DNA of 64,000 nt from assembly GCF_006345805.1 (NCBI RefSeq), contig NC_043019.1:22071360-22135359 (forward strand), written 5' to 3'. Made by a program: the position numbers and the translations under genes. Shown here in pieces: positions 1 through 64,000 of the stretch (position 1 is the stretch's first letter; each line of letters starts with the position of its first letter). The DNA comes from Octopus sinensis (Eukaryota). Under the pieces are notes generated by a model that was not told where the DNA came from, ran no database searches, and was given only the letters and a program-made list of their open reading frames with translations.

Positions 1-1065
1 GGCATCTATTTCTAGTAGAACGAACGACCATTGCGGACGTCCATCGTTGGCCAATTAAACAGTGTCAGTTAGTGACTGTCAACTTTTTAATTAATTACAC
101 AAGGAGATAAACAAATGGAATTTCTTTCAAAAATAGTGTGACTTACAGCAAGAATTTATATCGTTTATATCTTAAGGCCAACGTGAAGTGAAAACAGATA
201 AATAATGTAAACTATTCTATTTTATTTCATTTTTATCTTATTCGACGGAATGGGGGTAGAGAAAGAAAGTTCAAGGGTTACACGAAAAACAAGCAAGTTT
301 ATCTATTCAGGATATTATAGACGAAAGATAATGACTGGATAATGAAGAAGAAATAAAAATAGAGGTAGAATAATCAAACATTTCGTTTTATTGTCGAGTG
401 CACATGTTGAATTTTCTTCTCAGACGATAGCTTGATTCACCCTTGTTCTCCAAGTCGGACATTAACTGTAAAGAAAGAACCAACGAGGGAAGGGTCCTGG
501 CTCTACGTAATTACAAGACATGCTAGAGATAGCAGCTAAATCTCCCACAAATCACACCTTTGTCTTTAAAAAGTGAAAGAGTAGATATACTAAGTTGGAA
601 AAAAAAAAGTATTAGACACGTTATTATCTTAATAAAAACATCGTCCCGATAGATGGAACTTACGGTTAAACAATGAAGCTACTAGAAATAGCAGCCGAAT
701 CTCACTCTACCATCATTAAGTAATAGGGTAGATAGAATATAAGCTAAGTCTGGAAAAAGTATTAGTTACGTTGTTTAATAAATAAAGCAAGGTGACTACT
801 CATGAGTGAGGTACAAAAGAAACGCATTGTAATAATGTAATCCTAAATATAGCATAAAATGCAATGGCCATGCCTGGAATGTCTAAGTATCCTTGTTTTT
901 AACAGTCCTGACTTCAAATGGATCTTTCCTTTTAATAGACCTTTATGTATACAGGTGTATGTATAGTTATGTCTGGGATTTTTTTAGTGGGTGGGGGTGA
1001 AGGTCGAATTAGGAATTTAAACTTCGTGGATTCATTTTTGAGGCGAATACCTAATTATTTCTTTT

Positions 1066-1481
1066 GGGCAATCTTTCGTCTCTAGTAGACCTTTCCGTCG
1101 ATTTCCGTAAAAATTTTTTTTTTTTTACATATGGGCTTGCGGGAACTTTTGAAGTAATGAGAGCGAAAGAGACTAAGAGAAAGCGATTGTATGACGAGGG
1201 AAGTTCCTTTGAAGTTACCGTGCATGGGAGCATTGATGGACATGTGTGTGTGTTTGATGGGATGTGGGAGACAGACAGTATGTTGTGTAAGTGAAGTGCT
1301 TCTGTTAGTGTGTGTGAAGAGACAGAGTAATGTGTGAAAGAGAGAGATAACTGAAATTTTTTACTCGGTGTATGTGTATATGTATGTATATTACTTCAAA
1401 AGTTACCGCAAGCCCATATGTAAAAAAAAAATTTTTTTACGGAAATCGACGGAAAGGTCTACTAGAGACGAAAGATCGCCC
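1066..1481. mobile_element. MITE-like element with ~90 bp terminal inverted repeats
   Basis: GGGCAATCTTTCGTCTCTAGTAGACCTTTCCGTCGATTTCCGTAAAA... (1066-1158) is inverted at 1393-1481; the same terminal motif recurs at 14551-14597. No clear TSD. Confidence 0.75.
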
Positions 1482-4400
1482 TAAAATTCGTAATTGGAAA
1501 AAGAAAATTAAACAAAAGTAAAATAATCATTTAAAATTATAAAAATTAATTAGAAAAGTAACGAAACCCCCCAAACTCGAGAAAACAAATCATTAACAAA
1601 ATGTCTACTTATATAAAGGGTCGTATCAAAAGATTAATTTGAATTTAGGGCCGTAAAAATGAAGAGACGTGAATAAACTTTCAATAAAAAAATAGTGGGC
1701 GTAAGTTGAGACCTTCTCGACTACAAATGGAATAATTTCTACCCCGTTGCTTAGTCCTGCTAAGGATAGCGGTTAAATCTTCCTCAAACATCATGTCCTA
1801 CCTTAAGCAAGGTGGGGGGAAAAAACTGGGGAACACTAATAATGTAATCCTAAATATACCAAAAATATATGAAAATAAATGATATGGTCACGCCAGGAAC
1901 GGCTTGGGTAACAAGCTAGTGTGTTGTTTTAATCAGGACTGACTTGTCGTGGGGTGTAAGTGAGAAGTATCAACCGAACAACTTACCTGTTGCATGAAGG
2001 AAACCCTGAATGCTGAAGACCAAGTAAAAGATAGGCAAAAATATAAAGGAGGGGAGATGGAGGAATAAGGTTAAATTAATTAACAACTTTTTAAAATCAA
2101 TTTTCTATAGCAAATAATTACGACTGTTCCCCGTTACTCCTACCAACAGTAAGAATATTTCAAAAATGTTGTCAATCAAAATTTGAAAAAAGAATATCAC
2201 CGGGGTTAATTACTCAGTGACGCCATATGCATAAGAAAATGACAGTTGTTGAAATAAATGACAACCAACTTATGTCATTGGTTCCTTTGAGTTATTTCCA
2301 TTGTCTCGTTCTATTTAATTTATTCATTGTTAGCGGGAAAAAACCTATTAGATGAGAATCAAAACTTCGAAGGGAGAAAGGGAGAAAGAAGAAAAAAACT
2401 TCAAATCACCACATGAGGTAGAGAAATAGTAATAGACAATGTTCTTATTTAGTACCAAGTCAGTACCGATCTCTGATCAAAAGCATTATATCCACGACAA
2501 CCCCTTTTTTTATTTAGATTTAGAGTATATACATTATTCAGTTTCTTGTTGCGGCAGACCCAGGTTAGTCTAAATTAGTTAAGTCTATGATCAAAACCGT
2601 TCCAATCACGACCACAACATCAAGGACAGGACATTATTCAATACGTCCTTTTTTTTATATATAAGAAAGGGTGCGATTCACGATGTATTTTTTTACACTA
2701 CTAACGAGAATTAAATATAAACATGTCTGCCAGTAAAGTTTCTGAGAAGTTTTGTTTTGCGACAGGTGGTTGAAGAAAAAAGTAACACACACACATTGAA
2801 CAAGCAAGTGTTAAAAAGAAGGAGGTATCGTCGAAATAATATTTTAGGAATTCCATTACTAACACAATACCGTGAATGCGGTTAAGAGGAACGAGAAGAG
2901 AGATTAAATGTAGGAAGGCCAAAGATAAAGAGAGCGTCAGGGAAGGAGGGGACGAATGGAGATAGTGAATAACAGGTAAGGCAAAACAGTAAGGAAGGGG
3001 TAATAAGACGATTTAAAAAGACTCATATAAGAGGTAAATATGTTCTTAACACAAGTCAATTCTGGAATAGACCCCAGACGAAAGGTATTCCCTATCGTCT
3101 TTCTTGTGTGGGGGGGGGGCTTCTGGCTACCTGTCAATCAATCCATCTATTTTTTTTTGTTCTTTTCTTCCCTTTTACGATCCCTCTTGATCGAAAACCT
3201 ACGCCACCCCTTTTTTTTTTGTTTTTTGTTTTTTTCATCCCCCAAAAGAAAAGCTCTACCTTGTAACTTGTCCCATCTGTGTGCAGCCCTGTGTGGCCAA
3301 TAAAGAAACTTATATTTAAGGCTAACGGTTTTTGATTTAAGCACAAATCCAGTAATTTTGACGGGAGGGGGTTAGTCAATATCATCGACCTTAGTATTTG
3401 ACTGGTACTTTATTTTATTGACCCCGAAGGGATGAAAAGCAAAGTTTACATTGCCGGGATTTGGACTCAAGAATGTAAAGGGCCAAAACGAAAACTGCAA
3501 AGCATTTTCCCGATTTTCAAATAACTGTACCAGCCCGCAGCCTTTTATGTTTCAAGTTTTGGCACAAGGCCATCAATTTTAGGGAGAGGACTCAATCGAT
3601 ATTATCGATCCCAGTGCTTAACTGGTACATATTTTATCGATCCGGAAAGGATGAAACATAAAAGTCGAGCTCGAACCAGAAAAATAAAACAGAGGACGTT
3701 AAGTATCAATAAATCAAGTATAAAAAGACATCGGTGATAACCAAAAGTGTATGCATAGTACACAGGATAAAACAACAAAAACTGAAAAAGGAACAGTAAA
3801 AGAACCATAAAAAGGAACGTCAGGAGTAGCGTTGGCAAATTTCGGGAAACATGGGATTTAAGGATGCAGTGTCCTAACAACCGACATGGATAGTTTATTC
3901 TATGCTTTCCTTTCCATATCGGCTAACTCTGATAAGCATAAGGTTATAAAATCGGATTGTTGCCTAACACTCCGTTGTATTCCTTGCGCGAAACCGATTG
4001 GTAAGATCAGCCGTGATGCATATATAACACTGTGCATTTCGGATTATATATATATATATTAATCGAAAATGTACAGTATTATATATCCATTACGGCCGAT
4101 CTTACAAATCGGTTTCGCACTAGGGGTCCAACGGAGTGTTAGGTAACAGCCCCATAATATAACCCTGTACTCCTCAGAGATGACAGTTATAGAGAATATA
4201 TATATATTACAATGTAAGTAAAAGAGCAGGTATACTATTATATCATCAAGCAATACTGGTTATGGCATGTAACTGGTAAGAATATTACCATTGGCTTTGT
4301 GCCAGATATGGTCAGTAGACAACATTGATGGCTCTTCAGATAATCGGTACAAATCCAACATGCCATACCCAGTAAAATATTGCTTGACTATATATATATA

Positions 4401-5624
4401 TATACTAACATTGGACCGAGAACCAGCCCCGAGTCGGATCTAGTTTAAATTAGATGTGGTATTTACATATCTATAGTATTCTACCAACACTCGTTACTTT
4501 CACGGTTGTTTTACTTCACTGTGAACCCTATGTTACTCTACCTAGCCATTTCTGCCATATTACGTGTTGATGTGGCCAGATTCTACTGAATCCTATGACT
4601 AGTGTGTGTGTGTGTGTTTCATAAGAGGAACCCTATGAAGATTGAAAATATTGCCAATAAGTTGCTAACTTTTTGATAAAGTTAAGATGATTATCGCCTA
4701 TTTTTTAAAACCTGTGTAACAAACACAATGACAACGAAAAAAGTAATATGAGTGCAAATTTTTACTAAGCTGTCGTTAAAATTTCATTAACATTTTAGAG
4801 CTATGTGGTAAGTTCTTCGGTACCTGTCAGCGTGAGAAGCCCTGGTGTGGAATATTTGGTTATTTCTGAAAAGATCGGGCGCGTTCACTGAGTCAATGAC
4901 AAAATGAAATAAAAGACAAGATCATTGTATAACGGGACGTAAGAGAAATTGGACGACATTGTGTAAGACTATCTATATGTAGGAGAAGGAAATGAAATGG
5001 AGATGTGTTGACACGGGAAACCGACTGTCAATAAATACAAGAGAGAGAAGAAACATTAGGTCGAAAGGTGAAACGAGTAGACATTCAGTGACATTGAAAT
5101 AGGCCATTTATATACACACATTTTCATAGCAGTGTATACATGTGCATATATATATAGACACACACACAGCAGCGTGTAGTGCACACACATTATACAGGTA
5201 TATATTGATACGTACCAGTGTGTATACATTGTGCATATACATATATATATATATATATATACATACACACAGAAAGTGTGTAAACGTCTATGTACAGGTG
5301 CAGCCATTTATTATAATTATACATTATCAAATGGTTACCGTTATATGAAAAGACAAGGCATCCTCCCAAAATGAACACAATAAGCGGCTTCCACTGTATA
5401 CCCACTCCATACACGCATATTACACACACATTCAAACACGCAAAGCTGTAGACAGCAGGATAGACAGATAGACCAACAGAGATTTTGTGATGTTACAAGT
5501 GCAAATATCTGATGGAGAACTCATTACGTGAAGTAGAATATATATTGCTAATGTCTATCATACATAAAGTTGACAGTCTGTTCTGAGTCTCATCCTGAGT
5601 TGAACAGTCGTAATTATATATATA

Positions 5625-5852
5625 TATTTCTTTACTACCCACAAGGGCTAAACATAGAAGGGACAAACGAGGACAGACAAAGGGATTAAGCCGATTACAT
5701 CGACCCCAGTGCGAAACTGGTACTTTATTTATCGACCCCGAAAGGATGAAAGGCAAAGTCGACCTCGGCGGAATTTGAACCCTGAACGTAACTGCAGACG
5801 AAATACCGCTAGGCATTTCGCCCGGCGTGCTAACGTTTCTGCCAGCTCGCCG
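5625..5852 (-). mobile_element. tRNA-derived SINE, family B (GGCGGCGAGCTGGCAGAAACG head)
   Basis: Near-identical to copies at 26096-26325 (-) and 42746-42975 (+); flanked by direct repeat TAATTATATATAT. Confidence 0.85.
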
Positions 5853-7260
5853 TAATTATATATATGCACACCGAAGTGTGTGTGTACAGAACGGAAATCA
5901 GTTCCCGTGACCCGTTGCAGTGGTTCCAAAGTGTGGGAGAGAAGAAGGCATCCTCAAACCGGAAAACTGGCCCTGATGCTTCTAAGAGTATTGACTCCAC
6001 TGAAGACAATCATAATGCCACCAAGTGGTAGAATTAAAATAGGTAACAGGTTGTGTCTACCACACAAATCGGCCATAACGGGATTTGGACCCAGAGCACA
6101 AAGAGCCGGTACAAGTACCCAAAAAGCAACAGGTCTGACATTCTTGCAGTTCCTCCGATCCACTTCTGGACATTTTTTATTTTGGGGGGAGGGGGGTCGG
6201 CTCCGAAAGAATGAAAGGTAAACTTGGTCTTTTATCCAGCGGAATTTGAACTGAAAGCACAGAGAAGTCGGAACAAATATCGCGAACCAGGGGCGGAAAC
6301 AGCCGTCGGTCAATCGGGCACTGCCCGAGGGCCCGGAGCTGAGGGGCCCACACTCTACATATTAACTCTACTAAAACACACATTCAAAGGAGCCCAGTAA
6401 ACAGTTATGCCCGAGAGCCCTTAATATTCTCAGTCCGCCCATGTCGCGAACTATTCTGTCCGACGCACTAATGACTCTGCCAACCACACCTGTTTGGCGC
6501 TTGTTTACCTTATTATACACACATTGTAGGTGAATAATAAACCACGTAGTTAGGGTAATAGTTCTAACCATTAATATCCGAGCCATACAGGTGCACATAT
6601 ACACATATATAAAATGTAAGTTTTCTATTGAAACGTTTATTTGTACCTGGACGACGCGAAATCCTTGCTCAATATATATATATATATACACACACATATT
6701 TCTGGTGTAGGCCGATTTATGGGGTTACCCTGGGTTTACACACACACAAATTTTGTATGTAATAATAAAAGTATAGACAGGTAAACAACTGGTGTCGGGT
6801 CAGTTTATAGCATTTGCATATTTATACTACACGGAGAAACGAATATTTTAAGAAGTTTAAATCACAAGTGACCAACAATATATATATAACCCATGCTAGC
6901 ATGGAAAGCGGACGTTAAACGACGATGATGATGATGATGATCCGAACAAGAAGTACTCTAAAGCATATAGTAGTAATGTACCTATATGCAGTTAAGTATA
7001 TGTCCGGTCATAGTGACCAATGATTTCGCATCCATGGGACTAGGCCCTTTATGGATACGAAACCATTAGTCACTCTATGGCCGAATATATACGTAACTGC
7101 CATATATATGTAGAGAGAGAGAGACACACACGCCAATATCAAACACAAATAAATAATATATAATATATTTAGTTTTCACTGAACACCTGTATAAGCCGGA
7201 GAACTAGGATGCTAGCATCCTTTAAAGGATTATAGGTCCTTCACACACATATATATATAT

Positions 7261-7530
7261 ATAGGCGCATGGTTCCGGGTTCAGTGCCACTGCGTCTCAC
7301 CTTGGGCAAGTGTCTTTAGCCTCGTGTCGACTAAAGCCTTGTGAGCAGATTTAATAGACGGAAACTGAAAGAAGCCCGTCGTATGTGGGTGTGTATGTCT
7401 TGACAACCAATGTTAGAGATCCCGTAACTCAGCGATAGAATAAGTACTAAACTTTAAGAAAAATAAAGTCTTGGCACCGATTTGTTCGACTAAAATCCTT
7501 CAGGGCGGTACTCCAGCATGGCCGCATGTG
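7261..7530 (+). mobile_element. tRNA-derived SINE, family A (internally deleted)
   Basis: Matches the family A consensus seen at 25261-25655 and 59353-59739. Confidence 0.75.
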
Positions 7531-7784
7531 CAAGGGGAAAATCCACACGGTGTGAGCAGCGGGGAGGCTTAAAATTGAAGGTTGAGATTTGTAGGAAATT
7601 GGAGCCACAATTAAAATAAGGATGTCAATACATCAAGTAGCGGATGTATTGGTCTGTTTAATGATAAGTGGACTCTTGTAGAAAAACTACTTGTAGGTCC
7701 CTGGGTCCCCGAGAATGTCACAGAACTGGTCCTTTAAAATAAAATGCGAGTACATACGGTACATAAGTACGTGTATATATATAT

Positions 7785-7845
<61 letters not shown>

Positions 7846-8152
7846 TTGTGAGCAGAATGAAATATGTGCTTTGTGTGAGTGCGTAGACTCACAAGCCAGC
7901 ACAATAATGAACTGGCATTTGTAAACAAAAGATTGAATTAATTAAAATAAAGAAGATAGTTGAGAGTGACTTCGAAGTCTGGTGTACGAATCGCAGCTGA
8001 TGACGGCTAATAAGTCGAAATTTCGAAGTCACTGTCAATCACTTCCTCAAAGGGAATTTCTTAGAAACATAATTCGGAAACATGACACACACACGTTTAG
8101 AAAATTAGGGCTTTATTAATTTTTGTTTGAATTTCACATCTTTTTAGATAAC

Positions 8153-8203
<51 letters not shown>

Positions 8204-8565
8204 ATACGCACAAATAAATTATAGTTAAAAACCAACACGTTTTTGGGTGCGTTTTTGTGATTGTTGCATAGGAAGACTAAAGTTTATGAAAACATACACA
8301 TAAATGTGTTTGTATCTACGTATGTATGGTTTGCTTATAAACGTTAATAGAATACATCGGCAATGTTTCGCCTATCCTTCAATTCTATGTTAGATTTTCA
8401 AGATAACTTCAAATTAATATTCTTTTACTTGTTTCAGTCATACAACTGCGGTGATCATGCTGGGGGCATATGTCAATTGTTATAAAGCGGTGTGAGATTG
8501 AAGCACACACCTGAGAAAAGTCATTTGTAAACATTTAAAATCTTTGAAAGTGTGTGTGTATATTG

Positions 8566-8597
<32 letters not shown>

Positions 8598-9650
8598 GGT
8601 GTGTGTGTCTAATTTTAAAGGCTACAGGTGTCTGTGTAATGTTTAACTTTAAACACGTCTTCTTAAAAGTGCGTGCAAGTTAACGTCTATTCACATGCAC
8701 ACAAATATATGTAACCTATGTAGAAGAAACGGTAGATATAAATATAAGGTTTTAATTTATTTAATTTAAACATATTTAGAGCATTTCATCAAGTGAGCGG
8801 AATTTCTAGCTATTCACAGAGAAGCCGGACAATTGGTTATTTAACACTTTCGTTTTTCTCAAATAAAAATAAAAAAATGTGTACATATAGAGCCAAACTA
8901 TGACACAAAATAAACATACGTATACAAATAAAAAGACCCATATATATATATATATATATATAATATATATTACAAAAAAGCAATGAAAATAATAATTAAA
9001 AGCTTATAAATTGGCACTGGAAAACACCTTACCCCGTTCGTTGTTGTTTTTTTTTAAATATATATATTGCGATTTTTTTTTCTTCTGTCCAACTAAGAGG
9101 ACACCCAGCACACTGTTGACACCACCTGATGGCCTTAATTACAGGTAAGGTAATAACAGGGAAATCCACACACACACACACACAGGACGAACAAATTTTA
9201 TAACTATTATTTGTCTTTCTTTTGTAATTTGTTATTATTTATACTTTTACAGTTGCTGTATATAAAATATAACGAAAGGTGGACTGTTATTATTGTTGTT
9301 ATATATATATATTTTTTTAATTCTTTTTTTTTGTTCGTTTAATTATTTTCCTCTTTCACCATGAGTGAGCATGTGTGTATGCTTGCGTATATATCTATAT
9401 CTGTGTGAGTGTGTGAATTATGTATGTATTGCATATGTATTGTGTAAGTAAATAAAAGTTTGTGTGTATACTTATCTGAGTATATGTGTGTTTGTTTTGT
9501 TAGTGTTTCTCTTACCCATTCTCCCCACTCTCTCTACTATCCTTTACCTTAATCTCAATTATCTCTTTTCGTCGCTTTTACCCCGTCACTAAGACGCCTT
9601 CTCTCTTTTTTATATGTACATGCTTACAAAGACATAGATATGCACACACA

Positions 9651-9696
<46 letters not shown>

Positions 9697-10799
9697 ATAT
9701 ATAGATGATTACTTAATACTCAACCTCATTCAGTCAGCCAGCCACACACCTTGCTAATAATAATAATAATAATAATCCAATAATACAATCTTTTCTTTTA
9801 ATTAATACTACGGTCCGCTTAATCTGGTTTGACCTGGGGTTAAACAATATTTACTATTACTGCTACTACAGTTTCACTTCCTCCTACTTTCATTGTTACT
9901 TGTATCCCCCTCTATATTTCACTTAGACACTCCTCCCATAGTGAACTTCATTCAAATCTAGGTACTACGTCACCTTGAACTCTGAACCCTCACTGCAAAA
10001 TGGCGTCACTTCCTGAATTGTATTCATACACTACAACCTTATTCGTAAACACATGCAACCAATAGAGGTATTCCCCGCGTTACAGAGGCATTGAACATCT
10101 AAAACTGCTGCCGTAACGCAAAGTTTCGTAACGCAAAACAAATTTCCCTCATACATTATAATGTTCACTGATTTCCAATTATTGTAAATTGGGTTTCCTG
10201 TTATGGAACTCCAATTTCAAGATTGGAGACACAAAATACAATTGTATAATATTTAGAAAGATATAATTTATACATGTATGTATGTATATATGGACTCAAA
10301 GATATTGACAAGTAAAAAATTTCAATTAGTTTTTTACATGGTTCCAGATTCGGTCCTACTGCATGACACTTTGGATAAGTGTTTCTGCTATAGCGCAAGG
10401 TGGGCCAAAGCCTTGTGAGTAGATTTGGTAGACAGAAACTGAAAGAAGCCTGTCATGTGGTTAACCACTAAGGGTGGATGCTACTGTTGCTTGTAGCCCC
10501 AGGAGAACATCTTCTCCAGCTGGCTTTTGACACACAATCTGTGCCTTATCAGTATTTGCAAAGGGAAGCCATCCTTCCCATCGTCGACTTGACGTGATAC
10601 GCACACACCCGGGTTTCTGAATATTTATCCGTCGTCAGTGCACGACAATCACCGGTCTTCGATACGAAGGGGTCCCAATACAAATACATATATCCTTTTT
10701 CCAGTGACGAAAAGTCACTGATCTCGAAAAAAGTGTTAACAAGCAATAATAAATCTCTGAACGATGTATAAACAGTACCTACACGACAATGTGAAGAAT

Positions 10800-11150
<351 letters not shown>

Positions 11151-12316
11151 TATCCAAGGTAGAGTAGTACAATTGTTTCATGCTACTTCATTTTATTAAA
11201 CACTGTAAGTATTACATCAGTTTTAAAATGTCAAGCAATCTTCAGCCACATATAGAATTTTTTTTAATTAAACGGACAATGCGCATTCTTATACTTATTT
11301 CATTTGCTAACATTACAAAGAGGGTGGATATATAGACAGAGAGGTTAATTTCATCATTAAGAACATGGTGGTAATATGTTCTTTCCCATCTGTAGATTTT
11401 TTATCACTGAGTTCGCTTTGTTATTTAGATCTATCAGTGGGGAGGGGGTTTCTTGGTTCAGTCGAGACAAATATGAAAATATCTCTTTTGCATCTTACTT
11501 TTTTGGTCTCTTAAATTTACTGCATTTTGGGCATTATTTCAAGCCAGCCGGCTTTTTTGTGCATTTTTCTTGCATATGTGTAGCATCGATCGTAACAGCT
11601 GATGTACATGCGCGTACAAATGCACGTTCCCACGGCTTCATCGATCGCATTCTCAACTGGAATCGATTTTTGTAATTTGTTCAAGATTTATACACGCCCT
11701 GATACCGTCGGTATCCACATATCAAATTTGAGCGCAATCGGATGGAGGATGCCAGAGATCCTAGAAGACACACACACACAGACAGAACGGATTTTATATA
11801 ACAGATATATATGTTGTGTCTGAGGGAGTCATTCTGTTTCAGTACCTTGTAGTTTAACAGACTCACCGGTAAAATTTCTACTTATCTCCTTCTTTATTTT
11901 TCTAAGTGGAAATTTTACTGGTGTGTGTGTTAAATCATAAGGCACTAAAAGAGAATGACTCTCCCCAGACACAACAGAATATGGTTCAACACACGAACTC
12001 ACATAAAGAATCTTGCAAACCAAATCCAAAAACGAAATATATATATGTTTGTACCCCACCACCGCTTGACAACCGGTGTTGATTTGTTTACTTCCTCGAA
12101 GTAGCAGTTCAGCAAAATTGACCGATAGAATATCTAGACTTTAAAAAGTAAAAAAAGGACTGGTTTCGATCTGATCGACTAAAAATCTTTTCAAGGCGGT
12201 GTCCCAGCATAGCTGTAGTCTAATGACTGAAATAAGTAAAAGATTAAAGATAAATGGTATTAATGTTTAACGAACTCATTTTCTTGTTATAACAATTCTT
12301 CCGCTGCTAATAAAAC

Positions 12317-12549
12317 ATGGTATTCTGTCGTAGTGCGTCGGTCGCTTCTTGTAATGGAAGGATGTATCGCGTAGACAAGCTGAGAGAACCTCGTCAAATC
12401 GTGGCTGGATATATTTTACCGGTTTTATTATTGATACAATGTTTCAGTTTATCAGTCGAGGCTGGCAACACAAATATAAACGGGAAAAGCGAATCATCAT
12501 CCTCACCAGATTTTAAAATTCCTCTCTGTTCAAATTTGCTGCTGGGACA
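12317..12549 (+). CDS. TM2D1: TM2D1 exon 1 (MVFCRS...LCSNLLLGQ), ending at U12-type donor ATATCCTT
   Basis: ORF from ATG 12317 with hydrophobic stretch YILPVLLLIQCFSLSVEA; ends CTG GGA CA|ATATCCTTT. Which ATG is used is uncertain. Confidence 0.85.
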
Positions 12550-12601
12550 ATATCCTTTTTTTCCCCTTTAAATTGTAATGTCTAAATACATGTGCATGTG
12601 T

Positions 12602-12639
<38 letters not shown>

Positions 12640-12689
12640 TATATATATATATATACATCATATATATATACATCATATATATATATATC

Positions 12690-12722
<33 letters not shown>

Positions 12723-15700
12723 ATATATCATATATATATATATATATACATCATATATATATATATATATATATATGGTAATTAAGGGTTTAGCAACGAT
12801 TTGCCTCACCACACACCGAATTTAGAAATAGCAGTCAAAGAGTTTTGGCTATTCTTTCTACTTAAAAGTAGCAAGAATAGCCAAAACTCTTTGACTGCTA
12901 TTTCTAAATTCGGTGTGTGGTGAGGCAAATTGTTGCTAAACCCTTAATTACTTAGTATTACTTAAACCTTCCTTGAATGGGGCTTTTACATGCCGAAATC
13001 TACTTGGTGAAATTAATGATTATTCCAAATTAATTAATTTCACCCTTTATTATTATATATATATATATGTATATACACACGCACACAAATGTATGTGTGT
13101 ACTCGCACTTGTATATGTATTTGTTGATACCTGTATTATATATTCATGTTTATTTATTCTCAGTTTTACGTTTTCTTTATTCTAAGTGATCGGATATAGT
13201 TTCTTTGAACTTTTTTATTTCTGGTTTATTGTCGATCACAGCTGGTCACAATTTGCTTTTTTTGTTACATTATTTTACCTTTCAAATGATGCCCCCACCC
13301 TCTTGTTGAGCAGCAGACCAGTGTGTGTTTATTATAAGCTTGTGAATTTTTGACGAAAACAACAGAAAAAATACTCATTTTAATTGTGATTGCTATTCCG
13401 AAAGTCTAATTTTTAAAATAATTGTCATTATCCAATCTATTTTATTCGTTAATTTCAGTTTTCTATTTTACACTTTTTGGCATTTTTTTTCTTTTAATAA
13501 TATCTTACATTCCTAACGCTGCTAAACATGCCTGTCTCACAAACATTGATCAAAAATCGATATACTATACACAAACACCATCATCATATAATGTCAAACT
13601 GTTTTTACGAAACCAAAATAGCTAGCTTTATCAGTATCGATATGTTTTATTAACTGCGAGTCACTTCCGATCAGAAGATGAAAGTCGTTCGTTCTGTGTC
13701 ACTCTTCTCCCTTATTCAGACCTAGTTTACCTAGGAAAACATTGTCAAATGTCTCCTCTGTTTTTAAGATAATTTGATATGATTTTGAGAGAGATTTTGC
13801 TGTTTTTACGAAAACAAAATACATAGCTTTCGGTAGTATCCACGATGACTATCCTAACAGGATCATCGTATTGTCCAAAAAGGGTACTACTTGAGAACAG
13901 TGGTCCCGGTGCGCGCACTCGCGTAGTCGCGCATCCCTTCTAGCTAGTCGTGACTAGTCGATCGTACAACGACTACCTAGCAAAGTAAATAACACAAAGT
14001 AAGGATCGACTAGTCATGACTAGCTAGCGCGGACGCGCGACTACGGGAGCGCGCGCGCACTAGGACCACTGTTCGCTAGTAGTACCCAAGGACACAAGTA
14101 AATAACACAAAAACACAAATTAAGGATCGACCAGTCATGACTAGCTAGCGTGATTGCGCGCACCGGGACCACTGTTCTCAAGTAGTACCCTCAAGTAATA
14201 ATGAATTCATCATTGTTATTATTACTATTATCTAATGTGACGTTCACGAATTATAAATGGCACCTGAGCACTGTATACAATAATTTCATTATTATTATAT
14301 TATACTGTGTGATTTGAGAGACCTTTTGCTGCTATATTACGAAAGCAAAATAGCTACCTATCTCCATTATCAACAATATTTTTATTAACTGCGAGTCATA
14401 CACATACATTATCTCAGACGTTTCTTCCCACTGCTATTTGGTTCACCTGTCATTTATTCAGAGTATATCTTTGGTACGTTATTCGGTTACTGTTTACTTT
14501 AATACCCGGCCACCAAAACAAGGAAGTGTCATAGGTGTAAAAAAAAAATTGGCAATCTTTCGTTTCTAGTAGACCTTTCCGTCGATGAAAGATTGCCAAA
14601 TTGGCAATTGTATAAACGAATATAAAAACAAAATTTGGGTTAATGTTTACAATATTACCCGGAAACGAAATAAAATAGTGCAACTGGTGTAGGAAACGAA
14701 TATGAAAACAAAAATGCGCAGGACTTCGGAAAATTCACAAGATCCGAGTTTTTCCCTCGTAACTTTTAGGAAAATGGAGTTGTTTTTTCTTTACATGAAA
14801 TTGTATATAAATATCTTTCAAATGGCATAGAGTACGCTTATGAAGAAATTTAAGAGTAAAATCTTTTCCGAGGGGTGGGGAGAGGACTTTCGGAAAATTC
14901 ACAAGATCCGAGTTTTTCCCTCGTAACTTTTAGGAAAATGGAGTTTTTTTTTTTTTACATGAAATTGTATATAAATATCTTTCAAATGGCATAGATTACG
15001 CTTATGAAGAAATTTAAGAGTAAAATCTTTTCCGAGGGGTGGGGAGAGGACTTTCGGAAAATTCACAAGATCCGAGTTTTTCCCTCGTAACTTTTAGGAA
15101 AATGGAGTTTTTTTTTTTTACATGAAATTGTATATAAATATCCTTCAAATGGCATAGATTACGCTTATAAAGATATTTGAGGGTAAAATATTTTCCGAGG
15201 GGTGGGGAGAGGACTTTCGGAAAATTCACAAGATCCGATTTTTTCCCTCGTAACTTTGAGGAAAATGGATATCTTTTAATGAAATTGTATATAAATACCT
15301 TTCAAACGACATGAATTACGGATGCCTAATGTGCCACAAACCCCTTATTTTTATTCGGAAAAAGTGTCCGTATATTAGCAATTTCTGTTGTTCCGTGTTT
15401 TCTTTCTGGCAATCTGTTTTTAAAGTACGATTCCAAGGCGCACATGGCGGAGACGTAACCGGACTCCTCCCCATTAATTTTTTTTTTTTTTTACGGAAGC
15501 CCACGTTTTCCGCTATGGAGATTCCGAGTATGAAAAAAAAATTTGCAAAAATCACAATTTCAATTTTCCACCCACCCCACCCCCACGCACTTCTTCATTT
15601 TTCACCTTTTTTCAGAAATTTTTTAGGGCGAAATAGATATGGAGATTATGATTCTGAAAATAAAAAAAAATAAAAGAAATTACCCCAACCCCCTCCCGAT

Positions 15701-18700
15701 TCTACGGCATTCAAGCAGGCTATCCACATGCTAGAAATAACAGCCAAATCTTAGCATTTTTTTTCCGGAATCATAATCTCCTATCCTACGTATTTCGTCC
15801 CCCCCCCCCCAAAAAAAATTCTGAAAACAAGTGAAAAATGAAGAAATGGGGTGGGGGGAATTGAAATTACGATTTTTGCAAAATTTTTTTTTTTTCACAA
15901 TCGGGATCTCCATAGCCGAAAACGTGGGTTTCTGTAAAAAAAAAAAAAAAATTAAGTGGGGGTGGGGGTCAGGTTACGTCTCTGCCATGTGCGCTATGAG
16001 ATATTAATCTGGCTCAGAATGAGTTCCAAAGAATGAATGAAATGTTACTGTTATTCTGAATGTATTTCTCAAAAGGAAATATACAACAGAAAAAATTGGA
16101 ACACTAGGTGAGAAATTCCAAATCAGTACTTTTCGTGTTTAAATATATATATTATTCCGTACCAGTTTATTTGTTGTCGAACCAAGTTGAATCATGCATC
16201 ATAAAATAGGGGATTACCTTCTCTCAATTTCTACTGTTTACACACCCTATTATGTTCTATATTGACGACTATATTTCGCACATACGGTTTCGCACCATAA
16301 GGGAGGTCACTGTGTTACAATTCTAGTTATTAATTTAGGTTATCATTGTAACTTACCTGAAGATCATGTGCATCCACAGGCGAAACTCATAGTAGCAACA
16401 GACTATCTCAACCAATATGAAAATATTAATCTATATTACATTATCGAGTTCCTTCCGACAGTCAACGCTAAAGATGTACATATATATATATATCTGTAAA
16501 CAAAAAGCTGCTCTATCATGACTGACGTTCGCTTACAACTATTGCCTCATGTCAAAACAATGACAGAGTAACACACACACATATATATATGAGATATCTG
16601 GTGCCACATAAAAAGCACCCAGTGCACTCTATGGAGTGGTTGGGCATTAGGAAGGGCATCAAGCTATAGAAACCATTCCACAACAGATATTGGAGCCTGA
16701 TGCAGCCCCTGGCCTTCCCAACTCTGGTCAAACTGTCTAACCTGTGCCAGCATGGAAAATGGACATTAAAAGATGATGGTGATGATATATACATATATAT
16801 GCACACAAAGACACCCATATATATATACACATATATTCACACACATCTATATACACATGTATATAAACATATATACATACATACACTTGAATATATATAT
16901 ACATATAAATATTTATGTGTTTAGTTATATATGTGTATGTACATTCCTACCTACTCGCATACATATGATAGGCTTCTTTCAGTTTCCATCTACCAAATCT
17001 CACAGGACTTTGGTCAATCCTGGGTGAACAACACTTGTTCAAAGTGGATATCCATGCTTGTACATATGTGTGTGTGTTATCTTTTACTTGTTTCAGTCAT
17101 TAAACTGTGGCCATGTTAGGGCACTGTCTTGAAGAATTTTAGTCAAACGAATTGACTCCAGTACTCATCAGTCTCTTTTTCTGAACTGCTGAGTTATGGG
17201 GCATAAATACTCTAATACCAGTTTTCAAGTGGTAAGTGGGGACAAACACAGACACAGTGACACACACATATGTGTATACATATAGTGACACACACGCATA
17301 TACATATATATATAACAGGTTTCATTCAGTTTCTGTCTACCAGATCTACTCACAAGGTTTTGGTCGGCCCAAAGCTATACTTGCCAAAGGTACCATGTAG
17401 TTCTTACCACATGTAGCAAGCTTCTTACCACACAGCAACTTTTATGTAATTTATAAATAAGACATGAGTAATAATACTTCGAAAATAAAGTTTAATATTT
17501 CATTTTGATTAAAATACTAACGACTTCAGAGCAAAACATCTCATTTACAGTTCACCTGCATTAAGCTTCTCTGATTATCCCTCACTTCCTCTCCATTTTT
17601 TGTTTTAGTTTGCATCATCCGGTGTAACTGATTTGTTGCATTTTATTATATGTAAGATAAGATTAAAAAAAGTTGAAAGGACTTTGAAATACAAAAGACA
17701 AACAGAACAACTAAGCAGAGACACTGTTATAGGAAGCGAGCAGATACGTTGTTTGATACTTTAGGAAAAACTACTTCATTAAGCTTAGAGAAAAGCAATG
17801 TCAAAAGTAGACAGAATGACTTCAGCTCATGTCAAGTGATTTAAAAGGTATAAATCTTATAAATTGGAACAAATTCAACAGCTTCAAATATTGATGTGTT
17901 AATCACAGAAAAAGTATGTATATATATTCATACAAAAAGATGTAATATATATATATATATATTGAGATATGGGGAAATATCTTACTCAGAAATAGGTTAG
18001 CAACAGGAAGGGCGTCTGGCCACAGAAAATCTGCCTCAGCAAATTTGTCCAAACTAAGCAAGTATGGAAACTGGATGTTGAAATGTTACACAATCTTTTC
18101 TATACTTTTTGGATGTGTGGTCAAGTGGTGCACTTTGCAATTATGTGGTTTCAGATTCAATCCTCTCAGGTAAAATCTTAGGCAAATATCTTCTACAGCT
18201 CCAAACTGACCAAGGCCTCCTAACTGGATTTGGTTGGCAGAAAGCTTGGTTCCCAACCACAATGGTTCCATGTTCAGTCTCACTGTGTAGCACCTTGGTA
18301 AGTGCCTTCTACTGTAGCCTCAGGCCAACCAAAGCCTTGTGAGCAGATTTGGTGGATAGAAACTGCAATAAGTACATTGTATATGTATCTACATATATCT
18401 ATGTGTGTTTGTGTTTATTTCCCCCGGTACTGCTTGACAACCATATTGGTGTGTTTACATCCCCATAACTTAGTGGTTCAACAAAAGAGACTGATAGAAT
18501 AAGTACCAAGCCATAATTCAATGGCTGGACCATGTAAAATAATGGTTTGTAATTTAGGCCCACGGCCTCCAATTTCTGAGGTGGGGGGTAGTAGTAGTTG
18601 ATAACGTCAACCCCAGTATTCGACTGGTGCTTTCATTGAAGCTTGAAGGGATGATTGCCAAAGTCGACTGTGGTAGGATATGATTTCAGAATCTAAAGAA

Positions 18701-21700
18701 GTATTACAAGACATTTTGTCTACTGTTCTAACAATTCTGTCTGCCCACCTCCAATTTAAGCAAGAAAACCAGTAGTTTTGTTGGAAGGGGAGGAAGTTGA
18801 TTATATTGGCCCTGTGTTCAACTGGCTGCTTATTATATTGACCCCTAAAGGATGAAAGGCGAAGTCAACCTCAGTGGAATTTGAACTCGGAACATGAATG
18901 AGTCAGAAGAAATGCCACTAAGCATTTTATCAAGAACAATAACAACTCTGCCAGATTACCACCTTAGAAACAATTTAAATAACTTTTTCTTTTATAGGCC
19001 CAAGGCCTGAAATTTTGCGGGAGGGTACTTGTCAATTACAGCAATCCTATTGCTCGACTGGTCCTTATTTTTATTGACCCCGAAAAGATAAAAGGCAAAA
19101 TTAACCTTGGTATTTCAACTCAGGACAATGATGGATGGCTGCTAAGCATTTTGTCCAGTGTGCTGACAATTCTGCTAGCATGCCACCTTAACCCTTCAGC
19201 ATTCAAACCGGCCATATCTGGCCAAAATATTTAACCTGTTTTATATTGAAACTGACCAGATCTTGCCACTCACCTCAGCCCTACCATGTCGTTCTAAAAC
19301 TAAAAAAATCACATCACTGAAATCTCTAAACTACAAGATAATGCATGATTAATTCAAACCATTTTAAATAAACAAACATCACATTTGACAGAATAATCTG
19401 AACACTAAAGGGTTAAGATCATACATTCTTAACTGAGAACTGAACCCAGGCCACCTGGTATCCTAACCACTATACTACTGATTATTATGATTATTTCTCA
19501 TATGTGATTATGAATGGAATGAATAAAATCTACCTAATAATTCTGCATTTCTTTTTCTTTTGTGAATGGGGTTAGATTCTACTTATTGAAATGTTTTGCA
19601 TTTATAATTAACTACTGATTTTATGAATCTGTAATTAAAGATTACGTTTGACAAATATTGTTTAAATGACAAAAAAAAAAAAAAAAAAAGAGCTTTAGTA
19701 GAAGTTAGCAGCTTTGTGTTGGCTGCTAATCTGAGATTATGGCAGGTTTAAACCTCAACACAGATAAGTGTCTGTAGTTGTTGTTGTTGTTGTTATAAGT
19801 ACACTGTGCTGCAGAATTTCAATTCTCTATTATCCAGCCTCTTCAGCTTGACATATTTCTCAGAGTTATTAAATATTTTATAGAAATGTTATAGGAATAA
19901 ACATTTTTTGTCTTTTCCTGATTTACATGAGTTTTTAAAGGATTACAAATGATGATGATGATGATGATATATATGTGTGTGTGTGTGTGTGCATTTATAT
20001 ATAGTGAAAGAGTGAAACAACATTGCATATATTACAGTGACATTCATTTACAATCATCACATGGTGCCGAGGCAAGGGATGAACACATACATTTGTAGAT
20101 ATATGTAAGTGTGTGTGTGTGTTTGCATGTTTCATATTATCTGTCTGTTCCTTAACCCTGTCTCAAATATGTCTGTGATGAACCAATCATTGATTCAAAA
20201 ACACAACAAGCCAAGAACTGTGACCAAGACACAAGAACTGTTGTTGGTAAGTTTGCATTTAAGATATTACATCTTCTGTCCCAATGTATGTAGAACTAAA
20301 AATGAGAAGGGAAGGGGGCAGGTCAGGCATTGTTGATAATTCCAGTAACTCACTCATTTGGAAGAAGTAAGCAGCAAAGAAGGAGGGGTTTGTGCCCCTA
20401 GACTCTGCAAACCTTCCAAGGTTGATGAAATCACCACAGTTAGTGTAAGCTTTGAATAGCAGCAACTTGATAGCATCAGGAGAATTTCTTAATGGGATAA
20501 TGTTTTGGGGAGGAAATACTAGAAAAATTGGTATGTGCAAGACCTAGTGAAATTAGGGTGGTGAGGTGATACAAGTGGATTGGGTGGGCCTGAGTGGAAA
20601 TGGCATACCTATCTACTAAAGGTCCATCAGCACTGGAGAAGCTGACATCATTATCATTTAACATCCGTTTTCCATACTGGCGTTATTAGATGGTTTAACT
20701 GGAGCTGTAAGCTAGAGACCTGCTCCAGGCTCCAGTCATTCGCTTTTGGCTTGGTTTCTACAGCTAGATGCCCTTCCTAATGCCAACTACTTTACAGAGT
20801 CTACTGGGTATCTTTTACATGTCAACTGCACAAGTGCCTTACACATGTCACTGGCATGAGAGCCTTTAGTAAAAGAAGCAGTGAGAAGATTGCAGGTATG
20901 TGTACCAGAGGTTGGAAACCTTCAACCTCAGTCTCTAGTTTGAGTTTAACTCTACATCTCAACGTACTATTCTCATATGGCACCTTCTTTGTGTAGTGCC
21001 ACAAACTTTTTAAGAATTCATCAAAAGCTGCAAAGTAGTCTTATGAGACAGAAAGAGTTGGTGATAATTGAAAGTTCAATACTTTCTTTATCCTGTTGAT
21101 TGTATTAACAGGAGCCGAGTCCTAATAGAATTTTTATAATGAAATTTTCTGGTAATTTTTTTAAAATGTGTTTTGTACGTATATCTGCACATGTTTTTAC
21201 CTCTGCTCGCTTTATCAACTCCTTCAACACTCCAACCCAGAAATATCAGTTCAACTAATTAGTTTAATTAGTTTTACAAAATTAATACATCTAATCTGTA
21301 TGATTATCAGCTTTTTGTTTTCAAAGTCTGAGTCATTTAGTAAGATATTTTTAAAATGGAGACTTACTTTTCCCATTGTTATTATCTAATACTTATAAAG
21401 TTATTCATCTGATCATTTTGCAGTGACATGTCGAACAGCTCCAAATATTACGTGTCGTGGAGAATCAAAGAATGAATCACAGAAATTCACAAGACACCTA
21501 CCCTGTAAATGGACGTAAGTCCTGGAGTTTTTAATTTTCCTTCTGTTTTTTATATTAAATTATCATCACTACCGTGCCGGTGGCACGTAAAGATCACCAT
21601 CCGATCGTGGCCGTTGCCAGCCTTGCCTGGCCCCCATGCCGGAGGCATGTAAAAAGCACCATCCGACCATGGCCGTTTGCCAGCCCCGTCTGGCACCTGT

Positions 21701-24700
21701 GCTGGTGGCACGTAAAAAGCACCCACTACACTCACGGAGTGGTTAGCGTTAGGAAGGGCATCCAGCCGTAGAAACATTGCCAGATCAGACTGGGCCTGGT
21801 GCAGCCTTCTGGCTTCCCAGACCCCAGTTGAACCGTCCAACCCATGCTAGCATGGAAAGCGGGTGCTAAATGATGATCATCATCTAACATCTATTGTCCA
21901 TGCTGGCATGAGTTGGACGGTTTGACCAGGGCTGGTAAGCTGAGGAGCTGCACCAGACTTCAGTCTGATTTGGCATGGTTTCTACAGCTGGATGCCCTTC
22001 CAAATGCCAACTACTCCAAGAGTGTAATGGGTGCTCTTACATGCCATCGGCACAGGTGCCAGTTGTGTAACACCGGTATCTGCCACGACTATGATTTCAC
22101 TTGACTTGCTGGGTCTTCTTCTCAAGCACGGTATATTACCAAGGTTTTGGTCATTTGTCATTGGCTCCATGAGGCCCAACGCTCAAGAGCTGCTTTTTAC
22201 GTGCCACTGGCATTGGCCACATTGCCTCACATTTCAGAGTCAGAGCACAATGTCTACTAAAGACATACATTTTTGATTCTTCATTATCATACCCACAGCT
22301 TCTTTCTGCACCCTTATGACCTATTCCTTATTTGTAATGAGTGAAAATGAACTGAAAACCACAAGGTTGGGGAGTAAACTTCTTGACCACATGCCTATAT
22401 CATCATCATTTAACAGCCATGTCCTACCATTCATGCCAGCATGGTACAGGTTGGATGGGTTGACAAGGATCCAGTATGTCCAGGCACCACATCATGCTCC
22501 ATGGACTGCATTGGCATGGTTTCTATGGCTGGATGCCCTTCCTAACACAGTGTGTACTGGGTGCAATTTCTGTGTCACCAGCACTATTGGGGCTGCCATG
22601 CAGCACTGAGAAGTTGGGGTCAGAGTAAGTTCTTGTTATGGAGGAGCTGCATGGATACTCACAATTAGGGGAGAAAGAATGAGAATTGGTGGTGTCTCTG
22701 AAGAGATAATGATGGAGATGCGATGTCTGAATGGCACCTCAAGGTACAAGGCGAGTAGTAGTGAGTGGGGATGCAGTAGCTAGGTGTATAGGTTGGGGTT
22801 GCAAGAGTGTATGAGGGGGAGAGGGACATCTGTAAAGATTGGGATGGGTTGAATGGAGGAGGCGCATGAATTGGGGAAGGTAGAGGGATGCTAGCAGCAG
22901 CAGCACGGTAATGGTGATATAGTTGACAGGGAGAGGAAAGAGATGACTTGCTTGAGTAGGTTGCTGGAGTGAGGTAGAGAGAGATGATGAAGTAGAAAAT
23001 AAGATTTGGAGAGAATCAAGCAGAACCCACAGTAAGTACTCCTGCAAGGAATTAGCTATCAGTTTATATAGTAATTAAATGACAATGTGTATGCATAAAG
23101 ATTGTGATATCTGGCCCCTTGCTGTACTCAAGAAGACACATCTGCCATAGCAGAATTGATACCAGTGCTAGTGCTACATAAAAAGCACTCAGTAAACTGT
23201 GGAGTGGTTGGTATAAGGAAGGGCATCCAACCATAGAAACCATGCTAGAACAGATCATAGAGCTTGATGTGGCTCCTGGCTTTACCAGTTCCAGTAAAAC
23301 CATCCAACCCATGCTACCTTGGAAAATTGACATTAAATGATGATATGAAGAAAAAAACAAAAAAACAATTGCCAGTCATGATGAATAAAATAGAGACAGC
23401 ATCAAAATATATAAATTATTTTTCTTAATGACTTTCTGAATGTCATTAGCATAAAAACACAGGTTTCAAAACACAGCAACATCCAACATATTCCAGAATC
23501 TAACGATGAAATTTTCTTTTTTTCTTTTCTGAAGAAAAATTTGTTAATGAGTTTTATCTTTGATTCTATCTCATTAAATCAGCTGTGATTCTGACATCAA
23601 CCTCATAAGCAATGCAAATTGATTTAGCTCTATTTTGCTAATGAGGTTCAAATTTCTCTTGCTTTATCTACTAATGAAAGTTAGATGTAAAATGTCATAA
23701 AGCTCATTATATTTCATCTCCTTGTTTTTAATTTAATTCACGGTTAGTTGAATCTTAACTGTTTAGAAGAATTTCTTTAAGCCATTTTGATACATGCATG
23801 ATTGTATCTGTATATTTCTATCTACCTCAACAAAATACAATTGGTTAATTTTATTTATTTTTTGTTTTTTATATTGTTTCCCTTCTTGCAGAAATGGTCA
23901 CTCATTTGAAACAGCTTTACTGTTATCAATATTCCTTGGTATGTTTGGAGTTGACAGATTTTATCTTGGTTACCCTGCTATTGGTAAGTCACTGCTATTA
24001 GTATTTTAGTATTTACTAAGAATTTTTATAAATATATGAACTATAATGTAAGTGAGCAGTTGTTGAGGTGACTAATTCAGTTGAGTGCTATGCTAAATGC
24101 TTTATATAGTAATTTTTGATGTTGTCCCTCTTGGGACAAATCTTGTTAAACTTTCGACTTTGTCTTTTCTCCATTCCAAAGGGCATCTACTGACAATGAA
24201 ATAGGTCTCTCTCAGTTTCAGTGCTGAATATTCAGTTGTTCAATCTCAACTAAATATACCATGCATGTACGATGCCCCCCCCCTCTTTTTTCCCCTGAAT
24301 ATGCACAGTTGAAATTAGAGTGTCTTTTATGCCATCAATGTTCCCTCAAAGATGGAGTTTGAGAATATCCTTCAAAGGCTGAAGAGATACTCTGAGTTAT
24401 TAAATCTGCTTTTTTTTTTTTATCTTTTTAGGACTTACCCTTATTTTTCTTGTCATTAAATCTTTATTTACATTTTTTTAGGGCTGCTGAAATTCTCAAC
24501 TCTGGGATTTATGTTCCTCGGACAACTAATTGACATCTTATTAATTGCTACCCAGGTATTTGTAACATGCTATTTATTTACAATCAATTACAATCAATAT
24601 AACCTTTTGTGTAGATCGTAAATGTTTTTAATCAGTCTTTTATCCAAAAACCTAGTGTTCTCCCTTGGTTTACTGTCATTCACTGTGTTTTAGCTGAGTT

Positions 24701-26533
24701 TGATTGAGTATTTGAACCTTTTCTCATTTATACTGAATCAAAACAAGACAAGATCTCTTGGCTTAATGTAAGATCTTCCTCAATTATAAACTTGGTACCA
24801 GCAAAAGAAAGAAAGTTTGCTATAGCTTACCAGCAATCACTTGATTTTATTTGAATCTATTTGAGTCCTCTCTTGTTATCTACTTCCTCTAAGATAAAAT
24901 TTGAAATAAAAATGAAAGCACGCCTGGCTTTTTTCAAAGTGTCTCTTGTTCATAAACTTGTCATGTGTAAATGAAACATTTGCTGAGAGCCAGGTTAAAT
25001 CCACAGAATGTTAGTCTTCTGGAATTGCCTCCTTCCAAGTTTTCCTGCAGCTGTCGATATGCAAGTGTGCAAGAGGGACATTAACTGTATCAGTATTTAT
25101 AGGTCTCGCTTAAGGCAGCAAACTGGCAGAATTCTTTTGCATTGCTGGGCAAAATGCTTAGCAGCATCTCATCTGTCTTTACATCCTGAGTTCAAATTCT
25201 GCCAAGGTTCACTTTGCCTTTCATCCTTTTGAGGTCAGTAAAATAAATACCAGTTATATAATAGGCGCAGGAGTGGCTGTGTGGTAAGTAGCTTGCTAAC
25301 CAACCACATGGTTCCGGGTTCAGTCCCACTGCGTGGCATCTTGGGCAAGTGTCTTCTGCTATAGCCCCGGGCCGACCAATGCCTTGTGAGTGGATTTGGT
25401 AGACGGAAACTGAAAGAAGCCTGTCATATATATGTATATATATGTGTATGTGTGTGTGTGTCTGTGTTTGTCCCCCTAGCATTGCTTGACAACTGATGCT
25501 GGTGTGTTTACATCCCCGTCACTTAGCGGTTTGGCAAAAGAGACCGATAGAATAAGTACTGGGCTTACAAAGAATAAGTCCCGGGGTTGATTTGCTTGAC
25601 TAAAGGCGGTGCTCCAGTATGGCCGCAGTCAAATGACTGAAACAAGTAAAAGAGTAATCACTGAGGTCAGTGTAATCAACTTAGCCCCTTCCACGAAATT
25701 GCTGGCCTTGTGCCAGTATTTGAAACAATATTAAAAGTTTCACAGGGCCTGCAAGACACTAAGCATAGCAATATTCTTCAGACCAATACAATAGAAATAG
25801 AAAATAAAATAAAGAAAAACTGTTCTTTGGTAATAGGGATATAGACACAGGCATGGCTGTAATCTTGTATTTTATTTATTAAGAATTTCACTGCCAGCCC
25901 CGTCTGGCCTCCGTGCCAGTGGCACGTAAAAAGCACCATCCAATCGTGGTCGTTGTCAGCCTCGTCTGGCACGTAAAAAGCACCCACTACACTCATGGAG
26001 TGGTTGGTGTTAGGAAGGACATCCAGCTGTAGAAACACTGCCAGATCAGACTGGGCCTGGTGCAGCCTTCTGGCTTCCCAGGCCCCAGTTGAACCTATTT
26101 CTTTATTACCCACAAGGGGTTAAACACAGAGGGGACAAACAAGGACAGACATAGGTATTAAGTCGATTACATCGACCCCAGTGCGTAACTGGTACTTTAT
26201 TTATCGACCCAGATAGGATGAAAGGCAAAGTCGACCTCGGCGGAATTTGAACTCACAACGTAACGCAGACGAAATACCGCTAAGCATTTCGCCCGGCGTG
26301 CTAACGTTTCTGCCAGCTTGCCGCCTTTTGAACCGTCCCCAGTTGAACCGTCCAACCCATGCTAGCATGGAAAGCGAACTTTAAACGATGATGATGATGA
26401 TGTATTTTATTTATTTATTTTTTAGGTTGTGAAACCAGCTGATGGATCTGACTATGTCATTGACTATTATGGAGCTGTTTTGACCAGACTATCAATGGAT
26501 AATGAGACTTATATCAAACCACCAAATTACTAA
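12317..26533 (+). CDS. TM2D1: TM2 domain-containing protein 1 (beta-amyloid binding protein-like), 6 coding exons, 225 aa from the first ATG
   Basis: Exons 12317-12549, 20167-20246, 21424-21514, 23892-23983, 24482-24555 and 26426-26533 join in frame (678 nt including the stop). The product has a signal-peptide-like N-terminus, CSNLLLGQYVCDEPIIDSKTQ, the TM2 signature ALLLSIFLGMFGVDRFYLGYPAIGLLKFSTLGFMFLGQLIDILLIATQ, and the TM2D1-type tail VVKPADGSDYVIDYYGAVLTRLSMDNETY. A second in-frame ATG lies at 12362. Confidence 0.95.
12786..12943. mobile_element. Palindromic MITE, TTAA|GGG...CCC|TTAA (Kolobok-like)
   Basis: Near-perfect 79 bp arms (12778-12856 / 12873-12951); TTAA on both sides with purine termini. 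Superfamily assignment is inference. Confidence 0.7.
13881..14191. mobile_element. MITE-like element with perfect 37 bp TIRs
   Basis: AGGGTACTACTTGAGAACAGTGGTCCCGGTGCGCGCA at 13881-13917 and its reverse complement at 14155-14191; internal subrepeats. Confidence 0.75.
14721..15310 (+). repeat. Tandem repeat, ~163 bp unit, ~3.5 copies
   Basis: Unit GGACTTTCGGAAAATTCACAAGATCCGAG... starts at 14721, 14884, 15048 and 15211. Confidence 0.9.
15438..15994. mobile_element. Foldback/MITE element with ~220 bp imperfect TIRs
   Basis: GCGCACATGGCGGAGACGTAACC... at the left and ...GGTTACGTCTCTGCCATGTGCGC at the right; the arms remain complementary inward. Confidence 0.75.
19192..19412. mobile_element. 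piggyBac-like MITE
   Basis: TTAA|CCCTT...AAGGG|TTAA termini. Confidence 0.75.
20167..20246 (+). CDS. TM2D1: TM2D1 exon 2 (YVCDEPIIDSKTQQAKNCDQDTRTVV)
   Basis: Preceded by U12 branch site TTCCTTAAC (20148-20156); followed by GTAAG donor at 20247. Confidence 0.92.
20290..20660 (-). mobile_element. Decayed LINE endonuclease (APE) fragment
   Basis: Minus-strand translation ...AYTNCGDFINLG... resembles the APE GDFN motif; heavily degraded. Confidence 0.35.
21424..21514 (+). CDS. TM2D1: TM2D1 exon 3 (TCRTAPNITCRGESKNESQKFTRHLPCKW)
   Basis: ttttgcag acceptor, GTAAGT donor, phase 1 to 2, Cys pattern of the TM2D1 ectodomain. Confidence 0.93.
23892..23983 (+). CDS. TM2D1: TM2D1 exon 4 (NGHSFETALLLSIFLGMFGVDRFYLGYPAI)
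   Basis: cttgcag acceptor, GTAAG donor; TM2 domain first helix and the DRFYLG motif. Confidence 0.96.
24482..24555 (+). CDS. TM2D1: TM2D1 exon 5 (GLLKFSTLGFMFLGQLIDILLIATQ)
   Basis: tttttag acceptor, GT donor at 24556; TM2 second helix. Confidence 0.95.
25261..25655 (+). mobile_element. tRNA-derived SINE, family A, full length (TM2D1 intron 5)
   Basis: Head GGCGCAGGAGTGGCTGTGTGG...GGTTCAGTCCC, tail GACTGAAACAAGTAAAAGAG; paralogues at 41492-41891 (-), 56088-56478 (-), 57578-57965 (-) and 59353-59739 (+). Confidence 0.9.
26096..26325 (-). mobile_element. SINE family B nested inside an RTE 3'UTR copy (25900-26402)
   Basis: The host repeat breaks at CCCCAGTTGAACC and resumes after the SINE. 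Confidence 0.8.
26426..26533 (+). CDS. TM2D1: TM2D1 exon 6 (VVKPADGSDYVIDYYG...KPPNY*)
   Basis: ttttag acceptor, 35 codons plus TAA at 26531-26533. Confidence 0.95.
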   Translation, partial: VVKPADGSDYVIDYYGAVLTRLSMDNETYIKPPNY

Positions 26534-27129
26534 TGAACATTAACGACCTCAACTTTCCTTGATCTCTTCATTGACAGTGTTGAGAAAGCATTATCCACTG
26601 TTGCGTTTTGACACTTATGCTATCATACATGATGATGTGATGTTACTTGTATAAAGGTGCAGATAGAACCACGAGGTTCAGAAGCTTGCTTTGCTATGTG
26701 ATTCCGGGTTCAGTTCCACTGCATAGCACCTTGGGCAAATGTCTTTTACAGGTCTCGCTTAAGGCAGCAAACTGGCAGAATTGTTTGCATGCTGGGCAAA
26801 ATGCTTAGCAGCATCTCATCTGTCTTTACATCCTGAGTTCAAATTCTGCCAAGGTGGACTTTGCCTTTTATCCTTTTAAGATCAGTAAAATAAATACCAG
26901 TTAATCACTGAGGTCAGTGTAATCAACTTAGCCCCTTCCACGAAATTGCTGGCCTTGTGCCAGTATTTGAAACAAATATTAAAGGTTTTACAGGGCCTGC
27001 AAGACACTAAGCATAGCAATTTTCTTCAGACCAATACTTTGGGCTGAGCAATACTTTTTGAGTATTATTTGGTAACCAGGAACTATGCTAAAGACCATCA
27101 ATAAATTAATTTTTGTTTCCAATACATAG

Positions 27130-27600
27130 AAGAGATTATAGCACAGTAAAGTCCCATAAGCAGAATAATCTACCTCTGACCCTTAATCTCCCATCTTCCA
27201 AATCAACACCCCAGTTTACAGGATTACTAAACAACTAGATAAAATTATAAAGATATATACACCAGATAGATATGTTATACACTCATTGGATAGGTTCATA
27301 GAAATTTTACAACTGACTAAACAGTTATTTCTACTATGAATGTAGAAATTCTCTTTACTAATGTTTCTATATTGGGAACCGTAGGCATAACATTAGACCA
27401 GGTGTATACACACCCCTACAATAAAAGTACCCAATATGCCATGAAACTTCATTAGAAAGTTCCTGTTGGCTTGCACAACTAAGGTTCTCTTCCATTGCCT
27501 GCAAGGCAATTCATAAATCCAAGAGAATGGAGTGGCCATGGATTTTGAACTTGGGGCCACATTTGTAGCCTTTTATGTGACTAGTGTTGAAAACAAGGTT
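27130..27600 (+). mobile_element. Penelope-like reverse transcriptase remnant
   Basis: Frameshifted translation gives QINTPVYRITKQLDKII, NVEILFTNVSI and NGVAMDFELGATFVAFYV, matching the Penelope SLFTNVP and GVAMGSPLGP motifs. Confidence 0.7.
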
Positions 27601-28058
27601 ATTCCCATACATAAAGCCAAAACCATAGCTGTTACTAGCAAGCGGGTGTGACTTGATAGTATGTATCATGCTTTCACTAATGGTTTAGATACTTATATTG
27701 TCATGATCAAATGGAGATACCTCCCTGCGACCTGGTCCAGAGGAACATCCAGGGTTGACAGCTGGCAGGAGAAAGAGCTGCACCAGTGCTAAGCTGGTAT
27801 TTGTTTCCGGCTGAGTAAACTGGTGCACTGTAAAATGAAGCACTCTGCTCAAGCAAACAACAATATGCCACTCTGTGAAGAAATCGAACCCACAACTTTA
27901 TGATAGGGGTCCCAGTACCCTAACCATTTGGCTGTGCATTTTACATTCCTAAACATAACCACATCATATATATACTTGTACATTGACAAAATTGTGATGG
28001 TCACATAAAAACCATCACATTTATGGTGATGGTCACTTAAAAACAGGCAGCTATTTAA

Positions 28059-28272
28059 CCCTTTCGTTACCAACCCGGCTGAAACCGGCTCTGGCTCTGA
28101 GTACAAATGTTTTGTTTTCATAAGGTTTGAATTAAAGTCTTCCTTCAAACTTTAGTCACAATTTATGTTCCTAACATTAGCTGAATGATAACCAAATAAT
28201 TTTACTAAATTCTTTGTTAAAGTAATTGAAAGAAACACAGAGCATCTCAAAAGAAATACAGTAACGAAAGGG
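28059..28272. mobile_element. piggyBac-like MITE
   Basis: TTAA|CCCTTTCGTTAC ... GTAACGAAAGGG|TTAA; perfect 12 bp TIR and TTAA TSD. Confidence 0.85.
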
Positions 28273-31245
28273 TTAAAAAAAAAATGGGGAAAAAAAACCA
28301 ATTCCATTTTACAATTCAATGTAGTTCTAGCAGAAATTCAGACCACATATTCTTAGATAAAAATGTAGAAACAGAGAAGAATCTTCTATCACACCTTCAC
28401 TTACATGCAGGAAACAAACATACTCTTAATGCACAGAGTTAGTGTGTCCACTGAGATTAAAAATTTCTATAGTAAAATCACTTCTAAAATGCTTCCTTAA
28501 ATTTCCATTCATAAAAGAAGTTTTAAATAAGGAAAATCATTAACCCTCTTGTTTTTATATTCCTGTTGATATACATTGCCTTTGTTTCAATTCATTTTGA
28601 AAATAATAAAGAATTTAGTAAAATAACTGTCGTTATTAAGCTGGATTAAGGTGGCGAGCTGGCAGAATCGTTAGCATACTGGGTAAAAATGCTTAACAGC
28701 ATTTCAGCTGTCTCTATGTTCTAGGTTCAAATACCACCAAGGTCAACTTTGCCTTTCTTCCTTTTGGGTTGATGAAATAAGTACCAGTTGAGCACTGGGG
28801 GGTCGATGTAATCAACTTACCTCCTCTCTTGAACTTGCTGGCCTTGTGCCAAAATTCAAAATGATTATTAAACTGGAGTTTGAAACAAAAATTGATATAA
28901 AATTTTATTAGATGGTTTTAATGCAGATCAATTTAAAATATGAAGTTTGTTTCATGGGTCCAGGGTTGATCCCAGGCAAGTTGATATAAAGGGTTACACA
29001 GTTTAAACTTCAGTTAATAACTAATTCTCTAACACATCAGACCAAGCTATAGAACTGTACAAGAACAAATTCAACATTTAATCAGCATGTATATAATATG
29101 GTATATGAATCAAATGCAGCGTAATTATACAACAGATGGATGTGTCAAATAAAACAAAAAAACTCATAAAACAATACATATGTCACACTTAACCACAAAC
29201 TAATAATTAGAACAGATTACAAAAACAGCAAAAATGAAAACAACCATCTCATCACAATGAAACTAGAACACCTGTAAGTCATAACATACTTGACACAACC
29301 AACATAAATGTAAAAATTTTGATGTAGAACATGAAGTTGTAAACTTCGTAACTCATACAAGTACAATACTTTCTCATTCATTGACTGTGCTTTTAGAAGG
29401 AACCATTAGGGCTTCTGTCTGTCATAGTCAACTATCTATCTGTACTTATATGCACACTGGCTTGGGCAAATTTAAAAAAAAAAAATTTCTTTCTTTTTCC
29501 TTGCTACTCTTATTACTCAAGGGAAAAAGCTTAAAGGCTGAAACTGCTTGACATTAATGTTATGGCAAGCTTTGTCATCAAAATGCAAAGAGCCAACACA
29601 GATATCAAGGCAGCTCATCTAATACTGTAACAGTATTGTTACTTTTTTTATTGATCCTGAAAGGCTGAAATGCAAGAGTTGGCATTTGAATCCAGTAGGA
29701 TATTAAAATACTATAAGGCCGTCTGTCCAATATTTTAATGACTGTCAACTTGCCAACATTACAACACATTAGAATATGGAACACGGAATAAAACTATGAA
29801 GAAATATTTATTAATTGCTGGCACTACCGTATTTAGAATTAGAATTTCTTAAAAAAATGACAATATAAACTTTGGAAGATTTATTAATAGCAAGATACAA
29901 ACAAAATATTAACTCAGAGCACATGTGAAATGAGTTGATCCAGGATTAAGAAGTTCTGATAGTGGCCTTCTCAACCTTGTGATTTCTGGTTCAGAACCAC
30001 TGCACTTCAGGCAAGTGTCTTCTATATCTCCAGGCTGACCAAAGCATTGTGAGTGAATTTGGTAGGCAGGAACTGAAAGAAGACTGTCATCTGTATATAT
30101 ATATATATATATATATATTTGTTTTTATATTCAGTTATAATAAAAACAATTATACATTAATATGATGGGTTACTCTATACTTTTGTAGAGTACATCATTC
30201 TTATACAAGAATGTTGATGGTGATTGGTTAATCTCGATCAGTTAAGCCATCATCCAATGAAAGTTCAAAGTCTCTACAGCATTCTTGTGTAAGAATAATA
30301 AATATATATATATGAGTGAGTGGACAAATGAAAGAAAAATGCATTTAACACATTTAGTAGGAATTACATGTATTATTTAAAGCAGTTTGATCTGGATCCA
30401 TACAGCTCAAAGTTTTGAAGTCCTCTAACAGAAGCCCATCTCTTTCTGGCTTAGATTACTGAATCTAAGCCTGAAAGAGATGGGCTTCTGTTAGGAGCCC
30501 ACAGGACTGTGAGTTGCATGGAACCAAATCAAACTGCTTTAAATAGTGTGTATGATTTGTGTTTGTGCCTAAATTTTTGTGACCTCACATGGTAGTTGTA
30601 AGCAAGCGTCACCACTGTACAGGTGATATCTTTCATTTACAATCTTCTGTGAAAACGTTCAAGCATGGGGAAATATTCTTTGGAAGCAAATGAGAGGGTT
30701 GGTAACAAGAAAGGCATCCAACCATAGAAACTTTGCCCCAGTGGAGTCTGTTTGACCCATGTAAGCTTGGAAAAGTGGACATTAAAATGACGATGTGATG
30801 GTAACATATACAGGCAAACATCATTAGAGTAACAGATACATCTTGTAGTATTTCTTTCTATTCTGGGTTCAAGTCCTGCTGATGTCAATTTCCCTTTCAT
30901 CCCTTCAGGGTAATTTTTTTTCTCTCTGGGAAGGAAAAAATATCACTTATGATCAGACCTGGAGAGGGATGGGTTCTGCCAGGTATAATAAAATTGTCCA
31001 AGATACACCTTATATCATGATTTCACTGCTCCAACTCCATCAGGAATTGAGAACAAAGCATATTTGTATGTATTGCTATATATGTATATATCCATGTTTC
31101 TCTCATCCTTTTTTGTCAAAGAGCATAGACTTGAAACATCAATGATTTTTTCCATTTTTCCTGAGTGTCAAACTAATACACCTGCTTGTTCCCTCACCTG
31201 TCTCTCTTTTTATTTTCTATTCATTTGAACCATATGTGTGCATGC

Positions 31246-31280
<35 letters not shown>

Positions 31281-31607
31281 ATATATATGTGTGTGATGAC
31301 AAACCCACTGTTGTGGACTAGCTTTATTTATTTGGCTGCTGTCATTTTTTTTTCCCTTTCTTATATTCTATCTTGATAACCTATCATTTTTCACCTTTCA
31401 TCATCATCATTTTTATTTTGCTGTTTTACTTTCTTTTTTTCTTTTTTTATATTTAAGTTTTCACTAACAGATGGAACTTCACCCAGAAATTATATTTATA
31501 TTGTGTAAATCAATCAAATAAATAAGTTTATTCTTTTAATCTCCAGTATATGTTTTTTCTCTGTTAACCCTTTTGTTACTATGTTTCTGATGATACACTT
31601 ATATGGT

Positions 31608-32437
31608 CACAGGACATCACAGAATGTAAACAACATGAAATATGAAATATGCAAACATGGAATACAAACTTTTTTTGTGAACAACGAAAGAAACAAATGG
31701 AAAACAAGACAAGCAACATAAAGAATGACCCTTCATCAGTTGTCAGCTGTTTTTCTACTCCCTATTTTGAGCAATTCACGACAAGACATGCCTTCGACAA
31801 AACAGTTGCTCCCACAAAGCAAATTAAATAAAATTTGGGATTTTACGAAGAGTCGAAGTTGGTAACAAAAACAGGACAGTGAAAACAAACAGGAAGGGCT
31901 GCTAAGCCTGAACAAAGTGAGTTGGCAAACGCTTGAGGAACAAGCTCTGACAGGAGACAGACAAAAATGCACCTGATCACTGTGGCTGATTGGAAGGAAA
32001 GAAAGACGGCCAGTAGTCATGTGCAAGCAACAAGAGAGCAAGTGAGGGAGAGAGAGAGAGAGACAGACAGAGAATGGCGAAGGAGGGAGGAAGAGAATTA
32101 GAGAAAGGATGAGAGAGAAAAAAACGGAAGGGGGAGATAAAAAGAATTAGAGAGAAGAAACGAAAGGGGAGTGGGAAAGAGAAAGGGATAGAAATAGAAT
32201 AAGGGTCGCATCGAAATTATTAAGGTAAAATTTACTTGGATGTGATGCATGGTGTTCAATCATATAATATAAATAATATATATGCATATATACATATATG
32301 TACATACTTACATATACATGTATATACATATGCATATATGGGCACAGGATGTCACAGAACGTAAACAACATGAACTATGAAATAAGAAAACATGGAATAT
32401 GAACTTTTTGTGAGCAACGAAAGAAACAAATGGAAAA
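31608..32437. mobile_element. Penelope-like remnant with ~95 bp direct repeats
   Basis: CACAGGAC/TATCACAGAA...GAAACAAATGGAAAAC at 31608-31704 and 32343-32437; CTGATGAAGG motif on the minus strand. Class is inferred. Confidence 0.4.
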
Positions 32438-32849
32438 CTATTTATATGATTGAACGCCACGCATCCATTTCCAAGTAAGTTTTGGGCACCATTCGAGGGT
32501 GATCGTTACCAGTGTCGCCTTACTGGCACCTGTGCTGGTGGCATGTGTAAAAGGATTCGAGGTTGTTGCCAGTACTGCCTGACTGGCCTCTGTGCCGGTG
32601 GCACGTAAAAGGCACCCACTACACTCGGAGTGGTTGGTGTTAGGAAGGGCATCCAACTGTAGAAACTCTGCCAAATCAAGATTGGAGCCTGGTGCAGCCA
32701 TCTGGTTCACCAGCCCTCAGTCAAAATCATCCAACCCATGGAAAGTGGACGTTAAACGATGATGATGATGATGATATATTTATATATATATATATATATA
32801 TGCGTGAATTTTACAGTATTATTTTATTCACTTAGTTTACATGTTTACA

Positions 32850-33790
32850 CTTTTATTGCCTTCAAAGCAATGCATTGGTCCAGATGCATTTTCCACTGTT
32901 TAAAGCAGTCCTGAAACTCTAGTGAAGTGATGCCTTTTAATGCCTCCATCATTTTTTTATTCACCTTTTTTACATCTGCAAAACATTTTCCTTCAGGGTA
33001 ACAAAAAAAAAGTAGCCGCGAGCAAGATCAATTTCCAACTGTTCTTTCACTTCACAACACACGTTCAGTTGTGACTGCTTTGATCTTCCATGAGCAAATG
33101 AAGCACAAATTTTGCTGCAACACTTTTCATTCACAGTTCTTTGATCAAAATTCATTAGGAGGAGCTCGAGGACACACCAAGTCATATCAATACGAGTTCG
33201 TCAATTGTTTGGCAACAGTCCTCCAAGATCAGTTCATGAATTAGTTAAGTTAAGTTAAGTTAATTTTTTGGCTCAAAAAGCAAAAAGCAAGGCCATGTAG
33301 GGGGACATGGAGTTATGTACAGGGTGGTGTTCATGCAAAGAGTTCAGGCCATTTGTGGTCAAAGGAGACTTTGAACCGAGCGGTCGTCGGCATCTTCACT
33401 ATCTCGTCCAGCAGCTTATTCCACGGATCCGCAACCCGGATGGAGAAAGCCCCTCTTCTTCGATTGAGATGAAATCATCGCAGATAGAGCTTTATGATGA
33501 TTTCATTCATTCACGGGATCGATGGTCACCCTGAACGAGGTTGGTTTTTAAGAGATAAGTGACCATTCCGAAAGCATGAAAACCACTTGTAAACTTGTGT
33601 TTTGCTCATGGCAGCATCCTTGTAAGCTGCTTGAAGCATGATAACTGTTTTGGCCACCGTTTGCCCCAGCAGAAAGCAGAATTTCATGGAAGCGTGCTCT
33701 TCCTTCATTTCAGCCATTACAAAAATCGATGAACAAGGGAGAAGCACTGCAAAACAAAGACACACTACATGGCAGTACAACATCACTGGA
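32850..33790 (-). mobile_element. Degraded, internally deleted mariner transposase
   Basis: EEHASMKFCFLLGQTVAKTVIMLQAAYKDAAMSKTQVYKWFSCFRNGHLSLKNQPRSG..., then IHELILED...KSVAAKFV; mariner HTH region with stops. Confidence 0.85.
33243..33490 (-). mobile_element. 5'-truncated CR1-type LINE 3' end nested in the mariner
   Basis: KLYLR*FHLNRRRGAFSIRVADPWNKLLDEIVKMPTTARFKVSFDHKWPELFA*, followed by a 3'UTR and (AACTT)n tail. Confidence 0.85.
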
Positions 33791-34412
33791 CAATGCCAGT
33801 TAGTAGACTGATGCCTGAGGGTTGCATCAAGTGAATTCTAGCAGTAGAAGTGTGAACAAGAACGAAAACGCAAAACATTCAGAAGACGATACAAAAAACA
33901 CAGATGAGTCATTCGAAGCCTTCAATCTTCAGTCAAGAACCAGATCATCCTCGCAATTTTGGCTGATTAGTCTTGAAATTGCTCCAATCTGGCCAGCCCC
34001 AAGGAATAACTAAGCTAAGTGCATTAGATTCCTTGGAAAAAAAGCTTCGAATGTATACGAAACAAGGATGGAAAAATGGACGATGTTACACAAATATGAA
34101 TGCAAAAATAATACGAAAAAACAATAATAATAATAACAATAACAGGACATCACAACAGGCGTCTTTTGACTTAGATGAATAAATATAAATGTGAACATAT
34201 AAATATATATATATATATATTTATATCTTCACATTTATATGTGTATGTGTGTGCGCGTTTATATATATATATAATACAAAAATAATACAAAAAAACAATA
34301 ATAATAATAACAATAACAGGACATCACAACAGGCGTCTTTCAACTTAGATGAATAAATATATATATATATATATTTATATTTTCACATTTATATGTGTAT
34401 GTGTGTGTATGC

Positions 34413-34451
<39 letters not shown>

Positions 34452-35364
34452 CAAGTGTGTGTATGGGAGATGAGGATAATGTGTATGCATGAGTGTGTGT
34501 GTGAAAGAGAAAGAGAGTGGTTGGTGAGACTGGCAGTGTGTTGTACAAGGTAGTGATGTTTGTTGCTGGGTGTCAATATGTTTGTATGTACATGTATACC
34601 TTTGTGCGACTGAGTATGCAGTATTAGTTGGATATGCGTGCAAGTGTGTATGTGTGTGTGTGTGTGTTTGTGTGTGCATGATGAGTTTCCACATAGTTTC
34701 CATCAATCAATTTTCCTTCACATAAAGACATCACTCAACAAGCACTTTATAATATTCAGACTTTCCTGAAACAGTAAACCATGACACATGATGAGATTTC
34801 GTCCATCACATCTATCCCAAGATCTGTCTCTCCTGAGAAGCCATCCAGCTCTAAACAATACTGAAGCAATCTTCCTCTCGTTCAGCCAAAATCACATTTA
34901 TAAATCTCTCTCTTCTCCATACTGAACTATTAAACTTGACAGAATGAAATTTCAAGTGATAGCCAAGACAGCAATACACGACTTCACCTTTATGCTTGAC
35001 ACTGCAACATACTCAATGAAGACTAAAAGCTATTAGAATCTTTAATTAATTGTAATTACACGTTGGCTGAGGAAGAAGAACTGAAACATTTTAACGAGCT
35101 AGGTTTAGATTACAGCTGCTTGATTGCTTGATGAATGACAACAAAAGCGAATTTTAAAATCCACAATAATAAGAAAACAATAATAACTATGAAACGGTAA
35201 TTGTAAACACAAAAAAAAAACAATAATTATAATAATGAAATCAGCATCATCATCATCTTCATTATCATTTGATGGGGATCATAATATATAAATATATGTC
35301 ATTGCTTTATGATATTTGTGTTCTAATTCATTATTATGTGTGTTTATACAATGAATATATCATC

Positions 35365-36300
35365 ATCATCATTATCGTTTAACGTCCGCTTTCCATGCTA
35401 GCATGGGTTGGATGGTTCAACTGGGGTCTGGGGAGCCCGAAGGCTGCACCAGGCCAGTCTGATCTGGCAGTGTTTCTACAGCTGGATGCCCTTCCTAACG
35501 CCAACCACTCCGAGAGTGTAGTGGGTGATTTTATGTGCCACCGACACAGGTGCCAGACGAGGCTGGCGAACGGCCACGCTCGGATGGTGTTTTTTATGTG
35601 CCACCGACACAAGTGCCAGACGAGGGTGGCAGACGGCCACGCTCGGATGGTGTTTTTTATGTGCCACCGACACAGGTGCCAGACGAGGTTGGCGAACGGC
35701 CACGATCGGATGGTGTTTTTTATGTGCCACAGACACAAGTGCCAGAGGAGGGTGGCAGACGGCCACGCTCGGATGGTGTTTTTTATGTGCCACCGACACA
35801 GGTGCCAGACGAGGCTGGCGAACGGCCACGCTCGGATGGTGTTTTTTATGTGCCACCGACACAGGTGCCAGACGAGGGTGGCAGACGGCCACGATCGGAT
35901 GGTGTTTTTTATGTGCCACCGACACAGGTGCCAGACGAGGCTGGCGAACGGCCACGCTCGGATGGTGTTTTTTATGTGCCACCGACACAGGTGCCAGACG
36001 AGGTTGGCGAACGGCCACGCTCGGATGGTGTTTTTTATGTGCCACCGACACAAGTGCCAGACGAGGGTGGCAGACGGCCACGCTCGGATGGTGTTTTTTA
36101 TGTGCCACCGACACAAGTGCCAGACGAGGGTGGCAGACGGCCACGCTCGGATGGTGTTTTTTATGTGCCACCGACACAGGTGCCAGACGAGGTTGGCGAA
36201 TGGCCACGATCGGATGGTGTTTGTTACGTGCCCACAGCACGGAGGCCAGTCGATGCGGTACTGGCTACGGCCATGTTCGGATGGTTTTCTTAAGTTCCAC
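35365..36300 (-). mobile_element. RTE-type LINE 3'UTR copy with an expanded 63 bp tandem array
   Basis: Matches 43700-43985; (ATC)n tail at the left end; 11 units at 35533-36225. Confidence 0.85.
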
Positions 36301-36546
36301 TGGCACTGGTACCACAAAGATACAAATTCCATTGATGTTCATCTATTTTGATTTGGTTTTTATATATATATATATACAAATTGAGATAGGGGTTGTAAGT
36401 GCAACCCTCCATGGGATAACATATATCCAATATACTGCTAGTGAAGTACCCAACAAAGTAATACATAAATGTTAAGAACTGCGATGCAGTTAATTCATTT
36501 ACTGTATTATATGGGCAAAGGTAAAATGTTTTACCACAAATTAATA

Positions 36547-36750
36547 ATACAAAATAAGAAAATGGAGAAATACATCTAAATCAATTATCAACTACCAGAT
36601 AATACCCAATCACATAATTTATTAAACCACTACATATGAACCACTACACCAAAGAGTTCATCTGTAGTGGTTTAATAAATTATGTGATTGGGTATTATCT
36701 GGTAGTTGATCATTGATTAAGATGTGTTTCTCCATTTTCTTATTTTGTAT
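36547..36750. repeat. Near-perfect palindrome, 95 bp arms and 14 nt loop
   Basis: 36547-36641 pairs with 36656-36750 with few mismatches. Confidence 0.9.
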
Positions 36751-37313
36751 ATATATATATAAATGAAAGAATGGAGTCGAATGACGATTTAACAAAATTC
36801 CTTTATTCTCGACACATGTTTCGAAGACTGCATATTCTCAATTCCGAAGGAATAAAGGGTGCATTATGCTGTCTTCTCATCAGGAAAGACAAGGAACTTA
36901 TGTCAGCATCATGACGAACAAAAACTTTTAGATGACTGCCCACACGGAGTCCATATATATATATATATATATCGCCATGTTGATTCGTTAGCTACTGCAC
37001 GCATTTTTTTTTTCTCTCCTTCTTTCTGTGTTTTTCTCTCTCTGTGTATCTTTCTGTTGAAGAGCGTAGGCTCGAAACGTTAAAGACTTGTTTTATTTAT
37101 ATTTCCTGAGCGCCATACTAATACAATTGTTTGTTTGTTTTCCACCTGCCTTCGTCTTTTGTTTATTTTCATAAAGCTTCCCGTTATATATATATATATA
37201 TAAGTACATGGAGTTTAACCTCTTTACTTGTGTGATTTTTTTGCTACCCTGGTAACTATTTATCTATTTTTTCAGTGTTAATTGTTAACAAGGGAAAAAT
37301 ATACTCATCTATT

Positions 37314-37347
<34 letters not shown>

Positions 37348-38159
37348 CATTATCATCCTCATTTAACGCCCATCGTCCATGCTGGCATGGGTTGGACTGT
37401 TTGACCAGGGCTAGTAAGCTGGAAAGCTGCACCAAACACCAGTCTGATTTGGCATGGTTTCTGTGGCTGGATGCCCTTCCTAATGCCAACCACTGTGAGA
37501 GTGTAATGGGTGCTTTTATGTGCCACCAACATGGGTGCCATTTGCGTGACACCAGTATCTGCAATGATTGTGATTTTTCTAAGCTTGATGGGTCTTCTTC
37601 TCAAACACAACATAATCCCAAAGGTTTTGGTCATTGCCTCCGAGAGGCCCAACACTCAAAAGAAACTCAGCCACTTTGCCTCTGTGAGGCCCAACGCTCA
37701 AAAGCAACCCACCTCCATGAGGCCAAACACTTGAAAGGAACTTAGCCACTTTGCTTCCATGAAGCCCAATGCTTGATTTGAACTTGGAATGTAATGAGTA
37801 ATACTGTAAGGTATTTTGTTGAACATTCTAATGATTCTGCCAGTTCACAACCTTAACAACAACATATATATAACAGCAGCAGCAACAACAATCTTAACTA
37901 TAAATACAACAACAATGCTGTGACAATGGCCTCTGCTCCTCAGAGATGGCCAGATCCATGCCACTTTCACTTGGATTGCTTGACTAGTTAGAAATAGTAG
38001 CCAAATTTCCACCAAATATCATCAAAAACAAAAGGACACATTGGATAATGTAGTTCAAGATATTCGTTTTTTTTTTTCGGGAAACCAGATGGGATGGTCA
38101 TAGTTGGAATGCTTTCAATGTTTAATTTGTTTGATCAAGTCTGATGTGGGTCTAAACAA

Positions 38160-38197
38160 AAGCAAGAAAATCAACTATCACTCCAACAACAACAGTA

Positions 38198-38266
<69 letters not shown>

Positions 38267-39370
38267 ACTACTACTACTACTACTATGACAAAAGCAGCTG
38301 AACCACAATAGCAATAACAACAAAAGCAACATCACAACAAGTGAGATAAATTCAACCAACTCTACAATCACCACCAGCAATAACAACAAATTCCACCAAA
38401 ATCACCAACAAATACCATCATTATCACTATTATCACTACCACTCCTAACATTATCACCAGAACATCATCAATTCAATAACCTCTGCAACTACCAACACCA
38501 ACATCTTCAATAGCATTGCACTTGCTTAATTCCACCACCACCACCACCGCCACCACCACCACCAGACTAAATGTCAGTCAATAAAATCTCTCTGTCTTAT
38601 AAAGATGGTAATTCCATCTGCTTCAGGACCAAAATCTTGACACAGTATAACCTATAATATAGTTTAATAAGGATGGAACCGGCTGGCAATTTGGTCTTGG
38701 AGCTGTTTAGACTGATGGTGGTGGTGGTGGTGATGGCGGCAGTGGTGGTGGTGGTGGTGGTGGTGGTGGTGGTGGTGGTGGTGGTGATGGCGACAGTGGC
38801 GGTGGTGGTGGTGGTGATGGCGACAGTGGCGGTGGTGGTGGTGGTGATGGCGGCAGTGGCGGTGGTGGTGATGGTGGTGGTGGTGGTGATGGCGGCAGTG
38901 GCAGTGGTGGTGGTGGTGGTGGTGATGGCGGCAGTGGCTGTGGTGGTGGTGGTGATGTCGGCAGTGGCGGTGGTGGTGATGGTGGTGGTGGTGGTGATGG
39001 CGGCAGTGGCGGTGGTGGTGGTGGTGGTGGTGGTGGTGGTGATGATGGCGGCAGTGGCGGTGGTGGTGGTGGTGGTGGTGATGGCGGCAGTGGCAGTGGT
39101 GGTGGTGGTGGCGGCAGCGGCGGTAGTGGTTGTGGTGGTGGTGGTGGTGATGGCGGCAGTGGCAGTGGTGGTGGTGATGTCGGCAGTGGCGGTGGTGGTG
39201 ATGGTGGTGGTGGTGGTGATGGCGGCAGTGGCGGTGGTGGTGGTGATGGCGGCAGTGGCGATGGTGGTGGTGGTGGTGGTGGCATTGGTTGCGGCAGCAG
39301 CAGCAGTGGTAGTGGTAGTGGTAGTGGTGGTGGGTGGGTTGGAGGTAATGATGATGATGATGATGATGAT
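38160..39370. repeat. Trinucleotide microsatellite complex (AAC/TAC/TGC; GTG-based array)
   Basis: Visible repeats; source of the spurious poly-Thr/Val/Pro ORFs. Confidence 0.9.
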
Positions 39371-39659
39371 GATGGCATTCATAGTTACTGAATTAATGGC
39401 GTGCATTTTAAATGAAACAGCAGCATATCATTTAGAAAGATAATTCCAGGCTTTAGAGTTAAATGATGTCTACAGAGGAAGAATTATAAGAAATGGAGAT
39501 CAAAAACAAACAACAACAAAGAAAAGAGAAACAAAACTGATTTCTTATGGAGCAATGATAACGTTAAAGACATATAAAGTATCTGTTTATTTAGGCTTAT
39601 TGCTGTATTCCATGGTAAAGTCACTGTTATTAATCTAAGAGGGTGGGGTGGAGGTAAAC

Positions 39660-39840
39660 AGAAGGTGAAAGACAGACAGACAGAGTAAATGGACAGACAG
39701 AGAGACAGACAGACAGATAGACAGATAGACAGACAGACAGACAGATAGACAGACAGACAGACAGATAGACAGACAGACAGATAGACAGACAGACAGATAG
39801 ACAGATAGACAGACAGACAGACAGATAGACAGACAGACAC

Positions 39841-39879
<39 letters not shown>

Positions 39880-40289
39880 TAGACAGACAGACAGACAGAT
39901 AGACAGACAGACAGATAGACACAGACAGACAGACAGACAGACAGACAGACGACAGACAGACAGACAGACAGATAGACAACAGATAGACAAACAGACAGAT
40001 AGACAGACAGATAAACAGACAGACAGACAAACAGACAAACAGATAGACAGACAGACAGATAGACAGACAGACGACAGATAGATAGACAGACAGACAGACA
40101 GATAGACAGACAGACAGATAGACAGACAACAGATAGACAGATAGACAGACAGACAGACAGATAGACAGACAGACAGACAGACGACAGACAGACAGACAAA
40201 CAGATAGACAGACAGACAGACAGATAGACAGACAGACAGACAGATAGACAGACAGACAGATAGACAGACAGACAGACAGACAGACAGGC

Positions 40290-40320
<31 letters not shown>

Positions 40321-40506
40321 TAGACAAACAGATAGACAAACAGACAGATAGACAGACAGATAAACAGACAGACAGACAAACAGACAAACAGATAGACAGA
40401 CAGACAGATAGACAGACAGACAGACAGATAGACAGACAGACAGATAGACAGACAGACAGACAGACAAACAGATAGACAGATAGACAGACAGACAGACAAG
40501 ACAGAG

Positions 40507-40537
<31 letters not shown>

Positions 40538-41027
40538 TAGATAGACAGACAGACAGATAGACAGATAGACAGACAGATAGACAGACAGACAGACAGACAG
40601 ATAGACAGACAGATAGACAGATAGACAGACAGACAGACAAGACAGAGAGATAGACAGACAGACAGACAGACAGATAGATAGACAGACAGACAGATAGATA
40701 GACAGACAGATAGACAGATAGACAGACAGACAGACAGACAGATAGACAGACAGACAGACAGAGTGACAGATAGACAGACAGATAGACAGACAGATAGACA
40801 GACAGACAGACGGATAGACAGATAGACAGACAGATAGACAGATAGACAGACAGACAGACAGACAGATAGACAGATAGACAGACAGATAGACAGACAGACA
40901 GACAGATAGACAGACAGATAGACAGACAGACAGACAGATAGACAGACAGATAGACAGACAGACAGACAGATAGACAGACAGACAGACAGATAGACAGACA
41001 GATAGACAGACAGATAGACAGACAGAC

Positions 41028-41062
<35 letters not shown>

Positions 41063-41110
41063 TAGATAGATAGATAGATAGATAGACAGACGGACAGACA
41101 GACAGACAGA
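39660..41110 (+). repeat. ~1.45 kb compound (GACA)n/(GATA)n microsatellite
   Basis: Visible; source of the spurious LSVC-repeat ORFs. Confidence 0.97.
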
Positions 41111-42121
41111 AAGGAGGAAGGAAGGAAGGAAGAAGCAACAAGAAAGAAGGAATGTAAGTAAAAAGCGTGAATGAAAAAAGAATGAAGGATGAAAGAGTGG
41201 AAGGCAGGAAGAAAGAAAATAATGAAAGGAAGGAAAAAAAAGGAAGAAAGTTTCTGTCTATCAAATCCATCCATTCACTAGGTTTTGATCGATTTCATGC
41301 TATAGTAGAAGACACTTGTCCAAGATAGCAAGCAATGGGGATTGAACCTAAGACTACATGGTTGGGAAGCAAACTTCTTGACCACACACACACACATCAA
41401 AGTTTGATAAGTGCCAAGCATGAAACTCTTGGCCCTTGATTTCACTTTGTAACTTATGCAAATTAAAATAATAAAAGGATATTATACATATACTCTTTTA
41501 CTTGTTTCAGTCATTTGACTGTGGCCATGCTGGAGCACTGCCTTTAGTCAAGCAAATCGACTCCGGGACTTATTCTTTGTAAGCCCAGTACTTATTCTAT
41601 CGGTCTCTTTTGCCAAACTGCTAAGTGACGGGGACGTAAACACACCAGCATCGGTTGTCAAGCAATGCTAGGGGGTCAAACACAGACACACAAACACACA
41701 CATATATATATACATTTACATATATATGACAGGCTTCTTTCAGTTTCCGTCTACCAAATCCACTCACAAGGCATTGGTCGGCCTGGGGCCATAGTAGAAG
41801 ACACTTGCCCAAGATGCCACGCAGTGGGACTTAACCCGGAACCATGTGGTTGGTTAGCAAGCTACTTACCACACAGCCACTCCTGCGCTTATATGTAGAT
41901 AAGGCCTATATTATTATATGTTACAAAGGATATTCCTTAATTCTTCCTCTCTGAAGATGAAATAGTTGGCTTATATGAAAATCTTTGGTCAATGATCTAT
42001 GCACCATATGCACAGCTGATCTAGAAGTCCCTTATTTAATCTAACTGCTCTGCAATTATGCTTGAATTATTAATTACACACTCTAAAGTGATACCACTTT
42101 TTTTGCTTGTTTGTTCTTTAA

Positions 42122-42274
<153 letters not shown>

Positions 42275-42745
42275 GATGCAGCACAGAGTTTTGTCAGTGA
42301 ACAGGTCGCGGTCTCAAAGCGACGAAAATATTTTGACAAATTAAATTTAAATGTTGAAGTGAATCGAACGGCTTTTGTGTGTTTCTTAAATGGCTTATAA
42401 ACACCTTCCACGCTGCAACTGTTTTCGTTCCAGCACACGATCTCAGATCAGGTCACTTGCTATGCAAGTACATCTCCATAATATATATATATTTGCGTGT
42501 GTGTATGTGCATACATACTAAGTCTTCTTCTAATCTTCTCGTGCTTCATTCTCTCTCTTTCAAACCTTGAACAACCACTGTGTACTCTCTTCCTCCATCC
42601 ATCTCAGTCTTGTGCCTCTCTCTCCCAATCAATAGATTTCTGGCGGCCAACACGAGATTAATCTCTTCCCTGGTTGGTGAGACCAGCTTTGTTGTGAGCT
42701 AGCCAGAGTGCCCTATCCCTCCATTAACCCAATAGTACTTAATAA

Positions 42746-43160
42746 GGCGGCGAGCTGGCAGAAACGTTAGCATGCCGGGTGAAATGCTTTGTGGTATTTC
42801 ATCCGTCGCTGTATTCTGAGTTCAAATTCCGCCGAGGTCGACTTTGCCTTTCATCCTTTCGGGGTCGATAAATTAAGTACCAGTTACGCACTGGGGTCGA
42901 TATAATCGACTTAATCCGTTTGGCTGTCCTTGTTTGTCTCCTCTGTGTTTACCCCTTGTGGGTAGTAAAGAAATAGGTATTTCGTCCGCCGCTGCATTCT
43001 GAGTTCAAATTCCGCCGAGGTCGACTTTGTCTTTCATCCTTTCGGGGTCGATAAATTAAGTGCCAGTTACGCACTGGGGTCGATATAATCGACTTAATCC
43101 GTTTGGCTGTCCTTGTTTGTCCCCTCTGTGTTTAGCCCCTTGTGGGTAGTAAAACAATAA
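42746..43160 (+). mobile_element. SINE family B with tandem duplication of its 3' part
   Basis: Full copy at 42746-42975, then a second copy restarting at GTATTTCGTCCGCCG. Confidence 0.85.
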
Positions 43161-43269
43161 GTACTTAATAAGGCATTCTGTGACTTCCTCAGTGACACTG
43201 TCTTCGTGTGTGCTCTTGCTCAGCTTATTCCATTCCATTCCACACACACATACACACATATAGACAAAT

Positions 43270-43985
43270 TGACGAAAATAAAAATGTAAGCGCCCTGAGA
43301 GAAAAGTTGAGCATAAGAAGCATCAAATGTGGTGTGCAAGAGAGAAGACTGAGCTGGTATGGTCATGTGTTACGTATAAATGAGGACAGTTGTGTGAGAA
43401 AGTGCCACTCCCTAACTGTGGAAGGAACCTGTGGAAGAGGTAGACCCAGGAAGACATGCGATGAGGTGGTGAAGCATGGCCCTCATATATTGAGCCTCAT
43501 AGAGGCAATAACAGGAGACTGAGACCTTTGGAGATATGCTGTGATGGAGAAGACCTGGCAACTAAAGTGAAATCGCAGCCATGCATGTCCGGCCCAGTTA
43601 AGAGTACCCTGATGCGTCAGGTGATATGATATGCCTGAAAAAACCTGTTCATTCAAGTAAAACCAATATCATAGCTGTAGCCAGTGCCCCCCCCCCACAC
43701 ACACACACACACACAACTGGCTCCTGTGCTGGTGGCACGTAAAAAGCACCATCCGAACATGGTCAATGCCAGGTCTACCTGATTGGCTTCTGTGCTGGTG
43801 GCATGTAAAAAGAACCCACTACACTCTCGGAGAGGTTGGCGTTAGGAAGGGAATCCAGCTGTAGAAACATTGCCAGATCAGATTGGAACCTAGTGGAGCC
43901 ACTGGCTCTCCAGACCTCAGTTAAACCATCCAACTCATGCCAGCATGGAAAATGGACGTTAAACGATGATGATGGTGATGATAAT
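43270..43985 (+). mobile_element. RTE-clade LINE 3' end: ORF2 C-terminus, long 3'UTR and (GAT)n tail
   Basis: LREKLSIRSIKCGVQERRLSWYGHVLRINEDSCVRKCHSLTVEGTCGRGRPRKT (RTE-type RLRWYGHV...GRPRK motif), then the abundant GGCACGTAAAAAGCACC...GTTAAACGATGATG repeat. Confidence 0.85.
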
Positions 43986-44100
43986 GTATTTCTTTAAGTA
44001 TAATAAGCATATCGAGTTTTATCAAAGAGTGTTTTGTGCTCTGCAAAATATATTTAAATATACTTTACATAACTTACATTATCAAATGTGTATGTGTGTT

Positions 44101-44161
<61 letters not shown>

Positions 44162-44731
44162 GCAAGAGACAGAGAGAGAGAGAGACAGAGTGAGAGTGAG
44201 AGTTTGTGTGTAAGCATTTAAATATGTATGTATGATTAAATATATATATATATACATATGATTTATATAAACGATGATTTTATATATATATATATATATA
44301 TACACAAACATACACACACACACCTATATGCATACAGCACATACACCCGTGTATATATGTATGGATGTGTGTATGCATATTTCTTTGTTTATTAACATAA
44401 AAAGAAAAAAAATCAATAGCCTTCATCACTGTGAGTAAAGCCACCTAAACTGTCTTAGCATATATTATTATATTTGCACAGTTGTCAAAGACGTCAGAAT
44501 CTCAGGAATTGCAATGCAAAACTTAATTGGTTCCATATTGATCATTCATTTATTGATCAGTCACCATTATATTAAAGATATTCAAAATATCTTTTATGAT
44601 ATTGCTCCTCTTTTCTGTTTCAGCCTTTCATCTTGTCTATGTTATGAACATGATAACACTTAAACTTCAATTACTAACCGTTATACTTCACTTATGCTTA
44701 TACTGCACTTACAAACACTTACATTTCTCTA

Positions 44732-45113
44732 GTGGAGGCACAATGGCCCAGTGGTTAGGGCAGCGGACTTGCAGTCGTAGGATCTCGGTTTCGATTCCCA
44801 GACCGGGTGTTGTGAGTGTTTATTGAGCGAAAACACCTAAAGCTCCAGGAGGCTCCGGCAGGGGATGGTGGTGATCCCTGCTGTACTCTTTCACCACAAC
44901 TTTCTCTCACTCTTACTTCCTGTTTCTGTTGTACCTGTATTTCAAAGGGCCGGCCTTGTCACTCTCTGTGTCATGCTGAATATCCCCGAGAACTACGTTA
45001 AGGGTACACGTGTCTGTGGAGTGCTCAGCCACTTACACGTTAATTTCACGAGCAGGCTGTTCCGTTGGTCGGATCAACCGGAACCCTCATCATCGTAGCC
45101 GACGGAGTGCTTC
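44732..45113 (+). mobile_element. tRNA-derived SINE, family C
   Basis: A box TGGCCCAGTGG, B box GTTTCGATTCC; related copies at 46082-46345 (+) and 49396-49702 (-). Confidence 0.85.
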
Positions 45114-46600
45114 TTACACTTCACTTACTAATACTTACACTTCCCTTACTAATACTTATACTTCATACACTTGCACTTTGCTTACACTTTGCTCATAATG
45201 CTTATGTTTTACTTGCTTACTGTAATGCTTCACTTACTAACTTGTATTTCATTTAATAGTACACTTCATTTAATACCACTTACACTTCACTTTTCCTCAC
45301 TTAAATTAATACACTTAGTTAATACACTTCTTTTATTGACATTTATTCTTCAGTTACACGCACATACATTTCATTTGCTTGCTAACACTTATGTACCACT
45401 TACTAACACTTACACTATATTTACTAACACTTACATTCCACTTGCCAACATTAGTACTTCTCTTGCTTACACTTACTCTTCACTTATTAACATGCTCCAC
45501 TGGCTAACACTTCATTTGCTAACACTTGTAAAAACTTACACTTCACTGACTTCATTTTTGCATTAGCTAATAAAGTATAAGTGTTAATATCACACTTCAC
45601 TTGCTAACACTTTTGCATTAACGGCTTCTAAATTATTCTGAACTACTAAATTATGGTGATGTAAACACACCACCACTGGTTATCAAGTAGTGATGGTGGG
45701 GACAAACACAAACACACACACACATATAAATGAGGGACTTCTTTCAGTTTCCGTCTACCAAAATCCACTCATGAGGCTTTGGTCAGCCTGAGGCTATAGT
45801 AGAAGACACTTGTCCAAGGTGCCACACAGTGGAACTGAACCTAAAATCATGTGGTTGGTAAACAAGCATCTTACCACACAGCCACGCCTGCACCTATGCT
45901 TGTTTACAACCATCACATAATATCAATGGTACATATATGCATGCATGCACACACATACGCACACATATATACTCTTTAATTTTTTCATTCTCTTACAGGT
46001 TACAGTCATTGGATTGCAGCCATGTTGGGGTACTGCCTTGAAGAGTTTAGTCAAACAAATTGACTCAGTACCTTCTTAGTGAGTGGAGGCACATGGCCTA
46101 ATGGTTAGAGCAGCAGGCTTGTGGTCGAGGGATCACGGATTCGAATCTCAGACCGGGCGATGTATGTGTTTATGAGCAAAACACCTAAGCTCCACACGGC
46201 TCTGGCAGAAGGTAATGGCGAACTTCTGCTGACTCTTTCGCCACAACTTTCTCTCACTCTTTCCTCCTGCATCTTGCAGCTCACCTGCAATAGACCAGCG
46301 TTCTGTCCAGGAAACCGGGAAACCAGCCCTTATGAGCCAGGCATGGCTCGAGAAGGAACAGACAAACCTTCTTAGTGAGACAAGTACAAAAGAAACTCTT
46401 GGCAGTCACTGACAAAGTTCCACACTCTATAACCTGGTGGTTACCTATGAAAACTTGGTGTGGATGAATGATTGGTGTTAACAATGCTTGCCATGTACTA
46501 AGTGTGAGTTAGCAGCTAGTTCAGGAAGGTATTCAGCATTCAGAGAGGTGTTCTCTACAAGGGCTTGTTAATAGTGTCTGCCTGTTTATTATAGTTGTCC

Positions 46601-48095
46601 ATACTATAACAGGTCTCCATTCATGGTGACTGTACAGCGCAGGTAGATGAAGGAGCTGACAAATTCCATGATATTGGGACCAACTTTAAGAAGATATTGG
46701 GCCATCTCCAACATGCACTAGCTTGGTCTTCACCAAACTCACTTAAAAACCAAGCTTTGCAGATTCCTCTTGGTATATGATCAGTGTGTCCCTGAGCTGG
46801 TCAATTAAGATTCTGAATAGGGTGGTATTGTCTGCATACGCCAGGCCCGGTAATCAGATAATCAATGACACTGTCAAAGAGATCAGGGGCAACCATGCAA
46901 CCCTCTCTGACTTTGCTGTTGATGGGGAACCAGTCGAAGTCCTTCCTGTTCACCCACCTGCAACTCTTGGCACTGCTATAAAGTTATTGGAACAAGGGGG
47001 TGATTTTCAGTGATGCGCTAGTGAGCTTGAGAATTTTCCAGAGGGATGCATGGTCAACCATGCTGAATGCTGCCTTGAGGCTGATGAAGGTGGTATAGAG
47101 GTGGCAATCTTTGCCAGAACTCCTGAGATCTTTCGATGAAACAAAGGACAGAAATATTGTTGGTAGTAGATCGAGTCAGCATAAGTTCAGGTTGTTGTGG
47201 GTGGTGTCTGCTTCTAGTGGCAGCAAGGGCATGGCTGAGGAGGATCCTGGTGAAAAGTTTGCCAGGGATGGAAAAGAAGTTGATGCTCCTGTGATTGCTG
47301 CAGACAAGTTTGTCACCCTTCCGTTTCCAAACAAGGAGGAGGATGCTTTAGGTCCAGTCATTTGGGAGCTGCTCTGACACTCATACATGGTTGAAGACAC
47401 AAGTGAGCCATCTTGATCATATTTTTTCCACCCACCTTCAACATCTCCATGGTGGTAGCATGGATTCAAGGGGCTTTGCAGTTGTTGAGTTTCTTAAGGG
47501 CAGCACTGACTTCACCAGGGGTGGCAGAATCAAGTGGCAGTTGTGGCTATATCTGTAATGATGGTTAGGTTGGGGTTGAATAGGACCCCTAAGATCAACC
47601 ATACATGTAGCTATGTAAGTCCCTTTGGTGCCACTGCTCTATCTCCTGGAAGATGAAGTTCTGCATCTACATATTGGTCCTCTCCATTCTCCTCTATGGA
47701 GCAGAAATATGACCTCTCACAAAGGCCTTGGCAAAGAGGATGGATGGCTTCAATAGCAGAGCCCAGAGAACCATTGAGAACATTTCCAACAAAGAACTGC
47801 ATGGGCACACACATCAGCCTGCAGCCTCCCACCTCATAGCTATCTGCCACATGCGCTGATGTGGACATATCCTCTGTCTACCACCAGATCTTCCTACTAG
47901 GACCTTACTCTCATTAGACACAGCCGCTGTGGGCTGGAAGAGGTCCAATAGTAGGCCCTGCACCAGATGGTTGGACATGATTAAGAAAGACTACCAGTGG
48001 CTCGATGTCATCTTAGAGGATGCAGAGGGGCTGGCACAAGACTGCCAGTGATGGGGAGCACTAGTGGACCTGGTCAGCTCTATGCACAATGATGC
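46601..48095. mobile_element. Decayed RTE-clade LINE with an inverted 5' portion
   Basis: Minus strand 46601-47590 gives GEVSAALKKLNNCKAP, WKRKGDKLVCSNHRSINFFSIPGKLFTRILL, LKAAFSMVDHASL and FIYL..TVTMNGDL; plus strand 47600-48095 gives KMKFCIYILVLSILLYGAEI and GWKRSNSRPCTRWLDMIKKD. Confidence 0.85.
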
Positions 48096-49885
48096 CTGTG
48101 GGACAAGAAAGGGATTCTCTATTCACGTGAAGGGCATATTGGATGATGTTTGCGTACTATGATCCTGAATTAATTGTCTGGGAGGGATTAATTGGGGTTA
48201 AAAAACTTTGATTATAAGCCGTAAAGGCAACAGCGAGAGGAAGTAATATGAGAGTTATGTCCCATGAATATCATCACTAAGACTCCATAGGTTATGTCCC
48301 CTGTTATTTCTCAACTTCTATCTCTATTATTAATTTCCTTTTCTTTTTCTAAGTATTTCACGAGTAAATTAAGTAATATAAAAATATTTATGTATCCAAA
48401 GACACCAGGAAATAAGTTTTCAGATTCTAAGTGAACCGCTTATAATAGTATAGTATCTAGGATATTAGTTGTTATCCTTCTGTAAAGTTTCCAATCATAT
48501 CTTCACTCTAACTTGTTGATTATATTTTTCTTGAAAATAAATGAATAAATAAATCAGCATTATCGATTTAATGTCCAATTTTCCATGCTTGCATTGTAGG
48601 GTGGAGCGAAATATGCAACTTTCGAAATTGGTAATTAAGAATCGATATTTTGTTGCGAATTAGGGTTAAAAGAAAGGTGTATAAAGAACTTTGCTGTTAA
48701 ATATTTTTTTTTCAGCTTCGCAATACAACATCTGGCCAGAGTCTGCTCACTCCCTGAATTCTTTTCACACATATATTGTGTGTGAAACAAATTATATAGT
48801 CGAGTAGTATATAGCTGGTTGTGACCAGGCAAAAATTACCGTTGGTTTCCAGTCTATTATTGTACTTGGCAATTCAAGTGACTAGCAGACCTGCTGGTAG
48901 GAAGCACATAAGCTCTTTATTAATGGAGGTACCTCCATTAATAAAGTGGTTGTGTCCCTCTGGCCAACAGATTTGCTGAGTCACCTGTGTTGCCAAGTGC
49001 AATAATAGACACAAAACCAATGGTAACTTTCTGACTAGCCATAACCAATAATATGCTACCTGACTACATAATATATTACTAAAAAACATAATCTTTTAGA
49101 GTGTGCATTTTTTTTTGACTTATAGACAAGTGACTGATCGATCGATCGATCCATCCATCCATCCATCTGCCCTGTTCATGAATTACTTCACCATGGATCA
49201 ACAGCCAATATACGACATGTGAGAACTCCTGTACCAGGTGACCCAGGCAGCAGCATTACAGCCACAACTTTGTATGACATGTACTGCAACCGGCTCTGCA
49301 TCATGGCCACAACTCCTTGATACAGTATTTCAACTACTGTGTACAATTGACTACAAACTGGTATTCTCATTCTTGTGACTTTGATCATTAGTTAGTTAGT
49401 TTGTTCCTTCTCGAGCCATGCCTGGATCATAAGGGCCGGTTTCCCGGTTTCTTGGCATATAGGTTCCCCACCTGGACAGGATGCCGGTCCATCGCAGGTG
49501 AGCTGCAAGATGCGGGAGGAAAGAGAGAGAGAGAAAGTTGTGGCGAAAGAGTCAGCAGAAGTTTCGCCATTACCTTCAGCCAGAGCCACGTGGAGCTTAG
49601 GTGTTTTCGCTCATAAACACACACATCGTCCGGTCTGAGATTCAAACCCATGATCCCTCGACCACGAGTCCACTGATCTAACACTAGGCCATGTGCCTCC
49701 ACTGACTTTGATCATTCGTTTAACTTCTCATTATAGACTCTTTCACTGTCTCCATCATTGCTATTCTTATATGTACTTAACACACACACATACATCCACG
49801 CCTATACACACATACACTTTGTTCTCGTGATGGCCTGTCTATTATTCTGTATACATGATGCACACACAGACACACATGCTAACAT

Positions 49886-50212
49886 ATAATAATAATGAAA
49901 TTATTGTATACAGTGCTCTGGTGCACCACAACTTGTCAAAAAGTGCGTATAAAGTATATGCAGTAATGTACAAATGTCTGGAAAGTGAAAAGTGTATGAG
50001 TCAGATACATGCTTGCGTGTGTATGGAGGGGAGGAAATCAGGTGTAGTGTTGGTGAATCTCAGGACGCATGGAAGTTTTGAAGGATGCAGTGCTCCGACA
50101 ACTAACAACTGATGCCGGCAGTTTGTTCCATACTTCAGCAACTCTCAGCGTGAAAAAATGTTTCCGAAAGTCATGGGAGCTGTGCTGTTTTCTGACTTTG
50201 TAAACATGTCTA
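49886..50212 (-). mobile_element. CR1-type LINE 3' end, second family, (ATT)n tail
   Basis: HVYKVRKQHSSHDFRKHFFTLRVAEVWNKLPASVVSCRSTASFKTSMRPEIHQHYT*; tail remnants also at 14259-14298 and 59322-59759. Confidence 0.85.
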
Positions 50213-51479
50213 TGGGTGTAGACATCATTAAATCTTCTCTTAAACATTCTACTTGGTTGTTTCTTTCTCTTTTCCCCATTGTCACATATATGTATTCATT
50301 TTATATTTATTGTATCGACCGTGTGATGTACTAAGGAGACTCATTCTCGTTATATCACATCACGGTCATTACACACCTATTTACAATTGTTTCCTCCAAA
50401 TTCACTCTCTCCAATCTTGCCATACAATGCAATAATGCAAATACTGGCAAAAGTAATCGCCAATTATACAGCTATTGATTTTCCAGGTGTCATTGAAATG
50501 ACACAGGCTGAATTAGCCTCCTTAGAATAAGGTATCTAGGTTCAATACTCCAATCAAATTATTACTACACACACGTGTGTGTGTGAACATGCACATGTCC
50601 ACTCTTTCATACAAATATAATAATTGCCACAGCTACCAAACTGACAGCTGTTGCTGCATCAAGTAAAAATTCTCATGCCATCCCTTCTAGTTCCTCATAT
50701 TTTTAGTTAAAATCCTGCTGAGATCAAAATTGTCATTATTTTTAAAATCTGCCGGTCAAAGTGAAAAGATCCAATTTGGATCTTGTCTTTCCAGAGTTGA
50801 TAAATACAATATTAGTCTACAATCCAGTACTGGGGTGAATTCCTTTGCTTTAGGATAACGAAAAGAATGAAAGGGTAAATATTAACATTATTTCTCAACA
50901 TCTATTTTCTCCCTTTCTTACTATTGTTGTTCAATCCTGAGTCAGACCTATAATTGGACATTCCAACGATCACTACATTGTCTAATGTGCCATTTTTCTA
51001 TTTTTCTTAAGACGCTAATGTATAATTTAAGAGAGTGAGATTTGGCTGCTATTTCTAGCATATTAAGAAGCCGTTTGCAGACGCCTTCATTTCGCATACA
51101 TAGGTATTTAGCGACGTCGCTTTATTTTCTGGGATCGAATCACTTAGACGTTCTCCTCAATTCGTTGGAAGTCGATAAAAAACAATTAACAACTACCAGT
51201 AAACCAACAATAAATCCATTAACAAAAAGGTTTAACTAACGACGCTATTGTTCACCAATTGTCATACAAGATATCTAAGTAAATAGTTGGAGGGGAGATA
51301 ATCGACTACACCACCCAAAATGTGTGGCTCTGTGTTTATATTGGGAGTCAATCCCATCGAGGTGTTTTGGTGGTGGTGGTGGGACGATAAGGCAAAATAC
51401 CAGACAAATACTGGATCGATATAATCGATAACAGACCTTGTTAAAATGCATTACAGTACCAGATCAAATATCTGGCAAG

Positions 51480-51935
51480 TCTGGGACCGGAAGTGGCCTG
51501 GATTTCTGGTTGTTCCGGTATTCTGGATACAGTCTTGATATATACTTAAAATATAAGCATAAACTATGAAGTGCTAAATTGTATTTAACCGATTCAAATC
51601 AATACACTTCTATGGCAGGATTTGTTTGATGCATATTAATCCACTTAAAATATATTATAATGTATGCAATATAACGTTGAAAATTAAACGAAGAAAAGTA
51701 AAGAACATATCCGATTTTATTTAACAGACACAAGAGTATATTAATCCACTTAAAAAAGTGACCAATTGCAAAAGCAGAGTCTGGTAACCCAATACACGGA
51801 CGGTATATTACACGGTGTTGGACAGTTTACCGGATTTCTGGGAGCCGGATAAGAAGTCCGGCACTGTGTTTGTTCTGCAATCCATAGTGAAGCTCTCCTC
51901 GTTCGGGAGGTAGAAACAGTGTTACAAAATGGCAG
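51480..51935 (+). promoter_or_regulatory. Probable MYSM1 housekeeping-type promoter
   Basis: Locally CpG-retaining sequence; ETS-type CCGGAAGT at 51487-51494; YY1-like CAAAATGGC overlapping the start codon. TSS not determinable. Confidence 0.5.
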
Positions 51936-51981
51936 ACGATGTGGAAATCGACGTCGAGGGAGATTTTGACTTCAAACTCGA
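51929..51981 (+). CDS. MYSM1: MYSM1 exon 1 ([17 protein letters not shown])
   Basis: caaaATGG start context, GTGAGT donor at 51982, resembles the MYSM1 acidic N-terminus. Confidence 0.88.
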
Positions 51982-54900
51982 GTGAGTAATTTCTGCTTAG
52001 AATATGTTTTTGGAGACTGATTTTTTCATATTTGATGTCTTATAGTCGAAAGATAGTTACTGTGAGTTACTAAAATCTCTTATTTCATTTCTGTTGGCTC
52101 CCAGCTTCTCACATTCGTCTGTAAACTGAGATTTGGCAGGTGTCCGTTCAACTTCAAAACATCAAATCAAAGTTTTAATTATTATATTTGATGATACGAT
52201 TTTAATTAAAAAACATTCTTTGTTATCATGGATTTATATCTAATAGATATCTTTTTCGTTATTTAATTTGTTAATTCGAAAATCGAATTTGTTTTCTCCT
52301 CAGTATTTCGCAACTGCATGATAAAAACAAAAATAAAAGAATTAAAGAAATTTAAAGTATCTTCAGTCGGGCTTTATTTTGTGTTTAGTTTGTTCGGTTC
52401 TCTGAATTATAATCCTGATTTAGCTTTTTGTCATTCTGGTGCCAAGTAAAATAAGAATTTGCAATATCTTCCTGAAGATATCAATGTAGCCGATTATAAT
52501 GTTTAATCTAAAAAAGGGGGAAAAAATGCTTTGGTGATTGTCAAATGAAATCTGTTGCTTCACGTAAGACCGGATAATTGGATGGATTCTGTTTGTGTCG
52601 TCCCGTTACTCCCAAAATATCTGTAAATTATCCTCTCTCTCTTTCTCTTTCTCTGTTGTTTATATACTAGGAGCACGTATTGATCGTGTGTCTAAGCAAC
52701 CTCCGACATCAATATTTTGAAATTTGAATTTTTGTTTATTTTTTTTTGTTCTCTAATTTTCCAGTAAGTGGATGCTTATGAAAGGAATAACTGTCCATTA
52801 CTCAGTTTTTATTCGTTGGCACCTATTTTTAATAAAATCCTTTCTAGCCCACTCCCCCAAATACTCAGATTCTTTACGAAAGACGAACAACGTTCTCGAT
52901 TTGACAACAAATTGAATTTGATATTCATTTTGGTTTATGGTTACTAGTATAGATGAAGATAACTCCAAGTCAGCCCTGATCTAGCAGATTTTTGCTCGAA
53001 AGCATTTCAGCTGTGATCCTCTTGTTTGTCTTTCTGTGTGTGTGATACAGGACTGCATTATTCAATTTGTAATTTTTTCTTTTTGTATGATATGAGAAAG
53101 ATTCAGCTGCTATTTCTACAGATTAGAATGTTTTCTTCTTTTTATTTTTTATACATTATTTCACCTGTCTCGTGAGATGGGCGCAAATAATATGAATTTA
53201 CCAGAAAAAGGTACGAAATTTGCTGGGAGGAGATGCCAAAGTGTAAAAAATTAAATTTGTTTGACTAAAGATGCTAAGTGAGTTAAGTGAAAGCTATTTG
53301 GAACATCCATCAATCAGAGTTTAGAGGCAGGTGTAATAGTAAAAATTTATCTTTTTTTTTAAAGGTGGATGGTATGGGAAAGATTCAGAAAGATAGCAGA
53401 TCACCTAGAAGCTCTATATCTAACATGAAATGAAAGAGTAACCTGAGGGTTAGTTGAGTTTGAGATGGAATTTTGATTCCAGTTTGTATCATTCCATTAC
53501 ACTTTGTTATTCTTTCTCATCAGGCCAAAGACATTTTGTTTTTTGTTATCTTGGAGGGTGATGTCCTGTTTCCCCTCTTGTATCAGATCTCCAGTTAGTT
53601 TGACATGATCAACCAGCATTGTACTATCACAATACTCAACATTTCTTGAGGAAGGTGATAACAACGTGTAATGGAATGATACAAAGTGGAATCAAAATAT
53701 ATACACTGAATATACATAATCTTTATCCGCATTGTTTTATGCCCACTTTTCATGCTGGCATGGATTGGATGGATTGCAGGAAGACTGCTTCTTGCTTGCA
53801 TTTCATTTTTGGAATGATTTCTATAGCTAGACATCCTTCCTAATACTATCTATTTTACAGAATGTACTTGGTGTGTTTTTCATGGAACCAATACTAGAAA
53901 GGTAGGCATGTCCTTGACATGAGTATTCTAGCCTGTGTTAGTGGTAGACTTAATCCATCACCACCACATGGTCCTAGGTTGCTTTTAGCAAAGGTGTCCA
54001 TTCTGTTGTTGTAAGAATTTAAGTCAGGTCTGCAGTTTGAGGATATCTTCCTCCATCCTTCTCTTCAATCTTGGAGGCTGTTCAAAAGTCTTAAAAAACA
54101 TTCCTTTTCCCTTAGTGCAAAGAAATCATGAAAGATTGTACAGATGTGTTTTTTTAAAGGAAATCTGTTTGCCATTATTAAAAGATTGATTGAGAACCCA
54201 TTCTTTGTTTGTGATTTGAATGTTTAATTTCTTGTTTTTTCTTTTCATGTTCTCATTTTTAGACCAAATGGAATCATTGCATATGATGTTAATGAGTTAC
54301 CATCGAAAAGTGCCAATCTGTTACCAGAATACACCAATCCTCCATGGATGTTGGAACAAGTAGGTTGTTGTTGTTAATATGTCTTGTTTATAGATTCTTA
54401 TGTTGAGAAAAAACATCAGATGATGTTGATAAGGATGCTGATAGCACCTCACTCCCAATAAACGGTAATTGCTCAGTCTTCTTGAAGTTCTGGATCTGCC
54501 ATATATACAGCTTTAAGAAATGGTGACTGGAGTGAAGCTAATCAACATAGATTAAACAAAAACTGGATTATGAGTCATTATATCCTTGTCCTTTTTTTCC
54601 CTGCTGGCTTGGGTTGGATGATACAGCAGGAACTGACAAGCCATGGGACTGCACTGAGCTCCAACATGCTTTGGCATGGTTTATACAGCTGGATGTCTTT
54701 CATAATGCCAGCCACGTTTTTCATGGCACCAGCATCCATGGTTATGAATATTTAACTGAATGTTTATTCAATACAGTATCAATGAATACAGAGATTAGTA
54801 CACGTGTATATATTTTTTTATTGTTTCTACAGTCAATTATTGCATATTTCTTTTTAATTTGTTCAGCTTTTCTTTATTCTGTCTGTGAAATGCATATTCA

Positions 54901-57900
54901 AAGCTTTGGTTGGCCCAGGCTATAATAGAAGCCACTTGCCCAAGGTGCCATGAAGTAGGACTGAACCAAAGACCACATGGTTGGGAAACAAGCTTCTTAA
55001 CCACATAGCCATCGTTTTTTATATATCTACTTTTTCTATCCGAGCATTGGTTGGATGAGACTGAGGAATTACAACTGTGTTTCGTGGTCTGCTACCACAA
55101 CAGCTCCTTTATAGGATCCAGTTAGCTCAAGACATCATCAGGAGGAACCACATCCGGTTTCGGCCCCTACTACTCTACTGTTTTGATATGGCAGCCCCCC
55201 CCCCCCTTTCGGAGGTGTCTTCAGCTCACGTGACACTGTCTCACCTTAACTGACCAGTGAAGGCACGTAGTTTTAGCCCGCGCATTCTCTAAACAACCGT
55301 CACCTGTCAGTTAGCGAAGCTGATTCAGTGTCAGCTTGTCTCACCTAATGATGTTATTTCCCGCCGGCATGTTATGACTTTCAAGCCATTTTCGGTCTTC
55401 CCGCTTGAGCCATATATAGAAGCTGGCTTTTTCGACCGCCCCCTGTACTCTCCTTATTAGTTTTAATGCATGCCTTAGCTTCATTACTATGGCAACAGTC
55501 CAGATACTTATTGATCAGACCACACATAATGTATGTGTGTGTGTGTGTGTATGGTACATTATATGCATATTACATTTGCTTTTAACTTTCTTTTTCTAGG
55601 GGTGGACTTTGGACAGTTGTATGGATGAAAAGTCGAAAGCCACAATTGAGAAAATGTTACAAGAAGAACAGTATCCTTTTCTTAATACACACAAAAAACA
55701 TACAGACTATACACCATTCTGTTATTGAAACATCAAAGTCCTTACCATCCTATCATCAGCTTAATATCTACTTTTCTGTGCTAGCAGGGTCAGGTGGAAA
55801 CTTGTTGAGATAGATTTTCTATGGTTCGAAGCCTTTCCTGGCACCAATTCTGACTTGTTTTTAAGCAAGACAATATTTCCCTATGGCTGGACTTCATTTT
55901 CATGAAAGATTGAAAGCAAATGACAGTAAACACATACACATACTCATGTCTTGCACACACACACACACACGCGCACACACACACACACGCGCACACACAC
56001 ACATGTACTTGTACAAGGTGGGCTACGTTATTATTATTCATTTTGTTCATCATGTACAAGTATGTGTATACTCTTTACTCTCTCTTTTTCACTCTTTTAC
56101 TTGTTTCAGTCATGTGACTGTGGCCATGCTGGAGCACTGCCTTTAGTCGAGCAAATCGACCCCAGGACTTATTCTTTGCAAGCCTAGTACTTATTCTATC
56201 GGTCTCTTTTGCCGAACTGCTAAGTTACGGGGACATAAACACACCAGCATCGGTTGTCAAGTGATGTTGGGGGACACAAACACAACACACAAACATACAC
56301 ACACATATATATATATACATATATACGACGGGCTTCTTTCAGTTTCCGTCTACCAGTCATTTTTTTCCATTTTAATGCATTATTTCGCTACCAAATCCAC
56401 TATCACGGCTTTGGTCGGCCCAAGGCTATAGTAGAAGACACTTGCCCAAGGTGCCACGCAGTGGGACTGAACCCAGAACCATGTGGTTGGTAAGCAAGCT
56501 ACTTCATCATTATTTTATTTTTTTTATTCAATTTTAGAAAAATTAAAGCATGTCTTAGACAAATCTGGAGTATACAGGACTTATTTTTGTGCATGACTTT
56601 TGGCCCACCCTGTATATGATGAGCTTATTGCTTCAGTTTCCATCTAACAAATCCACTGACAAGGATTTAGTCAGCTTAGAGCTATTATACAATAAATCTG
56701 CCTATGATGCCACAGACTGGAACTGAACCCAGAACCATGTAGTTGGAAAGTGAACTTTCTTAGTTACACAGCCGTTGGTAAACTTTATATATAAAAGAGA
56801 GGTTGTGTGTCTGTCTCCTACGATTTAGATTCCTAACTACTCCCACATTTTGCGGTGCAGTTTAACCAAAACCGGATATCTTATAGTCGTGATTCATATC
56901 GAGCCCTTCTGGGTATTAGTGCGCGTCTACGATGAGTCTACGATTTAAAAAAAAATTTACCTTCAGTTTTTTCGCTATTATATAAGGGAAGTAACTCTCT
57001 AAAAATGTCTATGATGAGTCAATGATTTAAAAAAAAAAAAAAACCATCATTTTTTTGCTAATTTTTGGCTATAACTCTCTAAAAATGCTTATATAGTTAT
57101 TTCCCTTACAAACCCGAGCAACGCCGGGCGATACTGCTAGTGTTTTATAATAGTTTAATTGAGTAAGGAGTGGGCTTTGCACTCATAACCCTTTTTTTAT
57201 GTTGTTAAGGTGTGATTTTGAAGCCTTATTTAGTTGGTAGTTCTAGGAAAGAGGAACGCTGCAAAGAAATTCCCCTGTTGGTTTGCATTTCAAGGTGTTT
57301 TCTTTCAATGTGTTAAGATATTACATGAATGGAAAAGGTGTTGCCAAAATAATTCATGAAAAATCGCCAAAAACTCCTGTCAAACGCAAACCAGTAACTA
57401 ACAAGAAGTTATGGACAGCCGATGAGAAGAAACTCTTTCAACAAGGATTGGTGAGTCTAAAACCTTGTTTGTTTGATTTATTCATTATCTCTTTTATCTT
57501 TTCTTTGTTTCAGTCACTAGATTGCGGCCATGCTGGGGCAATGCTTTGAGAGGTTTAGTTGAACAAATTGACTCTCTTACTCTTTTACTTGTTTCAGTCA
57601 TTTGACTGCGGCCATGCTGGAGCACCGCCTTTAATTGAGCAACTCGACCCCAGGACTTATTCTTTTGTAAGCCCAGTACTTATTCTATCGGTCTCTTTTG
57701 CCGAACCGCTAAGTAACGGGGACATAAACACACCAGCATCAGTTGTCAAGTAATGCTAGGGGGACAAACACACACACGCATATATATATATACACATACA
57801 TATGACAGGCTTCTTTCAGTTTCCGTCTACCAAATCCACTCACAAGGCTTTGGTCGGCCCAAGGCTATAGTAGAAGACTCTGGCCCAAGGTGCCACGCAG

Positions 57901-60900
57901 TGGGACTGAACCCGAAACCATGTGGTTGGTAAACAAGCTACTTATCACACAGCCACTCCTACGCCTCAGAATTTATTTTTTAAGTCTGGTACTTTGCTGA
58001 ACCACTAAGTACAGGGATGTAAACAAACCAACATTGGTTATCAAGTGGTGGGTGAATAAATGCAAATGTGAAGAAACACATGCACACACACACACACACA
58101 TAACAGACTTCCACACTGTTTGCCTCTGTCCTATTCATTCAGAAGGCAAATGCATTGGTCAGCCCAGGGTCATAAGATAAAACATTTGCCTAAAGTGCAG
58201 CACAGCCTGCTTGCACCTATTTTCATTTTTTTTAATTTTTCTTAATCTCTTGCTCAGTCTTGCTGCACAGTGCATTGCTGCAGCTGCCTTCCTCTCTGTT
58301 GGGCCATAAAAGTTTCTTCTGCAGTGTCTGCCAGATTCATTCTTTACATGTGTAGATAAGTAAGCCCTAACTCACCTGTTGGCTACCCTCACCTTCCAGT
58401 TGAAATGGTTTACCAGGATGTGACTCATTGAATGCAAACAGCTACTCGGAGCCACAGATGAGAGTTGGGAGCGAGGTGGAGACTAAAAAGGACAAATCAT
58501 CGCTAAAAGTGTGACAGATTCCCTTACTGTCAAAGGTACTACCCCCTCCCTGACAGCCCATACACATATATACTTAAATGATGAAATTATGCACAATTTT
58601 TGTCAGCAAAATTTTATTTCACTCACAAAGCCATTGGTCTATCTTGTACTACATTATCCTACTTGTCTCTTCTTTTTAAAGAAAACTGTAGTATATAATT
58701 TGAGAGAGATTTGACTGCTGTTTCATCCTGGTTGAGAGGTTACATAGAGGCTCTCTTGTTGATTCATTTTGTTAAGACTAACTTGATTATCGTTTTTCCT
58801 GCAGATAGCATCTCTGAGATATCTCTAACAGTAGTTTATCCTTCTAAAATTTTATTGAAAGCTTTCTGAACTTCTTTTGCCCTTTTCTTACTTCACATCG
58901 TTTTGCTTTCATTCAATTTTACTGGATAATTCTTTTTTCTAATTTTATGTTTTTTTGCTTTTCTTTTCTGATTTTTTTTTTTTTTTTGTATTTTAGGAGC
59001 TCTATGGAAGGAGTTGGAAAAAAATTGCTCTTCTCATTCCTGAAAGAACGAGTTTACAAGTGAAGAATTATGCACAGCACTATTTTAAGAATATGGTATG
59101 TTGTATTTAAAAAGTATCCTTAGCTGTGAGTCTTTATAAGGTGCGTAGCCATACAGGTGAGCCTGTACAGTATGTGCGTGTTTATGAGTTTGCATAATCT
59201 TATTTGCTAACTTGAAAGTAAACTTAGGTTACCTTCTATTTCAACATTCACTGCACATGGAAAAAAAAATATGTGTGCCATACATAAGGCTGCTATGTTT
59301 ACTGGCATCATCCATAATAATAATAATAATAATAATGAAATTATTGTATACAATAGGCGCAGGAGTGGCTGTGTGGTAAGTAGCTTGCTAACCAACCACA
59401 TGGCTCCGGGTTCATGGGCAAGTGTCTTCTGCTATAGCCCCGGGCCGACCAATGCCTTGTGAGTGGATTTGGTAGACGGAAACTGAAAGAAGCCTGTCGT
59501 ATATATGTATATATATATATGTGTGTGTGTGTTTGTCCCCCTAGCATTGCTTGACAACCGATGCTGGTGTGTTTACGTCCCCGTCACTTAGCGGTTCAGC
59601 AAAAGAGACCGATAGAATAAGTACTGGGCTTACAAAGAATAAGTCCCGGGGTCGATTTGCTCGACTAAAGGCGGTGCTCCAGCATGGCCGCAGTCAAATG
59701 ACTGAAACAAGTAAAAGATAAAAGAAAAGATAAAGATAAGTGCTCAGGTGCACCACAAAGGTAAGGTTTGTGGCCTAGTGGTAAGGGTGTTGCACTCACA
59801 ATCACAAGACGGTAGTTTTGATTCCTGGACCGGGCATTGCATTGTGTTATTGAACAGAACACTTCATTTCGTATTGCTCGAGTCCATTCAGCTGTAAATG
59901 AGTGACCATATGTTGGACCAGCATCCCATTTCAGGGGAATATTGTGATCTTGATCACTTATACACCATGGAAACCAAGTACCTGGCCTTGTGAGTCCTAG
60001 GACTTGAGGCCCTAGTGTCCAGGGATTGTTCGTGATAAGCACGACAACCCAGCAAATGTGCTTTCATTAGGAAAAAGAGTTGGAAAGTGAAGAAAATGGG
60101 AATACAAGAGAAAGTAAAAGAATACTTATTGTTTGGTGATTAACCCTTTAGCATTCAGGTTACTCAGTCAAATGTAATCCTTATTTATTCCCATTGTTTT
60201 GAATTAATCTTGCATTATATTTTACCACCGTGCCGGTAGCACGTAAAAGGCACCATCTGACCGTGGCCGTTTGCCAGCCCCGTCTGGCACCTGGCATGTA
60301 AAAAGCACCCACTACACTCACAGAGTGGTTGGCATTAGGAAGGGCATCCAGCCGTAGAAACATTGCCAGATCAGACTGGGCCTGGTGCAGCCTTCTGGCT
60401 TCCCAGACCCCAGTTGAACCGTCCAACCCATGCTAGCATGGAAAGCGGATGCTAAATGATGATGATGATTTGAGATTTCAATGATATGATTGCTTATTTT
60501 TAGAATGACATTGTAGGGTAGATGGGAGAAGCCAGATCTGGCTGGTCTGAACATAAAAGACACCCATTCCTCTATCATGCTTTCATATCCTTCAGTATTG
60601 TACCCTGCTCAGTTAAGAGGGCTTTGTCTTGCAGGTACTTCATGACCTCAATAGTGCTGGTGCTATACAAAACAGCACCCAGTGCATTCTGTAAAAAGTG
60701 GTTGATACTAGGAAGGGCATCCAGCTGTAAAAACCATGCCAAAGCAGACATTGAAGTTCAGTGTAGCCTTCAGGCTTGTCAGTCCTGATGATTCTTTCAG
60801 TTTCCTTCCATTAAATCCACTCACAAGGCTTTGGTTAACTCAAGGCTGTAGTAGAAGCTACTTGCCCAAAGTACAGTATCATGGAACTGAATCCAAAACT

Positions 60901-62374
60901 ACATATGGTTGGAACTAAGCATCTTAACCACACAGTCATACCTATTCCTCTTTTCTCATCAGAATAAATTAGTAATTAGCCTTTCTTTAATATCTTAAAA
61001 GCTACTTACTCTATTTTTGGTTTTTGGTATGTTTTGCTATATTATTTTCTTATTTCTTCTTCTTATTACAAATTTTAATCTAGTTGAAACAAAAGCCTAA
61101 TGTATCAGAGAAGCCGATAAGTTTGCTGCAGCATAATTCAATCAAAGACCCTCTGTCAACCACTCTAGCATCTGTGACCACAGCACAACCCACTGTTTAT
61201 ACTGTTAATACAAAGAGGAAAAAGCCTCCTTCCCATCAAAATGGTATGGTGTCACCACCTTGTAGTGTTGTTGTCAACTCCATGGACTTGATATCTGTTA
61301 ACAGCGACAAGATGAACATCTCCATCACCAACCTTGATGTTCTGACTCCACTTGACCAAAACAAAGCCACATTGAATAGTGAGTCTGAGGATGAAGACAT
61401 TGATGTTGACATTGAAAGTGTGGATAACTTGGAAAACAACCAAGTCTTGAACAATCGGTCAGCATCTCCAAACTCTGTCTATTTCGCACTTTTGAAGTCT
61501 GCCAACATCAAGAAACAGAATTGTGCAAAAGTGAAAAAGAAACTGCCTCCGTCTAATCCAGTCTGCATTAATGTAGCCCAGACCTGTGTCAATGGGAATT
61601 CATTGGTGAAACCTGATCCTGTGGTGCCATTGGCACAACCCTGTCCTCAGCCTGTTGATAATGATGCAGCTCCTGGTCCCGAAATTGACTGTGATACAGA
61701 TATGACAAAGAACCCACAAGATGAGGAACTGGCTTCACCAGCTGTAGATGAAACAGAGGAAATGGATAATTTTGACAGCCTTTGTAAGTTTAATCTTGTT
61801 TCTATGATTATTCTAATAAATTATTATTTTTCTGTTTACTTCACTTTTTATACTAAATGCATGCAGGCATGGTTGTATGGTTAAGAACTTTGTTTTGCAA
61901 TAATGCGACCCCTCCACACTTCCTGGTTCAATCCTACTGTTTGACATCTTGTCCAAGTGGTTTTATCTATAGCCCCAGTTCAACCCAGAAGAGATGGGAA
62001 CAGGAAGTCTGTCAGATGGACTAGGTCTGCTGTCAATTAATGGACTTAATCTAGCATCTGATTCAACACCACACTTGGCCCTTTACCTGTTTAATAGGGA
62101 CCACTCTGTTACAAGCATTTGGGCCACATTCTAATGCTGAAGATATCAAGATCTTATTTTCCCATCAACCAGTCTTGGAAGTCCTGCAAAAGGGTCACGA
62201 GTATGGTTCTTATTCTGCTAAGATATGGTGGCTGGTGGGTATGTGGTTAAGAAGTTTGTTTTGGAACCACATGATCTTGGGTTCAGTTCTGCTGTGAAGT
62301 ATCTTCAGCAAATGTCTTCCACTATAGCATTGGGCTGACCAACATGCGTATGTACTTGTGTGTGTGTATGTATG

Positions 62375-62412
<38 letters not shown>

Positions 62413-62604
62413 ATTTAATGAGTATTCTTTTCATTCAGCTGAAGACAAAGCAATCCCTTGCATAGTACCGAGTGAAGAAGTAGTCCTTGACTATGAACAT
62501 ATCAGTGAAGAAGAAAAAAAGGCTTTTCCAGAATTCTTTGATGGAAGACTTTCCAAAACACCACAACGATATTTGAAAATTAGGAATTACATGTTGGATT
62601 GCTG
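51929..62604 (+). CDS. MYSM1: MYSM1 histone H2A deubiquitinase (Myb-like, SWIRM, MPN), 5' portion; gene continues beyond the window
   Basis: Exons 51929-51981, 54263-54359, 55600-55670, 57318-57450, 58997-59095, 61084-61783 and 62439-62604 join in frame. N-terminus [12 protein letters not shown]; [26 protein letters not shown]; SANT domain [44 protein letters not shown]; SWIRM start [33 protein letters not shown]. The MPN/JAMM domain is not in the window. Confidence 0.94.
54263..54359 (+). CDS. MYSM1: MYSM1 exon 2 ([32 protein letters not shown])
   Basis: tttttag acceptor, GTAGGT donor, phase-compatible with neighbours. Confidence 0.85.
55600..55670 (+). CDS. MYSM1: MYSM1 exon 3 ([23 protein letters not shown])
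   Basis: ttctag acceptor; ends at U12-type donor GTATCCTTTT. Confidence 0.92.
55671..57317 (+). other. U12-type GT-AG intron (MYSM1 intron 3)
   Basis: Donor GTATCCTTTT is the U12 consensus; 3' end ttttctttcaatgtgttaAG has a degenerate branch-like motif and no long pyrimidine tract. Confidence 0.8.
56783..57140 (+). mobile_element. Non-autonomous Helitron inside the MYSM1 U12 intron
   Basis: 5' TTTATATATAAAAG; subterminal hairpin CCCGAGCAACGCCGGG; terminal CTAG followed by T. Confidence 0.8.
57318..57450 (+). CDS. MYSM1: MYSM1 exon 4 (YYMNGKG...[16 protein letters not shown])
   Basis: Start of SANT domain; GTGAGT donor at 57451. Confidence 0.92.
58997..59095 (+). CDS. MYSM1: MYSM1 exon 5 ([33 protein letters not shown])
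   Basis: SANT/Myb core; AG/GT boundaries, phase 0-0. Confidence 0.95.
59353..59739 (+). mobile_element. SINE family A inserted into a CR1 3' tail
   Basis: Flanks TTATTGTATACA | GTGCTCAGGTGCACCACAA reconstitute the CR1 terminus seen intact at 49901-49930. Confidence 0.85.
61084..61783 (+). CDS. MYSM1: MYSM1 exon 6 (700 nt, low-complexity linker)
   Basis: aatctag acceptor, long open frame (ORF 61084+), GTAAG donor at 61784. Confidence 0.9.
62439..62604 (+). CDS. MYSM1: MYSM1 exon 7 (start of SWIRM domain)
   Basis: ttcattcag acceptor, [33 protein letters not shown] donor. Confidence 0.95.
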
Positions 62605-63332
62605 GTAAGTGTTTCTTAGGGTTTGAAAAAAAGGGGTGGGGAGTTTACTTAGTCTTCCTTCCTTTACTGTTATGTGATCAATTGGCATGCTAGAGATAGC
62701 AGCTAAATCTGGCTCAAATCATAGCCAACAGTCTTAAAATCATGAAGGATACATAGAAAAGTTAGTCCTAGATGTAGATATAGTAGTTATATAGTTCCTT
62801 CCTGAGCCATGTGGACTCATAGGGCTGGTTTAGTGGATTCTCTGACATATGTACTCCCTGGGACGGGACTCTGGTCCATCGCAGTAGTCCTAGATATACT
62901 GCCTGAACTAAAGATTTGATGCTCGTGATTGGAATGCCTTTGATTATAGGTTTGTTCATTCGGAGCTCATCTGGAGGTAGACAACAATAACATGAGAGTA
63001 AATTCACCAGAGATGTTCTATTTCTGGAACTCGTTGTTCAAAGTAATTAGCAGTATCTTCATCATTACCATCATCATCATTTTATTGTTCACTTTTCCAT
63101 GCTTGCATGGATTGGACAGAATTTGCTGAGGCAGATTCTCTATAGTCGAATGCCCATCCTCCCATCAATCCTTATCTGTTTCCAAGTAAAGTAATATTTC
63201 CCCATGATCAGACATGTTTTCATGGAAGATTGAAAATGAATGAGACTGCTTGTTTGACAGTGACACTCATTTACATCTATTACAGTATCAAGGCAACAAG
63301 ACAATAACACAAACACACAGACATGTACATGA

Positions 63333-63366
<34 letters not shown>

Positions 63367-63481
63367 CATCATCATCATCGTTTAACGTCCATTCTCCATG
63401 CTAGCATGGGTTGGACGGTTCGACCGGGGATCTGGGAAGCCAGAAGGCTGCATCAGGCTCCGGTCTTATCTGGCAATGTTT

Positions 63482-63512
<31 letters not shown>

Positions 63513-64000
63513 CACATACACACAATGAGCTTCTTTCAGTTTCTGTCTACCAAATCCACTCATAAGGCTTTGGTTGACCAAATGCTATAGCAGAAACACA
63601 AAACACTAAGGTGGCTTACCAAGGGACTGACTATGAAACCATGTGATTGACAAGCAAACTTCAGTGATATATGATTGACTATCATCTTACTATCATCATT
63701 ATTTAGCATCTGATGATGATGATGATGAGTAAGATTGTTTGACTGGAGCTGCACCAGGCTCTAGTCTGTTTTGGTTTGGTTTCTACAGCTGGATGCTTTT
63801 CCTAATGCCAACCATTCAACAGAGTGTACTGGGTGCCTTGAAATGCAATGCATGTCCTGTCCGTCACACTTGTAGCGGAAAACTAAAATAACAAACGGAG
63901 TGGAAGTGAGTGACTGTCAGAGACACTAAACGCAGGCAAACTAGGTTTCACTCTGATCTCACTGCACAAATTTTTATTGTAAGTAATACTTACTTTAACA

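What the first reader, a model, noticed from the sequence alone, without database searches (positions are those of the whole stretch)
12550..20166. Rare AT-AA minor-spliceosome intron in TM2D1
The 5' end ATATCCTTT and branch site TTCCTTAAC (20148-20156) are textbook U12 signals, but the only frame-preserving acceptor is AA (..ctgtctcAA|ATATGTCTGT), not AC or AG. U12 introns are known to tolerate non-canonical terminal dinucleotides but AT-AA is uncommon, and at 7.6 kb and full of transposons this one is large. GT-AG-only annotators would mis-model the gene; intron retention ends the protein at GQYPFFPL*.
Basis: partly seen in the sequence, partly recalled or inferred. Interest (0 to 1): 0.72.

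Follow-up and report, generated by a model that had tools for sequence, protein, structure and literature searches.

The report
Octopus TM2D1 AT-AA minor-spliceosome intron
The first intron of the octopus TM2D1 gene is a genuine, ancient minor-spliceosome (U12-type) intron that ends in the unusual letters AA, but this intron class and this gene's minor intron are already documented, so the finding is correct yet ordinary.

Summary
The window is Octopus sinensis chromosome DNA, identical to GCA_006345805.1. It carries a six-exon TM2D1 orthologue on the + strand. Intron 1 (12550-20166, 7617 nt) starts ATATCCTTT. It has the window's only TTCCTTAAC, with the branch A 11 nt before the 3' end, and it ends ..CTCAA|ATATG. 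Only this junction, or a register giving the same mRNA, restores the conserved motif LLLGQYVCDEP. Introns 2-5 are GT-AG.

The terminal A is not a base-call error: O. vulgaris and O. bimaculoides also have AA.

An intron with U12-type signals sits at the same codon position and phase in every intron-bearing species examined:
- AT-AC: human (published U12 lists), Ptychodera.
- GT-AG: spider, Capitella, Lottia, Haliotis.
- AT-AG: Argonauta.
- AT-AA: Nematostella.

Annotators do mis-model the gene. One O. vulgaris model skips exon 1, and an old O. bimaculoides model reads into the intron. RefSeq proteins for O. sinensis and O. bimaculoides already contain the correct junction.

AT-AA is the commonest non-canonical U12 class, about 1.1% of conserved animal minor introns. 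No RNA evidence could be reached here.

Verdict: a real new member of a known kind, of low interest. The one mildly interesting point is the range of terminal dinucleotides at a single ancient intron position.

The parts
12362..12549 (+). TM2D1 coding exon 1 (signal-peptide region up to ..CSNLLLG + CA of the Gln codon). RefSeq uses an upstream in-frame ATG at 12317.
   Evidence: XP_029650015.2 sequence
12550..12558 (+). U12-type 5' splice site ATATCCTTT (A-type)
   Evidence: identical in O. vulgaris and O. bimaculoides
12550..20166 (+). Intron 1, 7617 nt, phase 2, termini AT-AA
12605..12776 (.). (TA)n microsatellite inside intron 1. Its length differs between O. sinensis and O. vulgaris.
14720..15320 (.). 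164-bp tandem repeat, 3.7 copies, inside intron 1
16958..18506 (.). Stretch of intron 1 holding three fragments of a ~400-bp SINE-like interspersed repeat (16958-17015, 17080-17369, 18243-18506)
20148..20156 (+). U12 branch-point sequence TTCCTTAAC. The presumed branch A is 20155, 11 nt before the intron end.
20165..20166 (+). 3' terminal dinucleotide AA
   Evidence: the same AA in O. vulgaris and O. bimaculoides
20167..20246 (+). Coding exon 2 (A + YVCDEPIIDSKTQQAKNCDQDTRTVV + G)
21424..21514 (+). Coding exon 3 (preceded by a GT-AG intron)
23892..23983 (+). Coding exon 4 (start of the TM2 domain)
24482..24555 (+). Coding exon 5
26426..26533 (+). Coding exon 6, including the TAA stop

Best explanation
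Intron 1 of the Octopus sinensis TM2D1 orthologue is a U12-dependent (minor-spliceosome) intron of the A-type, with AT-AA termini.

Proposed mechanism, inferred from established knowledge of U12 splicing:
- U11 and then U6atac pair with /ATATCCTTT at 12550.
- U12 pairs with TTCCTTAAC and bulges the A at 20155.
- The 3' splice site is chosen mainly by its short distance from the branch point (11 nt), not by an AG or AC dinucleotide. Cleavage therefore falls after A20166 and joins CA|A into a Gln codon.

The intron is ancient. It sits at the same codon position in a cnidarian, deuterostomes and protostomes. On that sampling, the Octopus AA most parsimoniously arose from a protostome GT-AG state through an AT-AG stage, which Argonauta still has.

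If the intron is not removed, translation stops 7 codons into it (…GQYPFFPL*). Correct minor splicing is therefore required for a functional TM2-domain protein.
For: Shown directly:
- The 5' splice site and branch site each match their 9-nt consensus perfectly.
- The branch A lies 11 nt from the 3' end. The reviewed optimum is 11-13 nt (PMC3584512).
- Among 2522 open-frame donor/acceptor combinations, only 12550/20166 and its same-mRNA registers keep LLLGQYVCDEP.
- GQY[VILFMTY]C is conserved in all mollusc, annelid, hemichordate and spider orthologues examined.
- AA is present in O. sinensis (the window, identical to L007), O. vulgaris and O. bimaculoides.

An intron at the same position and phase, with U12-type signals:
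- Human, AT-AC: GGGACA|ATATCCTC...TTCCTTAACTTTTTTTTTTAC|ATATAT. It is listed as U12 and is retained on CENATAC depletion (PMC8280824 supplements).
- Ptychodera, AT-AC.
- Nematostella, AT-AA.
- Uloborus, GT-AG.
- Capitella, GT-AG.
- Lottia, GT-AG.
- Haliotis, GT-AG.
- Argonauta, AT-AG.

Other support:
- RefSeq proteins XP_029650015.2 and XP_052831854.1 contain the junction peptide.
- AT-AA is a documented natural U12 class.
Against: - No RNA evidence could be reached with these tools: no junction reads, cDNA or lariat data.
- The RefSeq models are predictions, and I could not inspect their support.
- ATAT occurs at both ends of the intron, so registers shifted by -1 to +4 nt give the same mRNA. 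'AT-AA' rests on anchoring the donor to the U12 consensus, not on the mRNA sequence.
- The run CAAA at the 3' end offers neighbouring cleavage sites. U12 3' site choice is known to be error-prone, so some mis-spliced, frame-shifted product is possible.
- The evolutionary polarity (GT-AG to AT-AG to AT-AA) rests on few taxa. No squid, cuttlefish or Nautilus was sampled.
Confidence: 0.9

Rival explanations
1. The same mRNA is produced, but the chemical cleavage sites sit in another register. An example is 12552-20168, which would be an AT-AT intron. Other possibilities are shifts of -1, +1, +3 or +4 nt.
For: ATAT is repeated at both junctions, so six registers give an identical mRNA. The enumeration lists 12552/20168 with the same peptide. 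AT-AT is also a documented U12 class.
Against: A donor at 12552 would read ATCCTTTTT and lose the /ATATCC register that defines U12 5' splice sites. Every orthologue places /RTATCCTT immediately after the CA of the Gln codon.
Confidence: 0.04
2. The terminal AA is an assembly or base-call error, and the real intron is an ordinary AT-AC (or AT-AG).
For: The window is a single assembly, and the human and Ptychodera orthologous introns are AT-AC.
Against: Independent assemblies of two other species have the same A. O. vulgaris reads CTCAA|ATATG and O. bimaculoides reads CTTAA|ATATG. The O. vulgaris assembly differs from the window in microsatellite length, so it is not the same data.
Confidence: 0.01
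3. In vivo the main transcript uses a different junction. It could be a distant in-frame AC or AG acceptor inside exon 2 (for example 20202 or 20235), or an alternative upstream first exon as in the O. vulgaris model. In that case the AT-AA junction is minor or unused.
For: Open-frame alternatives exist. One public model (CAI9739409.1) uses an upstream exon and an AG inside exon 2.
Against: - These alternatives delete the conserved CxxLLxGQYxCxxPxID segment, or the signal-peptide exon, which every orthologue retains.
- The alternative acceptors lie 47 nt or more from the branch A, far outside the 11-13 nt optimum.
- In the window the AG used by the O. vulgaris model is AA (tcaaaaaca), so that acceptor does not exist here.
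Confidence: 0.04
4. The intron is usually retained, or the locus is decaying, and no full-length protein is made.
For: A-type minor introns show relatively high basal retention in human cells (PMC8280824). An old O. bimaculoides model is the read-through product.
Against: All six exons are intact, in frame and 97% identical at protein level between Octopus species, and 73% identical to Argonauta. The splice signals are perfectly conserved across the three Octopus species.
Confidence: 0.01

Closest known systems
Human TM2D1 U12-type intron (chr1:61723787-61724956, NM_032027; AT-AC)
   Same: It is the orthologous intron. It has the same codon position and phase (CA| of the Gln in GQY). It has an A-type 5' splice site ATATCC and the same branch site TTCCTTAAC, and exon 2 also begins ATAT.
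   Different: The human intron ends AC, 13 nt after the branch A, and is 1.17 kb long. The Octopus intron ends AA, 11 nt after the branch A, and is 7.6 kb long.
Documented AT-AA U12 introns (for example human/mouse RASGRP4 and FLJ21106, human MSH3; Sheth et al. 2006). The class makes up 1.1% of conserved animal minor introns (Larue & Roy 2023).
   Same: The same terminal dinucleotides combined with consensus U12 5' splice site and branch site.
   Different: A different host gene and lineage. Here the AA state can be placed within a series of orthologues that carry AT-AC, GT-AG and AT-AG.
U12 subtype switching between AT-AC and GT-AG through AT-AG intermediates (Burge 1998; Sheth 2006, Table 3; reviewed in PMC3584512)
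   Same: A single orthologous intron shows GT-AG (gastropods, annelid, spider), AT-AG (Argonauta), AT-AA (Octopus, Nematostella) and AT-AC (human, Ptychodera).
   Different: The reputedly disfavoured intermediate states persist here in living lineages. The direction of change is inferred from few taxa.

Membership tests
U12-type (minor-spliceosome) intron | 5' splice site matching /RTATCCTT immediately after the exon | tested here: met
   ATATCCTTT at 12550-12558, a 9/9 match
U12-type (minor-spliceosome) intron | Branch-point sequence TCCTTRAY close to the 3' end (optimum 11-13 nt from the branch A) | tested here: met
   TTCCTTAAC at 20148-20156 is the only copy in the window. The distance from A20155 to 20166 is 11 nt (optimum from PMC3584512).
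U12-type (minor-spliceosome) intron | No distinct polypyrimidine tract between the branch site and the 3' splice site | tested here: inconclusive
   Only 10 nt (CCTGTCTCAA) separate the branch site from the 3' end, so there is no room for a tract. The 20 nt upstream of the branch site are moderately pyrimidine-rich. No quantitative score was computed.
U12-type (minor-spliceosome) intron | The orthologous intron at the same position is U12-type in other species | tested here: met
   Human intron listed as U12 AT-AC. U12-type signals at the same codon and phase in Ptychodera, Nematostella, Uloborus, Capitella, Lottia, Haliotis and Argonauta.
U12-type (minor-spliceosome) intron | Removal depends on the U11/U12/U4atac/U6atac snRNPs | not testable with these tools
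   This needs a knock-down or in vitro splicing. O. sinensis is among the species analysed in the minor-intron conservation comparison of a published survey, which also reports relative minor-intron enrichment in molluscs (PMC10639083).
U12-type (minor-spliceosome) intron | The spliced junction is observed in RNA | not testable with these tools
   No octopus transcript contig was reachable. The evidence is indirect only: the RefSeq proteins contain LLLGQYVCDEP.
AT-AA subtype of U12 introns | The intron begins AT and ends AA when the donor is anchored on the U12 consensus | tested here: met
   12550-12551 is AT and 20165-20166 is AA. This is the only register that both matches /ATATCC and keeps the frame and the homology.
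AT-AA subtype of U12 introns | The terminal A is a genuine genomic base | tested here: met
   The same AA is present in O. vulgaris GCA_951406725.2 and O. bimaculoides GCA_001194135.2.
TM2D1 / biscotti (CG10795) orthologue group | TM2 domain (PF05154) plus the N-terminal CxxLLxGQYxC motif, with best hits named TM2D1 / CG10795 | tested here: met
   815 hits. The top hits are named TM2 domain-containing protein CG10795, biscotti or TM2D1-like, and all carry PF05154. tblastn with human TM2D1 finds five of the six exons.

The most novel reading that the evidence does not exclude
The TM2D1 minor intron is a natural 'allelic series' for U12 terminal dinucleotides at one ancient position.
- AT-AC in deuterostomes.
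- GT-AG in a spider, an annelid and gastropods.
- AT-AG in Argonauta.
- AT-AA independently in Octopus and in the cnidarian Nematostella.

On this reading octopods would record a G-type to A-type subtype switch caught at its supposedly unfit intermediate stages. The 3' terminal base would be nearly neutral at this intron because the 3' site is measured from the branch point.
Probability: 0.4. Interest if true: 0.35.

Novelty: new member of a known kind. Interest (0 to 1): 0.2.

Why it matters
The practical value lies in annotation. Two public gene models are broken by this intron: O. vulgaris CAI9739409.1 and the 71-aa O. bimaculoides fragment. The old Nematostella model has the same problem. 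The case illustrates how GT-AG-only pipelines truncate genes that contain minor introns.

Biologically it adds one well-supported AT-AA example, together with an orthologous series covering four terminal-dinucleotide states. That series could serve as a test bed for 3' splice-site selection and for the A-type-specific factor CENATAC. It does not change what is known about minor splicing.

Tried and rejected
1. Sequencing error at 20166: rejected, because three species agree.
2. A GT-AG, GC-AG or AT-AC junction that keeps the protein: none exists. Every such open-frame pair deletes conserved residues.
3. An autonomous transposon inside the intron: no ORF above 120 aa.
4. Long ORFs elsewhere in the window as neighbouring genes: eight of the nine ORFs scanned had no Pfam hit. 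The ninth gave only a weak 12-residue SOCS_box match with no stretch passing on its own, taken as spurious. Those at 35.4-36.5 kb and 38.6-41.3 kb lie in tandem repeats. The other four were not explained.
5. Literature search for 'TM2D1' with 'U12' in main text: one irrelevant paper. The gene did turn up in the supplementary tables of the CENATAC paper.
6. Bivalves as a mollusc outgroup: uninformative, because the Mizuhopecten and Mercenaria genes are intronless.
8. ARAGORN found no tRNA in the window, so the SINE-like repeat is not recognisably tRNA-shaped to that tool.
9. Transcript evidence: the exact 210-aa protein is not in the protein collection.
Full report
**What is in the sequence.**
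Exon 1 of a + strand gene runs from an ATG at 12362 to 12549 and ends ...CTGCTGGGACA. An in-frame upstream ATG lies at 12317. The next bases are ATATCCTTT (12550-12558). About 7.6 kb downstream lies TTCCTTAAC (20148-20156), followed by CCTGTCTCAA and then ATATGTCTGTGATGAACC.... Reading through the donor ends the frame at GQYPFFPL*.

Exon 1 came from the ORF read, and I set all the boundaries by inspection. The exons are 12362-12549, 20167-20246, 21424-21514, 23892-23983, 24482-24555 and 26426-26533. Together they give a clean 210-aa ORF. Introns 2-5 are all GTAAGT/GTATTT...YAG. Intron 1 is the only non-GT-AG intron.

**Gene and organism.**
The 210-aa product is 97% identical to O. bimaculoides 'TM2 domain-containing protein CG10795' and 73% identical to the Argonauta hians protein. 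Hundreds of metazoan TM2D1/biscotti orthologues follow, all with Pfam PF05154.

The 90% cluster also holds O. sinensis XP_029650015.2. That protein equals my model plus 15 residues from the upstream ATG. The window is base-for-base identical to O. sinensis GCA_006345805.1 CM016881.1, even across a hypervariable (TA)n microsatellite, whereas O. vulgaris differs there. The intron length is also the same, 7617 nt. The window is therefore O. sinensis.

**Is the junction right?**
I enumerated every donor in 12480-12574 against every acceptor in 20090-20239 that keeps the frame open through exon 3, which gave 2522 pairs. Only 12550/20166, and registers that yield the very same mRNA, retain LLLGQYVCDEP.

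The motif C-x-x-L-L-x-G-Q-Y-x-C-x-x-P-x-I-D straddles the junction. It is conserved in gastropods, bivalves, an annelid, a hemichordate and a spider and, by my recollection of the sequence, in human. With the donor at 12550, in-frame AC or AG acceptors do exist (20202, 20232, 20235, 20238). They lie 47 nt or more past the branch A and delete conserved residues.

ATAT occurs on both sides of the intron, so shifts of -1 to +4 nt give the same mRNA. The label AT-AA therefore depends on anchoring the donor at /ATATCC. Every orthologue supports that anchoring.

**Is the AA real?**
- O. bimaculoides (L001): GGGACA|ATATCCTTTTC ... TTCCTTAACCCTGTCTTAA|ATATGTC.
- O. vulgaris (L008): GGGACA|ATATCCTTT ... 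TTCCTTAACCCTGTCTCAA|ATATGTC.

**Orthologous introns.**
All of these lie after the CA of the Gln codon in GQY, in phase 2.

| Species (locus) | Termini | Intron | Junction sequence |
|---|---|---|---|
| Human | AT-AC | 1170 nt | ATATCCTC...TTCCTTAAC-T10-AC\|ATATAT; listed as U12, retained on CENATAC depletion |
| Ptychodera flava (L009) | AT-AC | 432-977 | ATATCCTTT...TTCTTTAACAATACTTAC\|A |
| Nematostella vectensis (L010) | AT-AA | 2792-3045 | ATATCCTTT...CTCCTTGACCATCTCTTAA\|G |
| Uloborus diversus (L012) | GT-AG | 402-2229 | GTATCCTTT...TTTCTTAACATTTGAG\|A |
| Capitella teleta (L006) | GT-AG | 656-792 | GTATCCTTT...TTCTTAACTGTTGAAAG\|A |
| Lottia gigantea (L005) | GT-AG | 635-866 | GTATCCTTT...TTTCTGAACCAATAAATAAG\|A |
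| Haliotis rubra (L003) | GT-AG | 1117-2136 | GTATCCTTT...AACTTAACGTGTGAAG\|G |
| Argonauta hians (L002) | AT-AG | 1201-2937 | ATATCCTTT...TCCCTTAACAATGTCTCAG\|G |

The two bivalve genes examined, Mizuhopecten and Mercenaria, have no introns at all.

The intron therefore predates the cnidarian-bilaterian split and carries U12-type signals wherever it survives. The sampled protostomes other than octopods are GT-AG. The most parsimonious path to Octopus is then GT-AG, to AT-AG (as in Argonauta), to AT-AA. This is an inference from few taxa.

**Mechanism (inferred from established U12 biology).**
U11 and U6atac read the 5' splice site, and U12 reads the branch site. The 3' site is set mainly by distance from the branch point. 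The reviewed optimum is 11-13 nt (PMC3584512), and the distance here is 11 nt. The identity of the last base is tolerated as AT-AN. The same review notes that non-canonical termini support U12 splicing, often with reduced efficiency, and that 3' site choice is error-prone. Some slippage within CAAA, or intron retention giving a premature stop, is therefore plausible but untested.

**Comparison with what is known.**
- AT-AA U12 introns were catalogued by Sheth et al. 2006: 3 in human, 4 in mouse and 1 in Arabidopsis.
- A survey of more than 3000 genomes found AT-AA to be the most common non-canonical minor-intron terminus in animals and plants. In animals it accounts for 823 conserved minor introns (1.117%), against 0.89% for AT-AG (PMC10639083 and its Table S1).
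- O. sinensis was among the species compared in that survey.
- CENATAC selectively promotes splicing of AT-AN introns, and human TM2D1 is in its affected set.

Each element of the finding is therefore an instance of something already described.

**Annotation consequences.**
- O. vulgaris CAI9739409.1 (158 aa) replaces exon 1 with an unrelated upstream exon. It enters exon 2 at an internal AG (L008 29132-29133), a site that reads AA in the window.
- UniRef A0A0L8FJA1 (O. bimaculoides, 71 aa) is exactly the read-through product ...GQYPFLSFKL.
- The old Nematostella model starts MYKCDE... The gene range starts at an ATG at L010 1501-1503, and I infer a 3-nt first exon joined to the AG one base past the true 3' end.
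- The RefSeq models for O. sinensis and O. bimaculoides are correct.

**Intron content.**
- No ORF exceeds 120 aa.
- There is a (TA)n tract at 12605-12776 and a 164-bp tandem repeat of 3.7 copies at 14720-15320.
- 1357 of 7617 nt match repeats elsewhere in the window.
- Three of those matches are fragments of a ~400-bp SINE-like family with about 15 copies or more in the window.
- Most of the intron aligns with the 9.4-kb O. bimaculoides intron at 70-92% identity.

**Verdict.**
It is a new member of a well-known class in a gene already known to host a U12 intron, and reference annotation already handles it correctly. Interest is low. The modest extra is the four-state series of terminal dinucleotides at one ancient intron position.

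Noticed in passing
L010 2679-3046 (Nematostella vectensis DS469549.1): The cnidarian TM2D1 orthologue also has an AT-AA U12-type intron at the same codon: ATATCCTTT...CTCCTTGACCATCTCTTAA|G, 254 nt. The old 144-aa model (P0088) misses exon 1. It appears to use a 3-nt ATG exon spliced to the AG one base downstream.
   Followed up: partly
L004 1001-1567 and L011 301-930: The TM2D1 orthologues of two distantly related bivalves, Mizuhopecten yessoensis and Mercenaria mercenaria, are single-exon genes. This suggests that all introns, including the U12 one, were lost in bivalves, perhaps by retro-replacement.
   Followed up: no
L008 10001-35643 (O. vulgaris OX597836.1); cluster member P0123: Two public gene models are broken by this intron. 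CAI9739409.1 (158 aa) skips exon 1 and uses the AG at L008 29132-29133 inside exon 2. UniRef A0A0L8FJA1 (71 aa) is the intron read-through.
   Followed up: yes
window 41474-41933 (- strand), with copies at e.g. 25261-25656, 56091-56504, 57578-57964 and 59349-59718: A ~400-bp SINE-like interspersed repeat family has about 15 full or partial copies or more in the window. The copy at 41483-41924 is flanked by direct repeats AATATCCTTT, which look like a target-site duplication. This explains two of the four ATATCCTTT hits. ARAGORN does not call any copy a tRNA.
   Followed up: partly
window 35529-36232, 38716-39289, 39670-41110: Three large tandem arrays: a 63-bp unit x11, a GGT-rich 30-69-bp unit, and (AGAC)n x362. 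They create spurious long ORFs in several frames on both strands, up to 596 aa. The ORFs from these arrays that were scanned gave no Pfam hit apart from one weak 12-residue SOCS_box match.
   Followed up: yes
window 12317-12364: There are two in-frame start codons. RefSeq O. sinensis uses 12317 (225 aa, MVFCRSASVASCNGRM...). RefSeq O. bimaculoides starts at the equivalent of 12362 (210 aa). Which one is used is unknown.
   Followed up: no
L003 1-569 and L005 1-124 (- strand): In Haliotis and Lottia an NDK-domain (PF00334) gene lies head-to-head immediately upstream of TM2D1. I did not establish whether the same neighbour lies upstream of 12300 in the window.
   Followed up: no
window 20195-20199 versus L008 29130-29133 and L001: The Lys codon in exon 2 is AAA in O. 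sinensis but AAG in O. vulgaris and O. bimaculoides. The G creates the cryptic AG that the O. vulgaris model used as an acceptor.
   Followed up: yes
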